Below are positions 1 to 64,000 of a stretch of DNA of 64,000 nt, piece after piece. A model generated the notes under the pieces. The model was not told the DNA's origin and ran no database searches. It was given only the letters and a program-made list of their open reading frames with translations. Positions within the stretch are counted from its first letter, which is position 1, and each line of letters starts with the position of its first letter. The translations under genes were made by a program, and so were the position numbers. The DNA is taken from IMG/VR virus record IMGVR_UViG_3300032285_004186; one strand, given 5' to 3'. This stretch comes from a virus.

Positions 1-495
1 TTAACTCCGGAGTTTCAACACCAAGCTCAAAATTTACTAGGTTGTGTTTTTGCTCAACAAATAACTATTCCCGGAGAATCCGTGGCAGTGAGTCAAACTG
101 GGCTAAATTATGCAGGCTTCTTGACTCCTAATACTGCCAATCAAAGAACATTGAGTAATAAGATAAATGTTACCTTTATGGAAACCAATGCTTCTTTTTG
201 TGATTTAATTATTCGTCCGTGGTTGGTTTTAGTAAGTCATTATGGCTTAATAGCTAGAGCTCCTAATTCTATTAAAAATGTTAAATGTAACTACATGGAT
301 GTAGTTCAATTTGCTAAAACAGATCCCTCAGTTACTGCTACTATAAGAAAAATTATAAGATATTGGAATGTGGTACCTACAAATTTAGCAAGTACTACAC
401 TTTCCCAGTCAGTAGAAGGTTTAAAAAGAAGAGATGCCACATTTGCTTTTGATGGCTATACGGTTTTTGAGGCCGGTACATCTAACATGATGTAA
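1..495 (+). CDS. Tail tube / tube-initiator protein (gp54/gp19-like), 5'-truncated by the window
   Basis: Frame is open from base 1 (LTPEFQHQAQNLLGCVFAQQITIPGESV...). The C-x-IPG-x-S, 'INVTFMET' and terminal 'ATFAFD' strands resemble the T4 tube fold, and the gene lies in baseplate context. Confidence 0.6.
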   Translation, partial: LTPEFQHQAQNLLGCVFAQQITIPGESVAVSQTGLNYAGFLTPNTANQRTLSNKINVTFMETNASFCDLIIRPWLVLVSHYGLIARAPNSIKNVKCNYMDVVQFAKTDPSVTATIRKIIRYWNVVPTNLASTTLSQSVEGLKRRDATFAFDGYTVFEAGTSNMM

Positions 496-506
496 ATAAA
501 TAGACA

Positions 507-1463
507 ATGAATCTGTATTTGTATAGTGTTTTAATGCCATTTTCCGGTATTAAAATTTTTTACAGAGAATTAAATTCTAAAGAGCAAATAATTCTTTCCA
601 AGGCTAATGTAATGTTGCCTTTAGAAGATGAATTCTTAGAAGATTACGGAAGAGTGTTGATGGATGTTGTCTTGGGTTGCATTAAAAATAAAGAAGATTT
701 TTTAAAATTAAACCTAATAGAATATGTTTTATTCTTGTGCAAACTAAGAATAGTTTCTATAAATGAAGATATAGAATTACAAGTTAAAAATCAAGATGAA
801 GATTATTTAGAAGAAGATGAAATTAACAATGAACAAAAACAAATTGTTAAATTTACATTAAATTTATCTCATTTTATGCTTCAATTATATGAAGCTAGTA
901 AAAAAGAATTTGAGAATAGTGAAATTAAAGAAGGGGAAGTATCTATATTTTTAAATTGGCCCTCCATTAAAGATGAAAAATATTTTTTAAAAAACAAAGG
1001 AATGAAATTTGCTTTAGAATCTATTCCTTTGTTTATAGAAAGAATGGAAATATCAAATAAAAATATTAATTTTTTAGATTTTGATCTAGAACAAAAAACA
1101 AATATTTGTGATAGATTGCCGGCTAAATTGCAAAACAAAATACAAGAAAAAATAATAAATTGTATTAAAAAATTTTTAGAAGCTAAATTGTTTAAAGGAA
1201 AGATATCTGAATATTTAAATTTTAATTTTTATGATTTATCTTACCAAAATGTTTTAAGGTTATTATTTTCTGATAATTTAAAAAATATATACCAGGAATA
1301 TTACGTGTTGGCTTCTAGAAACATATCTCCAGCTTATATAGATAATATTACCATAGCAGAAAGAAAGGTATATTTTTCTTTTATAGAAAAAGAAATGTCC
1401 TCTCAAGATAATAATATATCCGGAAATGAAGCTTGGTCTTTTAAAAATGAAGACATGGCTTAA
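507..1463 (+). CDS. Baseplate hub assembly protein (gp26-like with gp51-like C-terminus)
   Basis: N-terminal 'PFSGIKIFYRELNSKEQ' and 'LRIVSINEDIEL' are gp26-like; C-terminal 'QEYYVLA...IDNITIAERKVYF' is gp51-like. Confidence 0.6.
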   Translation: MNLYLYSVLMPFSGIKIFYRELNSKEQIILSKANVMLPLEDEFLEDYGRVLMDVVLGCIKNKEDFLKLNLIEYVLFLCKLRIVSINEDIELQVKNQDEDYLEEDEINNEQKQIVKFTLNLSHFMLQLYEASKKEFENSEIKEGEVSIFLNWPSIKDEKYFLKNKGMKFALESIPLFIERMEISNKNINFLDFDLEQKTNICDRLPAKLQNKIQEKIINCIKKFLEAKLFKGKISEYLNFNFYDLSYQNVLRLLFSDNLKNIYQEYYVLASRNISPAYIDNITIAERKVYFSFIEKEMSSQDNNISGNEAWSFKNEDMA

Positions 1464-1477
1464 TAGTAACTAATTGC

Positions 1478-1483
1478 TAATTA
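1478..1483 (+). promoter_or_regulatory. Putative late (gp55) promoter TAATTA
   Basis: 6 nt upstream of ATG 1490 and not part of a stop codon. Confidence 0.5.
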
Positions 1484-1489
1484 TTTTAT

Positions 1490-2302
1490 ATGGCAGAAGA
1501 AAATATAAGTTTTAATGATGTTTTAAGTACTCTTGATACATTTACTCAAGATTTATGTGTATTTGAGGCCTGGGTTCCTTCTTTACAAAAAAATGTTACT
1601 ATAAAAGAATTAACAGCCAAACAGCAAAAACAATTATTAAATTTTGTGGTAGATTCGGCAACTAGCTATAAATCTTTTTTTGCCAAACCTTTTTATAATA
1701 TTTTAACAGAAAACTGTAATCTATCTAAACAAGACATAGATAATTTATCATTTATAGACTATACTTCTTTGGCTATTGCTATACGCAAACAGATATCTGA
1801 AACATTAAAAGTAGAATTTACTAATGACTCAGAAACTTATAGTGAAGACATAGCTCTTAATGTTATTTTAGAAAATTTTCAAAATTTAAAGTATCCAGAA
1901 CCACAAGACTTAACAACTACTAAGGAAACCTTGCAAGTTGATTTAAAAATTAAAATTCCTACAATTTTAGATGATGTATTATACTTTGATCATCTACCAA
2001 CTATCAAACGAGGAGATTCTCAAGAAGATGCTCTAAAATTAATAGTAGCAGAGGCTTACATATATGAAACCTCTAAATGTCTATCCGATGTTAGTATAAA
2101 CGGCAAATCTATAAATTATTCTTCTTTGTCTGTAAAGCAGAGATATCAGCTTTTGGAAAGATTACCAGCTACTATATTACAGAAAATTTTATCACAATAC
2201 GCCTCTTGGAGAAAATCTATTGACCAATGTCTAACTGTTGTTAGTTCTCGAAACGATTCTAAGACTCTGGAAATAGATACTTTATTATTTTTAACCTCTT
2301 AA
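1490..2302 (+). CDS. Baseplate hub assembly protein (gp26-like paralog)
   Basis: 'WVPSLQKNVTIKELTAKQQKQLL', 'AIRKQISE' and 'LLERLP' parallel the upstream ORF. Confidence 0.55.
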   Translation: MAEENISFNDVLSTLDTFTQDLCVFEAWVPSLQKNVTIKELTAKQQKQLLNFVVDSATSYKSFFAKPFYNILTENCNLSKQDIDNLSFIDYTSLAIAIRKQISETLKVEFTNDSETYSEDIALNVILENFQNLKYPEPQDLTTTKETLQVDLKIKIPTILDDVLYFDHLPTIKRGDSQEDALKLIVAEAYIYETSKCLSDVSINGKSINYSSLSVKQRYQLLERLPATILQKILSQYASWRKSIDQCLTVVSSRNDSKTLEIDTLLFLTS

Positions 2303-2316
2303 ACAAATATAGAATC

Positions 2317-2322
2317 TAAGTA
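2317..2322 (+). promoter_or_regulatory. Putative late promoter TAAGTA
   Basis: 6 nt upstream of ATG 2329. Confidence 0.55.
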
Positions 2323-2328
2323 TTCTAT

Positions 2329-4059
2329 ATGGGATTGTTTGAAAATAAAGAAGATCATGTCTCTTTAAGTGATGAATATGTGCAATTCTTAAAATCATTT
2401 TCTGTTTCTAAAGAAGAAATAAATGAGCTTAAGAAAGGCATTTATGACTATACAAGATCTATGCATGAAGATTTTGTATCTGTAACTAAGCAATTAACCT
2501 CCAAAGAACCCACAGAATCACAACGCATACGAGCTGATTCTGATAAATCTTCAGATCAAAAAATGATAGATTTAATGTTTCTTGTTGAAAAAAATACAAA
2601 AGACATGGTAAATGGTTTATTTTTATTGAATCACAATCTCGGAATAGTGGGTGGAGAGCAAAAAGGTTTTTCTGATCATCCAGATGAAAGAAAAAAAAAT
2701 AGATACTATGAACCAGATATAGTAGAATCCCTTAAAGCGGCTGCTTATAACATGTCTAGGATTGCAGCTAGACCGGTACAATCTACTATACAAAACACCG
2801 GATCTATTTTAGGGGAATTAATGGGTTTATTATCTTTAGGTAGTTTGGCTGCTGTATTGGGTCCGTTATTTGTAGGACCCTTTTTAAAGTGGTTTGATGA
2901 AAATTTTGGAACAAATTTAAAACAAACTTTAGACAAAGTAATGGCTCCTTTTAAAGGGCTAGAGTCCACTGTTGAACATATAGGAAAGTGGGCGTTTTTA
3001 ATGATAACTCATCCAATGGAGGCTATTAAAACTTTGATGGAAGCTGTTACAGCTCTGGGTAAAGTAATGTGGGGTGCGGTTGAAATGGCTGGTAAAGTGG
3101 CTGGTGCGGGAGTTAAGGCAGTGGGTGCTGGAGTTAAGGCTATAGGTTCTATAGGAGCAAAAAAAACTGCAGAAATAGAAGCCAAGGCCGCAGCTGAAGC
3201 TAGTACTAGAATAGCAGCAGATGTTGCAGCAGCAGAAGCCAAAGTTGGTTCCAAGGTAATTGGAGAGGTTACTGCTAAAGTAGGTGGTGGTATGTTTTCA
3301 AAATTAGTAGGTGGTGCTTTTAAAAAACTTCCAATTGTGGGTTTTTTAATAAGTGCTGGTATAGGTATTAAAAAATTGTATGACGGAGATATTACCAGTG
3401 GAGTATTAAATTTTTTATCAGCAGGGGCGGGTTTATTGGATTTTGTGGTACCTGGTTTGGGCTTGGGTTTATCTTTGCTTATAGACGTATTTGATGCAAA
3501 GCTGGATATAGAATCTAACGGTGATGCTAGTAAAAAAAGTGGTTTAATTTCAAAAGTGTTTACAGATTTAAAAAATACAATATGGGATTCTATATTATCT
3601 TTTTTTAATTATGTAAGTGATACAGTCAAGGGATGGTTGGGTATTAAAGTTTCTAAGTCTCCAGAAAAACCAAAAATACTAGAAGAAAATGCTAAAAATT
3701 TATCTTCTAGTCCAGAAGTATCTAAGTCTTCATCTCCTGTATTAGAAAAATCACCCAGCACTTTAGCAGTTCCGTTGGATTACACTAATCCAGTATTGGA
3801 TAAAAAAATGCAATATGATAAACAAGAACAAAAAACTTTTGAATATCAAAATCAACAAACTACATCTATATTAAAAGAATATATGGATGAAATGATGAAG
3901 GTCTTTAAAGAGTTTTCAGTTCCACCAACTGTTATTAGTAATGTAAGCAATTCTAAACCAGCACCGGCTGGTCCTATTCCAACTCAACGAGATGGAGTAA
4001 AGGATAGTAGAAATGATTACTATTCTAGACAAAGTTATCTCTATAGATCTGGATTTTAA
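2329..4059 (+). CDS. Baseplate hub / tape-measure-like protein (gp29-like)
   Basis: Ala/Gly-rich amphipathic repeats, 'KKLPIVGFLIS' and hydrophobic segments; follows the gp26-like genes. Confidence 0.55.
   Translation: MGLFENKEDHVSLSDEYVQFLKSFSVSKEEINELKKGIYDYTRSMHEDFVSVTKQLTSKEPTESQRIRADSDKSSDQKMIDLMFLVEKNTKDMVNGLFLLNHNLGIVGGEQKGFSDHPDERKKNRYYEPDIVESLKAAAYNMSRIAARPVQSTIQNTGSILGELMGLLSLGSLAAVLGPLFVGPFLKWFDENFGTNLKQTLDKVMAPFKGLESTVEHIGKWAFLMITHPMEAIKTLMEAVTALGKVMWGAVEMAGKVAGAGVKAVGAGVKAIGSIGAKKTAEIEAKAAAEASTRIAADVAAAEAKVGSKVIGEVTAKVGGGMFSKLVGGAFKKLPIVGFLISAGIGIKKLYDGDITSGVLNFLSAGAGLLDFVVPGLGLGLSLLIDVFDAKLDIESNGDASKKSGLISKVFTDLKNTIWDSILSFFNYVSDTVKGWLGIKVSKSPEKPKILEENAKNLSSSPEVSKSSSPVLEKSPSTLAVPLDYTNPVLDKKMQYDKQEQKTFEYQNQQTTSILKEYMDEMMKVFKEFSVPPTVISNVSNSKPAPAGPIPTQRDGVKDSRNDYYSRQSYLYRSGF
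3103..3144 (+). repeat. Imperfect 21-nt tandem repeat (GAGVKAV/GAGVKAI) inside the tape-measure-like gene
   Basis: ggtgcgggagttaaggcagtg followed by ggtgctggagttaaggctata. Confidence 0.7.
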
Positions 4060-4061
4060 TT

Positions 4062-5531
4062 ATGGCTTTTAATTTTTTCTACATAAAAACAAATAATACC
4101 AGTAAATTTTTAGGCAATGAGTCTATAAATTATCCAACCGCCGTAAAAACTGGCGACGGTATACTAGATGTACACGGAAGTTTTCGTTGGAAAAATACTG
4201 GCAATGTAGATGAAGTACCAAAAATTTGCCTCACAGAATATAAATTAAATTACGGAACATGGGTAGCAAATTTAACTCGATTGTGGACTAATATAACTTC
4301 TAATAATAGTAGTTCTATTAAAGGATTTTTATCCAAAGCTTCTTTTGGTGATCCATATCAAAATTTATACATAGGAGAACAAACTGGATTTTATTATAAT
4401 TTACCTTATTTAAAAAACAGTGGTTCTATAAGAGGTGACGGCTTTTCTAATTCTTGGGGTGAAAAGAAAGGTTTAATGGAAACCATAGGTGACACATTTG
4501 CTCCTAACCTTAAGAAGTTAATAGATAATATAGGTGAAAATGTAATAGGTGGATTAACCGGTCAGGGTTGGGGAGCTGAGAAACTTTGGAAATATATAGA
4601 GTCTACAGCCAGAACAGTTACTATATCTTTTCCTCTTTACAATACATATTCTTTAAAAGAAGCTAATGATAATTTTAGTTTTGTAAGCTTATTGGCTTTT
4701 CAAAACATGAAAACAAGAACTTCTTATATGACCTTTTTGCCTCCAAAAGTTTATGTAGTAGATACCATGGATGATGGCGGCATATATATGCCCATTGCTT
4801 ATATTGCAGATTTAAAAATAGAAAGTATAGGTACTTTAAGAAAAATGTCTGACTTCGGAACTGCGGCTGGTGGACTTAATACTACTGGATATCGAATGAT
4901 ACCAGAAGCTTATAAGGTTACCATAGTAATGAAGGAGTTGATACCAGAAAGTACTAATATTATGCAAGGGGTGCTGGGTCAAAATAAAGTTCAGGTTATA
5001 GGCTCTCCTCAAAGCATTACAGCAGCTACGCCAACCAGTAATCCGACTTATAATTTAGATAGTTTTGGATCAAATGGAACAGTTGGTGCTGGAATTAATG
5101 TAGGCTCTCCTACAGATACAGGTATTGTGTCGGTTACTAACAACAATGAAAATAATACAACAAAACCACAAACCTTTTTTAACCCTTTACAAGAAACCCC
5201 CAATTCATTTACTCCAGTAGGTAATATACCAGCAAATTATCAAACTGGCAGTTTTTCAATTCCAGGGGTGCCATCTCGAGAAGTCTTAGACATATTTAAT
5301 AAAGCTGGTGACTCAGCGGCGATAGATGGTGGAATACCTTTTAAGCTTGACGTTACACAAACTAAACCAGATCAGGGTGAAGGTTCAACAACTTTTCAAT
5401 ATAGTGGATCCAAGGAGCAGATAGAATCTGTTAATAAACAACTTCAATCTCTACAATCATCTTCTTCTAAGTCTTCTAAGAAACCTCAAGATTCTAGTCC
5501 AGCAAATTTTAGTTTATTTCCCGGAATGTAA
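4062..5531 (+). CDS. Baseplate tail-tube cap-like protein (gp48-like) with Ser/Thr/Asn-rich C-terminal extension
   Basis: 'RTVTISFPLYNT', 'LPPKVYVV' and 'IPEAYKVTIVMKEL' match the tube-initiator pattern; lies before the gp53-like gene. Confidence 0.5.
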   Translation: MAFNFFYIKTNNTSKFLGNESINYPTAVKTGDGILDVHGSFRWKNTGNVDEVPKICLTEYKLNYGTWVANLTRLWTNITSNNSSSIKGFLSKASFGDPYQNLYIGEQTGFYYNLPYLKNSGSIRGDGFSNSWGEKKGLMETIGDTFAPNLKKLIDNIGENVIGGLTGQGWGAEKLWKYIESTARTVTISFPLYNTYSLKEANDNFSFVSLLAFQNMKTRTSYMTFLPPKVYVVDTMDDGGIYMPIAYIADLKIESIGTLRKMSDFGTAAGGLNTTGYRMIPEAYKVTIVMKELIPESTNIMQGVLGQNKVQVIGSPQSITAATPTSNPTYNLDSFGSNGTVGAGINVGSPTDTGIVSVTNNNENNTTKPQTFFNPLQETPNSFTPVGNIPANYQTGSFSIPGVPSREVLDIFNKAGDSAAIDGGIPFKLDVTQTKPDQGEGSTTFQYSGSKEQIESVNKQLQSLQSSSSKSSKKPQDSSPANFSLFPGM

Positions 5532-5538
5532 ATAAAAT

Positions 5539-5898
5539 ATGAAACAAACAGATTTTTCAGATTTGCCTCAATTATCTCATTATAGATATGAAAATTTTTT
5601 TAATGTCTATATAGATCCAATTAATAATGAAAAATTTTATAATGTAATGAGATCTATTAATGTGTTTCCAGCAAATAACCAAAACATAGAGGATGAATAT
5701 ATTATTAAACCACACGACACTTGGTATAATATATCTTACAATTATTACAATACAGCTGATCTTTGGTGGTTAATTTGCACTTATAATCAAGTATTAGATG
5801 CCTCTAAATTGCCAGAATCTGGGACTAAAATTAAATTATTAAAATCCCAGTATGTTGGTTATATTTTGCAAGAATTAAATCAACAAGTAAATAGATAA
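5539..5898 (+). CDS. Baseplate wedge protein (gp53-like, LysM-like)
   Basis: 'YIIKPHDTWYNISYNYYNTADLWWLICTYN' signature. Confidence 0.8.
   Translation: MKQTDFSDLPQLSHYRYENFFNVYIDPINNEKFYNVMRSINVFPANNQNIEDEYIIKPHDTWYNISYNYYNTADLWWLICTYNQVLDASKLPESGTKIKLLKSQYVGYILQELNQQVNR
5888..5893 (+). promoter_or_regulatory. Putative late promoter TAAATA
   Basis: 6 nt upstream of the terL ATG. Confidence 0.5.
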
Positions 5899-5899
5899 T

Positions 5900-7762
5900 A
5901 TGGCTTCCAGAAACAAGGATGAAGATGAAGTAGAAGATCTTGATCTCGAAGATATTTTAGTTGAGGGTAAATTTTATCAAGGCAATGAAAACATCCTAAG
6001 AAAGGATGGTACTTTTAAATGGACAGATGAAATGATTGCAGACTTTAAACTCTGCAATAAAAGCATTTTACATTTTGCCGAAAATCACTTTTATATAGTT
6101 TCTCTAGACAGAGGTAAAGAAAAAATTGAATTATATAAATATCAAAAACGATTATTAAAAGCCTTCAAAGCAAATCGTTTTAATATAGTATTAAGTAGCA
6201 GACAATCTGGAAAAAGTACAACCATAACCATTTACGCTCTTTGGATAGTATGTTTTCAAAAAGATAAAAGAATTACTATAGTGGCCAATAAAGAAGCAAT
6301 GGCTAAAGAAATATTTGCTAGAATTAAATTGGCATATGAACAATTACCCATTTATTTAAAACCCGCTATTAAATCCTGGAGAAAGGATGGTTTACAACTA
6401 TCTAATGATTCTGAAATAAAAATTAGTACAACATCAGCTTCCTCTGCTCGTGGAAGTAGTAGTAATCTTCTTATTATTGACGAGATGGCTCACTGTCCTC
6501 AGGAGATCATGAAAGAACTCTGGAAGTCTGCTATCCCAATTATTACAGCCTCGGAGAAATCTCAAATTGTAGTTATCAGTACTCCAAATGGTACGGATAA
6601 TAAATTCTACGAACTCTATCAAGAATCTCAGAAAAAAGATAGTGCTTGGAATTTAGAAAAAGTAGATTGGACAGATGTGCCGGGTAGAGACGAAACCTGG
6701 AAAAAAATGACCATGGATCTATTGGGTGGTAATGAGGATGACTTTAACCAAGAATATAATAATGTTTTTCATCCTCCTGGCAAATCTTTAATAGATGAAA
6801 AATTCCTAGCAGAATTAAAGGCACAATGTCCTCAACCCTTATTAGTAACAGATGAAGGTTGTTATAAAATATACGAATTGCCTAATCCAAATTCTTTTTA
6901 TGTAGTTGGAGTAGATGTGGGAGAAGGTATAGGTAGATCTAATACAGTGGCTCAGGTATTTGATGTTTCTGATTTGCAAAATATTAAACAAGTAGCGACC
7001 TATGCTTCTAGTACTATCAATCCTTTTCATTTTGGTTCTAGACTATTAAACATTCTTATAGACTGGGGCAGACCTCCGGTGTTGGTGGAAAGTAATAATT
7101 ATGGACAACAGGTATTAGACGTTTTACATCAAACTCATAACTATGAAAGTATAGTTTCTTATAACCCGGAAGGAAGCAGTAAACATTATAAAACAGATAA
7201 TCGCAAAGGTATTTTTAATCACACCAATACTCGTTATAATGGTATTACTAGTTTTAGATATTGGTGTAATAGCTTAAAGGCCGTTAAATTTAATGATCCG
7301 GAAACTTTATTTGAACTTAATAACTTTGTTAGATTACCAAATTATACATTTAGTAAACGCACTGATAAAGATTTAGATGATAGAGTTTTTGGAAGTATTT
7401 GGGCTTTATTTATTTTAAATCCAAGTATAGTTACTTCTTATTTTTATGTACACGAGTATAATGATCAGGGATTGCCAAATAAAATAGTTTCCTTAGTAGA
7501 TAACAAAGACCTGATAATAAAGAGCCCTTTACTACAAGGAACTGTGAGTAATATCATAAATAGTAGAAATAGACCTTCTAATGTTTCTCCGTTTTTAATA
7601 TCTCCAAAAAATACAGGTTCTAAATCTTTACAAGATCAAGAATCTAGGGATTTATGGATGTGGCTCCACGGAACTGCATTTGGAGATTCTAATTTTGAAA
7701 AAAGAAAAATTCAATCAGAATCAGAAGTGGTTGAAGAATATCGACCTATAATTTTATTTTAA
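5900..7762 (+). CDS. terL: Terminase large subunit (T4 gp17-like)
   Basis: Walker A SRQSGKS, Walker B IIDEMAH, ISTPNG, FNQEY, and nuclease motifs GVDVGEG and DDRV. Confidence 0.95.
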   Translation: MASRNKDEDEVEDLDLEDILVEGKFYQGNENILRKDGTFKWTDEMIADFKLCNKSILHFAENHFYIVSLDRGKEKIELYKYQKRLLKAFKANRFNIVLSSRQSGKSTTITIYALWIVCFQKDKRITIVANKEAMAKEIFARIKLAYEQLPIYLKPAIKSWRKDGLQLSNDSEIKISTTSASSARGSSSNLLIIDEMAHCPQEIMKELWKSAIPIITASEKSQIVVISTPNGTDNKFYELYQESQKKDSAWNLEKVDWTDVPGRDETWKKMTMDLLGGNEDDFNQEYNNVFHPPGKSLIDEKFLAELKAQCPQPLLVTDEGCYKIYELPNPNSFYVVGVDVGEGIGRSNTVAQVFDVSDLQNIKQVATYASSTINPFHFGSRLLNILIDWGRPPVLVESNNYGQQVLDVLHQTHNYESIVSYNPEGSSKHYKTDNRKGIFNHTNTRYNGITSFRYWCNSLKAVKFNDPETLFELNNFVRLPNYTFSKRTDKDLDDRVFGSIWALFILNPSIVTSYFYVHEYNDQGLPNKIVSLVDNKDLIIKSPLLQGTVSNIINSRNRPSNVSPFLISPKNTGSKSLQDQESRDLWMWLHGTAFGDSNFEKRKIQSESEVVEEYRPIILF

Positions 7763-7763
7763 A

Positions 7764-8363
7764 ATGAATCAAACTTTATTAAATCGTTCTCGCTTAGATA
7801 AATTTACTCTTTTGATGGATTTGCCTTTTGTTATGAAAGGTCAAGTGGATAATACTCTGCAATTAATGTATAAACCGGATGTTATTCAATTCACAGTTTT
7901 CGGTTCACCAGTTCCTAAAATAGAAATTCCATCTATTAAATTACCTTTTGGCGGACAACATATGCATGTTACCAGCGGCGGTAGATCTGATTACGGTCCA
8001 TTAACTTTAAGATTTTTATTAGATAATAGTTATCAAGGATATTGGATTTTGTGGAAATGGTTGAATTTGTTTAATGATTATCAAAATAGTGATTCAGATA
8101 TTAATCATGTAACTAGTTTACCACAAGATCCAAAAATTGTTATGAATAATCCTTTTTCTAATTATGTAACAACTTTTGAATTAAATGCCTTGGATGAATA
8201 TAATAATAAAATAATAAATTTTAAATACAATGGATGCTTCATAACTTCTTTGAGTGAAATTTCTTTTTCACATCAAGATGAATCTTTAATCACATGTTCG
8301 GCTTCATTTGCTTATAATCAATTACATGTAAACCTAATAACAGATCAAAATAAAATTATTTAA
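7764..8363 (+). CDS. Tail tube / tail completion protein (gp19/gp3-like)
   Basis: 'PVPKIEIP', 'YGPLTLRFLLD', 'YWILWKW', 'FKYNGCFITSLSEISF' and 'SASFAY'. Confidence 0.7.
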   Translation: MNQTLLNRSRLDKFTLLMDLPFVMKGQVDNTLQLMYKPDVIQFTVFGSPVPKIEIPSIKLPFGGQHMHVTSGGRSDYGPLTLRFLLDNSYQGYWILWKWLNLFNDYQNSDSDINHVTSLPQDPKIVMNNPFSNYVTTFELNALDEYNNKIINFKYNGCFITSLSEISFSHQDESLITCSASFAYNQLHVNLITDQNKII

Positions 8364-8368
8364 TTAAT

Positions 8369-9967
8369 ATGGCATCCTCTAAAAACATTTCTATCCCCTC
8401 TCGATTTGTTTATCAAATCGGGCAGGACATGTTTTGGGTTGAAGTGTGGATGTATAATTTTTTATCCAATTATCCTCCTATACAAATTCCTTTCTTTTTT
8501 ATTAATCAATTAGTTATACAAGAAACTTTAATAGATTGGAATGTTAGGGGATATTTAATATTAGAAAATGATTATGAAACTTTTGAAAGAGGAGCAGGTT
8601 CTTATGTTTCTTCTTCAAACGGAACTAATAATTCAACTCAGATTAAAGCTCCTTTTCTTTTTCGGACAGATGGAAGAAATAAAATTAGTGTAAAAATATA
8701 TCCATACACTGAAACAGAAAATAATATAGGTGATAATTTAGATCCTGCTTGGTGGCAAATGTGCTTTGATTTTGTTATATATGATATACAGGATACTCCG
8801 GGCCAAGACCCAACCAAAAAACTAAAAACTTTATATTTTAAGGATGAAAGACATCAAGTTTTTTCAGAACGAAATATAGAATGGTCTACTTCTATAAATG
8901 CCAAAATAGGAGCCAAGGATTCAGAGAGGACTATGTACGGCAATGATGCTTTGCAAAGTTTAATCAATCAGGCCTGTATAATTGGTGGAGATTCTAAAAA
9001 AACTCTGAATATAGGTTATGACAAAGATGCTAGTATAGATAAACCTAACATACCTCTTAATGTTTTTGACACCAAACAATGGGCTGCAGCTCCAGGTGAT
9101 CCGTCTTCAAAAATATTTTACACTTCTCCGGCCCATCACAATGTTTTAAATGATATAGAATATCTTTTAACCAACTCCAAAGCTTCAGACGGGAGTCCGG
9201 TGATTTTAGAATTTGGTAGATGGGAGGGTGATAAAAGTTGGAAATTAATTCCATTGTCTTTTTATTTTAAAAATTCTCAACAAAATCAAATAGAAAGACT
9301 TTTAATAGATGATGGAATGGATTTTACCAATTCGCCTCCAGCTATTCCTCGAGCAGAATTTACTACAAGTTCTGCTATACACAATTTTACTTCCGGCATA
9401 GCTTCTACCATTTCAAATTATCATTATGTACCAATGGTGCCTATGGATGATCAGCTTATATGCAATTCACCTTTGTTCAATTATGATTTTTCTAAATCTT
9501 TATATAACATTTATTTTAACAAAAATAAAATTTCAGAAGTTTTAAACTCCACAGCTAAAATGGCTCAAAATGGATTATTTAATTTTAAACAAAATCAAAG
9601 TAATCAAATTTTATTAAATGTTAATAAAACAAAATCTTCTGGTTTAATGACTCGAAATTTTTACACTCCTCAAAGTTTTTTTCTACAAGATTATCCACAA
9701 TTGAAGATGATTAAAGATTTAGTGTTTTTAGGAGGTGGCATTTATTTTCAAGTTCCAGGATTAACCTTTAGAACTCCTGGAAAATTTATCTTTATAGATA
9801 GAATGGCGGCTGGAGATAAAAATGCTTTTGATGATAAGTTTTTGGGACAATGGATGCTTACTAAAGTAACACATTCATTTACTAAAAATGGTTATATTAA
9901 TGATGTCATGGCTACTAAAATAGATGCTTTTTCAAAAATATATCCAGACCAAGACACTTCTTATTAA
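8369..9967 (+). CDS. Baseplate hub protein (gp27-like, putative)
   Basis: C-terminal 'VPGLTFRTPGKFI...GQWMLTKVTHSF' is typical of gp27/VgrG-like hubs. Confidence 0.55.
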   Translation: MASSKNISIPSRFVYQIGQDMFWVEVWMYNFLSNYPPIQIPFFFINQLVIQETLIDWNVRGYLILENDYETFERGAGSYVSSSNGTNNSTQIKAPFLFRTDGRNKISVKIYPYTETENNIGDNLDPAWWQMCFDFVIYDIQDTPGQDPTKKLKTLYFKDERHQVFSERNIEWSTSINAKIGAKDSERTMYGNDALQSLINQACIIGGDSKKTLNIGYDKDASIDKPNIPLNVFDTKQWAAAPGDPSSKIFYTSPAHHNVLNDIEYLLTNSKASDGSPVILEFGRWEGDKSWKLIPLSFYFKNSQQNQIERLLIDDGMDFTNSPPAIPRAEFTTSSAIHNFTSGIASTISNYHYVPMVPMDDQLICNSPLFNYDFSKSLYNIYFNKNKISEVLNSTAKMAQNGLFNFKQNQSNQILLNVNKTKSSGLMTRNFYTPQSFFLQDYPQLKMIKDLVFLGGGIYFQVPGLTFRTPGKFIFIDRMAAGDKNAFDDKFLGQWMLTKVTHSFTKNGYINDVMATKIDAFSKIYPDQDTSY

Positions 9968-9975
9968 ATATTTTC

Positions 9976-10275
9976 ATGGACAAAGACTCTCTACTTAAAA
10001 GAATAGAAGAAATAAAAAAATCAGTCCCTCACAATTCTTATCCTTCTACTACAGAAATGATAAAAAATGTGGCTCAAAGTATAGTCAAAAATACAGAAAG
10101 TGTATTAGGAGGTAACAGTTTAACCATTACAGAAAGAGAAGCTCAATCTCGTTTAAATATATGCAAAACTTGTTCTTTTTTTGATTCTGTTCAAGAAAGA
10201 TGTACTAAATGTGGATGTAAGATGGCTGTTAAAACTTATTTAAAAGCCGAGAAATGTCCTGTAGGAAAGTGGTAA
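9976..10275 (+). CDS. Small Cys-rich metal-binding protein (DUF6171-like)
   Basis: RLNICKTC...RCTKCGC...KCPVGKW. Confidence 0.65.
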   Translation: MDKDSLLKRIEEIKKSVPHNSYPSTTEMIKNVAQSIVKNTESVLGGNSLTITEREAQSRLNICKTCSFFDSVQERCTKCGCKMAVKTYLKAEKCPVGKW

Positions 10276-10281
10276 AAATAT

Positions 10282-11697
10282 ATGGCTACTCAAATTACTA
10301 ATTGTTCCGGGACAGCCAGCAATCCCTTGTCAGAATTAGGATCTAATGTTGGAGATAATTCTATTCCTAATATGCAAACTCAAACTGGTTTGCCACAAAT
10401 AGCTCTTTCTGTGTTGTATAACAATGGAGCCGGAAAAAATTTAAATCAATATGCGGGTTATTTGTATATATTAATTCACGGTTGGGGAGCTTTGGATAAA
10501 TCTTTTAGTTATCATACAGTATTTGCTCCTTATGTGGTAACCAAAGAAACCTATAACGATTTTATAGATAAAAGTGCCGGAATATTATACAATTGTGGTC
10601 TTTTAGATTTGTGCAAAAGAACCTGTCCAGCTGGCAAAAACGGACAATTAAATGATTTGGGGCGATTGGGTTTGTTTAGCAGACTAACTGGTTTTCAGGT
10701 TACCAACCCAATTACTGGACCGGCTATTCAGTTACCCCCCAGTTCTAAGGATACCTTAGATGTTCAGCATAGTGGTTTTGTAGATGGTTTACAGTCTTTT
10801 TGTGAAAGTATTAACACCCATGCTTACTTAAAATGTTTTGCCGTTGGTTCCTATGGAGGGTTTCAAGAAGCAATTCATAGTATTACAAATACTGTTCATG
10901 ATTTTTATGATGCTATGTTTGATCTGTATCAAGATATGCAACTTTTAATGATACAGGCTCAGATGATGATACAACAATATATAGCAGATTTACAATTTTT
11001 TTTGACTAATAGATTTTTACAAGGTAAAATTGGTTTGTTTTTGTCTTTAATTTGTTTAGTTTTAAGCACTGTACAAACTGTAATAGATGATGTGGCTTTC
11101 TTTGGTTCTTTGTTTGATGGTTCAGACAATTTATTTGCCGTATTGAACTCAGTTCAAACAGTAGTTAACTTTGGAGCCCAAGCTATAGAATACATTTATA
11201 ACCCCATAACAGCGGGTTTACCAGCTTTGTTTCCTAAAGAGGCCAAACAACTAGTTGATTTTGTAAACAAATTAGGAGATGTGCCTTCCAATTATCTCGG
11301 TATTCTTTTAAAACATTTTTCCTTTGGTAAGGCTATGCATAATAAAGGCATAGCCATTGCTAATACTATCATACAACATTATGGTTTGGGTTCTCAATTA
11401 GGTGATTTAAACCCAATGTTACAGTCTTTTGGTTGTGTAGTTCCGAGTGGAAATTGGCACCGTACTAATCCACCAGTTATTAAAGGTCCTATCACCTTTA
11501 AACCACCTAAAGTGCCTTACAATTTAAGAACCAGGGTTCAAGTGGATCCTTATAGCCTATCCAGTATATGGCAAATGGTTAAAAAAGATTTTTCAAATCT
11601 TACAACTGACGGTGGAGTTTTGGAGAAAGATTTATCATTAATTAGAAATCAGTTAACAAAACAATTTGACGGCACTGCTAATAATATAACTGGATAA
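10282..11697 (+). CDS. Hypothetical virion protein with hydrophobic helices
   Basis: 471-aa ORF in the baseplate operon; no family recognised. Confidence 0.5.
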   Translation: MATQITNCSGTASNPLSELGSNVGDNSIPNMQTQTGLPQIALSVLYNNGAGKNLNQYAGYLYILIHGWGALDKSFSYHTVFAPYVVTKETYNDFIDKSAGILYNCGLLDLCKRTCPAGKNGQLNDLGRLGLFSRLTGFQVTNPITGPAIQLPPSSKDTLDVQHSGFVDGLQSFCESINTHAYLKCFAVGSYGGFQEAIHSITNTVHDFYDAMFDLYQDMQLLMIQAQMMIQQYIADLQFFLTNRFLQGKIGLFLSLICLVLSTVQTVIDDVAFFGSLFDGSDNLFAVLNSVQTVVNFGAQAIEYIYNPITAGLPALFPKEAKQLVDFVNKLGDVPSNYLGILLKHFSFGKAMHNKGIAIANTIIQHYGLGSQLGDLNPMLQSFGCVVPSGNWHRTNPPVIKGPITFKPPKVPYNLRTRVQVDPYSLSSIWQMVKKDFSNLTTDGGVLEKDLSLIRNQLTKQFDGTANNITG

Positions 11698-11701
11698 TTT
11701 T

Positions 11702-13000
11702 ATGATAGAACCTGTTTATGGTAATCACATAGGAATAGTTATTAATTCAAATCCAGATCCGGAAGGTCGTGGAAGAGTACAGATTTTTGTTCCACATCTT
11801 TCTACCACTCTTTATCAAGGATGGAATCAAGATGCTAAAGATGTAACTTTGACTCAAGGAAGCTTGGCTGGTATTAGCACCAATATTTTACAAAGGCTAC
11901 AACAAAATCTTCCATGGGCTGAATGTGCCTTTCCGTTATTTGGAACCGGAGGAACTACTTATGGTGATGTTTCTACCAAGGAAACTAGGCCTTCTAATAG
12001 TTCTGTAATAGCTGTTGAGGAAAGGACTTCACCTGGACACACTTCTGATTTGAATCAAAAATCTGGACCAACTATTCCTGGAGTTTCAGATTCATCTGTT
12101 TTGAGTAGTGGTTCATCTTCTACGTCTCAATCTTTGCAATCACCAATAAATAACGTATCCATAGATGATTTAACACCCAACGAGGTATTATATGCCATGA
12201 GAATATCTGCTACAGAAACTGGAGCTGGAATTGGTTCTGGCTCTGATATAGCAAATAAAAACTATGCAGAAACTCAAGCCAGTGATTTTAAAACAAATTT
12301 ATTAAATTCTTTCTTAAATAACAAAGCAACACCAGGTGCAATAAATGCTGATGGTTCTTTAAACTTGGAGGTAATACAAAGCAAATATTTAAAGGTAATA
12401 GATATTAGTTATTCTCAATCAAATTTGACAAATGTTGAAGAATACAATTTACCATATTTAAATAATGGTTCTTATCAAGATCAAATATTTTCTGTAGCGT
12501 ATTTAATTAGAAAAAGATATCCGTCTGCAGTATCTCTCATAAATTCTAAAGATTTTAATACAGCAGATTCTATTATAAGTCCTTTTTATCATGGTTTAAA
12601 AAACCAACCAAAAAGTGCTAAACTGTTAGAAACTAATATTAAAAATCAATTTAATGGTGATGTGTTAGCTGCTTTACAAAATATAAATTCTTCTTTAGCT
12701 CCCACCAAGCCATTTGCTCAATGGTGGACAGATAATGGAGGCACTTACCAAACTGCTGGGGTGGACACAAACAAACAAACTAATCCGAGCTACAATCCTA
12801 AACAAAATACATTAGACTCCACAACTCCTTTGCCCGGAATAGATATGAGACATCCAAATGGAATGAATTCTACTCCCCTAGCTGGTACTTTTGTTTGGTG
12901 TTTCTTTTTAGGAGGAGATATACAAAAACCAGTTTATTTTGCTGGTGTCAAAGAAAAATTTGCCAATGCAAGAACCTCTACAATACCTTCACCTGTATAG
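11702..13000 (+). CDS. gp5-like baseplate hub N-terminal OB-fold protein with inserted lysozyme-like domain
   Basis: 'GIVINSNPDPEGRGRVQIFVP', 'LPWAECAFP' and the distant 'GTFVWCFFLGGDIQKPVYFAG'. Confidence 0.75.
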   Translation: MIEPVYGNHIGIVINSNPDPEGRGRVQIFVPHLSTTLYQGWNQDAKDVTLTQGSLAGISTNILQRLQQNLPWAECAFPLFGTGGTTYGDVSTKETRPSNSSVIAVEERTSPGHTSDLNQKSGPTIPGVSDSSVLSSGSSSTSQSLQSPINNVSIDDLTPNEVLYAMRISATETGAGIGSGSDIANKNYAETQASDFKTNLLNSFLNNKATPGAINADGSLNLEVIQSKYLKVIDISYSQSNLTNVEEYNLPYLNNGSYQDQIFSVAYLIRKRYPSAVSLINSKDFNTADSIISPFYHGLKNQPKSAKLLETNIKNQFNGDVLAALQNINSSLAPTKPFAQWWTDNGGTYQTAGVDTNKQTNPSYNPKQNTLDSTTPLPGIDMRHPNGMNSTPLAGTFVWCFFLGGDIQKPVYFAGVKEKFANARTSTIPSPV

Positions 13001-13018
13001 CTCTTTAACTAATTTACC

Positions 13019-13024
13019 TAATTA
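13019..13024 (+). promoter_or_regulatory. Putative late promoter TAATTA
   Basis: 6 nt upstream of ATG 13031. Confidence 0.5.
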
Positions 13025-13030
13025 TAAAAT

Positions 13031-15076
13031 ATGTCAGACGTAGCAGACGGCAATAATATTCAAAAGACAGATCAAATTAAAGGATCTTCCGGTCATTTAT
13101 TTTTTAATGCCACAAAAATAGAAACTGGATACGGTCCTGATATTGTAGAAGACCATTCTTTTGTTCAATTGGCTCATAACGATCATGCTCAGATTAGTTT
13201 ACAAGCTGGTGGCAAAATCAGAACAGATGCCATGTCTGATATGTCTATAAATGTTCATCGTAACATGTTTGAGAACATATTAGGTGATAGTAAGGTTTCT
13301 ATAGGCAGAGATCAAACTGTAACAGTGGAAGGTGCCCTTAATATAACTGTCGGAAGATATGGCTCAGACGAAAAGGATGCAGAAAAAAAATTACAGAAGC
13401 TGGCAAAAGAAATACAAACTCAATCCATAGCCACAGCCAAAGCTACCACCAATAATCGTATACCCTGCAAAATATGTAATAGTAAAGTTTTGGTTCAACC
13501 ATCTGCTTTAAAGGCAGAAATTTCAGCATCTCAAGCTATTAGAGTAATGGAAGATACTGGTCTTGGTTCTAGATTTAAATCAATAGCAGATAAATTGCTA
13601 AGGATTCTTCAGGCTGTTCCTAAAATGTTTAATATAAAAACTACAGCCAGTTTTTACACCAAAACCAAATCATGTGGTTCACCGGGTTGTATTAATCACA
13701 CTGTAGAAGACTTGAATGCTTCATTAAATGTTTACAACAAAACTGCTACGTCTTTATTAGAAGAAAATAAAACTTTAATAGAAGAATTACATCAAAAACT
13801 AGGCAAAGGAACTGGTGGTTTAACTTTGGTTACCAAAGGAGCTTGTCTTATTAGTACCGGATTGGTTAAGAATGAAGCTAATACTCATTTTAATAAAGGC
13901 AACCATACTTTAGGGCTTGGATTGCAACAGGATCCGTCCGGAATGGGTCTGGGTGGGGTTTTGAGTTCTAAAGGTTCTCCTTCTAGAATGATTCAAGTAA
14001 AAACTCCTAAATTTACGGAATCTGACATGTTTTTAAATGCTTCTGGAAAATTTACAGTCAATGCTGGAGCAGACGGAATATTGCTAGAAACAAACGGTCC
14101 TTTACAAGCTCTTGGATCTAGTGTAGAAATACATTCCACAGACGGTGAGGCTCATTTTTCTTCTGGTAATTTAACTGTAATAAGTGGAGCAACGGTTAAA
14201 GTTCAGGCAGATATGAAGACCGGTGAGACTGGTATTATTTTAGAATCAAAAAGTGTACATGCCACTGGAAGACTTTCAGCTCAGGGTGATCTTATAGTTC
14301 GGGGTGGGGCTCATTTCGACGGAGCAGTATCTGTACCTTTCCTACAAGTTCCTTCTTGTGAACAAAATGTTAGAGAATCTAAACCTCCACAAATGGTTAC
14401 TGGTCCGGCCTCTTGGATGCCTAAAAATACTATTTTAAATACTATACAAGAAGTTAATGACAACCTCACAACTTTGGCTGCAGATCCTTTTTATTTATGC
14501 ACTCCTACAAACTTACAAGAATATATTAAAAAATGGTATGGACTTTTTATAGGGTCTATACCCCTGGAAATGACCGTAACTGGTTGGGCTATAGCTTTAT
14601 CCTACGGGGTGAATGGTGGGGGACCAATGGTTAGCAAAGGACTTTGGAAAACTGGTCTTATTCCTGTATTAAACTATCCTCACAATCATGAAAAATATAA
14701 TGAATATCACGGTGGCTCCGTAACCATGCCTTTATTTGGGTCCCATGATTTATCAGAAGGGCGTTCTGCAGCTGGTGTACATGGTAGTCATATACCATTA
14801 CCACCACCTATCAATTCACCTATAGGCATGAGACCAGGTAAAATTAGTCAGCCAGGTCCTTGTGGAGGAGGTGGGATTTTTGTTAAAAATAGAAATTTAG
14901 ATTATGGTACAGATGCTTTAGATCCATTTAATGGATTAAATTATGTAGATAGAGGAACCAATAACGGACTAAACATGTATAACAATACACCAGAATTTTC
15001 TAATTACAAATATGGAATACTCCCGTCTTTATCTGGTTCTAATGTAGGTAATAACAACTCTACAGACTGTACATAG
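13031..15076 (+). CDS. gp5 C-terminal-like spike / beta-helix protein
   Basis: Beta-helix repeats 'ENILGDSKVSIGRDQTVTVEGALNITVG', Cys pairs and an HNH motif near the C-terminus. Confidence 0.6.
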   Translation: MSDVADGNNIQKTDQIKGSSGHLFFNATKIETGYGPDIVEDHSFVQLAHNDHAQISLQAGGKIRTDAMSDMSINVHRNMFENILGDSKVSIGRDQTVTVEGALNITVGRYGSDEKDAEKKLQKLAKEIQTQSIATAKATTNNRIPCKICNSKVLVQPSALKAEISASQAIRVMEDTGLGSRFKSIADKLLRILQAVPKMFNIKTTASFYTKTKSCGSPGCINHTVEDLNASLNVYNKTATSLLEENKTLIEELHQKLGKGTGGLTLVTKGACLISTGLVKNEANTHFNKGNHTLGLGLQQDPSGMGLGGVLSSKGSPSRMIQVKTPKFTESDMFLNASGKFTVNAGADGILLETNGPLQALGSSVEIHSTDGEAHFSSGNLTVISGATVKVQADMKTGETGIILESKSVHATGRLSAQGDLIVRGGAHFDGAVSVPFLQVPSCEQNVRESKPPQMVTGPASWMPKNTILNTIQEVNDNLTTLAADPFYLCTPTNLQEYIKKWYGLFIGSIPLEMTVTGWAIALSYGVNGGGPMVSKGLWKTGLIPVLNYPHNHEKYNEYHGGSVTMPLFGSHDLSEGRSAAGVHGSHIPLPPPINSPIGMRPGKISQPGPCGGGGIFVKNRNLDYGTDALDPFNGLNYVDRGTNNGLNMYNNTPEFSNYKYGILPSLSGSNVGNNNSTDCT

Positions 15077-16487
15077 TATAATCTGGTATTGGGTCTGTTA
15101 TGGACATAATAGCCATGGTTTGTTTAGAATCACCTGAGATAAATGAATCTTTGGTTTCTATATCAATTCCCAAAGCAGTTGACAAATATTCTTTTTGATC
15201 TGGATAATATCTTATTACTTTATAATTCATATCAACAGTTTCTATTCTGCCAGGTAATCCAGGAGGAAAGGGAGGACTAATCATTACACCATCTTCATAA
15301 ACCGCATCTTTGGCTGGTGGAGCCGGTGCATCTGGATCGTCTCTTTCTGCTATATTATAGGGATTATATATATTTTTTGTTTCGTCCTCTTCTTTATATC
15401 CTCTCAAATAACGATACACGTAATAATATTTAATATTATCATTTTCTTGATTGGAATCTTGATGAGGAGCTTCAGATATTACTTTACCTTTGTACTGAGA
15501 AAGTTGAGTTTGTGGAACAATTATTACTTCTTGTGCTGGGTCTTTTTCAACAATTTCTTGATATAAAAACAAATAAAACATTCCAGCAAATTCTAAGTAA
15601 CAAGCCCTGGCTTTCCATGGTAGAGCTACTCTGCTAGGAGTTGTGCTTAAAACCACTTCCGGAATTTCCAGATAATTTGTTTTTAAATATTTGATAAATG
15701 CATCTGCATGATTTTTTAACGCTGCATCTTTTTGTTTGTCAAAAATACTTTTTATTTCTGCTGCGGTTGGAGGTTTAAAATTTTGTCCCTGTGGAATACT
15801 ATCATAGTTTATCATTCCATTTTGATCAAAAGTTATACCTTGTAATACAGAAGAAGATGGAATAGGATCTCCATTAGAATCACATATTTGTCCAGAATTG
15901 TTAATATAAGAAGCTATCGGGGATACGTTTTTTAAAAAAGAACTAATCAATGGTAGTACTTCTTGAAACATACCTTGTATGGCTGCGCCCAAAGACCATC
16001 TCGGATCACCTAACATAGCATAAGGTGCTAAATCAGGTAAAAAACTTTTAGGATCTATATCATGATTTAATTGAGCTATTTTAGTACTATCAAAGTTAGG
16101 ATCTTTTTTATAAGATTCTCCTAATTTAGCTAAAAAAGAACGTTGATCTTTAGGTAAAACAGAACCATCAGCACCTTGAGCATTTGCCAAACTTTCCGGA
16201 AAATTGGAATCTGGGTAGATTACATTTATTTCTGATACATGCGGCACACCCATAGCATGTTTGGATTGAATATCTGCTTGTAAATAATCTTTTACAGTAG
16301 AAGAAGGAGAGAGAATGGATGTACCATCTAATCTTTTATTAAGAGTGCCTGGATAATACTCTTGTGAAGGACCATTATCAAAATTGGTATATGTATCTGT
16401 ATTGCCTTCTGTTGCTACATAATTAGTAGTAGCTATTGGATTGCCTTTTTCATCATAGGTTATTGTAGTAGAAATTAATTTATTCAT
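15060..16487 (-). CDS. Hypothetical protein
   Basis: 475-aa ORF, convergent with and overlapping the spike gene by 17 nt. Confidence 0.6.
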   Translation of the reverse strand: MNKLISTTITYDEKGNPIATTNYVATEGNTDTYTNFDNGPSQEYYPGTLNKRLDGTSILSPSSTVKDYLQADIQSKHAMGVPHVSEINVIYPDSNFPESLANAQGADGSVLPKDQRSFLAKLGESYKKDPNFDSTKIAQLNHDIDPKSFLPDLAPYAMLGDPRWSLGAAIQGMFQEVLPLISSFLKNVSPIASYINNSGQICDSNGDPIPSSSVLQGITFDQNGMINYDSIPQGQNFKPPTAAEIKSIFDKQKDAALKNHADAFIKYLKTNYLEIPEVVLSTTPSRVALPWKARACYLEFAGMFYLFLYQEIVEKDPAQEVIIVPQTQLSQYKGKVISEAPHQDSNQENDNIKYYYVYRYLRGYKEEDETKNIYNPYNIAERDDPDAPAPPAKDAVYEDGVMISPPFPPGLPGRIETVDMNYKVIRYYPDQKEYLSTALGIDIETKDSFISGDSKQTMAIMSITDPIPDYTMYSL

Positions 16488-16492
16488 TGTAA

Positions 16493-16963
16493 TTAATCTG
16501 ATTCTTCTTCATCTTCGCTATTATCTTCTAGATCTAAAAAATTAGTTTGTTGTTGTTGGAGAAATATGGTTTTTAAAAATTCCATTATAGCATCTCTGTC
16601 TCTGGAATTGTTAGCGTGCTGAACAATTATTCGTTCACCTTTTGTATCATATCCAAATAAAATATAACTATCTAGATATTCTGTAATGACCGATTTCAAC
16701 AATAAATAATCTCTTTCTTGAATATTGTTTTGGGTTTGATTTTCTTTTACCCAAACATCCAAAGATTTTTGAAGCTCTGCGTCGTTAATGGAATTGAATA
16801 TATTATTACGCACTTCTTCCAAAACTGCAGCTGTCGCGGTTGGATCCATGCCAGACAAAGAAGGGACGGCCACAGAAATATGTAGCCGACCCTTTTTATT
16901 ATTTTCTGGTTGAGGATTTTTGTCAGTATTATCTTTAGGCGAGGGTTTCTTGCGTGAAGCCAT
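16493..16963 (-). CDS. Hypothetical protein (likely start MASRKK)
   Basis: Start adjusted to reduce overlap with the upstream gene; acidic C-terminus. Confidence 0.55.
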   Translation of the reverse strand: MASRKKPSPKDNTDKNPQPENNKKGRLHISVAVPSLSGMDPTATAAVLEEVRNNIFNSINDAELQKSLDVWVKENQTQNNIQERDYLLLKSVITEYLDSYILFGYDTKGERIIVQHANNSRDRDAIMEFLKTIFLQQQQTNFLDLEDNSEDEEESD

Positions 16964-17273
16964 ATGTAGAAGACTTATTGTTGATACCAAATTTAACAAG
17001 GTATTCAATAATTACCTCAATGGAACTGGTTTTAATTTTAAACCGTTCTGGTACATACTGACCTCCGTCATAAATCTCAAAATATTCTTCACCCAATTCT
17101 CTATGATTATTGTAACAAGTTACCAATACAGATGCAACTCCCGGGTCTACAATAGCTGTCCAAGATCTCGGATCACCTTGTGAATATTCTGCAAAGAGCT
17201 TATCTGCAATGTATCCACTATCTCGTAGACGCTTGATGAAGTAACTGATTGTTGTTATTTTATTTTTTGCCAT
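16935..17273 (-). CDS. Hypothetical protein
   Basis: 112-aa ORF in operon downstream of the sliding clamp. Confidence 0.6.
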   Translation of the reverse strand: MAKNKITTISYFIKRLRDSGYIADKLFAEYSQGDPRSWTAIVDPGVASVLVTCYNNHRELGEEYFEIYDGGQYVPERFKIKTSSIEVIIEYLVKFGINNKSSTYGFTQETLA

Positions 17274-17285
17274 ATGTTTTGTTTG

Positions 17286-18038
17286 TTATTTTACTAATGC
17301 TGAAATGATATATTTTAATTCTACGTCTTCTTCTTCTTTGTTTTGAAATACAAAGACTTTATATTGTGTATTAAGTCTTACTTTAATTTCTGATCTACAA
17401 TGAGCTAGATTCTTAAAGACTTCCATACTCAAAGGAACGGGTTCGTCTATAGAATCACCGGTAAAAGAAGGAGCGACTACCATATTAATGTGATCTACAT
17501 TTTGTAATGTTTTGTCATTAATTTCTGCCATTACTCTGTCTTCTTTTGTAGAAAAATAAATCTTAGTAAGATCTGAAGCAAAGGCATAACCAGACATTAA
17601 CTGTTTAATTTTGCTTGTGTTAATAAAAAATTCTGTATCAAATTTAAGAGATGCAATTTTATTAATATTAACTGGTGCTTCCTTGACCACACTATCATCC
17701 ACTAAATGATATTTAAAAAAGGTTTTTTCTCGAGTATCATGATCTATGTTTTGGCATTTGATGAAATTATCTTCATTTTCTATAGAAAATTCCCCATTGT
17801 CACCTAAACATTCTAAACCTGATAGTAATTTTTTAATACTAATCAAATTTAACCGAACACTAGACGAGATAGAATTTGGTAATTTGGCTTTAGCATATAA
17901 AATAACTGTACTATCTATTGAAGAACACACTGTGTACAAAGAATCTTCATTAGCATTCAAAACACAGCTTTCCGTCAAACGATTTACTGGTTTGAGTAAC
18001 TTCTCTAAATAACTTTTAGGAAGAGGAATAAAAGCCAT
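17286..18038 (-). CDS. DNA sliding clamp (gp45-like)
   Basis: 250 aa two-lobe beta-rich pattern, 'FKYHLVDDSVV' and terminal 'LKYIISALVK'; replication context. Confidence 0.7.
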   Translation of the reverse strand: MAFIPLPKSYLEKLLKPVNRLTESCVLNANEDSLYTVCSSIDSTVILYAKAKLPNSISSSVRLNLISIKKLLSGLECLGDNGEFSIENEDNFIKCQNIDHDTREKTFFKYHLVDDSVVKEAPVNINKIASLKFDTEFFINTSKIKQLMSGYAFASDLTKIYFSTKEDRVMAEINDKTLQNVDHINMVVAPSFTGDSIDEPVPLSMEVFKNLAHCRSEIKVRLNTQYKVFVFQNKEEEDVELKYIISALVK

Positions 18039-18040
18039 TG

Positions 18041-18526
18041 TTATTTTGAAGAGTTAATTTTTTCTTTCTCGGTAATGTGATTGAAAACTTTGCCTAACAT
18101 TCCAGATATTTTACTAAATGTAGCATCTATCTTTAAAAGTGTTGATTTAATGGTTTTAATATCTTCACTCAATTCTGATAAAGTACTATTACTCACAATT
18201 GCTGGTGCTTGATGAGGCAAAGATGCTGAAGAAGCATATGATGAAGACTGTGGAATTGGTTGGGTATTTTTATCAACTAAACTCACACTAACATCCGGAG
18301 CCATGTTTTGAACTATCTGTTCTGGGATGTATCCTTTATTAACTGGATCAAAGGTATTGGCTCGTGGTGGTGGCCCACCTTTCAACGGTGCTATAAAACT
18401 ATTGATATCTATCCTGTTAGCTGGTTGGGATCTATCACTAGTAATACTGTCTACGTGCTTAAGATGTCCGCCAACCATGCTAGCTAGCATGGCGGCGTCT
18501 CTATCAAATTCTTTTTCTGAAATCAT
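18041..18526 (-). CDS. Hypothetical protein
   Basis: 161 aa, Pro-rich middle and coiled-coil C-terminus. Confidence 0.55.
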   Translation of the reverse strand: MISEKEFDRDAAMLASMVGGHLKHVDSITSDRSQPANRIDINSFIAPLKGGPPPRANTFDPVNKGYIPEQIVQNMAPDVSVSLVDKNTQPIPQSSSYASSASLPHQAPAIVSNSTLSELSEDIKTIKSTLLKIDATFSKISGMLGKVFNHITEKEKINSSK

Positions 18527-18527
18527 A

Positions 18528-19370
18528 TTACTTTAAATCTCTACCAGCATTAATAACGGACACTGCTATAGAAGAATGAATACTCTCATAGTGATTAACA
18601 ATGACCAGATAATCTTTGATGCGATTATCTAAATCTTTGTCTAATTCAACTGCAACTTTACGAACCATGTCTTCAACAAAAACTGGATTTTCATACATCA
18701 ATTCTGTTTGATAAGCTTCATCAACTCTCTTCAAAGCATTGACAATTGGTGCTGACGAACTTTTCTCCACTGCTGTAATCAGTTCTTCGAGCCAGTACAC
18801 TTCTCCGTCTGTGCCTACATTAGCTAATTCAACGGTAACATCTGCATAAGACTGCTGATTATGTGCTCCATAATCTGAGATTTCTTTAGAACATGGACAA
18901 AGAGAAGCATAAAGAACGTTACCATGAAGATAAAATTTCTTTTCTCCATTTACTAAACGTCCTTCTAAAGAACCTTGATAATCCATGTGAGAGACTACTT
19001 TTGAAACCGGAGCTTCCTTCTTGAGAAAGTAATCAAATTTAATCTTAATATAAGCATTTTGACTCTTAAGACGATTCTTGCACTCATCCAAAAGAATGTT
19101 CATCACTTCATCAATACGATGGGTTTTATTAGCAAGAACTTCCTCTACTAGAATACGATAACGACTCATATTAGTACCCTTAACCTCTGGGGTGAGATCT
19201 GTATACATACTAATAATGGCTTTGGTTGGATTAATGGTTCCGTCTTTGCGAACAATTTCCATAGGAACAACAATATTACGAGATCCTACCTTGGGAATAT
19301 ACTTCTTAGGAAAGCCGTCTAATGTGTTTTGGATGTCGGGAATATCAGCGTTAGTTTTAATGCGTGGCAT
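18528..19370 (-). CDS. folE2: GTP cyclohydrolase IB
   Basis: 'PDIQN', 'KGTNMSR', 'SLCPCSKEISDYGAHNQQS', 'ENPVFVEDMVR' and 'ESIH'. The start MPRIK at 19370 avoids overlap with gp32. Confidence 0.93.
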   Translation of the reverse strand: MPRIKTNADIPDIQNTLDGFPKKYIPKVGSRNIVVPMEIVRKDGTINPTKAIISMYTDLTPEVKGTNMSRYRILVEEVLANKTHRIDEVMNILLDECKNRLKSQNAYIKIKFDYFLKKEAPVSKVVSHMDYQGSLEGRLVNGEKKFYLHGNVLYASLCPCSKEISDYGAHNQQSYADVTVELANVGTDGEVYWLEELITAVEKSSSAPIVNALKRVDEAYQTELMYENPVFVEDMVRKVAVELDKDLDNRIKDYLVIVNHYESIHSSIAVSVINAGRDLK

Positions 19371-19425
19371 ATTTTTATTTGGTTTTTTGTTATTATATTT
19401 TAAAGTAAACTTTTGTCTCCAAGAA

Positions 19426-20301
19426 TTAAAGATCCTTGAGAATGTCTTTGATGCGGCTGTCAACTGGAATTTCATCTTCATCTTCTGAAACGACTGTTGC
19501 TTTTTGTGGAGTTGTTTTGGCTACAGATGCTGGTACAAATGAATCTTCTTCATCTTCTTCCACTGCTACAGATTTTGTAGGTGCACTAGCTGATTCAGTT
19601 TGTCCGAGGAAGTGAATATTAAGAGCCTTGGCTACCTCTTCATAAGATTTATGTTCAAAAATAGTATCTAATGATTTGACCGAATCATAAACTGTGTCTA
19701 AATCTGGGTCTCCTTCTAATGAGGAGGGTGAGGTAAATTTAGAAGCCACATATGTAGGATATCCTCCTTCATTGGTTTCTACCTTGATACGAAGATTGCA
19801 TCCTCTTTCAGAAAGGTCAAAAATTTTCATGCCCAAATCATCTGCGTCATCTCCTGAAATAGCTGATGTGATAATCTTATCCAATTGTTTTCCAAAACGA
19901 AGAATCTTAACCTGGCCTTGATTCTCTGGATTGGTGGGGTCTTTAATGACGTAAACATTGGCAAGCCAATTTTCATTACGTTTGATGGGTTTAATACGTT
20001 CAATTTCTGCTTTGTCTTGATTGCGGTAAATCTTAGAACGATACTCATCAATAGGACAACGTTCTCCATATGTGGCTGGACACAAGCAAGAAACCAGTTC
20101 ATTGGTTACTACACTATTCCAAAGGTGATGATAATAGTGAAACAAGGTTCTTTCTGGATTTGCTAGATTCGGAATAAGACGAACAAGGTATGTCTTACCA
20201 ATTTCTAGCTTCATAAAATCTTTAAAGCTACCTCCTTCACCGGAGGTCTTTTTTGTGAGGGCTTCTTTAATGGATTCGAATAGGTTGGCGGTGTATTTCA
20301 T
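19426..20301 (-). CDS. Single-stranded DNA-binding protein (gp32-like)
   Basis: 'LVRLIP', CP...CPI, 'NVYVIKDPTNPENQGQVKILRFGKQL', 'YPTYVASKF' and an acidic tail. Confidence 0.9.
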   Translation of the reverse strand: MKYTANLFESIKEALTKKTSGEGGSFKDFMKLEIGKTYLVRLIPNLANPERTLFHYYHHLWNSVVTNELVSCLCPATYGERCPIDEYRSKIYRNQDKAEIERIKPIKRNENWLANVYVIKDPTNPENQGQVKILRFGKQLDKIITSAISGDDADDLGMKIFDLSERGCNLRIKVETNEGGYPTYVASKFTSPSSLEGDPDLDTVYDSVKSLDTIFEHKSYEEVAKALNIHFLGQTESASAPTKSVAVEEDEEDSFVPASVAKTTPQKATVVSEDEDEIPVDSRIKDILKDL

Positions 20302-20310
20302 GGTTTTGTT

Positions 20311-20979
20311 TTAGTTTGGTTTAATATTAACTGATTGTTTGGTTTGATTCAACGTATGTTTTATAAATTGTTCAATTGTTCGTGTTCCTTCTTTAACTAA
20401 TGTTTTAGTTTTAGAAGAAAGATGGTATCTATTACGAAAAGCAAAAAAATTGTCTGCAATGTTAGTATCCCATACTGCATTGATAGTCTGTTCATGTAAT
20501 GTAGAAAAGTTTAATAATTCCATTAAACAATACGGGTTAATAGATTTGGTTCTATAATGCTCCAACCATGCCGGGCCGTTACCTATTTTGAAATTAATAT
20601 AATGTTCCAATAAAATTTGATTGTTTAAACAAAACTTAGTTATGAATCCTAAACCCTCTTTGATGGAGTCTAATTGTTTTTCTGGAGACTGATCTAATTT
20701 TTGTTTTTGTGCTAAAGAATAATTTTTAATAGCTGCTCTTCCTATAAAAAATTTTAAAGGAGGTGTAGGTTCTTCGGGGTGTAAAATTTTAGAAGCACTG
20801 AAAAAATCATCCATGTTTATATGTTTAAACTTGGAAAAAAATAAGGACAATTTCTGCAAATACAAAAGAGTAGAAGAAGGAATATCTGAAAAATCTTTGC
20901 GTGGTTTCCAGGCTTCACCGTTGCGAAAATGCTTAAGGTGACAATTGTAAATTTGTTGTTCTAATGAAGAAATGCTCAA
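20311..20979 (-). CDS. Hypothetical protein, possibly gp59-like helicase loader
   Basis: 222 aa, helical, directly upstream of gp32 as gp59 is in T4. The call rests mostly on synteny. Confidence 0.4.
   Translation of the reverse strand: MSISSLEQQIYNCHLKHFRNGEAWKPRKDFSDIPSSTLLYLQKLSLFFSKFKHINMDDFFSASKILHPEEPTPPLKFFIGRAAIKNYSLAQKQKLDQSPEKQLDSIKEGLGFITKFCLNNQILLEHYINFKIGNGPAWLEHYRTKSINPYCLMELLNFSTLHEQTINAVWDTNIADNFFAFRNRYHLSSKTKTLVKEGTRTIEQFIKHTLNQTKQSVNIKPN
20324..20352 (-). promoter_or_regulatory. Sigma70-type promoter upstream of gp32
   Basis: TTGAAT-17-TAATAT, then a 22-nt A/C-rich stretch to ATG. Confidence 0.55.
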
Positions 20980-21284
20980 GATTCTAACTTGGTTTGTTGT
21001 TTTTGTTTAAATCTAAAAATTTTCTTATAGATATTAGGAGTAAGGCTCAAATATGTTTTAATAATGGTTTGAAGATTGTGGTCACCTAACAATCCGAAAT
21101 ATATTTTTTGCGTCTTTTTATCTTCAATTAAAATTTTTAAAAAGTTAAGAAAGTTTAACTTCTTTCCTCGGGAAATGCAAACAAAAGAACCGAATTTTAA
21201 AGTAATATTTTCAAATTCTGTTAGATCCGACATTTCTGAAGGATTCATTAAATCTTCTATTTGTTGGGAGGAAGTAATAATCAT
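20976..21284 (-). CDS. Hypothetical protein
   Basis: 102-aa ORF coupled to neighbours; occupies the T4 gp33 position but no motif is recognised. Confidence 0.5.
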   Translation of the reverse strand: MIITSSQQIEDLMNPSEMSDLTEFENITLKFGSFVCISRGKKLNFLNFLKILIEDKKTQKIYFGLLGDHNLQTIIKTYLSLTPNIYKKIFRFKQKQQTKLES

Positions 21285-21287
21285 GAA

Positions 21288-22181
21288 CTATCTATTTACC
21301 GGGACTAGGTTTTTTGTAACCTCCATAAACAAAGGAGTGATAATTCCTCCACCAGCATGGACGTGTCCACCACCATCACAAATTTTTTCTGCAAAGTTTC
21401 CTACATTAATAGGATCTTCTTTTGTGTATTGTCTAATGCTTACCTTTTCTGATTTGCTGTTAATGAAAAAGAAAACATCCGGACGATGCCGTTGCATCAA
21501 AATGTCATTTGTAATATTAGAAAAATTTTCAGACATAATGGCCAATGTTTTCTTTTTCTTATTACCAAAATTAATATAACCTTCAAAGGTGGGTGTTTTG
21601 TCAGCTTCGTTGGTTGCTTCTTTTTTGATAAAATTAATAGCTTTTTTTTGTTCTACAGAAAATCCTTTGAATCCTGAAAAATAATCTTTGATAAATTTTG
21701 AAAAATTGTTTTTGTATTCTGACCAAAAAAGAATATTTAAGTCATAAGATTCTGGAATTTCTAAGCGATAACAATCATAATCATCCGCCAAGGCTATAAG
21801 TGTTTTTTGTGAATCTGAGCGTGCTTGAAAATTTTCTCCTTTAAAGATTTGAGCCATCAATAAAGCATTAGATGAAATAACTTTATGAATAATTTTTGCT
21901 TTATTAAATCTTGGTATGAAATCTACCGATGAATCGTGATGGTCTATAAAAGTAATATTAGACCTGTCCAAATCTGGTAAGAATTCTTCTCTCAAAGATA
22001 AATCTAAAATAAAAGTTTGACAAGGTTTATTGATTTTTTCTAAAGACTTTTTAATGTTATCAATCTGTAGGTTGTTGACACTGTCATAAGTGATGGTGTC
22101 CTCTGGCAAAGCCCATAATAATGTTAATAAGCTAACTGCTCCGTCTAAATCTTTATGAGTATATGCGTGATAACAAGCCAT
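21288..22181 (-). CDS. DHH/DHHA1 phosphoesterase
   Basis: HKDLDG, ILDL, IDHH, SIR and GGGHVHAGG. Confidence 0.88.
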   Translation of the reverse strand: MACYHAYTHKDLDGAVSLLTLLWALPEDTITYDSVNNLQIDNIKKSLEKINKPCQTFILDLSLREEFLPDLDRSNITFIDHHDSSVDFIPRFNKAKIIHKVISSNALLMAQIFKGENFQARSDSQKTLIALADDYDCYRLEIPESYDLNILFWSEYKNNFSKFIKDYFSGFKGFSVEQKKAINFIKKEATNEADKTPTFEGYINFGNKKKKTLAIMSENFSNITNDILMQRHRPDVFFFINSKSEKVSIRQYTKEDPINVGNFAEKICDGGGHVHAGGGIITPLFMEVTKNLVPVNR

Positions 22182-22190
22182 TTGTTTAAA

Positions 22191-22793
22191 TTAATAACTA
22201 ATTATACCAATCATTGCTATATTATGCGGACGAGTTTCTGAAGCTGATCGAGCATTATTATTCGTAGCATTGTCTGATAATTTAGAAGAATACGCATTGA
22301 CTGCTCCGATAGAAGTATGGCCTTGCGGACATTCTCCGCCGTATCCCCATCCAGAAGAACCATAAGCTGTACTCCAACCTGCATACCACATCATACCATC
22401 TGCATGACTATGATCTTGGACTGCATCAGATTGAATTGATCCCATCGTTCTACCAGAGTCTATGCCTCTACCGTGATCCCATCCTCTAATAAATTCTCCT
22501 CGTAGATCTGGTATACAAAAATTAGAACCACCGCCGCCGTACGTATACCCTATGGCTGCAAATAAATCTGTATATAAAGGATCAGAAATACTTAAACTTC
22601 TGCCATTACATTCTAAAAATCCAGTTGGTGTATTTAAAGCTGCTGTGAAAAATATAGCACCAACTGGAAATATTAATTTTTTAATACTTTGAAGTGTGGT
22701 TGTATAAGTCGAATTGCTGTGATTTATAAGCAATAAATCTGTCACAAGTGGAGTTGTGGTGGAAGGAAATTCTGAAATTTTTTTATTAGCCAT
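22191..22793 (-). CDS. Tail-collar domain protein (short fibre-like)
   Basis: 'PVGAI...TPTGFLECNG...LFAAIGYTYGG...PDLRGEFIRGWD...ETRPHNIAM'. Confidence 0.88.
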   Translation of the reverse strand: MANKKISEFPSTTTPLVTDLLLINHSNSTYTTTLQSIKKLIFPVGAIFFTAALNTPTGFLECNGRSLSISDPLYTDLFAAIGYTYGGGGSNFCIPDLRGEFIRGWDHGRGIDSGRTMGSIQSDAVQDHSHADGMMWYAGWSTAYGSSGWGYGGECPQGHTSIGAVNAYSSKLSDNATNNNARSASETRPHNIAMIGIISY

Positions 22794-22800
22794 AACTTAT

Positions 22801-24183
22801 TTATTCTTCGTCTAAAGATTCTATTATTCTAATAGTATCAGACACACTATTTACATTTCCGTTAGAACCTGGCAACTGTTTTTTAGGGACAGTAAAAGAC
22901 TTAGAAACGTCATCTGGATCTTTCAACGATAAAGTAGGATAATCAATTTCTAAAATAGTATGACATTCTCTAGGTCCAAATCGATTCTTGGTAATACCTA
23001 AATGAATAATACCTAATTCAAAATCTTCTTCTTCTGTCCAAATAGGAAATTGACAATCTGCGGTATGAGAAAGACCCATGGATTCACTGGTAGTCTCTAG
23101 ACCCGGATTAGATTCATTGTATGCTGACCGATTAGTTTGAGTGGCTGTAATTAAAGGACAACTGAAATAATAAGTTAATGCTCTAATCTGTTCTGTAATT
23201 TGTTTAATAGATTCATAAGAATTCATTCCCTTTTCCGGAGGTGCTAATAGGTTAAGATAATCTAAAACAATGATATCTGGCTTAATTCCCTTACGTACTA
23301 AACGGTCTAGGAATGATTTAATCTGTAAAGGTGTTACAGACTTAGGAGGAAATTCTTTAATGATTAATTTAGACATTTTGTGCTGAATCTTATATTTTTC
23401 TATGCTTTGTTTAAGTGGTTCAATTTGCATAGACAATTCATTCATGGCTATTTTAGAAAGCTGTGAACTTATGCGTTTGGCATATACTTGTTCAGACATT
23501 TCCAAAGAAATTAACACTACAGTTTTATTTTGATTTAAAATGTTAGTAGCGATATTGCCGAGGAAGATAGACTTACCTACATTAGTTACTCCGTAAAATA
23601 CATACAAAGCTCTGCCTGCTGCCATAAACCCCCCTCCAATTCTTTCATCTAACCACTTCCACCCTGAAGGAATAACATCAAACACTTTTTGTAAATCTTC
23701 ACAATGTTCATCTATGCCTTCTAAATAATCAAATCCATAATTTTCTACTAGATTAATGCTGCAAGCTTCCTCAAAATCTTGCAATATTTTGGCTGTATTA
23801 ATTTCACCAGATTGTACATCTATATTGGTTTTTAATACAGTGCTATACACTGCTTTTTCTCTAAAGAATCTTTCTGAATTTTTTAATAAAACTTCTTTAT
23901 CATAAGATTTGTCTATGCTATCAAAACCTAAAGCTACTTGCTTCAAAGCATTACGCTTTTCTGCATCTACCATATGTACTTTAAGTTCTGTAATATTTGG
24001 TATCTTATGATAATTGGCATAATATTCCGACAATGATTCAAATACTGAGCGAATGTTTTTGTCTTCAAAGAAACTTGGCTTGGCGTGTTCTATAATACTT
24101 TCCAAATATATTGGATCTATTAAAGCATTATAAATGATAAGCTTTTCAAAGAGAGCTAGGTCTATCGGAAGAGAAGACTTCAT
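22801..24183 (-). CDS. Replicative helicase (gp41/DnaB-like)
   Basis: GVTNVGKS, ISLEMSE, IIKEFPP, VLDYLNL, TATQTNR, SESMG and KNRFG. Confidence 0.95.
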   Translation of the reverse strand: MKSSLPIDLALFEKLIIYNALIDPIYLESIIEHAKPSFFEDKNIRSVFESLSEYYANYHKIPNITELKVHMVDAEKRNALKQVALGFDSIDKSYDKEVLLKNSERFFREKAVYSTVLKTNIDVQSGEINTAKILQDFEEACSINLVENYGFDYLEGIDEHCEDLQKVFDVIPSGWKWLDERIGGGFMAAGRALYVFYGVTNVGKSIFLGNIATNILNQNKTVVLISLEMSEQVYAKRISSQLSKIAMNELSMQIEPLKQSIEKYKIQHKMSKLIIKEFPPKSVTPLQIKSFLDRLVRKGIKPDIIVLDYLNLLAPPEKGMNSYESIKQITEQIRALTYYFSCPLITATQTNRSAYNESNPGLETTSESMGLSHTADCQFPIWTEEEDFELGIIHLGITKNRFGPRECHTILEIDYPTLSLKDPDDVSKSFTVPKKQLPGSNGNVNSVSDTIRIIESLDEE

Positions 24184-24189
24184 TATAAA

Positions 24190-24218
24190 ATTATAAAGGC
24201 TATTGACGTTAAAATCAA
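24190..24218 (-). promoter_or_regulatory. Sigma70-type promoter for gp41 (leaderless geometry)
   Basis: TTGATT-17-TATAAT, then 6 nt to ATG. Confidence 0.7.
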
Positions 24219-24227
24219 TAGCCTTTA
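24194..24227 (-). terminator. 13-bp perfect hairpin downstream of queD, overlapping the gp41 promoter
   Basis: taaaggctattga-cgttaaaa-tcaatagccttta. Confidence 0.6.
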
Positions 24228-24248
24228 ATTAAGTGTTACACTTTAAAT

Positions 24249-24725
24249 TTATTTTGATAAATCAATATAAATTGCTGAATTTTCAGCATGTTCCCACACT
24301 TCAACTTTTTCCACCCAACACCTATAACCATACTTGTCTGAAAGATATTGCCTAGCTGCATTGTAACACCACTCTGCTGTTTTTTCAATTCCTACACCTG
24401 ACATGACTCGAAGGTCACACCCTCCATTATCATGCAATTGAATAAAAGATGGTAACAAAGGATCATCTTCTGCAATACATAACGTATGATCAAATTGTTT
24501 TTGCAAAATAGCCTTAAGATCTTTAAGACCACCGAAGTCTACTGCCCAATTTTTATCATCTAATTTAGAACAACCAAACCAAAATTTTGCTTTAAGTTCG
24601 TAGCCATGAACATATGAACACCTTTTAGAATTTGGTCCTGCATCTAATCTTTCGTTGTCTAAACCTGCCCGCCATTGTCGAAAGGCACAGCTGCCTAATT
24701 TAATAATCTTTGTCGATTCAAACAT
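24249..24725 (-). CDS. queD: 6-carboxytetrahydropterin synthase
   Basis: 'CAFRQW', 'CSYVHGY', 'VDFGGLK', 'FDH' and 'VEVWEHAENSA' T-fold motifs. Confidence 0.85.
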   Translation of the reverse strand: MFESTKIIKLGSCAFRQWRAGLDNERLDAGPNSKRCSYVHGYELKAKFWFGCSKLDDKNWAVDFGGLKDLKAILQKQFDHTLCIAEDDPLLPSFIQLHDNGGCDLRVMSGVGIEKTAEWCYNAARQYLSDKYGYRCWVEKVEVWEHAENSAIYIDLSK

Positions 24726-24726
24726 A

Positions 24727-24828
24727 TTATTTCCTCTTAATGGTTTTAGTAATGGTGGTTGTTTTACGAATAGTCACATTACCTTTCTTTATAGACTTGA
24801 CTCGTCGTTGTGTAATTTTTTTAGTCAT
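24727..24828 (-). CDS. Small basic protein, 33 aa, absent from the ORF track
   Basis: MTKKITQRRVKSIKKGNVTIRKTTTITKTIKRK exactly fills the uvsX-queD gap, overlapping the uvsX end by 8 nt and stopping 1 nt before the queD ATG. Confidence 0.6.
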   Translation of the reverse strand: MTKKITQRRVKSIKKGNVTIRKTTTITKTIKRK

Positions 24829-25951
24829 GTTCTTCTTCAGAAGTATCTTCTTCTAAGTCTGTAACTTCAACACTCTCTTTGCGGTATTTAAGCTGTTCTT
24901 GCAAACATTTTTCAATCTCCGGAAGAATTTTATTCCAAGTTTCTTCGTCTTTTCGCCAGGTCTTGTAATAACCTAGTTTAGTACCGTCTTTAAGAGAATA
25001 AGTTGCTCCGTTTTGAACCACTACCCCATATCCCAAGGCCATTTCTAATAACCCAGAATATTTTGCTAGACCGTCTCTAAAATTGAGATACATTTCTGTT
25101 TCAAGAAATGGTGGAACAATGCGATTTTTAATAGTTAGTGCTCTAAGAGTTACTCCATTAACATCTTTAGCCATAGGAATAATTTCATCAGATGCTTCTT
25201 TGCTTTGATTGGTGCCAGTGGTTCTTTCATTCTTAACTGCCATTTGAACCAAAACAGAAGACATATACAACGGACCAGAACCTCCAGATTGTTGCTTTAC
25301 AACACCTGGAAACATTTCTGTAGGATTTGTATAAATATGATTACTAAACACAATAGGAACATCTGCTTTTGCTGCTTTATGAGTTAATACACGAAGCATG
25401 CTCTTTAATCCTTTGGCTCGAGCACCCATATCCATAGCTTCTTTGCCGGCTGTAACATCTGCCATTTCTTTTGTTGAAACCAAATTGCCTAAAGAATCAA
25501 TAGAAATAATAAATTGACTTTTAAGCTTCTTTTCAATGACTGTATCTAAAAATTGACTTACTTGATTGCGACATTGTTCTACGGTTTCTACGGGACAATA
25601 TTTTACTTTAGACGGATCCATACCCATATTAGTAGCAGATTGTGCATCTACAGCATTTTCCGTATCAAAGACAACAACATATCGACCTTGCTTTTGTGCA
25701 TTAGCTAAGATCTTGTTAATGATGTAAGTCTTACCACAACTAGTAGGACCACTAAAGCCAATGATGCGACCACTAGGAATTCCTTTATACAAAGAACCAC
25801 CAATGATAGCATTTAAAGCCATTGAACCAGTGTCTATAAAACTACTAACATTAGACAATGTATTATTATCTAAAAAAGAAGCTTCTGGATTCAGAGAATC
25901 TAAAACTTTAAAAGCAGACATTACATCTGCTGGATAATCTTTTTTGGACAT
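24821..25951 (-). CDS. uvsX: RecA-like recombinase
   Basis: IDTGSMALN, GPTSCGKT, FDTENA, IDSLGNL, DMGARAK, SGGSG and KNRIVPPF. Confidence 0.93.
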   Translation of the reverse strand: MSKKDYPADVMSAFKVLDSLNPEASFLDNNTLSNVSSFIDTGSMALNAIIGGSLYKGIPSGRIIGFSGPTSCGKTYIINKILANAQKQGRYVVVFDTENAVDAQSATNMGMDPSKVKYCPVETVEQCRNQVSQFLDTVIEKKLKSQFIISIDSLGNLVSTKEMADVTAGKEAMDMGARAKGLKSMLRVLTHKAAKADVPIVFSNHIYTNPTEMFPGVVKQQSGGSGPLYMSSVLVQMAVKNERTTGTNQSKEASDEIIPMAKDVNGVTLRALTIKNRIVPPFLETEMYLNFRDGLAKYSGLLEMALGYGVVVQNGATYSLKDGTKLGYYKTWRKDEETWNKILPEIEKCLQEQLKYRKESVEVTDLEEDTSEEEHD

Positions 25952-25957
25952 ATATTT

Positions 25958-26353
25958 TTATTCGTCAAACAAATTAACTACAGTGTTATTGGTTTGTTGA
26001 TTAGGTGCCGGTTGCTGTTGGGGAATTTCACCAGGTGAAACAAAGGCATTGTTTTTATTAAACAATTGAGCATATTGAGCCAATAACCTGAAATCAACTG
26101 CCGAAATATTTGTTTTAACAATACTACTATTTTGATAGGTAAAGGAAACATCTTCAGCTTTGTCTGCCAAGAATTCTCTGAAAAAAAGAGGATATAGTTG
26201 AACTGTCATTCGGCCTCCTTCTACCGGAACTACATTTAAAATAACTGGATTTACTACAGTTGTGGTTTGTTCATTCTCATTTAAAAGTTCTCCGAGAATA
26301 GTTCTGCCTACTGTGTCTAAAAAGACAATGGTTTTTTTGTTTTCTTCACTCAT
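25958..26353 (-). CDS. Hypothetical protein (small Sm-like beta fold, putative)
   Basis: 'GRTILGEL...VVNPVIL' pattern as seen in T4-like core small proteins. Confidence 0.5.
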   Translation of the reverse strand: MSEENKKTIVFLDTVGRTILGELLNENEQTTTVVNPVILNVVPVEGGRMTVQLYPLFFREFLADKAEDVSFTYQNSSIVKTNISAVDFRLLAQYAQLFNKNNAFVSPGEIPQQQPAPNQQTNNTVVNLFDE

Positions 26354-26390
26354 ATGATTTATTATATTGTTAAATTTTTATATTGCTAGT

Positions 26391-27065
26391 TTATTCGATG
26401 TTTTGTTTGTTGATAAAATTTAAAGCCTCAGAACATGCCGGAAACAATTCACAAAAACTTTTCTTAATGTTGTCCGCTATGTCCCTGTGTTCCAGTTGAG
26501 TATCCTTTTTACATCTTAATTGTAGATAATGTATCCAGGATCTTATGTTTCCTGTCATATATAAAGTTGTCTGCACACAAAGAGGAAGAACCTTGCGAGC
26601 ACTTTCTCGGGCTCCTCCTTTGGAGATAATATATTCATACAATTCTATTCCACCTGTGACATGGTCTACAATTTTTTTAATGTCTTCTGGCTCCAAAGGC
26701 AAAATCTCTTCACTGGACTGCCTATTTTTTTCTGCTTGTTTTCTTACATCAAAGGATTCTAATCCAGTCACCACACTATATCGTTGACTAAATTCTTGAA
26801 AAGAAAAAGATTTATGTCGCAAAATTTGTGCAGATATGTCTCTGCTGGTTTGAATTTCTACAGTCATAGAAGCTTGTTCGAAAATAGACCAATGTTCGTG
26901 TTCTATACAGTATTTTATTAATTTAGAAGATGTATCTAAATTTAATTGATTAGATGGATTAGACACCCTAGCACAATAAACTATAAATTCTTCTGCTGAT
27001 AAAAATCTGGTATTATCTTCAGATCTTATATAAGGTTGTGTAATGGCTACTACTTTTGTTTGCAT
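26391..27065 (-). CDS. thyX: FAD-dependent thymidylate synthase
   Basis: ARVS, HWSIFEQ, RHKSFSFQEFSQRY, ESARKVLP and TQLEHR. Confidence 0.95.
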   Translation of the reverse strand: MQTKVVAITQPYIRSEDNTRFLSAEEFIVYCARVSNPSNQLNLDTSSKLIKYCIEHEHWSIFEQASMTVEIQTSRDISAQILRHKSFSFQEFSQRYSVVTGLESFDVRKQAEKNRQSSEEILPLEPEDIKKIVDHVTGGIELYEYIISKGGARESARKVLPLCVQTTLYMTGNIRSWIHYLQLRCKKDTQLEHRDIADNIKKSFCELFPACSEALNFINKQNIE

Positions 27066-27865
27066 AAGTCTTTAAAAATTTTAATATTGTCTTTTATAAT
27101 TTCTATTTGATCATCTGTGACTGGTTCATCAAAAATATCTATCATCTTTTGAGGAATTTTATCTTGTAAATTTTTATCAAATTGATAGGATTTTTTATAA
27201 AAACCTGACAAGACTGGATGAGAAGTATCTATACTTTCTATAAAAGAAAGTTGATTGTCTCTGTACCAACTAAATTCTAAAGGAATTCCACAACCTAATA
27301 AATGATGAGGTTTATTCTGATTAATAATTCCTTTATCCAACAAATATCTAACCAAAGATATTCGCCCGTCACTAAAAGATTTTGCTTTAGATTGAATATC
27401 TTCTCTCCAATTTCTCAAATAAAAATCATAACCAAAGCTTATTGCTATTTTATCTGCTCTTTCATTCATGAAGTGGTAAGCCTTTTCAAAATCTTCATGA
27501 CATTTGCCTTGTAAAACACCAATTTTCTTACCAGTTAACACTGATAAATCAAAATCTTTGTTAAATTTTTCATAAGAAGCCAGATTTTCTTCACAATTTT
27601 GCCAAACATCTGGCACAATATACTCATCTGGTTGGATTCTTAAGAGCCATTTGTAGTATTTTTCAAAATTAAATGCCTCTCCCAGCTCAAATAAGCTGCA
27701 GTCCATGATAATTTTGCGATCATTGTGCTCAAAAAAATCCAAATAACTCTTTGATTCTTCTAATAAATGTACCAAACAGTAGTCATAATCTGTCACGGAC
27801 TGCACCAAATCCATAATTTCCATAGGGGCTTCGTGGGCTATTTGCATATTTTTATATAATAACAT
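27050..27865 (-). CDS. TGT/DpdA-like guanine transglycosylase-fold protein
   Basis: TIM-barrel motifs in TGT order: 'IIMDCSLFE', 'IVPDV', 'IGVLQG', 'HHLLG' and 'SIDTS'; Que genes are present in the window. Confidence 0.65.
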   Translation of the reverse strand: MLLYKNMQIAHEAPMEIMDLVQSVTDYDYCLVHLLEESKSYLDFFEHNDRKIIMDCSLFELGEAFNFEKYYKWLLRIQPDEYIVPDVWQNCEENLASYEKFNKDFDLSVLTGKKIGVLQGKCHEDFEKAYHFMNERADKIAISFGYDFYLRNWREDIQSKAKSFSDGRISLVRYLLDKGIINQNKPHHLLGCGIPLEFSWYRDNQLSFIESIDTSHPVLSGFYKKSYQFDKNLQDKIPQKMIDIFDEPVTDDQIEIIKDNIKIFKDLCKQK

Positions 27866-30207
27866 TATACTCCAAACAAATCAAACAAATCTGTCTGCAC
27901 TTCTTTGCCAGTTTGAGGCAATCTCCACCCGATACAATCATAAAAACGTTCTAACGGCGGTGAAACAATCTTGTCAAACATGGTTTGATAGTCTGGTTTG
28001 ACGTGTTCTAAGAGTTCTGGTGGGTACTTTTCCATAAAAGCCATACTTTTAAAATTAAAAGCATTCTTACCTGTATAGAAATACTTTAATTTCATAGCAC
28101 TGCCAATGGATTCATATATGTGATCTAATTTAAAATGCTTAAGAAGCTTGTTAAAATGAATAGCACTGCGTGCCTGGAGAGTGGTTCCTTTGCCTATTTG
28201 ACCAAATTGATCTATCTTGGCTTCATATTTTTCATAATCTGAAATTTTGGTTCTAATTGAAATCTCTTCTACTGGCATATTGCAAAAATCTTCATGAGCT
28301 TTCTTAAAAATAGCATCTGCTTTCTTTTTATCTTGTGCTAACATAGCAAATTCAATAACACTTTTGATTAATTCCTTCACCTCCTTTGAAATAGTGGAGC
28401 GAGCTATCTCAACACCTACATATTTAAAAGGTTTCTTAGGAGTCTTACCTTCTTGATCTATAACATGCAGTATATATCTCTTCTTTTGATCAAACAAAGC
28501 CACATCACAAATAGTTTCTTGTTTGAAAACAAACCGAGCATCTGTAGATTTGAGTTCTTTTTTAGCCCAAACAATAATTTGTTCATTTAAATACTTGTCA
28601 ATTTCCTGGATAACTTGACGCGCTTCTGGTGTAATCTTGTTATCTTTGAGTAATTGAAGATTTAAGACCTTTAAAATAGGCTCCACTGAGAAATATGCCG
28701 AGTCGGTATCTCCATATCTATACAATTCTTCCTTCTTGCCTACAAAACCTCGCTGACGAGCATAATCTAATACAATTTCTGGTGCCTGTTTAGCCACTGT
28801 CTGGCCGGTTAAAGTAATACTGGCTGAGTGGTCAATGTCAAATAATGGTGAATACTTCTGAGCAAATACACCATAAATGGAATTTAAGATTAATTTGAAT
28901 ACATTTTGTTGAGTATCCAGGTTAAGGATGTCACCTTCTATCTTAATTTTCTCTTCTGGGTCTGTGATTGTTTCTGCTTTATCTATCAATTTAGACATTT
29001 CTTTTTTAGTTTGTACACGTTCTGCATACAATCTATCAATCAGCGCCGGCACAACACCTCGAAACTTCTGTGTATATAAAACATTATACTTTGAAATAGA
29101 TAATTCCTCTTTTTGTATTAGTCTATTAAACTTTTCTCCTGATAAAGTTACTAATTTTTCATTGGCTAATTTAATAGTGTATTCATTGTTTTGAATTTCT
29201 AAAATTTTTCCTATTTTGGTCTCCGGGGAAATGTTTAAAGTGATGATTGTATTTGGATATAGGCTGTTTGCATCATAGCTCACTACAGATTTACACAAAC
29301 CTCTCTCCGGGTCATGCACATAACCGCCTACATATTCGTCTCGAATACCATCATTCTTGAAAGTAGGTATACGATATCCTTGTAAAAGAGCTTGATGTGC
29401 TACTGCTCCGGTAATCATAGACACTTTTCCGAGAGATTGTTCAAATGGAATGAAGCCTTTATAGGACAAAGCTCTGATCAATTTAAGATATTTGAGCTTG
29501 TTTTCCATTTTAGCAAGCAATCTAACGTCTTGAATGTTATATTCTACGAATAAATCCCAGTCTGATTCTGATAATGACGCTAGATTGGTGCCACCGGTGT
29601 CTGTTTTGCCTTCTTGTAGCTCATATTCAGCGATATAATTCAAAGAATAAGACTCTCTATCTCCTCGTGCAAAGGTTTTATACACCTCCATGTAATCAAT
29701 ATTACTAACTCCACGTATATACCAGCGATCAATCATCTTGCCCATCTTATTCATAGCTACATTTTCTCTGTAGTAGATAGCTCTTACTGGTGAAAGCCTG
29801 GATGCTTCATCTTCTCCAAGGAGTTTGTACATACGATTCATTACATAGGGTACATCAAAGCCTTCTGTATTCCAACCCACCATGATATCTGGAGGGTCTT
29901 TCTCCCAGAAACTCAAAACTGATTGCAACAATTCTGTTTCTTTCTTGCAATGTGTATAAACAATATTATCTTGTCGAGGCTTGAAAGGTTTTAAACCCCA
30001 AGAATAAAATTTTTGAGAGATAGAATCAAAGATTGTTATCAAATTGATAGGATCTTTGGCTTGTTTGGGTTCTGGAAATTCACCTTGCTGACTATAACAA
30101 GAGTTAAAATAGGATGTCCAACATTGTTTGTCTTCATCCCACACCTCATAGTCTTCAAACATGTTACTATTGCGAAATTCTCCTAGTGTTATTGTTGATT
30201 CATCCAT
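27865..30207 (-). CDS. Family B DNA polymerase (gp43-like), C-terminal fragment
   Basis: ExoII WNTEGFDVPY, ExoIII YNIQDV, SYDANSLYP, KLILNSIYG, YGDTDS and KKRY. Confidence 0.95.
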   Translation of the reverse strand: MDESTITLGEFRNSNMFEDYEVWDEDKQCWTSYFNSCYSQQGEFPEPKQAKDPINLITIFDSISQKFYSWGLKPFKPRQDNIVYTHCKKETELLQSVLSFWEKDPPDIMVGWNTEGFDVPYVMNRMYKLLGEDEASRLSPVRAIYYRENVAMNKMGKMIDRWYIRGVSNIDYMEVYKTFARGDRESYSLNYIAEYELQEGKTDTGGTNLASLSESDWDLFVEYNIQDVRLLAKMENKLKYLKLIRALSYKGFIPFEQSLGKVSMITGAVAHQALLQGYRIPTFKNDGIRDEYVGGYVHDPERGLCKSVVSYDANSLYPNTIITLNISPETKIGKILEIQNNEYTIKLANEKLVTLSGEKFNRLIQKEELSISKYNVLYTQKFRGVVPALIDRLYAERVQTKKEMSKLIDKAETITDPEEKIKIEGDILNLDTQQNVFKLILNSIYGVFAQKYSPLFDIDHSASITLTGQTVAKQAPEIVLDYARQRGFVGKKEELYRYGDTDSAYFSVEPILKVLNLQLLKDNKITPEARQVIQEIDKYLNEQIIVWAKKELKSTDARFVFKQETICDVALFDQKKRYILHVIDQEGKTPKKPFKYVGVEIARSTISKEVKELIKSVIEFAMLAQDKKKADAIFKKAHEDFCNMPVEEISIRTKISDYEKYEAKIDQFGQIGKGTTLQARSAIHFNKLLKHFKLDHIYESIGSAMKLKYFYTGKNAFNFKSMAFMEKYPPELLEHVKPDYQTMFDKIVSPPLERFYDCIGWRLPQTGKEVQTDLFDLFGV

Positions 30208-30220
30208 ATATTGCGCAAGT

Positions 30221-30619
30221 TTAAGATTTTTTTCTTATTTTAATTTTATGATCATCCTTATATCGCATGCCGTATGTTTCAATGTCCCAAAAGAATATCT
30301 TTAGAGGATTCTCTAATGCCTCAGGTTTATGTATTTCATCTCTAAAAGAAGAGAGAAGAAACTCCTGCTCGCAACTTAAATTGTGAAACAATCTCTTGAT
30401 AGGAGTTTCGTTAACAAATTTGTTTCGTTCAAATTGATTTTTAAACTTAACTTTCTTTAAAGGTGTATTAAAGATAGATAATGCGTCTGCACCATAAGCG
30501 GATTCTACAAATAAATGCGGTTCGTAGCTAGATTCTAATTTGATTCTCTTTCCGTTTTTGTCCCATGTCCAGAGATGAATACATTGTTTAGCAGAATCAT
30601 AAAAGACATTTCGATACAT
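30221..30619 (-). CDS. Family B DNA polymerase, N-terminal fragment including ExoI
   Basis: gp43-like N-terminus 'MYRNVFY...YEPHLFV' and ExoI 'FWDIET'. Confidence 0.88.
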   Translation of the reverse strand: MYRNVFYDSAKQCIHLWTWDKNGKRIKLESSYEPHLFVESAYGADALSIFNTPLKKVKFKNQFERNKFVNETPIKRLFHNLSCEQEFLLSSFRDEIHKPEALENPLKIFFWDIETYGMRYKDDHKIKIRKKS

Positions 30620-30621
30620 GC

Positions 30622-31938
30622 TTATATTTTCTGATCTAAATTGAGGGAAATCAAGTTTGAACTTTTTAAATTTCGTTCTTTAGATCCCCAATTTGTAAAA
30701 TACATGGCCTCATATTCGTCTAAATGATCTTCTAACCACAATTTGTCCGTAAAATGATGAATATTTTTAGACAATTTCATGTAGCTATCAAAATCTGAAG
30801 TAATGTATTCTAATTGATTTATTAAATCTTTGCCGGATTTAAATTTTAACTCAGCTTCTTTATAGGTACACATGTCTTGGAATACACCCGGCATACCAAA
30901 TGCTCCAGATTCTACAATTTTAATGTTGCTCTTAGATCTGTTAAATACATTGTCCTGCAGTGGAGCAAAGGATGCTACACAATTTGCATCATATATAGCC
31001 TTGGGTAGGTCATATAAAGGAGACCATGGTAAAAATTCCATTTCACCATTATCTATAAAAGGTTTAACGGAAAGTGGAAAGGTACCTTTCCATACAAATT
31101 TAAATTTTTTACGAGCTTTAATGATTTCATCTACTACATGTGCAAAATCATCATTTAAACCGGTTCGATTTGCTACATCTATATGTGTTCCAGAACCTGC
31201 ATAGAGAATTCTTGGTCTCTTTTTATATTGATCATATAATTTTGCTATTCTATCTGGGTGATAGTAATGACCAAGCCATTGTTTAGGAGCATAATTAGGA
31301 ATTACTGTCACTTTTTTGTTTCCAGTTTTATCAATATAATAATCTTTCATATATTGACAGGTGACAGTCATTTCATCCATTAGTTCCATGATTTCTAAAA
31401 TGGTATTTTCTACCTCTGAAGAAGCAAAGGCATCTTTACATCTATTATAATCTGGAATATCATTTCTAAAAACAATATCATCTATTTCATAAACTAATTT
31501 ATAACCTATTTGATTTTTATGTTTATGTAATTCTTGTATAAATGTTTTTTGAACCGGAGTGGCTTGTCTTTGCATTCTTACACATTTAATATTTTGATAA
31601 AAACGCAAATCCAAAACCATGCTAGTTAATCCAGATATACATGCTTTTTGATAAGCATTTAAAGTAATTTCTGGCCAAATCATTCTCCAAAATCCACATC
31701 CACCATAATCTGCATAATAATTTAAAGCTCTTGGTAAAAGAGCTTCTTGCATCACAACTGGAGGAGCAGCTGGTACGTGAACTGGTTTATAAGAAACATA
31801 AACTTTTTTTGGTAAAAATTCTTGATACGAACCTGGTGGTAAATGTGGGATAGATAATTCAGTAGGAGAATATTCATAAACCACTTTATTACTCAAGTCT
31901 ATCGAAGAATTGTCTGAGTTTTTTAATTTTAAAGCCAT
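30622..31938 (-). CDS. Glycosyltransferase (GT-B fold)
   Basis: 'GCGFWRM', 'YEIDD', 'VIPN', 'YAGSGTH' and 'APLQDNVFNRSKSNIKIVE'. Confidence 0.8.
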   Translation of the reverse strand: MALKLKNSDNSSIDLSNKVVYEYSPTELSIPHLPPGSYQEFLPKKVYVSYKPVHVPAAPPVVMQEALLPRALNYYADYGGCGFWRMIWPEITLNAYQKACISGLTSMVLDLRFYQNIKCVRMQRQATPVQKTFIQELHKHKNQIGYKLVYEIDDIVFRNDIPDYNRCKDAFASSEVENTILEIMELMDEMTVTCQYMKDYYIDKTGNKKVTVIPNYAPKQWLGHYYHPDRIAKLYDQYKKRPRILYAGSGTHIDVANRTGLNDDFAHVVDEIIKARKKFKFVWKGTFPLSVKPFIDNGEMEFLPWSPLYDLPKAIYDANCVASFAPLQDNVFNRSKSNIKIVESGAFGMPGVFQDMCTYKEAELKFKSGKDLINQLEYITSDFDSYMKLSKNIHHFTDKLWLEDHLDEYEAMYFTNWGSKERNLKSSNLISLNLDQKI

Positions 31939-31969
31939 TGAAATAAATAGAAAATAAATTTAAAAAGCA

Positions 31970-32722
31970 CTATACTCGAAGAGCTTTATCCCATACCATT
32001 AAATGCAATCGAGGTGACATTTTAAAACCATATTCCTTGCAAATCTCTGCTACTTCTTCTGCATTTTGTACATGTTCCTGTCTTGAACCTGCACACACCA
32101 TGATCCATATCCTATTTCGATGAATCATGAGAGAGGGATGATTGATGTATTCCACAAATAATTCTTGTATGTCTTCTTTTGTTTTGACCACAAATTTAAA
32201 ACAAGACCTGTTTTTTACATGAAACTTCAACGCTTCTGTATTATATCTTTTTTCTTTAGCATCACCGTTGCTTGAAAGTTTGGGTGAGGTTGTAAAAGTG
32301 GCGTGATATTTGTCTATCCAATCTTTTTCCGGCAGAATAGAACCATTGGTTTCAAAATCTATCCTCGGTAAAAACCCGTATCGATCCCAAAATGCTTGCA
32401 CAAAATTTAAAAGAGGTTTTTGCCTAAGCATCGGTTCACCTCCTGTAATTTTCCATATATCACCTCTGCGAAGTTTGTCTACTAGACTGTTTTCTTCATA
32501 AAATTTAAACATGTCCTCAAAACTGTATTTGTTTTTCTTAGACCAAGAGATATAAGAGTCACATCCCCAAGGTGAATCAGGAGAAGCCCAACCTTTACAT
32601 GTTAAATTGCATCCAAATAACCGCATGAACACACTTGGATGACCTATATACTCTCCTTCTCCTTCAATAGTATGAAATCCGGGACCATCATCACTGATTA
32701 ATAAATAATTTTCTTCTGACAT
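31970..32722 (-). CDS. queE: 7-carboxy-7-deazaguanine synthase (radical SAM)
   Basis: 'TIEGEG..IG.PSVFMRLFGCNLTC', ITGGEP, ETNG, SPKL, FKFVV and SPRLH. Confidence 0.92.
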   Translation of the reverse strand: MSEENYLLISDDGPGFHTIEGEGEYIGHPSVFMRLFGCNLTCKGWASPDSPWGCDSYISWSKKNKYSFEDMFKFYEENSLVDKLRRGDIWKITGGEPMLRQKPLLNFVQAFWDRYGFLPRIDFETNGSILPEKDWIDKYHATFTTSPKLSSNGDAKEKRYNTEALKFHVKNRSCFKFVVKTKEDIQELFVEYINHPSLMIHRNRIWIMVCAGSRQEHVQNAEEVAEICKEYGFKMSPRLHLMVWDKALRV

Positions 32723-32731
32723 AATATTAGT

Positions 32732-34549
32732 TTATTGCAAAATTTTAGTAACGCCATCTTGTTTCTCTAAAAGAATAATTTGATCTATTCCAGATCGGTC
32801 TGCTGCTTTGTTATGAGAGACAATGTATATACTTTCTTGATAAGTTTCTACTCTACTTTTTAAAATATTCAGGATTTTATCCACTCCCTTTTCATCCAAG
32901 GCTGAATCAAACAATTCATCATACATACTCAAGGAAAAAGATGTACCGGCTTGCATGCGAAGAATGTCTTGAAACATAAAAAGAATAGCTAGATCTATAC
33001 GCTTACGTTCTCCACCACTAAAATTAAAATAAGAACACTCTATTCCTCTTTCATTGTAAATAGTCTCTTCGAATGTCTCATTAAATTCACATTTGCAAGG
33101 AGCTTCTAGCGCCTGGAGATAAAAATTAAGTTTTGAATTAAGAACATTTAATAATTTTTTAATAATAAAGGTTTTTACTCCTTCTTCTGAAACTATAAAT
33201 TTAGCCGATTCTAAGATGTTTATTCTTTTTTGAGTTTCTGTCAATTTATCTTCCAATTCTTTGTTTTTAATTTCTGCATTTTCTCTTAAATTTAAAAATT
33301 GATCAGGTTCTTTTTCTATTTCTTCTATATCTGATAGAATTTCTGTATTTCTGTTTTCTAATTGTTTAATTTCTTGAGAGACTAAATTTAAAGAATTTAA
33401 TTCTTTTTCATGTTTTTTAATATCTGTTTTTAAAGAAGATATGGCATCACAGATAGTGTCACAATTAGATTTTTGAACGTTTAATTCTTTGGTGGTTAAT
33501 TTTAAAAGTTCTTGATCTATTTTAACGTTGGAATCTAAATCTTGTATGAGCTGATTAATATGTATTTCATCAATACCTTCTATGTCTTGTTTACATACTG
33601 GGCAAGTTTTAGTAGTCTGCTGAAGTTTTTTGATTTCTTCTTTATTGGATCTAATGGAAATATTTAAAGAGTTTATTTTTAAATTAAAATCAAAAGTTTT
33701 TTCCGAACATTCTATGGATAGTTTTTCTAATTGTTCTATTTTAGATTCTTTCTTAGAAATGATTTTTGTTAAATTAACTCTTGCTTGTTCAACTCCTTCT
33801 GTGTCTGAATTTTTTTCATTTAGAGATTTAATGTTTAAAAGATTGTCTTCTATTTTTTCTTTTAAATTTTTAATTTTATTCTTTTTATTTTCATTCCACT
33901 TATCTGATTGTTTTTTATAAGCTTCTAAATTTTTTTGATTTTCCAAAAAATTAGAACTATCTTGTTCATTTTGTTTTTTAAAATCATTTAAGTCTGCTCG
34001 AACTTGAAGTAGCATATCTCCAAATATGCCTAAATGAAGAACTCCTTCTACAAATTTGCGTTTATCCACTTTTTTCTGTGCCATAAAAGGCAAGGTATTA
34101 TTTGCGGTCATGATAACTGCATTTTGAAATACTTCTTCATTGGCTCCTATCAATTCTTTAACCAATTCATCTGTTTTAGGCATAGATGAACGAGTAATAT
34201 CTTGCCCGTTACATAAAAGTTCCACTTTATTTGGTTCCACTTTTCTAGATAAAACATAACTATCTATTTTATCTTGATGACTAATATCAAAATAAACTTC
34301 CACACAACAATTTTTTCCGGTCTTGTTGTGGACTATCATGTCTCTTTTGAGTTCTCTTATAGTACTCCCAAATAATCCCCAGTAAAGAGATTCTATTATT
34401 GTACTTTTCCCGACCCCATTGCGTCCACCCTTATCCCTATTTTCCCCGGTAATAAGAGTAATGCCACTGGTAAAATTTAATTTTAATGTATCTTCCCCTA
34501 CGGAAAGAAAATTGTTTATTTTTATCTCTTTAAAGATAACTTTTTTCAT
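32732..34549 (-). CDS. Recombination ATPase (gp46/Rad50/SbcC-like)
   Basis: NFLSVG, NGVGKS, CPVC zinc hook, FSGGE, YDELFD and VSH. Confidence 0.95.
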   Translation of the reverse strand: MKKVIFKEIKINNFLSVGEDTLKLNFTSGITLITGENRDKGGRNGVGKSTIIESLYWGLFGSTIRELKRDMIVHNKTGKNCCVEVYFDISHQDKIDSYVLSRKVEPNKVELLCNGQDITRSSMPKTDELVKELIGANEEVFQNAVIMTANNTLPFMAQKKVDKRKFVEGVLHLGIFGDMLLQVRADLNDFKKQNEQDSSNFLENQKNLEAYKKQSDKWNENKKNKIKNLKEKIEDNLLNIKSLNEKNSDTEGVEQARVNLTKIISKKESKIEQLEKLSIECSEKTFDFNLKINSLNISIRSNKEEIKKLQQTTKTCPVCKQDIEGIDEIHINQLIQDLDSNVKIDQELLKLTTKELNVQKSNCDTICDAISSLKTDIKKHEKELNSLNLVSQEIKQLENRNTEILSDIEEIEKEPDQFLNLRENAEIKNKELEDKLTETQKRINILESAKFIVSEEGVKTFIIKKLLNVLNSKLNFYLQALEAPCKCEFNETFEETIYNERGIECSYFNFSGGERKRIDLAILFMFQDILRMQAGTSFSLSMYDELFDSALDEKGVDKILNILKSRVETYQESIYIVSHNKAADRSGIDQIILLEKQDGVTKILQ

Positions 34550-34582
34550 AAAAAATCTCTATGGATCCTGTCCATAGAGATT
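34550..34582 (-). terminator. 12-bp hairpin plus U-run ending the glyco island
   Basis: Minus strand aatctctatgga-cagga-tccatagagatt followed by TTTT and then the gp46 ATG. Confidence 0.65.
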
Positions 34583-34607
34583 ATAATAGATTCAACAAAC
34601 CTATCAA
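34580..34607 (-). promoter_or_regulatory. Sigma70-type promoter for gp46
   Basis: TTGATA-16-TATAAT. Confidence 0.55.
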
Positions 34608-34613
34608 CAAATG

Positions 34614-35603
34614 TTAAGTCATCTGCTCTTTAATCCACCAGTATACATTATATATTCCTTTGTGTAAAGGGTAATTTGGCTTCCAATTTAACTTCTTAAA
34701 AATTAAATCATTGTCTGAATTTCTGCCACGAACTCCAAGAGGTCCACTAATATGTTTTTTAACTAAGGTTTTATTTTCCATAGAAGCTGCCACATCAACA
34801 AGTTGATTTATGGTAATCATCTCATCTGATCCAATATTTAATGGTTCGGTAAAATCTGATTCCATTAATCTTCTTACTCCTTCTATACATTCATCTATAT
34901 ATAAAAATGATCTGGTCTGTTCCCCATCCCCCCAGATTTCAATTTCTTCTCCGTCTTTTGCAGTCAATACTTTACGGCAAATAGCAGCCGGGGCTTTTTC
35001 TCTTCCACCTTGCCAGGTACCCATTGGACCGAAAATGTTATGAAATCTGGCTATGCGAACATTTAGTCCGTGATTTCGAGCATATGCCAAATAAAGACGC
35101 TCACTAAATAATTTTTCCCATCCGTATTCGCTATCAGGTGCAGCTGGATAAGCGGATTCTTCAGAACATTTAGGATTATTAGGATCTTCTTGATTATATG
35201 CCGGATACATACAAGCACTGCTAGAATAAAAAACTTTTTTGACATTGAATTGTCGGCACAATTCTGCTATATTCAGGTTAATTTGAGCAGAATTATGCAT
35301 AAGATTTGCATCATTATTTCCACTAAAAATAAATCCAGCACCACCCATGTCAGCAGCTAGTTGATATACTTCATCAAAAGAATTTTCCTTTTCTTCTAAA
35401 CTATGTTGTCCGGGGGCTAACATTAACAAAGAACTTGCTTTATAATCCCTCAAATCTGTTATAAAAAATTCATCTGCCTTTGTGGATGAAAATTCTGGAT
35501 ACTTAAGATCTGCTCCCCTCACCCAATATCCTTCTGTTTTCAGACGATTGATTAAATGATTACCTATAAATCCACCTGCACCTAAAACTAAAGCTTTTTT
35601 CAT
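34614..35603 (-). CDS. NAD-dependent nucleotide-sugar epimerase, GDP-mannose 3,5-epimerase-like
   Basis: GAGGFIG, LAADMGG, SSSACMYP, YGWEK, GGREKAPAAICRK and GVRGRNSDN. Confidence 0.88.
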   Translation of the reverse strand: MKKALVLGAGGFIGNHLINRLKTEGYWVRGADLKYPEFSSTKADEFFITDLRDYKASSLLMLAPGQHSLEEKENSFDEVYQLAADMGGAGFIFSGNNDANLMHNSAQINLNIAELCRQFNVKKVFYSSSACMYPAYNQEDPNNPKCSEESAYPAAPDSEYGWEKLFSERLYLAYARNHGLNVRIARFHNIFGPMGTWQGGREKAPAAICRKVLTAKDGEEIEIWGDGEQTRSFLYIDECIEGVRRLMESDFTEPLNIGSDEMITINQLVDVAASMENKTLVKKHISGPLGVRGRNSDNDLIFKKLNWKPNYPLHKGIYNVYWWIKEQMT

Positions 35604-35606
35604 AAT

Positions 35607-36152
35607 TTATTTTTTAATAACTAATAAACCCCTTTCACATCTTTCATTTGACAAACTACTTTTATTAAATATCAAATGTTGGATGTTCTGATTTTTAACA
35701 TACTCTATAATAGAATATAAATTTTTATAATCCACATTGGTTACATCATGATATATTAAAATTCCATCTTTTTTTAAAAGATTCAAAGTTTTATCAACCC
35801 ATTTATCTGTGTTTTGATGATCCGCGTCTGAAACTATAAAATCATATTTTTCTTTACAATTAGAAACAAAATCATATTCATTAGAATTTATGAAGTTTAT
35901 TGAAGTAATTTGTTTTATGTGTTCAAGGTTTTCTGGAGGATTGTGGTTCCAGTCTATAAAATTGTCTACGCAAGTTAAATCTAATTTTATTTGATTATAT
36001 TCATACCCGGAAATAATTTTTCTGGTAGAAGCTCCACTACCTATACCAATTTCTAAACTTTTTTGAGGTTTATTGCAAATAATTAAAGAATAAATTAATT
36101 CTAAGTGATTATTGTCCATCATCACCCAATCTGAAGTATTATATAGTTTCAT
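35607..36152 (-). CDS. Class I SAM methyltransferase (Methyltransf_24-like)
   Basis: LEIGIGSGAS, CVD, DFIVSDADH and LKKDGILIYHD. Confidence 0.85.
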   Translation of the reverse strand: MKLYNTSDWVMMDNNHLELIYSLIICNKPQKSLEIGIGSGASTRKIISGYEYNQIKLDLTCVDNFIDWNHNPPENLEHIKQITSINFINSNEYDFVSNCKEKYDFIVSDADHQNTDKWVDKTLNLLKKDGILIYHDVTNVDYKNLYSIIEYVKNQNIQHLIFNKSSLSNERCERGLLVIKK

Positions 36153-36825
36153 AAAAATGTTTGTAGTCTGCTTCTATAATTGAAATTTTATTTTCTTGCC
36201 CGGCATAATGAATTATATTGGCTTCATAACGTTTATTTTCCGGATCCGGTAAACCCATATGTATTTTGTTATAAGAAATATCCATTTCTTTATAGGGAAT
36301 TTTACTTTTTACCACCAAATAATTTAAATAAGTTTGATCCCCAAATGAAAGAATGTTGTCTATATTTGGTATATTTTTATAATCTTCAAAATATTTTTTA
36401 TGTAAATGAGAAACCAGAAAAACACCTGCATTAAAATATTTGTATTTGTTGAGATGGTTTAAAGGCCATGTTTCACAGTGTGGTAATAAGGGCTCCACAA
36501 AATCTTGTCTGCACATTTTATCAAGATTTCTATTTTCTTCAAAAGCATAAAAATAATTCTTATCATTATATTCTTCAAATATATTTTGAGCATGTGGGGT
36601 CACCAAAACATCTATATCTGTATAGCACACTTGTTCATAATCATTTAACAAATGTACAAAATTAAATTTTTCAAAGAAAATATTGGGTCCGTTTACTGTA
36701 CGTTCTAATATTAGATGAAAATCTATGTCATATTTTTGACAGTATTTTTTTAAAGAAAGAACACTTTTATTATAATCTTTATCTGCACCATCTATACCCA
36801 GAGTCATTATGGCATGTTTTTTCAT
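36139..36825 (-). CDS. Glycosyltransferase (GT-A, GT8-like)
   Basis: YTDIDV, YFNAGV, DQTYLN and IIHYAG. Confidence 0.85.
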   Translation of the reverse strand: MKKHAIMTLGIDGADKDYNKSVLSLKKYCQKYDIDFHLILERTVNGPNIFFEKFNFVHLLNDYEQVCYTDIDVLVTPHAQNIFEEYNDKNYFYAFEENRNLDKMCRQDFVEPLLPHCETWPLNHLNKYKYFNAGVFLVSHLHKKYFEDYKNIPNIDNILSFGDQTYLNYLVVKSKIPYKEMDISYNKIHMGLPDPENKRYEANIIHYAGQENKISIIEADYKHFYETI

Positions 36826-36828
36826 GAA

Positions 36829-37335
36829 TTATTTTTTAGAAGCTACACAAATAAAGGAATAATTTAAATCTTTTTCACTTACAAAAATAGTTTCTTTATC
36901 TAAAAATTTATTATCTTGTAAATATTTTTTTAAAATATTGGGTTCAAAACAATGAATATGTTTACGATTATTCCAAGGCCTCCAATATTCTTGGTCAAAA
37001 TGTGGAAGATATAAAAACAAAACTCCACCAGATTTTAATTTTGAAACCCAATAATCCAAAGCATTTACCCAATGTGGTAAGTGTTCTAGGCAGTGACTTG
37101 AAAAAATATAATCTATTTCACCTTGCGGCAAAAAATATGCATCATACCTTTTGTCTAAAAGAGGATCTATGGGTATGGAACCTGGAAAAGACCATTCCAC
37201 ACGATTACATCCAATATCATATCCTTTTCCTTTACAAAAATGTTTAGCAAATGGAAAGGCAAATTGAGAAGCAAACCCCTCAGACTGAAATTTAGGATAT
37301 AATTTTTGATTAAATTCTATTGTGTCAATTTTCAT
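36829..37335 (-). CDS. Class I SAM methyltransferase (Methyltransf_11-like)
   Basis: GYDIGC, DYIFSSHCLEH and LKSGGVLFLYLP. Confidence 0.85.
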   Translation of the reverse strand: MKIDTIEFNQKLYPKFQSEGFASQFAFPFAKHFCKGKGYDIGCNRVEWSFPGSIPIDPLLDKRYDAYFLPQGEIDYIFSSHCLEHLPHWVNALDYWVSKLKSGGVLFLYLPHFDQEYWRPWNNRKHIHCFEPNILKKYLQDNKFLDKETIFVSEKDLNYSFICVASKK

Positions 37336-37936
37336 AAATCACAGCAACTCTTCTGCCATATTGAGTATATTCAATGTTGTAATTTTTATTGATATCTAAA
37401 AGAGCTGTCTCCATTTCAATTTGAGTAGGCCATCCGGGTGTTCCAGCATCAAACGTATCATCTATTATAATAACATGATCTTTTCTGTTGGAAAAATTTT
37501 TAATAGATTTAAGCTCCTCTATCACCGGTGACTCACTAGTGTGTGCGTCTAATAAAATAAAAAATTGTTCATTAGGATTTTGAGATAGAATATTTTTTAA
37601 AAAAATTGGAGAATCTCCTTCATAAAAGTTAATATTTGGATGATTTTGTTTTAAAATTTTATAATTCTCTAACAAATTTATGTCTCTATTGTATATGTTA
37701 CCTTTAACATATTTTTCAACTGTAAAAACTTCTTTAAATTGTATTGCTAAAAATTCTGATGTCCAACCTTCATATGTACCAGTTTCTATAGCTTTATTAA
37801 TATTTAATAAACTTGGAATTTTGTCTTTAAATAAAAAAAGAATTTGCACAAAAGGGTTGGCCACATCCACACACCATGGATGAGGAATTGTTCGATGCCA
37901 TCGCGGATCTTCGGGATCTGATTTGATATATTTCAT
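37325..37936 (-). CDS. Putative SAM methyltransferase
   Basis: IETGTYEG, TVE, GDS, LLDAH and IIIDD. Confidence 0.75.
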   Translation of the reverse strand: MKYIKSDPEDPRWHRTIPHPWCVDVANPFVQILFLFKDKIPSLLNINKAIETGTYEGWTSEFLAIQFKEVFTVEKYVKGNIYNRDINLLENYKILKQNHPNINFYEGDSPIFLKNILSQNPNEQFFILLDAHTSESPVIEELKSIKNFSNRKDHVIIIDDTFDAGTPGWPTQIEMETALLDINKNYNIEYTQYGRRVAVIYEN

Positions 37937-37940
37937 AAAG

Positions 37941-38654
37941 TTAATTCATTTTTGTAAAAGATTTGTTAAAAATATAATCTATTTCTGTCCAATCTCCAGG
38001 ACGACGAGACGTAATTTCTATAATTTTTGTCTTTAAATTTAATTTTTCTATAAAAAAATTAATACAGGTATCCATAGAATAAATGCCTGTAGCATTTTCC
38101 AAAACTTTACACCAATCAAAAATAGAATATCCTTTTATAAATTGCATTTCTACACATTTCACATCTTTTGGATATTGTATATCCCATTCTAGGATATTTG
38201 GCGGTGATGCAAATTTTTTATTTACAAAAATATATTCTTCATCCTCTTTTAAATTTAAAATGTTATAAAACAAAAAATCTTCTTTGCTTTTATTGCGCTC
38301 AAATGTAAAAAAATTTAACCAGTCTTTAAATGTTAAATTAATTAAATTGTATTTTGATTCTAATATTTTTTTATGTAAAAGATGACTGGCGTTTTCTAAT
38401 GGCAAGAACAATATTTCATCATTATCTATAATTCCGGTATTTTGGTAATAATTTTTACCAGGAAAATCTAATTCTTTATTAACAAACCAAATACCATTTT
38501 TTATATAATTGCTAATATCTGAGTATTCCTCTATAACCGGCCAAATAACCGGAGTATTATATTTTTCTATTATTTTCACGCCAATTTTTTGACAAAAAAT
38601 AATATCACCCAATCCAGCTGGTTGTTTAATTAAACAAAATTTCATTTTAATCAA
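37941..38654 (-). CDS. Putative glycosyltransferase (GT-B, GT9/fucosyltransferase-like)
   Basis: N-terminal 'QPAGLGDI' and 'IFDWCKVLENA..IYSMDT'. Confidence 0.55.
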   Translation of the reverse strand: MIKMKFCLIKQPAGLGDIIFCQKIGVKIIEKYNTPVIWPVIEEYSDISNYIKNGIWFVNKELDFPGKNYYQNTGIIDNDEILFLPLENASHLLHKKILESKYNLINLTFKDWLNFFTFERNKSKEDFLFYNILNLKEDEEYIFVNKKFASPPNILEWDIQYPKDVKCVEMQFIKGYSIFDWCKVLENATGIYSMDTCINFFIEKLNLKTKIIEITSRRPGDWTEIDYIFNKSFTKMN

Positions 38655-39880
38655 ACATTTTTTACAGTTCTGAATTCATAGGTATATATAGGAGCCTCTA
38701 TATAAACTTCTGTTGTCAATAGTGGTAACAATCTCTCTGAATAATCTCTATCTTCTCCTACACTAATATCCGGATATCCTATCTTTAAAGCCAATTCTCT
38801 CTTAACTGGATTCAGGTGATTGGGGTTTCTGTAATAAAATCTCCAAGAAGGATCTTCACTCGGTTCATCATACCAATTTTTATATTTTAAAGAATGATAA
38901 GTTTTACCGGAAAGTCCACCATCTGTTTTCATTATAAGATGCATACCAACAACATCTGGATTAGACTCTATGGCTCCTAATATAGCAGATATGTAATTTT
39001 CAGAAACTTGATCATCATCATCTACAAAACATACATAATCTCCTACAGCATTTTCTAAAAGTTTTTGCCGCTTTTTACCTATGCTTAGTTCACCCTTATC
39101 TATATCACACAACACTTCCACTTCTTTTCTGGCTTGTGGGCGTAGGATACTAATAAGTCTGTCTAAAAAAGTTCGGCGTCTTTCCAAGGAACATATTAAT
39201 ATGGAAAGTTTTTTGATGCCAAAATTCTTCTTTTCTCTGGTTACAAAAATTTGTTTATCGTAAGTTGTATTTTGAAAATTTAAAACATGTATAATGTCAT
39301 TTTTTCCATAACCCCAATGAGGATGCTGATGTTCTATAATAACTGTATCAATGTATGTTTGTTTTTTTAAAATATTACCAACTGTTGTAAATTCATTATC
39401 AGCCCATTCAGATTTATATTCAGGATAATAGATGTAATTAAATCTTTGATAGTATTTTTTGCCTAAAATACTTAAAGTGTTTAATTCATTCTTTTTATGT
39501 CCATCATTATAAAATAAAATTCCATCTGTGTCAGGATAGTATTTTTGCATATCCTCTCGAATAATTTCATCATAACCTTGAATTTGTGGAATCATGTCAT
39601 CACTAGCTAATAAAATGATGTCATAGTGATAATCTATTTTATCCAGGTCTCTATTGACTGCATCTATTTTAGATTTAGAATCACCGAAAATGAATGTCAA
39701 ATTGTTATAAGTTTTAAGTTTGTCTACAACTGATTGATTATTCATGGTCTGGTCTACAGTGTCTAGCGTAACCAAACAATGCATCTTTTCCGTGTTAGAT
39801 GCCATACTATAATATAAATCTAATGTATTGAAAAATTTTTCAGGGCGATTAAAAGTGGGAAATTTTAATAAAATGTTCAT
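38651..39880 (-). CDS. Two-domain GT2-like glycosyltransferase
   Basis: Domain 1 'PTFNRP...LASDDM'; domain 2 'LSILICS...YVCFVDDDD...GED'. Confidence 0.85.
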   Translation of the reverse strand: MNILLKFPTFNRPEKFFNTLDLYYSMASNTEKMHCLVTLDTVDQTMNNQSVVDKLKTYNNLTFIFGDSKSKIDAVNRDLDKIDYHYDIILLASDDMIPQIQGYDEIIREDMQKYYPDTDGILFYNDGHKKNELNTLSILGKKYYQRFNYIYYPEYKSEWADNEFTTVGNILKKQTYIDTVIIEHQHPHWGYGKNDIIHVLNFQNTTYDKQIFVTREKKNFGIKKLSILICSLERRRTFLDRLISILRPQARKEVEVLCDIDKGELSIGKKRQKLLENAVGDYVCFVDDDDQVSENYISAILGAIESNPDVVGMHLIMKTDGGLSGKTYHSLKYKNWYDEPSEDPSWRFYYRNPNHLNPVKRELALKIGYPDISVGEDRDYSERLLPLLTTEVYIEAPIYTYEFRTVKNV

Positions 39881-41356
39881 TTAAAATATAATTTTTAGAT
39901 GTCTATAATCTTGATTATTAGATACCTCTATAATTTCTAAATTAGGAAGGGAATTCACTCCATCTTTTTTATGATAATCTCTGGATAGTTGGTTATTTAA
40001 GAATGCTCTAAACCGTGCTCCATTTTTTTCATGCAATTCATTCTCAGATTGACTAGAAAGACGGTGAGGATGAGGCTCACTAAAAAATTTTCCAAATGGA
40101 TGCTTATAAGGTGTTAGATTTTCTCTAACACATCTTTCATACAAGTCATCATCTTCCTTACCCCAACCAAAATATTCATTACTATATCCATTAACTTGTA
40201 AAAAATGTTCACGAGTAAAAAGAATTACACCGCCCATGATTTTATCCGGAATATTGATGTAATTAAATTGACTGCAGTGACTACTAATATGAGAAGGCCT
40301 TTCCGGAAAACTGTAATCAGAAACTTCTGGTATTAAATCAACATCATGAAAGCACATATAGTCTCCGGAAGATTTTAAAAAACCTATATTATTAAGAAGA
40401 CCTTTATTGAATGGTTTGTCGTTATTTTGTTCTATTAATAAAATTTCATATTGTTCTACCTGTTTAGAAACATATACATGAAGGGCTGGTATGATTTTCT
40501 TTAAAGCTGACTCTCTATTTCTATATGGAATAATGATAGATAATTTTTTATTATGATTAATTATTTTTTTCTTGCTATAAAGGCTTTGAAGATCTATTAA
40601 TTTTAACAACAGACTTCTAAGATCTACGTTTTCTATAGTATTAGTAAATTTGCCCCATTTTTTAGTAAAAAATTCTGCTGATTTATTCCAATTTTCTAGA
40701 TATTTTTCTTTATTGGTTATAGTTGAATTTTCACTGCTTCCGTTTATATCTGAAAGATATTTTTCACTATCCAATAAATCTGGAAAATACCAAAAAGGAG
40801 GTGCTACATTTTTTTGAATTAAATTATAAGCAAAATCTATGTGTTCAAAAGCATTGATGTAATTTTCATCAAATTCACCCAATTTAGAAATTAAATTGGC
40901 GTGTATATACATAAATGCACCTTGTGGATTGTGGTAAAATCCAATTTTAGTCCCGTCTGGTTGTTCCAAAACAAATTTTAAAGTGTTTTGATTATTAGCT
41001 ATTTTTTCAAAACACAAATGATGTATTCCCGTAGAACTAGCTGCTTTAATATATGCTTCAAAAACATTTGGATCTTTAATAAGAATGTCATCTTCTATAA
41101 GAAATAAATGTTTGCAACCTTTATTAATAAGATATTTTAAGAGTAAATTTTTGCTTTTAGCTACACCTTTTTGCGTGTTATTTAAAATGATATGATCTAT
41201 GTCTAACTGTGGCAAAGCATAACTCAGCTCTCCGTCATTAACAACTGCAAGTGTTCCTATTTTATTTCTAGGAACACTTGCCAAGACCTGCTGATAATAT
41301 TCTGGTCTATTATAGGTCAATATACCTACACCTATTTCAGATGGTGAGATTTCCAT
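39881..41356 (-). CDS. GT2 + GT7 (beta-1,4-galactosyltransferase-like) fusion
   Basis: Domain 1 'TYNRP...FLIEDD'; domain 2 'IIIPYRNR...PFNKG..NIG...FHDVD...NGYSNEYFGWGKEDDD'. Confidence 0.88.
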   Translation of the reverse strand: MEISPSEIGVGILTYNRPEYYQQVLASVPRNKIGTLAVVNDGELSYALPQLDIDHIILNNTQKGVAKSKNLLLKYLINKGCKHLFLIEDDILIKDPNVFEAYIKAASSTGIHHLCFEKIANNQNTLKFVLEQPDGTKIGFYHNPQGAFMYIHANLISKLGEFDENYINAFEHIDFAYNLIQKNVAPPFWYFPDLLDSEKYLSDINGSSENSTITNKEKYLENWNKSAEFFTKKWGKFTNTIENVDLRSLLLKLIDLQSLYSKKKIINHNKKLSIIIPYRNRESALKKIIPALHVYVSKQVEQYEILLIEQNNDKPFNKGLLNNIGFLKSSGDYMCFHDVDLIPEVSDYSFPERPSHISSHCSQFNYINIPDKIMGGVILFTREHFLQVNGYSNEYFGWGKEDDDLYERCVRENLTPYKHPFGKFFSEPHPHRLSSQSENELHEKNGARFRAFLNNQLSRDYHKKDGVNSLPNLEIIEVSNNQDYRHLKIIF

Positions 41357-42162
41357 ATTTGTTTTAAAGAGTCTAACATATCTTTTTCAGAAGTAAAGGT
41401 TTCAGGAGGTCCATAGTTTGTGACTATAGAAAATTTGTTCTTTTTTATAAAAATATCTAAATTTTTTTTAAAATTTTCCATAAAATCTTGCTCAGATCTT
41501 ATTTTACTTTGTTTGTGATCAGAAACTATGTCTTTAATGTAATTGGATGATCCTTTGACATCTGCAAACCATCTGAAAGGAGGGTGATACCCTTTCTTAC
41601 TAATTTGCAGAGTATGATCTACGTGTTCCAGAGCATTGAAAAAAGATTCATCCATAAATCCTACATTTTCCAGTACCTCTTTATGAAAATAACTTAATGC
41701 TCCAAGAATATTGGGATAGAGATCTATAACAGTGCCGTCGGGATAATTAACACTTTTACGGATAATAACATTTCCATTGTGATCAAGATTATGGTTTCCG
41801 TGTAATCCGAAATTAAAATGTTTAATGCCTGTAGATTTGCTAGCGTTAATATAAAAATTAAAAACATCTTCATTTACAATTTCTACATCATCTTCTAATA
41901 GAAAAATATGTTCATAACCCTTGTCTAGAAAAAACTTCAAAGCTAAATTTTTGGCCTTACCTACCCCAATTTTACCAGGAGTTTTAATATATTTGTTAAA
42001 AAAAGATGATATTGGAGTATTTTCCACTCCATCATCTATTATAACTGTGCAAATATTAAAATGTTTGTTAATGACTTTCTTTAAAGAAGCTTCACAAATT
42101 TTAAAAAAATTGGGTCTATCGCAGGTAATAATAGCAACACCTATATTATAATTCTCTAGCAT
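41332..42162 (-). CDS. GT2 glycosyltransferase (likely start MLENY)
   Basis: TCDRP, IDDG, GVGKAKN, FLLEDD and EHVD; paralog of the 39881 N-terminal domain. Confidence 0.85.
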   Translation of the reverse strand: MLENYNIGVAIITCDRPNFFKICEASLKKVINKHFNICTVIIDDGVENTPISSFFNKYIKTPGKIGVGKAKNLALKFFLDKGYEHIFLLEDDVEIVNEDVFNFYINASKSTGIKHFNFGLHGNHNLDHNGNVIIRKSVNYPDGTVIDLYPNILGALSYFHKEVLENVGFMDESFFNALEHVDHTLQISKKGYHPPFRWFADVKGSSNYIKDIVSDHKQSKIRSEQDFMENFKKNLDIFIKKNKFSIVTNYGPPETFTSEKDMLDSLKQIWKSHHLK

Positions 42163-42886
42163 ATTTTTTTTGTATTTCTTCCATAGCCAAGAACATTTGA
42201 TTGGCTGAAACACCTACTGGATCATTTTGACCCGGTATATATTGGTGTTTGTTATAAAACAAACCAAAGCTCAACTCAGCACTGCGTTGTTCTGTGGTGT
42301 TGACTTTATTCAATTTAACAACAGCTTTATAAAGCCCTTGATTCATGCAGGGATTGAAATGGTTAGGAGGATATATACCATCTTTGCGCAGTCTTAAGAT
42401 ATAATCTAATGTATCCAATTGATTGTTACTGTAAAAATGTTCATTAAAATAACCATATCTTTTTATCAAGTTGGAATATAAAAAAATAACATCAGCATTT
42501 AGCTCTGGTGTTATTTCCAAAGAAAGTTGTTTCTCTTCATCATCTACAACTAGAGTATCAGAACCGGGACCAGTCATCATCCAAACTCCAAAATTAGACG
42601 CTTTTTTTAAAGTGTTATCAAAAAAATCTACATCTGTAATAGCATAATTTGAATTTATTAAAAATAAAAATTTTTTTTCTAATAATCTAAAATAAGCAAT
42701 TAATCGATTTTTTAAAGCCGCAAAAGAAACTTCTCTGTCAAATCTTTCACCCTTAATCGGTAATTTGTTATTAGTATTAGATACTATATAAACATTTTCT
42801 TTTAATTGTTCTGGTATAGAATTAAAACAATTATTTAATTCAATTTGTCCGTAAACATCTATAATTCCTATTCCAATTTTATTCAT
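42146..42886 (-). CDS. Degenerate GT2-like protein
   Basis: Shares 'IGIGII', 'ALKN', 'GYFNEHF' and 'GIYPP' with its neighbours but has INSN in place of the acidic EDD motif. Confidence 0.55.
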   Translation of the reverse strand: MNKIGIGIIDVYGQIELNNCFNSIPEQLKENVYIVSNTNNKLPIKGERFDREVSFAALKNRLIAYFRLLEKKFLFLINSNYAITDVDFFDNTLKKASNFGVWMMTGPGSDTLVVDDEEKQLSLEITPELNADVIFLYSNLIKRYGYFNEHFYSNNQLDTLDYILRLRKDGIYPPNHFNPCMNQGLYKAVVKLNKVNTTEQRSAELSFGLFYNKHQYIPGQNDPVGVSANQMFLAMEEIQKKYAREL

Positions 42887-42887
42887 A

Positions 42888-43946
42888 TTAATTTTGTAAT
42901 TTTAAATATAGATCATTTAAATAATCAAATATTTCTTTTTTATGTTCTATATCCATTGCCTCTATAAAATCTAGAATGTTTTTAGATATGTCTATAGAGT
43001 CATATGTATTTTCTGATATGTTTATAGAAAGATCTTTATCTGGTACTTTATAGTCCAATCTAAAAAATTTAGGATTAAGATTTTGTAATTTAGAAGATAT
43101 TAAACTAATTTCTTCTGGTGGTAAATTAACATCTATTAAAAGACATACTAAATTATTAGGAACATTATTTCTTATAAAAGAAGAAGGTAATTCTTTAGAT
43201 AAAATTTTAGATAAAGAAATTTTAACATGTTTAGGTGAAACATTATTTAAAATAAAATCAAAATTATCTTTTTCTAAATCAAAAATATAAATACCTCTTT
43301 CCTCATCCATATCTCCAAAATTTTGTTGATATGGACTGCCTAGATATAATATTTCACCATTTTCATAATGTCGATGTGTTCTTTTGTGAAAATGGCCAGT
43401 TATAATATATTTGGCTTTGTTTAAAAGTTCAGCAGAAGTCATACCATGGTCACAGGTGGCATGATTATTCATTTTAAAGCTTTTAATTTCAAAATGTCCC
43501 ACACAGTAATCCATATTATCTGGTATATCTTTAATATCTATTCCCCACGGAATCATACACAATTTTTTAGTAGAATTAACTATTTCAAATATACGAGGTT
43601 CTTTATCTATGATTGTAATATTATTCCATCCATCAAATAAAGATATAGAATTAATATCACTTCTTTCCTTATAATAACAATCATGATTTCCGGTGGAAAT
43701 GTAAATTTTAAAATTACTGAAAATATCAAAGAATTGTTTAGCTGTGCTTAAAGTATTGACTGAAATTTCATTTCTATTATGAAATATATCACCTGGAATT
43801 AAAATTTCATTTATACCTCTTTGAGTATAAATTTCAGCAGCCCATTTTGCAAAATTTAAAATGTTAGAGTGCCACGTTTCACTGTTTTGTCCCAGACCTA
43901 TATGTATGTCTGAAAAAATTCCTATTCGTGGCCCTTTAATTTTCAT
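42888..43946 (-). CDS. Recombination nuclease (gp47/Mre11/SbcD-like)
   Basis: SDIHIG, GDIFH, GNHD, GHFE, GHFH and YLGSPYQ. Confidence 0.95.
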   Translation of the reverse strand: MKIKGPRIGIFSDIHIGLGQNSETWHSNILNFAKWAAEIYTQRGINEILIPGDIFHNRNEISVNTLSTAKQFFDIFSNFKIYISTGNHDCYYKERSDINSISLFDGWNNITIIDKEPRIFEIVNSTKKLCMIPWGIDIKDIPDNMDYCVGHFEIKSFKMNNHATCDHGMTSAELLNKAKYIITGHFHKRTHRHYENGEILYLGSPYQQNFGDMDEERGIYIFDLEKDNFDFILNNVSPKHVKISLSKILSKELPSSFIRNNVPNNLVCLLIDVNLPPEEISLISSKLQNLNPKFFRLDYKVPDKDLSINISENTYDSIDISKNILDFIEAMDIEHKKEIFDYLNDLYLKLQN

Positions 43947-43949
43947 TTC

Positions 43950-44609
43950 TTAATAATTGTTATTTTGCGAAATTCTTAATTGATTGTTTTTTACAACAGT
44001 TTTATAATTTTCTGAAAAAAGCATCAATTCATTTTGATATTTTTCATGAGTATCTCTTAAGTGTTTCTCTTTTTTAATTCTATTACGGAAAGCATTAAAA
44101 GCAATGCGTGTAAAGTAAGAAAATGGATTAGAACCTTTGGCATGATCATATTTTTTAGAGGTCAATGCTTTAAACATGCGTATAACCCCGTCACCCACCA
44201 TTTCTTCTCTATAGGTATAGTTAATAAAATTTGGAGCATAACTTAATTTATTGGCAATCTTACTAACCATTTGAGCCAAACTATCAGACATATTTCCGGT
44301 TTTATAATACTCAATAATTTCATTATCAAATTCTACCGGATTGACATAAAATTTTTCTTTATCTGTCGGTTTTTTCTTTTTAATTAATGGTTTAATAATT
44401 TTTTCTTCCTTTTCTTCCTCATCTTCCTCTAAATCATCATTAAAATCATCTAACTCATCATTTTCTTCATTTTCTTCATTTTCATCTTCGTAAGATTTTG
44501 GAATTTCATACCCAAGAAACTCTGCTTCTTCCTGTGTATAAATTATTTCTGTAATATCTTCATTTACTAATGAAACTTTTCTACGTGACTTCCTTCTCGG
44601 TGTATTCAT
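43950..44609 (-). CDS. Late-transcription sigma factor (gp55-like)
   Basis: 'YVN', 'PNFINYTYREEMVGDG' and 'NPFSYFTRIAFNAFRNRIKKEK'. Confidence 0.92.
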   Translation of the reverse strand: MNTPRRKSRRKVSLVNEDITEIIYTQEEAEFLGYEIPKSYEDENEENEENDELDDFNDDLEEDEEEKEEKIIKPLIKKKKPTDKEKFYVNPVEFDNEIIEYYKTGNMSDSLAQMVSKIANKLSYAPNFINYTYREEMVGDGVIRMFKALTSKKYDHAKGSNPFSYFTRIAFNAFRNRIKKEKHLRDTHEKYQNELMLFSENYKTVVKNNQLRISQNNNY

Positions 44610-45996
44610 ATTTTTCTAATTTGTATATTTTTTTTCTCTCATCAACATGCTTTTTGCCGTATTTGGTATTATCTGCTATGTCAAAAATAATTGCTTCAGT
44701 TTTTGTGTGATGCAATCTTAATACTCGACCTATAGATTGCATGATTTTAATTTTGGCCTTCCCAGCTGAAGCAAAAATAATATTGTGTAAATTAGGTATA
44801 TTAATACCTGTGCTAAATATTTTAGAAATTGCAACTACTATTACATCTCTCCGAGTGTCCATGAGAGATCTTATTTTTTCTCTATCTTCCATTTCTGTGA
44901 TGCCTTGAATAAAATAAACCGGTCGATCCGTGTCTTTTAAATAATTTAATAAAATATGTCCGTGCTCTATTCTATCAATCATAATAAGGGTATTTTCAGT
45001 TAATTTTTTTGCCAAATTAGTTATAATTTCATTTCGACGAATGTTGTTTTGTAAAAATTCTATTTCCTGTCGATATGCCAAAGACGGTTGAGAAAAATCT
45101 AAATCAAATGTAGGCAAAGTAAGGTGTTTTATTTTTAAAATAAAAATTTTAAATTTAGAGACATACGATTGTTCTTTTAATGTATGTGTTTTTTGTTCAT
45201 AGGTAATTGGACCAATTTTACCTATTATATTCCACTGATCAATTTTTGAAGGTGGCATGGTACCAGTGAACCCAAATTTAAAAGATGTGTTAATAAATTT
45301 TAATATTTCATTTATTTTATTACCTCTTTTTAAAGAATGAACTTCATCTACTAATAGAAGACCAAAATTGTCTAAAACTGAAAGATCTGTTTTTTCTGAC
45401 ATTAAAATTTGAGTACCAACCACCACAATATCAGATTCTGGATTATATTCATTATTCCCAGACCATTTTGAAACATTAGTTAAACCATATTCTAAAAAAT
45501 CATTAGCTGTTTGTTCCACTAATTGGATAGAAGGTACCAACACTAAAGTTTTAATTTTAGACATTTTGTCAAAAAAACTCTTTATTAAACCAGCCATAAT
45601 TAAAGTCTTACCACCTGCAGTTGGAATAACTGTTACACCTCTACCTTGTTTTAAGGCTGCGTGTATGCTCCGTTCTTGATAATCTCTGTAAGTTTTGTTT
45701 TTAAATGTAGATACACTTGGATTGGCAAATCCTGGATTGAATAATTCTTTTATTTGTAGAGAAATATTATAAGAATAATGATTTAATTCTAAATAATTTA
45801 AAATCTCACCTAAGAGACCTGTATCAAATTTACCCTGTTGAGTGATAGAGTATAATCTAGACGGAGTAAAATGTGAAGAACCCCTTCGATAGGAAGGATT
45901 GGATATAGAAAAATTCTCTCTAATCAAAGAGAGAATTTCTTTTTCACTTTCTATCAAAATTTGACGGTTTTTATTAACCAAAGAAAACTGTATCAT
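44581..45996 (-). CDS. uvsW: SF2 DNA helicase
   Basis: RDYQ, PTAGGKT, DEVH, GFTGT, FSTGINIPNLH and QSIGR. Confidence 0.93.
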   Translation of the reverse strand: MIQFSLVNKNRQILIESEKEILSLIRENFSISNPSYRRGSSHFTPSRLYSITQQGKFDTGLLGEILNYLELNHYSYNISLQIKELFNPGFANPSVSTFKNKTYRDYQERSIHAALKQGRGVTVIPTAGGKTLIMAGLIKSFFDKMSKIKTLVLVPSIQLVEQTANDFLEYGLTNVSKWSGNNEYNPESDIVVVGTQILMSEKTDLSVLDNFGLLLVDEVHSLKRGNKINEILKFINTSFKFGFTGTMPPSKIDQWNIIGKIGPITYEQKTHTLKEQSYVSKFKIFILKIKHLTLPTFDLDFSQPSLAYRQEIEFLQNNIRRNEIITNLAKKLTENTLIMIDRIEHGHILLNYLKDTDRPVYFIQGITEMEDREKIRSLMDTRRDVIVVAISKIFSTGINIPNLHNIIFASAGKAKIKIMQSIGRVLRLHHTKTEAIIFDIADNTKYGKKHVDERKKIYKLEKYEYTEKEVT

Positions 45997-46394
45997 TAAG
46001 TCGTCTCCAATTTGTTTATTTCTATGATGTTTTTAATATCATAAGTCATAGATCTAAACACGGTTTCTACTTTTTCTAGATATTCTATTAGAAGTTTAGT
46101 TTCTTCTATATCTTCATTAAGTTTCATTAAGGCATCTGAATTGTCTATTTTCTTTTCTAAAGATGCCTTAGGGATACCAGGAGGTAATCCTTGTTCTTCT
46201 AAAGAAGAAAGAACTGCTATTTTAGCCATTTTTTTCTTTCTTTCTAAATTATTAAGATATCTCTTCTGTTCTATCAATCGAAATACCCATTTATGTTTAA
46301 TAGAAGGCAAAGTCAATTGTTTTTGAGAAAGATTTAACTCATCTATTTGAGTGTCTTCTTTGAGTTCTTGACTAAGTTTATCAAAATCTAACAT
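45996..46394 (-). CDS. uvsY: Recombination mediator (likely start MLDFD)
   Basis: 'KEDTQIDELNL...PSIKHKW' and 'YDIKNIIE'; adjacent to uvsW. Confidence 0.8.
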   Translation of the reverse strand: MLDFDKLSQELKEDTQIDELNLSQKQLTLPSIKHKWVFRLIEQKRYLNNLERKKKMAKIAVLSSLEEQGLPPGIPKASLEKKIDNSDALMKLNEDIEETKLLIEYLEKVETVFRSMTYDIKNIIEINKLETT

Positions 46395-46424
46395 AAATAT
46401 TATTGATTTTATTAATATTCTAGT

Positions 46425-46643
46425 ATGTCCACAAAATTTCAACAATTATTTTTACAACTTATGGAGGACAACTCTGCAGCACTGGGGGGTGTTTTTGGAC
46501 CCAATGATGCTTATGCCTCACCTGAAAATTTAGACACCAAGTTTTCTATGGCCATAACCGGAAAATCTAGTGTTAAAGGTCCGAAAAATAAAAAAAAGAA
46601 AAAATTTCCGTTGATAAGAAGAAATTTGAATAGATCTTTATAA
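46425..46643 (+). CDS. Hypothetical small protein
   Basis: 72 aa with basic C-terminus; TAATG-coupled to the next gene. Confidence 0.55.
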   Translation: MSTKFQQLFLQLMEDNSAALGGVFGPNDAYASPENLDTKFSMAITGKSSVKGPKNKKKKKFPLIRRNLNRSL

Positions 46644-47071
46644 TGGCCACGGAAGAAAAATATGGTCATTGGATTTTAAATGACGAAATACAAATAAATG
46701 AAACTACTTTTGGGTTTATTTATGAAATTACTAATATTATAGAAAATAAAATATATATTGGTAAAAAACAGTGTAATTCTAGAGTAAAAAGAAAACCCTT
46801 AAAAGGTAAAAAACGTAATAGAATAAGTTTTAAACAATCTGATTGGAAGACTTATACTAGCTCTTCAGAAAATGTTAATAATGATATAATTCGTCTGGGC
46901 AAAGAAAATTTTACATTTAAAATTATTAAAATTTGTTCTTGTAAATGGGAATTAGCTTACTATGAGGCTAAAATTCAATTTGAACGCAATGTTTTATTTG
47001 ACAAAAATTATTACAACGGTATTATTAATCTTAGAATAGGATCTCCTCCTAAAAATCTTACTTTAACATGA
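46643..47071 (+). CDS. Stand-alone GIY-YIG nuclease-like protein
   Basis: 'GFIYEITN...KIYIGKK', 'WKTYTSS' and 'YYN'. Confidence 0.8.
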   Translation: MATEEKYGHWILNDEIQINETTFGFIYEITNIIENKIYIGKKQCNSRVKRKPLKGKKRNRISFKQSDWKTYTSSSENVNNDIIRLGKENFTFKIIKICSCKWELAYYEAKIQFERNVLFDKNYYNGIINLRIGSPPKNLTLT

Positions 47072-47538
47072 AAATAAAAGATTCTTTGGTTCTTTATCTT
47101 CCACAAAGAATTATAATTTTTCCGTTACATTTGTATTTAAATGTTTTAATGTCTAGAGTATTAAACAGATTACATGAATGGGATCTTATTAAAGATAAAA
47201 AAATTTCAGGCAAAGAAAAATATTTTAATTTCTTTTTAGAAAAAGAAATATTAGACATTTTATTAGAAATAAAACTAGTATATAAAAATTTAAATCTTAA
47301 AGTTTTTATTTTTTTAAAAGATAGTAATTTTTCAGAAACAAATTTATTATATATAGATTCAAAGAATCAAATTTTAAAAAAAATAATTTTAAAATTTAAA
47401 AAAATTTGTGGAAAATATTTTATATACAATCCAAATATTAATTTTAATTTTATACAAACAGAAAAAACTTTTAAAAATCTTAAATGTGGTGAACCCACAG
47501 GTGAAGAATTGGAATTTTTAATTAAATTAAAAGACTAA
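47068..47538 (+). CDS. Hypothetical protein (extremely AT-rich)
   Basis: 156-aa ORF coupled to both neighbours. Confidence 0.5.
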   Translation: MKIKDSLVLYLPQRIIIFPLHLYLNVLMSRVLNRLHEWDLIKDKKISGKEKYFNFFLEKEILDILLEIKLVYKNLNLKVFIFLKDSNFSETNLLYIDSKNQILKKIILKFKKICGKYFIYNPNINFNFIQTEKTFKNLKCGEPTGEELEFLIKLKD

Positions 47539-47539
47539 C

Positions 47540-48427
47540 ATGTCAGAAAAATATATAGTGTTTCACATAGACGGGGGAGTGGGTAAAAGTGTTTTAGCAA
47601 CTGCTGTTTGTTCTTCTATCAAAAAAGCTCATCCGGAAAGAAAGATTATTGTCATAACAGCTTGGCCAGAAGTTTTTTTACACAATCCAGAAATTTATAG
47701 AGTATACAAAGCCGGAAATTTTGCTTATTTTTATGAAGATTTTATTAAAGACAAAGATTCTTTAATTTTCAGACTAGAACCCTATCACAGTAGTGATTTT
47801 ATACACCAGAGTAAGTCTTTGATAGAAATATGGTGTGATTTATTTCAAATTCCTTGTATTTCTTTACAGCCTAAACTTTTTTTAACTCAAAGAGAAATAA
47901 TAAATGCTCAGAGTACTTTGAATACTAAGGATCCTATATTAATGATTCACCCATTTGGAGGTGGTGATAATGCTGAAAATTCTTACTCTTGGGCCAGAGA
48001 TCTGCCACCAGTCTTGGCTCAGAATTTAGTTAATAAATTGCATAAAAATTTTGGTAAAGTATTACAAATTCGAAGAGATAAACAAATTGTGTTAGATAAT
48101 ACTGTAGGTGTATCAGATAGCCTGCGTAATATTTTTTGTTATGTACATTTATCTACAAGAGTAATAGCCATAGACTCCATGATTCAACATATAGCAGCAG
48201 CCCTAAACAAGCCAGCTGCAGTCGGTTGGATAGCAAATTCACCTAAAGTATTTGGACATGAATTACATACCAATATTCCACCTAGCCAACGTCCAGCTTT
48301 TAGACATTCTATAGATTCTTACTTAGAAGAACTGGATTGGACCGGAAAGAGACATTACGAATGTCCGTATGATGATATTAATAATATCTTTAAAGAAGAA
48401 GAATTTTTAAAATACTGTGAATTATGA
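47540..48427 (+). CDS. GT9-like glycosyltransferase (heptosyltransferase-like GT-B)
   Basis: 'GGVGKSVLATAV', 'EVFLHNP', 'IHPFGG', 'AIDSMIQHIAAALNKP' and 'FGH'. Confidence 0.7.
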   Translation: MSEKYIVFHIDGGVGKSVLATAVCSSIKKAHPERKIIVITAWPEVFLHNPEIYRVYKAGNFAYFYEDFIKDKDSLIFRLEPYHSSDFIHQSKSLIEIWCDLFQIPCISLQPKLFLTQREIINAQSTLNTKDPILMIHPFGGGDNAENSYSWARDLPPVLAQNLVNKLHKNFGKVLQIRRDKQIVLDNTVGVSDSLRNIFCYVHLSTRVIAIDSMIQHIAAALNKPAAVGWIANSPKVFGHELHTNIPPSQRPAFRHSIDSYLEELDWTGKRHYECPYDDINNIFKEEEFLKYCEL

Positions 48428-48702
48428 ATGAAGACAATTTAAAACCAGATTCAGTTGAAACTATTATTAGTATAGGTCGTATTTTCTCAGAAAAAGATGA
48501 CATGTGGATGCCGTGTCTTAAAGATGAAGCCTCTCACGACATAGATCCGGTGTGGGTTGCTGCAGTGATGTATCTAGTGTTAGATCGTTATGTTGGTTGT
48601 ATACCAGATGAGAAGCAAATAGAATTTTATGAAACTACTTTAAAGATATTTGAAGCCATGAAAGAAAATGGAGCCAAGTTTATTTTAAAGGTCAATAAAT
48701 AA
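48424..48702 (+). CDS. Hypothetical protein
   Basis: 92-aa ORF, ATGA-coupled. Confidence 0.55.
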   Translation: MNEDNLKPDSVETIISIGRIFSEKDDMWMPCLKDEASHDIDPVWVAAVMYLVLDRYVGCIPDEKQIEFYETTLKIFEAMKENGAKFILKVNK

Positions 48703-48715
48703 CATAAATATCTTC

Positions 48716-49420
48716 ATGGCCGCTTCTTTATTTCTACAAAATCTTATTAATGAACAAATTAATTTGTCAAAAAACAAATTAAAATCTAAATTTAATCTTA
48801 CCTTAGAAAGTATTTTATCAGAAGATGAAGTAGTACCCGGAACAATTTCTTCACCACCAAATGCATCTGCTGGTGGACCACCAGCCACACCACAAGCAAA
48901 TCCAGTTACTCCAGAACCGGAAACAGACCTCCCGCCAATTAATGCAGATATAGAAATAAAATTATCTAGATTAGCAGCCTTAGCTCTACTGACGGATATA
49001 CACAGAGTTTTGGATAAACATGAAGAATTAAGATCTGATGAAATTGTATTGTCTAAACTAAAAGATAGTGGAATTTCTGGCAAAGAGGATTGTTTAAAGG
49101 CTTTGCAGAAAATTTTAAAATTTGTTAAATTGGGTGATAATGAAGTGGGCTTTGATATAGATCAAGATTTTGTAAAGAAATTTGATCCTTCTTCAGAAGA
49201 TGCTATAACTAATTTAATTCTTAAAGTATTGTTTATATCTAAAGATAAAATTCTTCAAAATAATGATTCTTTGAGAAGTGTGGTTGATGATATAGGTTCT
49301 TTGCAATCACAAATTAAACCTATAGAAAAATCAGACCCAGTGGCAGCTACAGATCTTGCTAAACAAATAGTTCAAAAAATAAATAATGATATTCTTCCGT
49401 CAGCAGACTTGACTATATAA
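48716..49420 (+). CDS. Hypothetical protein, probably late-expressed
   Basis: TAAATA 5 nt upstream of ATG; Pro-rich linker. Confidence 0.55.
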   Translation: MAASLFLQNLINEQINLSKNKLKSKFNLTLESILSEDEVVPGTISSPPNASAGGPPATPQANPVTPEPETDLPPINADIEIKLSRLAALALLTDIHRVLDKHEELRSDEIVLSKLKDSGISGKEDCLKALQKILKFVKLGDNEVGFDIDQDFVKKFDPSSEDAITNLILKVLFISKDKILQNNDSLRSVVDDIGSLQSQIKPIEKSDPVAATDLAKQIVQKINNDILPSADLTI

Positions 49421-49436
49421 AACATAAGACTAATAT
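49409..49436 (+). promoter_or_regulatory. Sigma70-type promoter
   Basis: TTGACT-16-TAATAT, then 5 nt to ATG 49442. Confidence 0.5.
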
Positions 49437-49441
49437 AGGTT

Positions 49442-49699
49442 ATGTCTGATACAGAATTTACACAAGAAGAAATTCAATTAATTATTGAATCGTTATTGTA
49501 TTGTGCTTCTTCTGAAATCAATCATACAAAATATCACGAAGATATAACTAGGGTTATAGAACTTGCTGTGAAATTGCGCCTCAAACATCAGGACATTCCG
49601 TTAGATAATGTTTATTATTTCGATGGTAAAGTATTTACTTGTCCTTATGTAGATGAAATAAACAAATTCTTTCCGGAAATAAGATATACTGATTTATGA
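49442..49699 (+). CDS. Hypothetical protein
   Basis: 85-aa ORF. Confidence 0.55.
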   Translation: MSDTEFTQEEIQLIIESLLYCASSEINHTKYHEDITRVIELAVKLRLKHQDIPLDNVYYFDGKVFTCPYVDEINKFFPEIRYTDL

Positions 49700-50328
49700 A
49701 AATTGCTGTAGTAGGAACTCAATGTATAGGTAAGTCTACTTTTATTAAAGACTTTCTCAAAAAATGGCCGATGTATACCACGCCGGAAAAAACTTATAGA
49801 GATGCAGTTAAGGAAAAAAATATTTCCATTAATCGTGAAGGTACAGAAGAATCTCAGCAAATTATTTTAGATTTCTTGGTGGATCAAGCTTTGTCTTGTT
49901 CTAAATCTGAAAATGTTATATTTGATAGATGTGTATTAGATAATTTGGCTTATTCTTCTTGGTTGAATTTAAACAATAAGGTTTCTGACAAATTTCTAGA
50001 TCAGTCTAGAATTTTAGTAAGAGAAACTTTAAAGATGTTTGATATTATTTTCTTTCTTCCTATTACCAAGGTATCTCCAGTTGCTATAGTGGAAGATGGT
50101 GTGAGGGATATAGATCCTACTTACAGAGAAGAAATAGATAACATTTTCAAGGTCTTTGTTAAGTCTTATCAATCCGGAGATGGAAGAGTATTTCCTAAGG
50201 GTGATAGCCCTCCAATTATAGAAATATACGGGAGTCCGGAACAGCGCATTGCCTTGACCTCTATGTATATTACTGAAGAAGGCAAACCATACGGAGAAGA
50301 ACAAAGTCTCATAACAGACATTTATTAG
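49696..50328 (+). CDS. P-loop nucleotide kinase-like protein (AAA_28 / NadR-like)
   Basis: 'KIAVVGTQCIGKST', 'FDRCVLDNLAY' and 'EDGVR'. Confidence 0.75.
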   Translation: MKIAVVGTQCIGKSTFIKDFLKKWPMYTTPEKTYRDAVKEKNISINREGTEESQQIILDFLVDQALSCSKSENVIFDRCVLDNLAYSSWLNLNNKVSDKFLDQSRILVRETLKMFDIIFFLPITKVSPVAIVEDGVRDIDPTYREEIDNIFKVFVKSYQSGDGRVFPKGDSPPIIEIYGSPEQRIALTSMYITEEGKPYGEEQSLITDIY

Positions 50329-50342
50329 AATAAATAAATGAT

Positions 50343-51320
50343 ATGAGTTTATTTGAAGACCTTTATCAACAACAATTAGAAGAAATGGCCCGTTCTACAG
50401 ATGTGGCTGATTTTGGCGGCGTGCCAGAAGATTTTCCAAGCAAAGCCATTCCTAATAGAGGCACAGCCAATCGTTTTGGTAGACATCAAAATTCAGATGT
50501 TCAGCCATTCTTTCAAGCAGTTGTACAAGATTTTCTTTCTAGAGAAAATAAAAAAATTACATATGCAGAAGTTTCTACGGCTATTAAAAATATTTTGTTA
50601 AAAGGTAAAGATCGCGGCGGTATGGGAATGGGACCTACCTTTGCGGATAAATGGACTCAACATTTGTCTGATGTATTGTTTAAATTACTAAAAAGTGTTA
50701 ATGCAGCATCTAAAGCACCTAGCAGTAGTCCAGCAGAAGAAGATTCAGAAGACAAATCTCCAATTAATGTAGCTCCGGAAGTTCCAACATCTTCTGAAAA
50801 AGAAATTTCACCGGAAGAATCTGAAAAAGAAGCTGATCAAGATATTTCAGATAATGAAGCAGAAGAAGAGCCAGCAGAAGTTTCTAAACCAGAATCTGCT
50901 GAAGATGATCTAGAAGCCACAGCCGGATTAGATTTGAATCCAGAAGAGGAAGCTTTATTAGATGTTATTAAAAATCTTGGTGGTAATGAAGTTACTAACA
51001 AACAAATTATAGCAGATCCATCCACTCCCTTTAAATTAAGAGATGATCCTTCTAAATTAAGGGAGGTACTAGGTAAAATGGCTAGAGAACACGGAGTTAT
51101 TAGCCGAGGAGATACTGGATGGAATATTAAAGAAAAAGAATCTTCAGAAAATGGAGCTGTGTTTGATAGAGATGAAGATGGAGAAGATTATGGGGCCAAA
51201 GACACCATATCTCAATATGCTTCAAATTATGGTGAAAGACCTGAATTTGGATCTCAATTTGAAAGTTTTGACATTATGAAAACTTTCGTAGATTCTTTTA
51301 AATCTAAAAGTCTTGAGTAA
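50343..51320 (+). CDS. Hypothetical acidic protein, probably late-expressed
   Basis: TAAATA 6 nt upstream; long Glu/Pro/Ser-rich linker; possible C-terminal winged helix. Confidence 0.55.
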   Translation: MSLFEDLYQQQLEEMARSTDVADFGGVPEDFPSKAIPNRGTANRFGRHQNSDVQPFFQAVVQDFLSRENKKITYAEVSTAIKNILLKGKDRGGMGMGPTFADKWTQHLSDVLFKLLKSVNAASKAPSSSPAEEDSEDKSPINVAPEVPTSSEKEISPEESEKEADQDISDNEAEEEPAEVSKPESAEDDLEATAGLDLNPEEEALLDVIKNLGGNEVTNKQIIADPSTPFKLRDDPSKLREVLGKMAREHGVISRGDTGWNIKEKESSENGAVFDRDEDGEDYGAKDTISQYASNYGERPEFGSQFESFDIMKTFVDSFKSKSLE

Positions 51321-51341
51321 CCCTTAAATACTAGTTATACT
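51313..51341 (+). promoter_or_regulatory. Sigma70-type promoter for primase (leaderless geometry)
   Basis: TTGAGT-17-TATACT, then 6 nt to ATG. Confidence 0.65.
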
Positions 51342-51347
51342 AGTAAC

Positions 51348-52307
51348 ATGAGGCAGTTACCTGGAAGTTATGTTTTAAGTAAGTTTTATACACTAGCAGG
51401 GGAGCCTACTTTTCGTAAATTTGACGGAAATTATAATGCCTCTTGTCCTATTTGTCGTGAAGGTAAGAGCTGGTTGAAGAAAAAAAGACTTTATTTTTAT
51501 CCGTCAACCAGCTCTTTTTATTGTTTTAATTGTAACAAATCTTGGAATGCCCTTAATTGGATAAGAGAATCCTCTAATCTTACGAAGGAAGAAATAGAAT
51601 TAGAGGCATTTAGTGGTAGTTTATCTATTGATATCACAGATCATAATAAACAAGTCAAAAGTATGCGTAAGGAAAAACCTAATCTGCCACACGATTCGTT
51701 GAATTTAAATGATTTGCAGCAACGCAAGTACTACCAGCCTTCTACTTATTTTCAATTGGCCTTGGAGTATTTGGAAAAGAGAAGATTAAATACAGCTATT
51801 AATAAATCAGACAATTTTTATATAAGCTTGACAGATCATTTTCATAAAAATCGTCTTTGTATTCCTTATTATGATAGAAATAAACAAGTAGTATTTTACC
51901 AAACCAGAAGTTTAGATGGTCAAGAACCTCGATATTTGAATAAAATTGGATATGATAAGACTGTTTTTGGTTTGGAAAGAATAAATCATCAATTAGATTA
52001 TATTTTTCTTTTTGAAGGTCCTATGGATGCCATGTTTGTTAAAAACGGAGTTAGTTTGGCGGGGTTATCTTTAACCAATATTCAAGAAAAACAACTAGCT
52101 GAATTTCCTTTTCATGAAAAAATATGGATTCTAGACAATCCTAAAGCAGATCAGGCAGCTAGGGAAAAGATTTTTACATTAATAAATGCAAAACAAAAGG
52201 TATTCCGCTGGCCTCTGGATAAACCCTATAAAGATTTCAATGAATGGGCTGTAAAAGAGGAAATAGACGAAATACCTTTAGATTTTATTTTAAATTCTTT
52301 ATATTAA
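51348..52307 (+). CDS. DNA primase (gp61-like)
   Basis: Zn ribbon CPIC...CFNC, 'RLCIPYY', 'QTRSL', TOPRIM 'FEGPMDA', 'LDN' and 'KDFNE'. Confidence 0.93.
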   Translation: MRQLPGSYVLSKFYTLAGEPTFRKFDGNYNASCPICREGKSWLKKKRLYFYPSTSSFYCFNCNKSWNALNWIRESSNLTKEEIELEAFSGSLSIDITDHNKQVKSMRKEKPNLPHDSLNLNDLQQRKYYQPSTYFQLALEYLEKRRLNTAINKSDNFYISLTDHFHKNRLCIPYYDRNKQVVFYQTRSLDGQEPRYLNKIGYDKTVFGLERINHQLDYIFLFEGPMDAMFVKNGVSLAGLSLTNIQEKQLAEFPFHEKIWILDNPKADQAAREKIFTLINAKQKVFRWPLDKPYKDFNEWAVKEEIDEIPLDFILNSLY

Positions 52308-52852
52308 GACATCTTAGTTATGTCTGCATCTCTTTGTTTTTTAGGAGCCAGGTTAATAAATCCGTTTAATATTTCTCTTAATTTAGCCACTTCACCAGCA
52401 ACACGAGTAATACCATCTGAAGTTTTACGAGTAATACCTCTCATTAAAGAACCTGGCCTATCCACTGCGGCTAGAGTTTTAGCCAAAGATTGACTTTGGG
52501 TGTCATTAATGAATTCTGTAAACTCTTCTAATTTTGCAGCCCATTTACCCATTTCAGAAATAGCATTGGCTGTAATATTAGGATCTACTCCTTGCGTATC
52601 AAAATTGTCTTTAGGTGTTTCATCTTCTAAAGAACCTTGAAAATCTGTTTGATTTTGGTCTGGGGTAAAATCTTCTGGTGCTTTGGGCTCTATTCCTTCT
52701 TCTGCCTCTTTGACTAAGTGGGTAATAAAACTTCTAACAAAAGGAATGTAAGATTCATCACAACTACAAGATTGTTTGCTGGCTTTTAAGATTCTAGACA
52801 CTTCTTTAGAAGATTTAGATTTATTTTTCTTAGTTTTCATTGAATTCTTCAT
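52304..52852 (-). CDS. Hypothetical protein, probably late-expressed
   Basis: 182-aa ORF; minus-strand TAAATA at 52865-52870. Confidence 0.55.
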   Translation of the reverse strand: MKNSMKTKKNKSKSSKEVSRILKASKQSCSCDESYIPFVRSFITHLVKEAEEGIEPKAPEDFTPDQNQTDFQGSLEDETPKDNFDTQGVDPNITANAISEMGKWAAKLEEFTEFINDTQSQSLAKTLAAVDRPGSLMRGITRKTSDGITRVAGEVAKLREILNGFINLAPKKQRDADITKMS

Positions 52853-52868
52853 GGATTTATAGTATATT
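52840..52868 (+). promoter_or_regulatory. Sigma70-type promoter for the queC operon (leaderless geometry)
   Basis: TTGAAT-17-TATATT, then 6 nt to ATG 52875. Confidence 0.6.
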
Positions 52869-52874
52869 TACCTT

Positions 52875-53618
52875 ATGGATAGTGCAAACAACGACAAGAT
52901 TTGTGTAGTTTTATATAGTGGAGGCATGGATAGTACTGTAGTTTTGCATCATGCTTTAGCAAACTATAACAAGGTTTATGCCCTAGCTTTTGATTATGGA
53001 CAGAGGAACATAAGAGAATTGACCGGAGCTGAAAATTACATCACAAATTATATTTTAAAATCTTCTTATGCAGAGAAATTAAAGTATTCTCGTATGCCCT
53101 TACCGGTAAAATTTTTAAATTTTAATTCTGCATTAACAGATGAGAATATAGAAGTGCCTAAAATGAAAGAGGTTATTGGTGATCCACAAAATGTAGCGTA
53201 TGTTCCAAATAGAAATATGATTTTTTTGTCCCTAGCGGTGGGCATGGCGGAAAGTGTCGGCGCGCCTGATGTTTTATATGGAGCAGCCAAGGCTGACGAC
53301 ACTTCAGGTTTTTGGGATTGTACACCAGATTTTAGAAATTATCTTAACACTATTCTTTCTCTTAATCGTAGAAATCGTATAGAGATTAAAACTCCTTTAA
53401 TAGACAAAACAAAAAAAGAAATTATCGAATATGGTTTAGAATTGGGTGTAGAGTTTGGTTGGACAAGAACCTGTTATACAGAACATGAAAATTCTTGCGG
53501 AGAATGTCCAAGTTGTTCGGCTCGAATTGCCGGTTGGTTACATACAGGTAAGATAGACCCATTGAAATATTCTAGAGAAATTGATTGGCAAAAATATAAT
53601 TGTCAATCAATATACTAA
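52875..53618 (+). CDS. queC: 7-cyano-7-deazaguanine synthase
   Basis: SGGMDS, FDYGQR, YVPNRN, DC, TRTCY and CGECPSC. Confidence 0.95.
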   Translation: MDSANNDKICVVLYSGGMDSTVVLHHALANYNKVYALAFDYGQRNIRELTGAENYITNYILKSSYAEKLKYSRMPLPVKFLNFNSALTDENIEVPKMKEVIGDPQNVAYVPNRNMIFLSLAVGMAESVGAPDVLYGAAKADDTSGFWDCTPDFRNYLNTILSLNRRNRIEIKTPLIDKTKKEIIEYGLELGVEFGWTRTCYTEHENSCGECPSCSARIAGWLHTGKIDPLKYSREIDWQKYNCQSIY

Positions 53619-53621
53619 TAT

Positions 53622-54254
53622 ATGTGTGGCATAGCAGCAGCTCCAACGTTTGAAAAGGCTTTTAATTTATACAGATTAAATTTACATCGAGGCAGTTATT
53701 CTTCTGGCTTAATGTCTGTAGATACTAAGACAGGTGCTTATTTTATATATAAACAACAAAAAGCATTTGAAGAAATAGAATCTTTGCTTTGGAAGATAGA
53801 ACAAAGTAGAAATAATTTTGATTACTTTCTTTTTCATTCAAGAGCCCCCACCAACAGCACAGAAACACTATGGACTGCAGAAACTACTCATCCTTTTGCA
53901 TATGATAATTGTCATGTAGCCCACAATGGTATTATTACAAATTTTCAAGAACTTAATAAAGATTTGAATTTTAATGTAGACACACAAATAATACCATACA
54001 ATCTAATAAAGACATACAATATACAAGAAACATATTCCAACTTGCAAGGATTGCTTACTAGTTGGATAGTTTGGGGTAAAGATGTACATGTAATTAAAGC
54101 TGGTAGCTCTTTATGGATGGACAAAGATTCTTTTTCTTCTTCAAAATTTGAAGGTGCTCACTACATAGAGGAAGACGGTGTAATATTTAATTATATTAAT
54201 AATAAATTTGAAAAAAGTGGAACATTTCCTTATACAAGTACATATTTTATATGA
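53622..54254 (+). CDS. Class II glutamine amidotransferase (stand-alone)
   Basis: N-terminal MCGI, RG, HSRAPT, THPF, AHNGIITN and VDT. Confidence 0.88.
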   Translation: MCGIAAAPTFEKAFNLYRLNLHRGSYSSGLMSVDTKTGAYFIYKQQKAFEEIESLLWKIEQSRNNFDYFLFHSRAPTNSTETLWTAETTHPFAYDNCHVAHNGIITNFQELNKDLNFNVDTQIIPYNLIKTYNIQETYSNLQGLLTSWIVWGKDVHVIKAGSSLWMDKDSFSSSKFEGAHYIEEDGVIFNYINNKFEKSGTFPYTSTYFI

Positions 54255-54937
54255 AAAAAATAACAGCAGTAATTGCCACACAGGCAAAATCTATTCAAGA
54301 ATTTGAAAAACGACCCATTTTTAAATCTTTACAACGACATCATGATTCTAAAGATTTATTTTCAGCTGGTAAATTTGATTTTGTCTTAGTTAAAGACAAT
54401 AAAGAGGGGTTGCCTAAAGTGTATAATAAATTTTTGCAAGATTCTAAATATCAAAAAGACATTCTTTTATTTGTTCATGATGACGTTGAATTAGAAGATT
54501 TGTTTTTGATAGAAAAATTGCAAAATTCACCCTACGAGGTTACCGGTTTGGCTGGTACTAAAAAAGCAAATTTAAATAAACCACCCGGCTGGCATTTAAT
54601 GAGCACAAAAGAAGACTGGGTAGGTGAAGTAGCCCATGCTGATTCCTCTGGAGTTTGGACGACAGTTTTTGGTCCAACTAATTCCAGGGCTTTATTAATA
54701 GACGGACTTTTTATAGCAGTAGATGTTAAAGCTATAAATGAAAAAAATGTTTCATTTAATGAAAAATTTGAATTTCATCATTATGATTTATCTTTTTGTT
54801 TAGATTGTAACAAAGCCAAGGTAAAAATAGGAGTTTTGCCTATTAGAGTCATACATCACGGTTTGGGCGACAGTATGCTTTCAGAAGAATGGAAAGTTAG
54901 TGCTGAAATCTTTAAACAAACCTACGGTACAAATTAA
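54251..54937 (+). CDS. GT-A glycosyltransferase-like protein
   Basis: 'GLPKVYN', 'FVHDDV', 'GLAG', 'IDGLF', 'FHHYD' and 'HHGLG'. Confidence 0.8.
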   Translation: MKKITAVIATQAKSIQEFEKRPIFKSLQRHHDSKDLFSAGKFDFVLVKDNKEGLPKVYNKFLQDSKYQKDILLFVHDDVELEDLFLIEKLQNSPYEVTGLAGTKKANLNKPPGWHLMSTKEDWVGEVAHADSSGVWTTVFGPTNSRALLIDGLFIAVDVKAINEKNVSFNEKFEFHHYDLSFCLDCNKAKVKIGVLPIRVIHHGLGDSMLSEEWKVSAEIFKQTYGTN

Positions 54938-54959
54938 AAATTACATTTACAATAAACAC

Positions 54960-55553
54960 ATGAGTAGATCAAAAATATACAAAGATGAAGATTATGATGG
55001 ATCTTTGATTCACGGACGATTTGGGTATAAAATTTTTCGTAAGAATTATAATCCATTAGGGGTGATTCATATTACCAGGGGCAATATGGATGTTAAAGAC
55101 AATTTAATTGATTTAGAAGATAAATTAACAAATGATTTCATTTACTCCGAAGATGCTTTGAGTATTTGTTGGGAGATTCCTAACATGAATCCGACAGGAG
55201 CTGTATTCTTTCAAAGACTTTTTATGCAAGAAATTGCTAATCTTTTTAGAACAGATCAATTCGGAATTTACGATCTTTATGTTGACGGAGATGATTTAAT
55301 GTTGCGTAAAAAAGGCATGGGTGAAAATAACAGAGAAGAATTCGGTAAGGCCAGTGTCAGTATCACTAAGGTAACAGACAATATTGCACTGGGTCATATT
55401 GGTATCAACATCTCCGCAGGATCAAGAGCTCCTAGTTTTGCTTTTTCACTATATTTGACAGATGAAAAAGTAGATGAATTGGCCAGTGTAATTGAAGAAA
55501 TTTTCTATGATATTCTTCAAGATTGTTTTATAGCTACTACCAAGGTGATTTAA
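54960..55553 (+). CDS. DUF366-like protein (likely start MSRSK)
   Basis: 'YDGS', 'RG.MDV...IDLED', 'IYS.D', 'QRL', 'GDDL', 'K.SVSI' and 'HIGINI' match the DUF366 consensus as I recall it. Confidence 0.75.
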   Translation: MSRSKIYKDEDYDGSLIHGRFGYKIFRKNYNPLGVIHITRGNMDVKDNLIDLEDKLTNDFIYSEDALSICWEIPNMNPTGAVFFQRLFMQEIANLFRTDQFGIYDLYVDGDDLMLRKKGMGENNREEFGKASVSITKVTDNIALGHIGINISAGSRAPSFAFSLYLTDEKVDELASVIEEIFYDILQDCFIATTKVI

Positions 55554-55942
55554 TGATTAAGAAAAAATATAATGATGATTTATTTGTGTATCTTGATTGG
55601 CTTCTTAAAAAACCAATCAAGGATTTACAATTGCAAAATGTGCCGTCTACTTTTATCACCAATAGATGGTTGTCTATGACAAATGTAGATATAACAAATA
55701 TTGTTAATACAACATTTAATAGATGGCTTTTGTCTAAAAATTTTAGTTCAGACAATTCATTGGCTTCTAAATTTTATCGGATAGTAATTCCTAAATTTAA
55801 TAAAAGAATATCTTATATTAAAAAACCAACTCTAGAAAATTCCAAGGATATTGAAGATGTTTCTTATCTTGCAAAAAATTTAGAAATGTCTCAAAAAGAA
55901 ATAGAAATGTATAATCAAACCCTTGATTATTTAAACCTTTAA
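55553..55942 (+). CDS. Clamp loader small subunit-like (gp62-like)
   Basis: 'LFVYLD', 'STFITNRWLSM', 'PK...YIKK' and 'LAKNLEMSQKE' resemble gp62. Confidence 0.55.
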   Translation: MIKKKYNDDLFVYLDWLLKKPIKDLQLQNVPSTFITNRWLSMTNVDITNIVNTTFNRWLLSKNFSSDNSLASKFYRIVIPKFNKRISYIKKPTLENSKDIEDVSYLAKNLEMSQKEIEMYNQTLDYLNL

Positions 55943-55956
55943 TTTAATTATTTTTT

Positions 55957-56340
55957 ATGATAGATAGACCTGTAAATTTAGAAGATCGAATTGGAGGCAA
56001 AATAGAAATAGAACATTATCAGGGCAATGATTTTGAATTAGAAGATTGGGTATTAGATAAGGTATTAGATAATATTTTAATGGTTCAGTATGTGGACATT
56101 AATGAGGCCGGCACAGAAATTAAAAGAGGTAGTTTATGGATACCTATCGGAGCAGTTCAACATACTTGGAGGGTTGCTAAAGTTATTAAAGCCGGACCGG
56201 ATTGTAAAACTGTAAAAGAAGGAAATTATATTGTTTTTCCTAATGATAGAGGTTTAAAAGTGGCAAATCTTAACGGATTAAAAAATGTAGCTTTCTTGAA
56301 TGAAGACCGTATTTTTGGGGTCTGTAATCCAAAGATATAA
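55957..56340 (+). CDS. GroES-like co-chaperonin (gp31-like)
   Basis: 'RGSLWIP', 'AKVIKAGPDCKTVKEGNYIVFP' and 'FLNEDRIFG'. Confidence 0.8.
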   Translation: MIDRPVNLEDRIGGKIEIEHYQGNDFELEDWVLDKVLDNILMVQYVDINEAGTEIKRGSLWIPIGAVQHTWRVAKVIKAGPDCKTVKEGNYIVFPNDRGLKVANLNGLKNVAFLNEDRIFGVCNPKI

Positions 56341-56344
56341 TTAA

Positions 56345-56728
56345 GTGAATTTATCTTCTAATGGTTTATCTAGTTTATTGGAAGCTAATGTAGTGGAATT
56401 AAAATTTATAAGAAGACATCCGATTCAAGGCAAACCTATAACCAGACGAATGTTGGCCTCTTTAAACTCTGCAATATTAGATTCAGATCTAGGAAGGACT
56501 GTTTTAAATTTTAAACCACCTACCAGAGCACCATCTTACAATCCTAGTAATTATAATTTAATAACTGTATTTGATATTTTTATGCAAGATTGGAGATCTA
56601 TACCAGCAGATAAAGTAGAAGTAATAAGAGTTCTTCCTTCAGATCCAGTAACAGATTTTTGGGAATATTTTTTTACTTCTTTAGCAAAAATGACACCAGC
56701 TCAAAAAGCTGCCTTTATGGATCAATAA
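56345..56728 (+). CDS. WYL_2/Sm-like protein (putative)
   Basis: 'VVELKFIRR...RRMLASLN...ITVFDIFMQDWRSI'. Confidence 0.6.
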   Translation: MNLSSNGLSSLLEANVVELKFIRRHPIQGKPITRRMLASLNSAILDSDLGRTVLNFKPPTRAPSYNPSNYNLITVFDIFMQDWRSIPADKVEVIRVLPSDPVTDFWEYFFTSLAKMTPAQKAAFMDQ

Positions 56729-57084
56729 TGAATATTAACAACACACCACTCGAAGAAGCTTGTAAATTTCTTTTGCAAAAAAATATATCTTTAGAAGTTA
56801 ATAATAAAATTTTTAAATCTGGAAAATTATTACTTTTTTATCAAAAAAATTTTTATTTAACTTTTGTTTTAAATTCCAACAAAAAAGATAAAGATAAAGT
56901 AGAAATACCAATACCCTTTGAAACAGAAACTCATTTTGAAGACAATTTAATTTATTTTGATTATCGAATAAAAACATTAAGCAAACTGGCACCGGACATG
57001 GAAAATTATTTAAAAATATATCCATCAAAAGTAGCCAGTAATAAGTATTGGGATACTATATTAACTATCAATGCAAGTAATTAA
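56728..57084 (+). CDS. Hypothetical protein (likely start MNINN)
   Basis: TAATG-coupled to the upstream gene. Confidence 0.55.
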   Translation: MNINNTPLEEACKFLLQKNISLEVNNKIFKSGKLLLFYQKNFYLTFVLNSNKKDKDKVEIPIPFETETHFEDNLIYFDYRIKTLSKLAPDMENYLKIYPSKVASNKYWDTILTINASN

Positions 57085-57331
57085 AACAGTTTTAATTTAT
57101 AGTGTATATTCTGGTTCTTTTTATGAATTACCAGAATCAGACGTTCTTCTATTAGATATTGGACATTTACCTTTAATTAAGAAACCTAATAAATGCAATA
57201 AATGTTATCATAGAGGTTTTGTTGGAAGAGATTCTTTAAATTTAACATATTCCCCTTGTTTGTGCGTGCAAAAAGTCTTAAATTTTGATATTCTTAAGAA
57301 GCTTGAAAACAAACATTCCAGACTTTCTTGA
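57071..57331 (+). CDS. Small putative zinc-finger protein
   Basis: CNKC...RG...PCLC. Confidence 0.55.
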   Translation: MQVIKTVLIYSVYSGSFYELPESDVLLLDIGHLPLIKKPNKCNKCYHRGFVGRDSLNLTYSPCLCVQKVLNFDILKKLENKHSRLS

Positions 57332-58979
57332 TTTTTTTCCAACAAGTAAAGGTGAATCACCTAGATTGCAACAGATACAAGGGTTAAATGCTATTCGTAA
57401 AGCATTTCAATCTGGTAAAAAATATGTTATAGCCAGACTACCAACAGGTTCTGGTAAATCCCATATAGCTACAGCCATAGCTAGATCATCAAAAAGTATA
57501 GATTCAGAACGTAGGATTCTTTTAGAAAATTATGAAGCTTTTCGTAAAGATAAAAGTGGTAATTGGATAAATGATACTATTTTTAAAGAAAAAGAATCTT
57601 TTGGGGCATTTATATTAACCATTACTAGATCTTTACAGGACCAGTACACAGATTTATTTCCAGAACAATTAGCAGTTAAGGGTCAAAGTAATTATCAATG
57701 TGATGTTGATAAAAATTTAACAATAGATTTTGCACCCTGTATTTTTACTCCAGATTTAAAACAAGAATGTTTTAAAGCAGATAGATGTCCTTATCACAAA
57801 GCTCGTAAAAACGCTATAGCATCTCAAGATCCAATTTTAAATTATCGAGTATTTTTCAATTTGCCTCCTTTTTTACAACGAAGGGAATATATTATTTGTG
57901 ATGAAGCAAAAGAACTAGAAAAAGAATTAGTAGGTCAATATTCTATTACAATTAATTATGCTCAATTACTTTCAGAAGAGATATCATTTAAAAAAATAGT
58001 TTCAGATGATAATGAAGAAGCATTCTTGTGGCTACAAGACATTTTTTTACAATTAAAAAATCAAACAGCTGATTTAAAACACAAGTTATCTTTAATGAAT
58101 AACAAGGGAAGTGTTTTAGAAGGTATTCTATTTAAGACAGCCCAACGACTCGGAAAATTAAACAATTTATACAATTCAGTTTGGGATATAGTTGAGATTT
58201 GGCACGAGTGTGAATTTTTAGTAGAAAGCAAAGATTCTAAATCAGTGACATTTGTACCCTTTAATGTCAAACCAATAGCTCAACGTATTTTTAATCAAGC
58301 AGATAAAGTTTTATTAACTTCTGCAACTATTAGTGATCCAGAGGAATATGCTCGTAGCCTAGGAATTAAAAAAGATGAATATGCAGTTGTAGATATTTCA
58401 TCAGTTTTTGATCCTTTAAAATCACCAATTTATTGTTCATCAAAATATAGTTTGTCATTTAAAACACTAGAAGCCAATCTTCCTAAGGTAGTAAACATGG
58501 TGGCAGAAATATGTGACATGCATAAAGGACAAAAGGGATTAATTCATACACACACTAATCAAATTACAGAATTTGTAAAGAAAAAATTAGGCAAAAATCA
58601 AAGATTTTTATTCAGAGAAGTTGGTATTTCCAATCAAGACATTATAGATGAACATCGTATTCGAAAAGAAGAAGATACAATTTTGGTCAGTCCATCTTTG
58701 GACACCGGAGTAAGTTTAGATGATGATCTTGGTAGGTTTCAAATTATTATTAAGGCACCTTATTTGCCGTTAGGTTCTAAAAGAATTAAGAAAATCTTTG
58801 ATAAAAGTCCGCGTTATTATAGCATGTCTATGTTAGACACTTTAATTCAAATGTGTGGAAGATGCACAAGATCTAAAGATGATTATTCCGTAACTTATAT
58901 TTTAGATGGAGCAGCAGTCAAGGCAATCACTACCAATAAAACTCATTTGCCTAAATATTTCTTAGATAGATTCATGTAA
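57303..58979 (+). CDS. DinG/XPD-family Fe-S helicase (start uncertain, TTG)
   Basis: Q motif, PTGSGKS, four Cys (YQC, APC, EC, RCPY), DEAK, SAT, IIKAPY and QMCGR. Confidence 0.88.
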   Translation: MKTNIPDFLDFFPTSKGESPRLQQIQGLNAIRKAFQSGKKYVIARLPTGSGKSHIATAIARSSKSIDSERRILLENYEAFRKDKSGNWINDTIFKEKESFGAFILTITRSLQDQYTDLFPEQLAVKGQSNYQCDVDKNLTIDFAPCIFTPDLKQECFKADRCPYHKARKNAIASQDPILNYRVFFNLPPFLQRREYIICDEAKELEKELVGQYSITINYAQLLSEEISFKKIVSDDNEEAFLWLQDIFLQLKNQTADLKHKLSLMNNKGSVLEGILFKTAQRLGKLNNLYNSVWDIVEIWHECEFLVESKDSKSVTFVPFNVKPIAQRIFNQADKVLLTSATISDPEEYARSLGIKKDEYAVVDISSVFDPLKSPIYCSSKYSLSFKTLEANLPKVVNMVAEICDMHKGQKGLIHTHTNQITEFVKKKLGKNQRFLFREVGISNQDIIDEHRIRKEEDTILVSPSLDTGVSLDDDLGRFQIIIKAPYLPLGSKRIKKIFDKSPRYYSMSMLDTLIQMCGRCTRSKDDYSVTYILDGAAVKAITTNKTHLPKYFLDRFM

Positions 58980-58990
58980 GTAATACTCTA

Positions 58991-60163
58991 ATGAGAAAAT
59001 ATACATATCACGGTGAAATAATGACTATGGTTGAAAGTTTTACAGCAGCTTTCAATGACATTATTGTTAAAGGATATGATAAATCTCGAATAGTTATTCC
59101 AGATAGTGATAAAAAAGTACGATTTGTTTATGCACCTAAGCAGAGAGTTTATGAATCCTTAAACACTCCCGGACCGGGTGGAATATCTGTACCCGTAGTT
59201 TCTATCAGTCAAGGAAGTATAACCAGAGACAAAACTAGGGTTTTTAATAAAAATCAAGGATTTCAAATACCTTACCACTCCACCGGCGAATCAGATGAAA
59301 TCATTAAAAATATATCTCAACCGGTTCCTATCAATTTGACAATTAATATGTCAATTATGACAAAGTATCAGGAACATATGGATCAAATTATTAGCAATTT
59401 TGTTCCTTACTGTGACCCTTATGTAATTATTTCTTGGAAATTTCCAGTTTTACCTGATTCCACAATTCCTTATGAAATAAGATCAGAAGTTTTATGGGAT
59501 GGCATGATAAAAACCACTTACCCAACAGAGTTACAACCAAATGCTCCGTTCAGACTTACCGCAGATACCTCTTTTACTATCAAGGGTTGGTTGTTCAAAA
59601 ACAATGAGGAAGCTTATAATAAAATTTATTACATTAATAGTGATTTTTCACCAGTAGATCAAACATTTTTATTAGAACAATTACAAACAGAAACAACACA
59701 TATATCAGCTGCACCACATATTAAAAGTGCTTCACCTTATCGGTTATCATTTTGGACAGAAAACTTGCCTTATTCATCTTTAAATATTTTTGATATAGAT
59801 TTATATGGCAAATATTTTTTTGATATACAGGGTTTGTATTTAAGTGCCTCAAATAATGAGATGTTGCAAGGTATGCAACTGCATGATTTCTTTAGTTTGA
59901 GACCAAAATTGTCAGCAAATAATCCACCTTTTTATGCTTTAGAGCTATCAGGATTTAAAGTTGAATCAGATCATTATATAAAATTTGAAATACCGCAAAT
60001 ACCATTAACTAGTGGAACATTTGATATTATAGCAGTCAATGAAGCGGGTTATGGTAAATTAACAACTGGTAGTTTAAGACAATCTATTAGTTCGTGGTCT
60101 GGGTGGACCTTAGAACAACCTCCTTATTCCTCCGGAATTTTTGTGACTCTTTTTGAAGCTTAA
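58991..60163 (+). CDS. Tail sheath stabilizer / completion protein (gp15-like) with C-terminal Ig-like extension
   Basis: 'FTAAFNDI', 'YAPKQR', 'PVPINL...MDQIISNFVPY' and 'SFTIKGWLF'. Confidence 0.85.
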   Translation: MRKYTYHGEIMTMVESFTAAFNDIIVKGYDKSRIVIPDSDKKVRFVYAPKQRVYESLNTPGPGGISVPVVSISQGSITRDKTRVFNKNQGFQIPYHSTGESDEIIKNISQPVPINLTINMSIMTKYQEHMDQIISNFVPYCDPYVIISWKFPVLPDSTIPYEIRSEVLWDGMIKTTYPTELQPNAPFRLTADTSFTIKGWLFKNNEEAYNKIYYINSDFSPVDQTFLLEQLQTETTHISAAPHIKSASPYRLSFWTENLPYSSLNIFDIDLYGKYFFDIQGLYLSASNNEMLQGMQLHDFFSLRPKLSANNPPFYALELSGFKVESDHYIKFEIPQIPLTSGTFDIIAVNEAGYGKLTTGSLRQSISSWSGWTLEQPPYSSGIFVTLFEA

Positions 60164-60207
60164 AAATTTAACAAATAATGTTGTTTATTTGTATATTACA
60201 GTAATTA

Positions 60208-60215
60208 TATAAGTA
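60208..60215 (+). promoter_or_regulatory. Putative late promoter TATAAGTA
   Basis: One mismatch from T4 late TATAAATA; 3 nt upstream of the portal ATG. Confidence 0.55.
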
Positions 60216-60218
60216 CAT

Positions 60219-62090
60219 ATGGCCGACCTTCTCGCTACACCTGATAGAAATTCTAGTTCTAATCGCAATTTTATATCCAGCATTTTGCAAAGATTGCCTT
60301 ATGTTTCTACAGAAATAGAAGCAGATACAAATAATCCAAAGTATGAATTATTTGACAGACTTTCTAAAAGAACAGAATTCAGATTACTGAAACAATCTGT
60401 AATTACGGGTGGAGCAATGCAAAGTGAGTATGGTTCGGGTTCTGGTGGCCACGGTTCCATAACATCTCACAGTCCTTATCACAAATATTTATATGCAAAT
60501 ATAGACACAGACAAGATAAGAAGAATATCTGAATATAGGCGCATGGCTTCATTTGCAGAAGTAGCTGATTGCCTAGATGAAATTTGTGATGAATTCATCG
60601 TTAAAGACGAAAATGGTCATATTTTACATTTAAATTTTTCTAATTTTTGTGATTTATCTTCTGAAGAAAAAATTGAATTAAAAAAAGAATATGAAAAGTT
60701 TGTCAATATTTATGATTTAGAACATAAAGGATGGGGGTATTGCAGACAATTATTAGTAGAAGGGGAAATTTTCTTTGAAAATATTACATATAAAGATAAA
60801 CATGAGTATGGAATTATTGGAGTATTATCCATACCCGGAGAATTAATTAATCCCTGTTATGATAACATACAGAATAATGTTATAGAAAATTTTACGTTTC
60901 AAAAACCAATTAATTTACAACAACAAGCAACACAGCCTCTTTCTCAGCAGCAAGCTAATAAAAATCCGGTCAATGCCTTGCAACAACAAATAGTAACTCT
61001 TCAGGCTAATCAGGTTACCTACATGAATTCTGGTTTGTGGAATGAAGACCACAGCATAAGAATTCCTTTTATAGAAAATTGCAGAAGATCTTATAAAATG
61101 TTATCTCTTTGTGAAGATGCTATTATTATATATCGTCTTGTAAGAGCACCAGAACGATTAAAATTTACCATAGATGTAGGCAATATGCCTCCTTACAAGG
61201 CAGAAGCCTATATGAAGGGATTAATGCAACAATATTATTCTAAGCAGGTTTATGATGGTGGTGTTAATTCTACAGGACCAGTCAGCAATTCTTACAATCC
61301 TCAATCTATGTTAGATAGTTACTGGTTTGCTCGCAAGCCAGGTGAGGTCGGATCAGATGTTCAGGTCTTGCAAGGAGGAGACAACCTTGGCAAATTAGAT
61401 GATCTGATGTATTTTGTAGGTAAATTGTATAAGAGTTTAAAAGTACCTATGTCTCGTTTAAATCCTAATGAGACCTTTAAAGACGGGTCTGAAATTCTTA
61501 AAGAAGAATTGAGATTTGCTAAGTTTATAATTCGCTTACAGAATCAAGTAGCGGCTGGTATTAAAAACGCTTTTATCAGTCATTTAAAAATTAAAGGTTG
61601 GTGGAAAGAATACAAACTTCATGAGTCTTATATAAATTTAGAATTTAATGCCCCTTCTAATTTCTTTGCTATTCGCCAACAACAAATGGCAGAATTGAAA
61701 CAGAAGAACTTTTCAGATATGTCTCAAAATGAAGGCATATCAAATATCTTTGCTCAACGTCATTATCTCGGATATAGTGATGCCAAAATTAGTGAGAATA
61801 TGGAATGGCAACGCAAAGAAGCAGGCTTTAAATGGGAATTAGCTCAAATAGCTAATGCTGGTCCCAACTGGAGAGAACAAATTGAAGCCGCTCAGCAAGC
61901 ATCTTTGGAAAATCAAGGAGGAGCTCAATCCGGGTTTGAAGGTGGTGGAGGAGCTGGAGCGTCAGCTATTCCAGAATTTGGCAATGTTAGTGGAGCCAAT
62001 ACTCCAGAAACACCTACCAGTGAAGTACCAGCTCCCGCAGGAGAAGCAACACCTACATCATTAGAGACTCCACCTGGACCAGCTACTTAG
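60219..62090 (+). CDS. Portal protein (gp20-like)
   Basis: YRRMA, 'EDAIIIYRLVRAPER..F.IDVGNMP..KAE.Y', 'LYKSLKVP.SRL' and 'EELRFAKFI.RLQ'. Confidence 0.95.
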   Translation: MADLLATPDRNSSSNRNFISSILQRLPYVSTEIEADTNNPKYELFDRLSKRTEFRLLKQSVITGGAMQSEYGSGSGGHGSITSHSPYHKYLYANIDTDKIRRISEYRRMASFAEVADCLDEICDEFIVKDENGHILHLNFSNFCDLSSEEKIELKKEYEKFVNIYDLEHKGWGYCRQLLVEGEIFFENITYKDKHEYGIIGVLSIPGELINPCYDNIQNNVIENFTFQKPINLQQQATQPLSQQQANKNPVNALQQQIVTLQANQVTYMNSGLWNEDHSIRIPFIENCRRSYKMLSLCEDAIIIYRLVRAPERLKFTIDVGNMPPYKAEAYMKGLMQQYYSKQVYDGGVNSTGPVSNSYNPQSMLDSYWFARKPGEVGSDVQVLQGGDNLGKLDDLMYFVGKLYKSLKVPMSRLNPNETFKDGSEILKEELRFAKFIIRLQNQVAAGIKNAFISHLKIKGWWKEYKLHESYINLEFNAPSNFFAIRQQQMAELKQKNFSDMSQNEGISNIFAQRHYLGYSDAKISENMEWQRKEAGFKWELAQIANAGPNWREQIEAAQQASLENQGGAQSGFEGGGGAGASAIPEFGNVSGANTPETPTSEVPAPAGEATPTSLETPPGPAT

Positions 62091-62092
62091 GA

Positions 62093-62098
62093 TAAGTA
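62093..62098 (+). promoter_or_regulatory. Putative late promoter TAAGTA
   Basis: 5 nt upstream of the gp13 ATG. Confidence 0.55.
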
Positions 62099-62103
62099 GT
62101 TAC

Positions 62104-63246
62104 ATGCCTGTTGTACCTCCCAATTTTGGAAGCACTACTTTTAACAATATAATTACAAGTTATGATTTGCTCTCCCAGCGTATTAAACATATGCTCGGAG
62201 AACCTTTGGTTCAAGTAGAAATAAGTGATGCACAAATGTACACGTGCATAGATACAGCCTGTGAATTTTTTACTAAATTTGCCGGCACTACAGAAGAATT
62301 TTTAATATTTCGTTCAGATTTATACATTCCAGGTAAAGGTCTTCCTATTGGAAGGATAATAAACACTACACCAGAATTGGGCAATAATCAAATAACAGAA
62401 ATAATCTCAAGTCCCGGAATCACGGAATATAATGAAACTATAGGAGATGGGATTTCTAAGGCTTTTTTAATTAATCATAATCTTAATTCATCAGAAGTGA
62501 TTGTGGAACTTTATGATGCAAATACCGGACAACAAGTGTATGCATCCGTAACTACAGTATCACTAAATGCGGTGGCTATTTCTTTTGGATTTGTTATTCC
62601 AGTTAATTCTTATAATGTAATAGTTATAAACGGCGTCACCTCTGGTGAAACCTCAACTACAACTGCTTCTGTAACTAGCACAAGCAGTGCAGGTTGGGAT
62701 TTTGATATGAACAATTACCGAAAAGTTGCAGATGTGTATTCTTTCGCAGAGGGAAATAATTCTGGTATTAATACATTATTTTCCGTAGAACATACCATAG
62801 CACAACAAGCTTATTTTGGACATTTATTAGGTAATGTTGGCTATGATTTAATTACTTGGCAAGCCTTAAAAGGGTGGTTGGATTTAAGAGATAAAGTATT
62901 GGCTTTGACTCCTTATTTGAGATTTGATCCTCACACTCAAATGCTTCGTATCATTCCCGAGCCAAGCCAAACTAATACTCCTTATTATGGTTTAGTGGGT
63001 TGTCATTTGCAAAGACCTATTAAAGATATTGTAAGTCAATTGTGGGTTTATAGATATACCATGGCTTTAGTCAAATTAGCAACCGCTCATGCTAGAGGAA
63101 AATATAGTGGTACTAATTTATTCGGGGGACAAGTAGTTTCCTATCAAGACCTAATGTCTCAGGGATTATCTGAAAGAGATAAACTAGAAGATGAATTAAT
63201 GAATAAACACGTTGATTCAATGCCTACTAGATTTTTTATAGGGTAA
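62104..63246 (+). CDS. Neck protein (gp13-like)
   Basis: 'IKHMLGEPLVQVEISD.Q', 'WVYRY', 'RGKYSG..L.GG' and 'FFIG'. Confidence 0.85.
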   Translation: MPVVPPNFGSTTFNNIITSYDLLSQRIKHMLGEPLVQVEISDAQMYTCIDTACEFFTKFAGTTEEFLIFRSDLYIPGKGLPIGRIINTTPELGNNQITEIISSPGITEYNETIGDGISKAFLINHNLNSSEVIVELYDANTGQQVYASVTTVSLNAVAISFGFVIPVNSYNVIVINGVTSGETSTTTASVTSTSSAGWDFDMNNYRKVADVYSFAEGNNSGINTLFSVEHTIAQQAYFGHLLGNVGYDLITWQALKGWLDLRDKVLALTPYLRFDPHTQMLRIIPEPSQTNTPYYGLVGCHLQRPIKDIVSQLWVYRYTMALVKLATAHARGKYSGTNLFGGQVVSYQDLMSQGLSERDKLEDELMNKHVDSMPTRFFIG

Positions 63247-63247
63247 T

Positions 63248-63715
63248 ATGCGCAAGCATTTAAATAAAAATTCTAAATATAACCAAGGCAAATTTCTTCC
63301 TCGAAATATAAACAAATACAAAGGTTCTTTACCCATTATATATAGATCTGGGTTGGAATTGAAGGCTTTTAGATGGATGGATAATAACCCAAATATTATT
63401 AGCTGGGGGTCTGAATCAGTGATAATACCATATTTTTCTCCATTAGATATGGAGAAAAAAATACATAGGTATTTTGTAGATTTAGTGGCTCATTTAAAAA
63501 ACAAAGAAGGTGTCATTAAAAAATTATTAATAGAAGTTAAACCACATAAACAAACTTCTGCACCAACTTATAGTCCACGAAAAGGAAAAAAAACTGTGCT
63601 GTATGAACAAACACAGTTTTTAATTAATTCTGCTAAATGGGAGGCTGCTAAAGCCTGGTGTGATAAAAATAATTACACTTTTATCATTCTCACCGAAAAA
63701 CACCTAAAAGATTAA
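63248..63715 (+). CDS. Head completion nuclease (gp4-like, TnsA-like)
   Basis: 'KYKG', 'YRSGLE', 'WGSE', 'HRYFVD', 'IEVKP', 'AKWEAA' and 'LTE'. Confidence 0.92.
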   Translation: MRKHLNKNSKYNQGKFLPRNINKYKGSLPIIYRSGLELKAFRWMDNNPNIISWGSESVIIPYFSPLDMEKKIHRYFVDLVAHLKNKEGVIKKLLIEVKPHKQTSAPTYSPRKGKKTVLYEQTQFLINSAKWEAAKAWCDKNNYTFIILTEKHLKD

Positions 63716-63960
63716 GCATACGCTAATAGTGAATTTGGTTTTTCTTTATTAATAATGCCGTGAGCGTTATAAAGAGTTAATTTTGGTTTAGCCGCAGTTT
63801 CTGCATTTTGTTGAATAGTACCTAGGTCATCTACTGGTAAATCATTTTTAGGTAAATGATCATTCTGGGTCCTCATGGATGCTAATAGAGGTTGTATAAT
63901 TTCTGGTTGATTGATAGATGATATGGGTTGCATTGGATTAAAATTATACAATTTTTGCAT
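63712..63960 (-). CDS. Hypothetical protein
   Basis: 82-aa ORF with TAAATA upstream. Confidence 0.45.
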   Translation of the reverse strand: MQKLYNFNPMQPISSINQPEIIQPLLASMRTQNDHLPKNDLPVDDLGTIQQNAETAAKPKLTLYNAHGIINKEKPNSLLAYA

Positions 63961-64000
63961 AAAAATTCTCGTTTATTTATCTATAAAAAAATGTTTTTCT

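Follow-up and report, generated by a model that had tools for sequence, protein, structure and literature searches.

The stretch of DNA analysed here (64,000 nucleotides, referred to as the window) belongs to an IMG/VR contig of 128,659 bp, with an estimated completeness of about 60%, from a T4-like phage in which genes for UvsX, UvsY, gp32 and gp41-like, gp46/47-like and gp55-like proteins are present. Between the genes for a family-B DNA polymerase (PolB) and for ThyX lies a gene that very probably encodes a transglycosylase of the DpdA3 subfamily, and the window also carries candidate genes for the synthesis of a 7-deazaguanine base and a gene for a P-loop kinase (Table 1). The polymerase gene is split here and undivided in relatives (857 aa). 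The gene order PolB-DpdA3-(ThyX)-UvsX-QueD-DnaB-gp32-FolE2 is kept in relatives at 41-49% identity.

Table 1. Position and annotation of the features discussed in the text (window coordinates, except for the last row).
Feature	Coordinates	Strand	Evidence
FolE2-type GTP cyclohydrolase I	18528..19481	(-)	Pfam GCHY-1 8.4e-65
QueD (6-carboxytetrahydropterin synthase)	24249..24725	(-)	Pfam PTPS 1.3e-14; phrog_2389 9e-31
ThyX thymidylate synthase	26391..27065	(-)	Pfam Thy1 4.8e-46
DpdA3-family transglycosylase (very probable)	27050..27865	(-)	42% identity to immuto DpdA3; TIM-barrel model; D55, D86, D213 invariant
Family-B DNA polymerase, main fragment, directly upstream of DpdA3	27865..30207	(-)	Pfam DNA_pol_B 3.9e-25, exo1 2e-16
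N-terminal fragment of split PolB	30221..30619	(-)	132-aa ORF ending ...FWDIETY
QueE-like radical SAM enzyme	31970..32722	(-)	phrog_2076 1.5e-48; weak Fer4_12 match
dNK/TMPK-fold nucleoside/nucleotide kinase (AAA_28)	49696..50328	(+)	Pfam AAA_28 8.4e-13; phrog_2107 'thymidylate kinase'
QueC	52875..53618	(+)	Pfam QueC 1.8e-53
Stand-alone class-II glutamine amidotransferase-like protein, beside QueC	53622..54254	(+)	GATase_6 2.2e-4; phrog_4736 2.6e-13
Second kinase copy, beyond the window	G000:C1:99544-100077

From this gene content, the phage is predicted to make a 7-deazaguanine base by means of FolE2, QueD, QueE, QueC and the GATase-like protein. The latter might represent Gat separated from QueC, the two being fused in phage 9g and in BSTP12. 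Since no homologs of the QueF, DpdN, PRTase and NTP-PPase of phage immuto were found in the record, preQ0, ADG and G+ are the likely candidates for the base. Searches of the record with PF01227, PF04055 and PF01702 missed FolE2, QueE and DpdA3, all three of which were detected with other models.

Identity and extent of the DpdA3 gene

The product of the gene at 27050-27865 had no match in Pfam or NCBIfam scans, nor did the TGT model PF01702 match it at E <= 1; in PHROGs it was assigned to phrog_19058 (2e-38), the function of which is unassigned there. A 24-kb part of the window had no megablast match among phages, and in PDB sequences phmmer and a profile search found only an insignificant match to DpdA (E 0.76), usable as a motif alignment. 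When the protein was compared by tblastn with 50,697 phage records, 19 of them matched: four records of Flavobacterium phage vB_FspM_immuto (41.7% identity, 1e-48), in which the gene is annotated as DpdA, and fifteen Campylobacter phage records. Fourteen of the latter form the CP220 group (about 35% identity, about 3e-34) and the fifteenth, CC_R7, is weaker (26% identity, 6e-7). The immuto and CP220 matches (the latter at 35.9% identity for gp056) cover 89-96% of the protein. Homologs number at least 576 in the protein collection at E <= 1e-3 and occupy at least 590 loci in IMG/VR, far above what would be expected by chance. A search for longer, fused forms found one 586-aa protein, the N-terminal 310 aa of which are GNAT/FemAB-like by language-model features only; this form has no bearing on which substrate is used.

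The DpdA3 subfamily was named by Cui, Hutinet et al. (NAR 2023, PMC10516641), with detection by HHpred only, and its members in that work are CGPG_00065 of Cellulophaga phage phiST, gp65 of Flavobacterium phage immuto_2-6A and gp056 of Campylobacter phage CP220. We are highly confident that the gene in the window belongs to this already-named family; the divergent DpdA proposed in the first-pass annotation can thus be given a subfamily name, by its homology to the immuto and CP220 enzymes. Besides this homology, they have in common a length of about 265 aa, the lack of a Pfam match and the co-occurrence of FolE, QueD and QueE. The window copy differs from the named DpdA3 genes in its setting: it lies in a T4-like genome, right after a split PolB and overlapping thyX, and the kinase is 22 kb off instead of adjacent. 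A further difference is that this phage has QueC and the GATase-like protein, whereas the record yielded no QueF, DpdN or DpdL, so that the base here is likely to be other than dDG or fdPreQ1.

Counted from its first ATG, the ORF codes for 271 aa, with the sequence MDCSLFE at residues 54-60, of which D55, S57 and E60 do not vary among 48 homologs. This first ATG (27865) and the polymerase TAA have one base in common (TAATG). Because the homologs begin at the second Met (xMxIAHEAP; here MQIAHEAP, position 27847) and the database gene call for the same sequence (P0001) is 265 aa long, this overlap is probably not used. The real start is probably M7 at 27847, giving a protein of 265 aa and a 17-nt spacer after the polymerase stop. 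At the other end, the ORF overlaps thyX, the ATG of which (27065) sits 16 nt inside the 3' terminus of the ORF. Of the six Cys of the protein, C192 (in HHLLGCG) is the sole nearly conserved one among the 48 homologs, and no CxCxxC...H cluster was found in the protein. The initial description of a compact 271-aa ORF with MDCSLFE in place of the usual motif, no Cys zinc cluster and an overlap with the thyX start therefore stands; the overlap that it also reported with the polymerase stop is seen for the first ATG and is lost with the probable start.

Predicted fold and active site of DpdA3

An AlphaFold2 model built from the 48 homologs (pLDDT 92.3) contains eight beta-alpha units, that is, a (beta/alpha)8 or TIM barrel. 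In an exhaustive structural search, the top four matches all belong to the TGT superfamily: ArcTGT (1iq8, Z 18.1), DpdA (7ui4, Z 17.2), bacterial TGT (3unt, Z 17.1) and QTRT2 (Z 15.8). Unrelated TIM barrels reached Z 14.4 at best, Cap10 scored Z 14.1, and Foldseek found TGT at E 2.5e-8. The structure prediction that had been suggested as a check thus returned a TGT-type barrel with a catalytic Asp triad, and not another fold.

Three aspartates, D55, D86 and D213, are invariant in the 48 sequences, and the invariant residues are located at the C-terminal strand ends of the model. In the profile alignment, the HHLLG and IDTS motifs of DpdA3 pair with H234-L236 and D256 of DpdA, L190 and D213 aligning to L236 and D256; D55-x3-F59 parallels D95-x3-F99 of DpdA, and D86 corresponds to D130. 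Alignment by hhalign to a single E. coli TGT sequence had a probability of only 3.4%, but the GVxQG and KPxxLxGxG motifs and the nucleophile Asp fell into a consistent register; the TGT-like order of motifs noticed at first reading is therefore found in the alignments to both E. coli TGT and DpdA. With the residue roles established for DpdA (PMC10164549), D55 (with F59) is predicted to be the general acid/base, D86 to recognise the base and D213 to be the nucleophile; Q119 and L190 are also kept. Other conserved residues are R50, R168, K185, H187, H188, K236 and K240, which are candidates for a 5'-phosphate site. The machinery for a double-displacement base exchange is thus predicted to be intact.

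The elements by which the relatives of this barrel hold a polynucleotide are missing. In DpdA, Ins1 and Ins8 make up a positively charged crescent that grips dsDNA, and Ins8, with its 128 residues (30% of the protein), is pinned by a Zn site and bears the essential F265; in TGT, the anticodon stem-loop is held by Ins3 and Ins8. By comparison of the model with DpdA and TGT, Ins1, Ins3 and Ins8 are all absent from DpdA3: its beta1-alpha1 loop has 4 residues, and the segment from beta8 to the last helix has about 37 residues (128 in DpdA), with no Zn ligands. Among the 48 homologs, neither the structural Zn site CxCxxCx22H nor a conserved Cys/His cluster past beta8 was found. The family is also uniformly acidic, with a median pI of 5.4 and a median net charge of -9.5 over the same 48 sequences. 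As modelled, DpdA3 is essentially a bare TIM barrel.

A kinase gene paired with DpdA3

The first-pass annotation had assigned a supporting role to a P-loop kinase at 49696..50328. This gene exists and its product is homologous to gp68 of immuto (4e-19) and gp057 of CP220 (7e-18), each of which neighbours DpdA3 in its own genome. Its model (pLDDT 87) has a nucleoside/nucleotide-kinase fold, matching human deoxyguanosine kinase (Z 16.0), the ribosylnicotinamide kinase domain of NadR, dAK and TMPK (Z 14-15 for the last two), and 27 sequences show no variation in Walker A, in the DR(x)3D(x)3Y motif or at the lid Arg. On the strength of this model, the protein is predicted to be a small-molecule nucleoside/nucleotide kinase and not a DNA ATPase.

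The neighbourhood of DpdA3 was surveyed in 80 loci from IMG/VR (of at least 590), and a homolog of the kinase was present in 55 of them, tblastn and HMM searches being concordant. The linked kinase is always on the strand of DpdA3, either 0-30 nt downstream or about 540 nt downstream, past the formyltransferase DpdN. When all ORFs up to 4 kb away from DpdA3 were clustered in an unbiased way, the kinase came out as the second commonest family (52 loci), after QueF (57 loci) and ahead of FolE, QueE, QueD and QueC (28-34 loci each). When the loci were grouped into clades at 50% identity, the DpdA3-kinase pair occurred in 10 of 13; the remaining three constitute the T4-like PolB-DpdA3 lineage, in which the kinase is found elsewhere, with two copies in the present phage and two in each of the 2 T4-like relatives tested. 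All five near-complete DpdA3 genomes tested have a kinase above the Pfam cut-off. The locus of CP220 consists of the HD-P-loop protein gp055, DpdA3 and the kinase gp057. Bacillus phage BSTP12 and Weizmannia phage Youna2 carry very divergent DpdA3-like genes (hhalign 98.8% for BSTP12). Ahead of each lies the gene of a P-loop protein that shares the Walker A and DR..D..Y motifs (hhalign 84% in the case of BSTP12), and PolA comes after it.

The kinase was absent from all 18 DpdA1 loci taken as controls (phage 9g and relatives, 374 kb). Within the fetched flank, 13 of the 80 DpdA3 loci had no kinase, and in five such records none was found elsewhere either, these records being just 6-49% complete. 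That the kinase is exclusive to DpdA3 phages was considered and rejected: the family occurs in 89 Streptomyces phage records, one of which was checked and is without QueC. While the DpdA3 family itself was already known, its frequent pairing with a kinase gene is a new observation.

In several loci an NTP hydrolase gene lies directly upstream of DpdA3: CP220 has the HD-P-loop fusion there, immuto and five of the IMG/VR loci have an NTP pyrophosphohydrolase, and locus L109 has MazG (order MazG/DpdA3/x/kinase). A dUTPase/MazG-like gene is also found near the DpdA3 gene of phiST (PMC10516641). No HD or MazG dNTPase was found in the present 128-kb record, which is about 60% complete, and searches for both types in five near-complete relatives gave rare matches. 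A PRTase gene is present in 19-22 of the 80 loci.

Level at which guanine may be replaced

In all three DpdA3 phages tested (phiST, CP220 and immuto_2-6A), 100% of G is replaced, whereas replacement by the other DpdA subfamilies does not exceed about 30%; the expression of DpdA3 in E. coli led to no DNA modification, and CP220-infected cells contained the free ADG nucleoside (PMC10516641). A modified-dGTP route had been proposed earlier for Campylobacter phages by Crippen et al., and the possible existence of undetected deoxyribosyltransferases was mentioned by Hutinet et al. (PMC6884629), but the modified-dGTP view was given up after DpdA3 had been recognised as a TGT homolog (PMC10516641). 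In our literature search, no later paper testing DpdA3 was found.

We propose, with a probability of roughly one half, that DpdA3 swaps the base of free deoxynucleosides or deoxynucleotides, which would then be used by a kinase and by the polymerase. DpdA3 would form a covalent Asp213-deoxyribosyl intermediate with free dG or dGMP, and not with duplex DNA, as the acceptor, guanine leaving and the 7-deazaguanine base entering. The phage dNK/TMPK-like kinases (the one at 49696-50328 and its paralog) would phosphorylate the swapped product, which host NDK would then raise to the triphosphate, and the incorporation of this modified triphosphate by the neighbouring PolB would result in near-total replacement of G. 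The pathway would thus run from an optional NTP pyrophosphatase through DpdA3 and the dedicated dNK/TMPK-like kinases to the polymerase. Were this correct, and the odds here are likewise about even, DpdA3 would be the first TGT-fold enzyme to exchange the base of a free deoxynucleoside or deoxynucleotide, founding a pre-replicative pathway for the total replacement of G.

This reading is favoured because of the pairing with the kinase, the loss of the polynucleotide-binding elements, the acidity of the protein, the failed heterologous modification of DNA, the free ADG nucleoside and the totality of G replacement. The first-pass annotation had offered a comparable alternative, an exchange on dGMP or dGTP before replication with the kinase supplying the triphosphate. 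The DpdA3-kinase pair, the minimal acidic barrel and the absence of the kinase from the DpdA1 controls speak for this idea, while the record yielded no dGTP-removing enzyme and the adjacency of PolB is not diagnostic. The presence of a kinase is easier to reconcile with a deoxynucleoside or a dNMP than with dGTP as the substrate.

Several points count against an exchange on free nucleotides. To our knowledge, all characterised TGT and DpdA enzymes act on polymers (tRNA, DNA or, for Cap10, protein), and we know of none acting on a mononucleotide. The exclusion of dGTP is left unexplained, because no HD or MazG enzyme was found in the record (about 60% complete) and few were found in near-complete relatives. 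The loci devoid of the kinase (13/80) and the occurrence of its family in Streptomyces phages also weigh against it. Moreover, the authors who defined DpdA3 assigned it to post-replicative insertion (PMC10516641).

This last assignment is the main competing explanation and a strong one, which we consider somewhat less likely than an exchange on free nucleotides. DpdA3 would be a DNA guanine transglycosylase that flips G out of newly made DNA and inserts the 7-deazaguanine with unusual efficiency, the kinase (and, where present, the PRTase) serving only to salvage the released guanine to GTP for FolE. Its homology to DpdA and TGT and the retained catalytic triad are consistent with this, as is the failure to find a conserved dGTPase in the record or in most of the complete relatives; the PRTase of some loci also suits guanine salvage, and together with the kinase it could instead recycle the released guanine to GTP. 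Furthermore, the DpdA1 enzyme of phage 9g is able to modify plasmid DNA in E. coli, and its gene likewise adjoins polymerase and clamp genes, for which reason the adjacency of PolB was rejected as a sign of a nucleotide-level route. An enzyme acting on DNA would, however, have to account for 100% of G when other DpdA subfamilies stop at about 30%, and attempts to demonstrate an activity of DpdA3 on DNA have failed (PMC10516641). It would also have to do so as an acidic protein without Ins1, Ins8, F265 and the Zn site, which make up the DNA-binding surface of DpdA. Finally, bacterial hosts already encode Gmk, and a kinase so often tied to DpdA3, and not to FolE, is hence unexpected for a salvage function.

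It is quite improbable that the P-loop protein is no metabolic kinase at all, but an ATP-driven helper of DpdA3 on DNA, functionally analogous to DpdB and replacing the missing insertions. Bacterial DpdA does require the ATPase DpdB for the exchange (PMC10164549), and in many loci the gene for the P-loop protein directly adjoins or overlaps that for DpdA3. Yet the full-length model of the P-loop protein matches dNK, TMPK and NadR-RNK kinases (Z 14-16), its DR motif and lid Arg are invariant, its top structural matches include no DNA-binding ATPase, DpdB is ParB-like and unrelated to it, and in the window the two genes are 22 kb apart. Least probable of all is another acceptor, such as tRNA (of the host or of the phage) or, in the manner of Cap10, a protein, with no direct effect on DNA composition: the TGT fold does serve tRNA and, in Cap10 (Z 14.1), a protein target, but DpdA3 is devoid of the tRNA-binding insertions and Zn subdomain, is embedded in replication operons and marks phages with fully substituted DNA (PMC10516641).

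As annotation alone, one further DpdA3 is ordinary. The importance of the question lies in the fact that DpdA3 phages are the only ones known with every G replaced by a 7-deazaguanine. If DpdA3 acts on nucleotides, this would account for the totality of the replacement as well as for the failure of the DNA assays, and an enzymatic route to 7-deaza-dNTPs would be at hand; these compounds are of use when GC-rich DNA is sequenced or amplified by PCR and in the preparation of restriction-resistant DNA. The DpdA3-kinase pairing makes the question of the substrate testable at the bench with two small soluble proteins.

When DpdA3 is considered among known systems, its closest structural counterparts are enzymes acting on polymers. 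It shares with bacterial DpdA (Salmonella Montevideo, PDB 7UI4) a TIM barrel that aligns over 230 residues (Z 17.2), but Ins1, Ins2, Ins3, Ins8, the CxCxxCx22H Zn site and F265 are all missing from it, it is acidic where DpdA has its positive DNA-binding crescent, and no partner equivalent to DpdB was identified for it here. With bacterial TGT and archaeal ArcTGT it has in common the barrel (Z 17-18) and the order of active-site motifs, and differs in having no PF01702 match, N-terminal lid, Zn subdomain or C-terminal tRNA-binding domains. Cap10 of type IV CBASS (PDB 9NTN, Z 14.1) has a TGT-derived barrel that handles a 7-deazaguanine on a non-polynucleotide substrate, and by analogy it offers a precedent for a shift of substrate inside the TGT fold; its target is another one (9NTN is the complex with the protein CdnD) and it is no system of phage DNA modification.

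At the level of the pathway, the proposed scheme is reminiscent of the pre-replicative replacements in phages T4 (gp56 dCTPase, gp42 dCMP hydroxymethylase and gp1 dNMP kinase) and S-2L (MazZ and PurZ). As there, a nucleotide-level modifier would be combined with a dedicated kinase; some DpdA3 loci also have an upstream hydrolase of the MazG, NTP-PPase or HD type, and G is totally replaced in DpdA3 phages. The enzymes are nonetheless unrelated, a dGTP-removing enzyme is not conserved among DpdA3 phages, and the chemistry of DpdA3 would be a base exchange instead of a derivatisation. The reaction itself has its parallel in the nucleoside 2'-deoxyribosyltransferases, which exchange the base of free deoxynucleosides via a covalent carboxylate-deoxyribosyl enzyme; they have another fold and no homology to DpdA3, but what they catalyse is the very reaction that we propose for it.

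Kinases and candidate nucleotide-hydrolysing enzymes

Past the window end, the full contig of the record (G000:C1) encodes a second AAA_28 kinase (see table), which shares 25% identity with the kinase at 49696-50328; the HMM of the DpdA3-linked kinase family matches both phage proteins (125 and 117 bits). Such a pair would fit successive phosphorylation of a nucleoside and then of the NMP. For a nucleotide-hydrolysing step, the DHH/DHHA1 phosphoesterase is a candidate, and its position after the DnaB-like gene is conserved among T4-like DpdA3 relatives. In phage CP220, gp055 is a candidate bifunctional enzyme (dGTP-degrading or kinase); no homolog of gp055 was found by tblastn across the 80 IMG/VR loci.

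Locations of the features discussed
Feature	Location	Strand	Remarks
DHH/DHHA1 phosphoesterase	window 21288-22181	-	after DnaB-like gene
Family-B DNA polymerase, 780-aa piece	window 27865-30207	-	ORF
Family-B DNA polymerase, N-terminal piece, 132 aa	window 30221-30619	-	ORF; ends ...FWDIETY
SegE-like GIY-YIG homing endonuclease	window 46643-47071	+	2.2e-28
QueC	within window 52875-55553	+	
GATase-like protein, stand-alone	within window 52875-55553	+	
Glycosyltransferase-like protein	within window 52875-55553	+	Glyco_tranf_2_5, 3.4e-8
DUF366 protein	within window 52875-55553	+	9.4e-17
AAA_28 kinase paralog, 177 aa	G000:C1:99544-100077		past window end
HD phosphohydrolase fused to P-loop domain, CP220 gp055	L004:10868-11899		directly upstream of CP220 DpdA3
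Divergent DpdA3-like barrel gene, Bacillus phage BSTP12 gene 038	L089:4896-5684		
Divergent DpdA3-like barrel gene, Weizmannia phage Youna2	L090:4935-5705		
DpdA3 fusion protein P0121, 586 aa	L109:6001-7761		

The QueC cluster and other gene blocks

The genes for QueC, the GATase-like protein, the glycosyltransferase-like protein and DUF366 are tightly clustered, and their products may further decorate the 7-deazaguanine. Between the gp46-like (32732-34549) and gp47-like (42888-43946) genes, a minus-strand island (34614-41356) encodes an epimerase together with several methyltransferases and with glycosyltransferases of GT2/GT7/GT8-like type. The SegE-like homing endonuclease is located where the minus-strand gene block switches to the plus-strand block.

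Divergent and fused DpdA3 proteins

BSTP12 gene 038, annotated as 'NadR trifunctional protein', encodes a divergent DpdA3-like barrel (hhalign 98.8%, a figure for BSTP12); its Youna2 counterpart is annotated as hypothetical. In both phages the gene is preceded by that of a P-loop protein and followed by PolA, whose start it overlaps, and Q119 of the GVxQG motif is not conserved. In locus L109, DpdA3 is joined to an N-terminal domain of ~310 aa, for which language-model features suggest an LPG_synthase_C / FemAB-like GNAT; the fusion gene has dUTPase and MazG genes upstream and AAA_28 kinase and QueF genes downstream.

A family-B DNA polymerase in two pieces

The family-B DNA polymerase of the window is encoded by two ORFs (132 aa and 780 aa), whereas in relatives PolB is a single gene of 857 aa.

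What the first reader, a model, noticed from the sequence alone, without database searches (positions are those of the whole stretch)
52875..55553. queC + free GATase + glycosyltransferase + DUF366-like operon: candidate route to an undescribed hypermodified 7-deazaguanine
Seen: four tightly packed genes behind one promoter, namely QueC, an intact class II GATase (MCG, HSRAPT, HNG), a GT-A glycosyltransferase and a DUF366-like protein. No QueF, QueF-L or ArcS is present in the window. Known: FolE/QueD/QueE/QueC make preQ0, and fused Gat-QueC proteins make archaeosine (G+), including in phage DNA. Here the GATase is a separate gene placed after queC. DUF366 has no assigned function; I recall it having a class II aaRS/biotin-ligase-like fold and occurring near que genes, which needs checking. 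Inference: the base may be G+ that is then glycosylated, or DUF366 may act as a carboxyl-activating amide ligase on CDG, giving a new deazaguanine derivative.
Basis: partly seen in the sequence, partly recalled or inferred. Interest (0 to 1): 0.85.

Follow-up and report, generated by a model that had tools for sequence, protein, structure and literature searches.

The report
Phage QueC, glutaminase, DUF366 and glycosyltransferase
Four neighbouring genes of an uncultured T4-like phage are real, but only three of them (QueC, a free glutamine amidotransferase and the unstudied protein DUF366) belong to the phage's machinery for replacing guanine in its DNA by a 7-deazaguanine, while the glycosyltransferase works independently of it, so a sugar-decorated new base is unlikely.

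Summary
QueC (52875-53618), an intact class II Ntn glutamine amidotransferase (53622-54254), a GT-A glycosyltransferase (54251-54937) and a DUF366 protein (54960-55553) lie head to tail on the + strand.

- The phage also encodes FolE2, QueD, a divergent QueE and a DpdA3 transglycosylase. I found no QueF, ArcS core or TGT Pfam match.
- The GATase occurs only where QueC occurs (9 of 9 against 0 of 6 related genomes). It most likely feeds glutamine-derived ammonia to QueC, as in asparagine synthetase B, or makes archaeosine.
- DUF366 has a biotin-ligase fold. It follows queC directly in 35 of 46 bacterial and archaeal loci, inside ordinary preQ0 operons. In phages it keeps its invariant motifs only in lineages that keep QueC. 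It is probably an unrecognised QueC helper, not a phage-specific decorating enzyme.
- The glycosyltransferase keeps all 35 invariant residues in relatives that have lost every deazaguanine gene. It is therefore not dedicated to this base.

The likely product is dPreQ0, dADG or dG+. This scan has already noted the DUF366-QueC link on other DNA (114 notes, at least 84 genomes). It did not appear in the literature I searched.

The parts
52875..53618 (+). QueC, 7-cyano-7-deazaguanine (preQ0) synthase, a PP-loop ATPase
   Evidence: PF06508 E 1.8e-53. TIGR00364 164.6 bits, over the 150.3 cut-off. SGGMDS motif and CxxCxxC zinc motif.
53622..54254 (+). Free-standing class II (Ntn) glutamine amidotransferase, the QueC partner
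   Evidence: Cys2, R74-A-P-T, H101-N-G and D120 are invariant in A2. It matches phrog_4736 and phrog_12378, and the GlmS N-terminal domain at E 7.7e-7. It is present only where QueC is present in 15 genomes.
54251..54937 (+). GT-A glycosyltransferase (Glyco_tranf_2_5), acceptor unknown, independent of the deazaguanine genes
   Evidence: PF13712 33.9 bits. AF2 model pLDDT 92.9. Best fold match is majastridin 2qgi, E 1.7e-10. Invariant residues are kept in lineages without QueC or without the whole pathway.
54960..55553 (+). DUF366 protein with a BPL/LplA-like fold, a probable QueC-linked helper enzyme
   Evidence: PF04017 E 9.4e-17. AF2 model pLDDT 86. Z 21.4 to 2DDZ and Z 12-13 to BirA. QueC is its upstream neighbour in 35 of 46 cellular loci. 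Its motifs are lost in phage lineages without QueC.
31970..32722 (-). Divergent QueE (CDG synthase)
   Evidence: phrog_2076 'QueE-like radical SAM' E 1.5e-48. Five NCBIfam QueE models match at E 5e-15 to 1e-6, all below their cut-offs.
24249..24725 (-). QueD (CPH4 synthase) with a CxxxHGY motif
   Evidence: PF01242 E 1.3e-14. The sequence keeps the catalytic Cys, unlike DpdL as described in PMC10516641.
18528..19481 (-). FolE2 (GTP cyclohydrolase IB)
   Evidence: PF02649 E 8.4e-65.
27050..27865 (-). DpdA3-type DNA guanine transglycosylase
   Evidence: tblastn: 42% identity over 96% of the query to the DpdA of Flavobacterium phage immuto 2-6A, and 36% to Campylobacter phage CP220. Both are DpdA3 phages in PMC10516641.

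Best explanation
The window comes from an uncultured T4-like phage that replaces guanine in its DNA by a 7-deazaguanine.

FolE2, QueD and QueE make 7-carboxy-7-deazaguanine (CDG). QueC, a PP-loop ATPase, adenylates the carboxylate and converts it via the amide (ADG) to the nitrile preQ0.

The free class II glutaminase most likely docks on QueC and supplies ammonia from glutamine. That would be the same division of labour as the two domains of asparagine synthetase B. It may also drive the further step to the amidine, archaeosine.

DUF366 is a one-domain protein with the catalytic fold of biotin and lipoate protein ligases. It is QueC's conserved neighbour in cellular preQ0 operons. It most likely helps the QueC step by binding or activating a carboxylate or nucleotide intermediate. 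It is not a phage-specific decorating enzyme.

DpdA3, encoded next to the DNA polymerase, puts the base into DNA.

The glycosyltransferase is a conserved gene of this phage group with another, unknown acceptor. The QueC-GATase cassette simply travels beside it.

Shown here: gene identities, folds, co-occurrence and motif decay. Inferred: the ammonia channelling, the reaction of DUF366 and the final base (dPreQ0, dADG or dG+).
For: - The pathway is complete.
- GATase and QueC go together. Both are present in 9 related genomes and both absent in 6. An unrelated Vibrio jumbo phage has QueF-YhhQ-QueC-Ntn hydrolase-FolE.
- The GATase has all class II catalytic residues and matches the GATase_6/7 families of the AsnB and GlmS type.
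- DUF366 in cells: QueC lies directly upstream in 35 of 46 loci. The operons read QueD-QueC-DUF366-QueE-FolE, or contain that core.
- DUF366 in phages: 78 of 80 distinct ORFs from lineages with QueC keep all four family motifs. All 17 ORFs from the two lineages without QueC keep none.
- Among complete genomes, DUF366 is intact in 6 of 6 with QueC. In the 3 without QueC it is degenerate in 2 and absent in 1.
- Fold: Z 21.4 to 2DDZ and Z 12-13 to BirA over about 160 residues.
- GT independence.
Against: - No biochemistry exists for DUF366 or for a two-protein QueC-GATase.
- The GATase is not detectably closer to the Gat domain of phage 9g Gat-QueC than to other class II domains (hhalign probability 63%). 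I found no physical evidence of a complex.
- GAT and GT overlap by 4 nt even in relatives whose GT is only 33% identical. QueC-GAT-GT also moved as a block into the replication module of marine relatives. In another lineage DpdA3 abuts the GT. These points leave room for a functional tie of the GT to the pathway.
- The two lineages without QueC count as at most two independent losses.
- The contig is only about 60% complete.
Confidence: 0.6

Rival explanations
1. One reading: the GT glycosylates the deazaguanine (G+, ADG or preQ0-derived) in DNA and so gives an undescribed sugar-bearing base.
For: - QueC, GAT and GT are adjacent in 9 of 9 genomes that have QueC, in at least three genomic settings.
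- The GAT/GT 4-nt overlap is kept at 33% GT identity.
- DpdA3-GT adjacency occurs in a further lineage.
Against: - The GT is present in 15 of 15 related genomes. It keeps 35 of 35 invariant residues in lineages lacking QueC and the GATase.
- Two complete genomes also lack QueD, QueE and DpdA3.
- The fold match is to a generic UDP-binding GT-A protein (majastridin) and to protein O-GalNAc transferases, not to any DNA glycosyltransferase.
- No paper on a glycosylated deazaguanine in DNA turned up.
Confidence: 0.12
2. QueC plus the free GATase is a split archaeosine synthase, a two-gene version of Gat-QueC. The phage DNA would then carry dG+.
For: - Fused Gat-QueC gives dG+ in phage 9g (PMC6884629).
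- This clade has no QueF and no ArcS core.
- The GATase is catalytically intact.
Against: - The same GATase co-occurs with a QueF-like gene in marine relatives and in Vibrio phage 2.275.O. That fits a role upstream of preQ0 better.
- It is not specifically related to the 9g Gat domain.
- The gene order is reversed relative to the fusion.
Confidence: 0.3
3. DUF366 is an ATP-dependent amide ligase that couples CDG to an amine and so creates a new deazaguanine derivative.
For: - It has the BPL/LplA adenylate-forming fold.
- It has invariant Lys, His, Asn and acidic residues.
- Its catalytic motifs depend on QueC being present.
Against: - In bacteria it lies within QueD-QueC-DUF366-QueE-FolE operons of genomes that have Tgt and QueA, which need preQ1.
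- The phage lineage that keeps QueD, QueE and DpdA3 but lacks QueC lets DUF366 decay. CDG alone is therefore not enough to keep it.
Confidence: 0.1
4. The four genes are merely neighbours in a variable spot of the genome, with no functional relation among them.
For: - The region between the primase block and the o139 block is variable among relatives. It carries glycan genes, an epimerase, QueC/GAT or nothing.
- DUF366 always heads the same core block.
Against: - GAT and QueC co-occur perfectly.
- DUF366 is adjacent to QueC across cellular phyla.
- DUF366 motifs decay where QueC is lost.
Confidence: 0.05

Closest known systems
Gat-QueC of Enterobacteria phage 9g and Crenarchaeota (PMC6884629)
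   Same: A class II glutamine amidotransferase works with a QueC module in a phage that also has FolE, QueD, QueE and a DpdA.
   Different: - Here there are two separate genes in the order QueC then GATase.
- The GATase is not specifically related to the 9g Gat domain (hhalign probability 63%).
- The transglycosylase is DpdA3, not DpdA1.
- The product is unknown.
DpdA3 phages: Campylobacter phage CP220 (dADG), Cellulophaga phage phiST (dDG), Flavobacterium phage immuto 2-6A (fdPreQ1) (PMC10516641)
   Same: The transglycosylase belongs to the same subfamily (42% and 36% identity). The que genes are scattered among replication genes of a large myovirus.
   Different: The immuto cluster shows no free GATase, GT or DUF366. 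Conversely, this phage shows no QueF, and no DpdN-like gene turned up.
Asparagine synthetase B (class II GATase domain plus PP-loop synthetase domain; established enzymology)
   Same: The chemistry is the same: a carboxylate is adenylated by a PP-loop ATPase and amidated with ammonia released from glutamine by an Ntn glutaminase. Cellular QueC proteins even give weak Asn_synthase Pfam matches.
   Different: Here there are two polypeptides instead of one. The substrate is CDG. QueC goes on to dehydrate the amide to a nitrile. Complex formation has not been shown.
PH0223 of Pyrococcus horikoshii (PDB 2DDZ), Pfam DUF366 / PF04017
   Same: Same family and fold (Z 21.4, rmsd 2.3 Å over 174 residues). 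The same invariant motifs are present.
   Different: This is a phage copy. No function is known for any member. Here it is separated from QueC by two genes.
Biotin protein ligase BirA, and LplA/LipB
   Same: The whole protein superposes on the catalytic module (Z 12-13, about 160 residues).
   Different: Sequence identity is only about 10%. The GRGRxGR biotin/ATP loop is not visible in the sequence. There is no acceptor-protein domain. Different residues are conserved.
Vibrio phage 2.275.O._10N.286.54.E11 que cluster (MG592671)
   Same: QueC is followed directly by a free 204-aa Ntn hydrolase that is 28% identical to this GATase.
   Different: It is a jumbo phage with QueF and a YhhQ-type transporter. 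No DUF366 or GT homologue was found in cultured phage records.

Membership tests
QueC (PF06508 / TIGR00364) | Score above the curated cut-offs | tested here: met
   Pfam 181.6 bits against 22. TIGR00364 164.6 bits against 150.3.
QueC (PF06508 / TIGR00364) | PP-loop SGGxDS and the four-Cys zinc site | tested here: met
   SGGMDS at residues 15-20. C200, C208, C211 and C214. They align with cellular and phage QueC proteins.
QueC (PF06508 / TIGR00364) | Converts CDG to preQ0 | not testable with these tools
   Needs an enzyme assay or complementation of E. coli ΔqueC.
Class II (Ntn) glutamine amidotransferase | N-terminal nucleophile Cys right after Met, the Asn-Gly oxyanion pair, and conserved Arg and Asp | tested here: met
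   M1-C2, R74, H101-N102-G103 and D120 are invariant in 13 sequences.
Class II (Ntn) glutamine amidotransferase | Pfam gathering score for a GATase class II family | tested here: inconclusive
   The window protein scores 21.7 bits on GATase_6, under the cut-off of 27. The relative in L013 scores 36.7 bits, which passes.
Gat-QueC (fused archaeosine synthase) | GATase domain fused N-terminally to QueC in one polypeptide | tested here: not met
   Separate ORFs, QueC first, 3 nt apart. This holds in all relatives surveyed.
Gat-QueC (fused archaeosine synthase) | Makes G+ from preQ0 | not testable with these tools
   Needs LC-MS of bases or DNA.
GT-A glycosyltransferase (Glyco_tranf_2_5, PF13712) | Pfam score over the cut-off, GT-A fold and a DxD-type motif | tested here: met
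   33.9 bits against 27. Fold match to 2qgi at E 1.7e-10, TM 0.68. H76-D77-D78 is invariant.
DNA base glycosyltransferase acting on deazaguanine (hypothetical) | Presence and conservation depend on the deazaguanine genes | tested here: not met
   It is present and fully conserved in genomes that lack QueC, GAT, QueD, QueE and DpdA3.
DUF366 (PF04017) | Pfam score over the cut-off and the fold of 2DDZ | tested here: met
   61.5 bits against 29.9. Z 21.4, rmsd 2.3 Å over 174 residues.
DUF366 (PF04017) | Family-invariant residues (Y..G, DxED, Q, GDD, K..SVS, H..N, C-terminal K) | tested here: met
   All are present in the window protein when aligned with cellular members.
DUF366 (PF04017) | Genomic linkage to queC | tested here: met
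   QueC is directly upstream in 35 of 46 cellular loci. In this window it lies 1.3 kb downstream of queC. In marine relatives it is in the same genome but distant.
Biotin/lipoate protein ligase (BPL/LplA) | Sequence membership, with the biotin/ATP-binding GRGRxGR loop and a Pfam BPL_LplA_LipB match | tested here: not met
   No Pfam match other than DUF366 at E up to 0.01. No such loop is visible in the sequence. Only the fold is shared.
DpdA3 deazaguanine DNA-modification system | A DpdA3 homologue plus the CDG pathway genes | tested here: met
DpdA3 deazaguanine DNA-modification system | Modified base present in virion DNA | not testable with these tools
   The phage is uncultured and known only from a metagenome contig.

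The most novel reading that the evidence does not exclude
The phage DNA carries an undescribed 7-deazaguanine derivative made by the translationally coupled GATase-GT pair, with or without DUF366. One example would be an amide- or amidine-linked glycosyl deazaguanine. The GT's survival in relatives without the pathway would then reflect a second acceptor.
Probability: 0.12. Interest if true: 0.85.

Novelty: new variant of a known kind. Interest (0 to 1): 0.58.

Why it matters
Phages use 7-deazaguanine bases in their DNA to escape restriction. The enzyme list for these pathways is still treated as FolE, QueD, QueE and QueC plus tailoring enzymes.

This locus adds two untested parts that travel with QueC.
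- A free glutaminase would make preQ0 or archaeosine synthesis depend on glutamine.
- DUF366 is a ligase-fold protein that sits in preQ0 operons of many anaerobic bacteria, also occurs in archaea, and is found in at least 573 viral contigs.

If DUF366 is a true pathway enzyme, the textbook route to queuosine and archaeosine is incomplete for a large share of microbes.

The result also gives a clear negative. The glycosyltransferase is not a marker of a glycosylated deazaguanine.

Tried and rejected
- blastn of the region against cultured phages found no match.
- tblastn of the GT found no match. tblastn of DUF366 found only Microcystis phage MaAM05, in a stretch that looks bacterial and has no que genes.
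- The Pfam TGT and Radical_SAM models missed DpdA3 and QueE. These two genes were found through PHROGs, NCBIfam and tblastn instead.
- Alignment A5 was too diverse for a genome scan, so I used A6.
- DUF366 as a replacement for QueF: in the five genomes I checked in full, all have Tgt and QueA, and QueF is missing in four, three of them labelled chromosome or complete genome. However, QueF is present in 18 of 50 DUF366-bearing genomes and in marine phages that also have intact DUF366. There is no clean anticorrelation, so I rejected this as the general explanation and kept it as a lead.
- A QueC-DUF366 fusion, mentioned in earlier notes, did not appear in a search of longer proteins. That search is weak.
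- The idea that DUF366 goes with one QueC variant: cellular DUF366-linked QueC shares an FN.EE..FPDN motif, but the phage QueC proteins here have a different motif. It does not carry over.
- The downstream genes (o139, a GroES-like gene and others) are core genes present in all relatives, so I did not count them as pathway members.
Full report
**What is there.** The window is bases 32026-96025 of a 128,659-bp IMG/VR contig. The contig is a T4-like phage of about 31% G+C, estimated to be 60% complete. The window carries a T4-type portal, gp15, gp32, UvsX, a gp41-like helicase and a primase.

At 52875-55553 four co-directional genes are packed tightly:
- QueC, 52875-53618. PF06508 E 1.8e-53. TIGR00364 scores 164.6 bits, over the 150.3 cut-off. 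It has the SGGMDS loop and the C200/C208/C211/C214 zinc site.
- A 210-aa class II Ntn amidotransferase, 53622-54254. It starts MCG, and the HSRAPT, HNG and D120 positions are invariant.
- A 228-aa GT-A glycosyltransferase, 54251-54937. PF13712 scores 33.9 bits, and the HDD motif is present.
- A 197-aa DUF366 protein, 54960-55553. PF04017 E 9.4e-17.

The claim of a single promoter is not shown. Promoter-like matches are at background level, no terminator-like site exists, and the gene run continues downstream into core genes.

**The wider system.** The window also encodes:
- FolE2 at 18528-19481.
- QueD at 24249-24725, which keeps the catalytic Cys and so is not DpdL.
- A divergent QueE at 31970-32722. 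It matches phrog_2076 at E 1.5e-48 and five NCBIfam QueE models below their cut-offs.
- A DpdA3 transglycosylase at 27050-27865. It is 42% identical to the DpdA of Flavobacterium phage immuto 2-6A and 36% identical to that of Campylobacter phage CP220. These are the DpdA3 phages of Cui et al. 2023, PMC10516641.

QueF (PF14489) and the ArcS core (DUF5591) were not found in the contig or in two complete relatives. The TGT Pfam model found nothing in the contig. This is therefore a DpdA3-type 7-deazaguanine DNA-modification phage with a complete preQ0 pathway.

**The GATase goes with QueC.** I surveyed 15 related phage genomes, 9 of them at least 93% complete.
- QueC and the GATase are both present in 9 genomes and both absent in 6.
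- The unrelated Vibrio jumbo phage 2.275.O has QueF-YhhQ-QueC-Ntn hydrolase-FolE. Its hydrolase is the best cultured-phage match to this GATase.
- The GATase is not specifically close to the Gat domain of phage 9g Gat-QueC (hhalign probability 63%). It matches GlmS- and AsnB-type GATase models about as well.

QueC is a PP-loop ATPase that amidates an adenylated carboxylate with ammonia. The closest mechanistic parallel is therefore asparagine synthetase B split into two proteins (inference). The same GATase co-occurs with a QueF-like gene in marine relatives and in the Vibrio phage. For that reason I favour ammonia supply to QueC over a dedicated archaeosine step. dG+ remains a live alternative for this clade, which lacks QueF.

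**DUF366 is a QueC partner, not a phage decoration enzyme.**
- *Fold.* The AF2 model (pLDDT 86) superposes on PH0223/2DDZ at Z 21.4. It superposes on BirA and other biotin protein ligases at Z 12-13 over about 160 residues.
- *Cellular context.* A scan of one genome per prokaryote species found 180 loci, mostly from anaerobic bacteria of many phyla. The gene directly upstream is QueC in 35 of the 46 loci I scanned. Examples are QueD-QueC-DUF366-QueE-FolE in Desulforadius and Desulfosporosinus, FolE2-PGM-QueC-DUF366-QueE in a deltaproteobacterium, and QueC-DUF366-QueE in a Coatesbacterium. All five such genomes that I checked in full also have Tgt and QueA. DUF366 therefore acts within the ordinary route to queuosine.
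- *Phage distribution.* At least 573 viral contigs carry a relative. There DUF366 heads a conserved core block of DUF366, o139, a GroES-like gene, further small genes, a helicase, gp15 and the portal.
- *Position relative to QueC.* In marine relatives QueC-GAT-GT lies about 47 kb away, between UvsX and gp41. Adjacency to QueC in this window is thus specific to the lineage.
- *Motif decay.* The functional tie still shows. Of 80 distinct DUF366 ORFs from lineages with QueC, 78 keep all four family motifs (xxDxED, GDD, KxSVS, HxGxN). All 17 ORFs from the two lineages without QueC keep none. One of those two lineages still has QueD, QueE and DpdA3. The dependence is therefore on QueC, not on CDG synthesis in general.
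- *Literature.* No paper in the searched library contains DUF366 as a whole word, or PF04017.
- *Earlier notes.* This scan has noted the same link on other DNA: 114 notes in at least 84 genomes. I reached the link independently.

**The glycosyltransferase is independent of the pathway.**
- The GT model (pLDDT 92.9) is a plain GT-A fold. It is closest to the UDP-binding protein majastridin, and next to protein O-GalNAc transferases.
- Relatives occur on 353 viral contigs and in 15 of 15 surveyed genomes.
- Two complete genomes lack QueC, GAT, QueD, QueE and DpdA3 but still have the GT.
- All 35 family-invariant residues are kept in every freshwater lineage sampled, with or without the pathway.
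- Some association remains. QueC-GAT-GT stay adjacent in 9 of 9 genomes with QueC, across different settings. The GAT/GT 4-nt overlap persists at 33% GT identity. In one lineage DpdA3 abuts the GT. I read this as a cassette parked next to a core gene, and I leave about 12% for a real role in modifying the base.

**Verdict.** The locus is a new variant of a known kind. It is a DpdA3 deazaguanine system whose QueC step has two extra, uncharacterised partners: a free GATase and DUF366. A glycosyltransferase of separate function sits between them. The expected DNA base is one of the known ones (dPreQ0, dADG or dG+). The main open question is what DUF366 does for QueC. That question now reaches well beyond phages.

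Noticed in passing
L180-L258 (cellular DUF366 loci) and their genomes G019-G068: Only 18 of 50 DUF366-bearing genomes have QueF above the Pfam cut-off. Four of the five genomes I checked in full lack it, although all five have Tgt and QueA; three of the four are labelled chromosome or complete genome. Either another preQ0-to-preQ1 route exists there, or preQ1 is salvaged.
   Followed up: partly
L261:4817-5584 (-), QueC of marine relative G012: This QueC has lost three of the four zinc-ligand cysteines (…LADATTPSSSMRV… where others have CGxCxxC), yet it is still followed by GAT-GT. It may be a functionally shifted QueC.
   Followed up: no
L260:3675-5540, L261:3135-4820, L262:2720-4207: A 495-621-aa ORF on the opposite strand is inserted between QueC and the GATase in several marine relatives. 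In others a 318-aa same-strand ORF sits there (L259:3380-4336). None of these was identified. One possibility is a mobile element.
   Followed up: no
L008:4326-5339 and L010:671-1654; window 34614-35603 (-): In some close relatives an NAD-dependent sugar epimerase/dehydratase lies between the GATase and the GT. It is 78-87% identical to the window's gene at 34614-35603 in the glycan island.
   Followed up: partly
L013:5113-5977 and L014:5468-5977: In these relatives the GATase reading frame lacks the N-terminal Cys region, and a 62-aa ORF lies just upstream. This may be a frameshift or a decaying gene.
   Followed up: no
window 24249-24725 (-): QueD carries CSYVHGY instead of the canonical CxxxHGH. 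The second zinc-binding His is replaced by Tyr.
   Followed up: no
window 55957-56340 (+): A 127-aa GroES-like co-chaperonin (phrog_3188 E 1.7e-4, with a weak Cpn10 match) lies in the core block after DUF366. It may be a gp31 analogue.
   Followed up: no
window 46643-47071 (+): A SegE-type GIY-YIG homing endonuclease (PF19835 E 2.2e-28).
   Followed up: no
L001 (MW495066.1, 'Microcystis phage MaAM05', 108417-125007): The only cultured 'phage' record with a DUF366 match has secF, glyS, mtgA, fabI and fliM around it. The stretch looks like bacterial DNA.
   Followed up: no
L101:5207-6622 (-), 9g Gat-QueC, compared with the cellular QueC proteins in A7: The QueC domain of phage 9g Gat-QueC shares the ..EEA..(F/Y)PDN.. 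motif of the cellular DUF366-linked QueC variant. It does not share the ..SG.WD(C/G).. motif of the T4-like phage QueC proteins.
   Followed up: no
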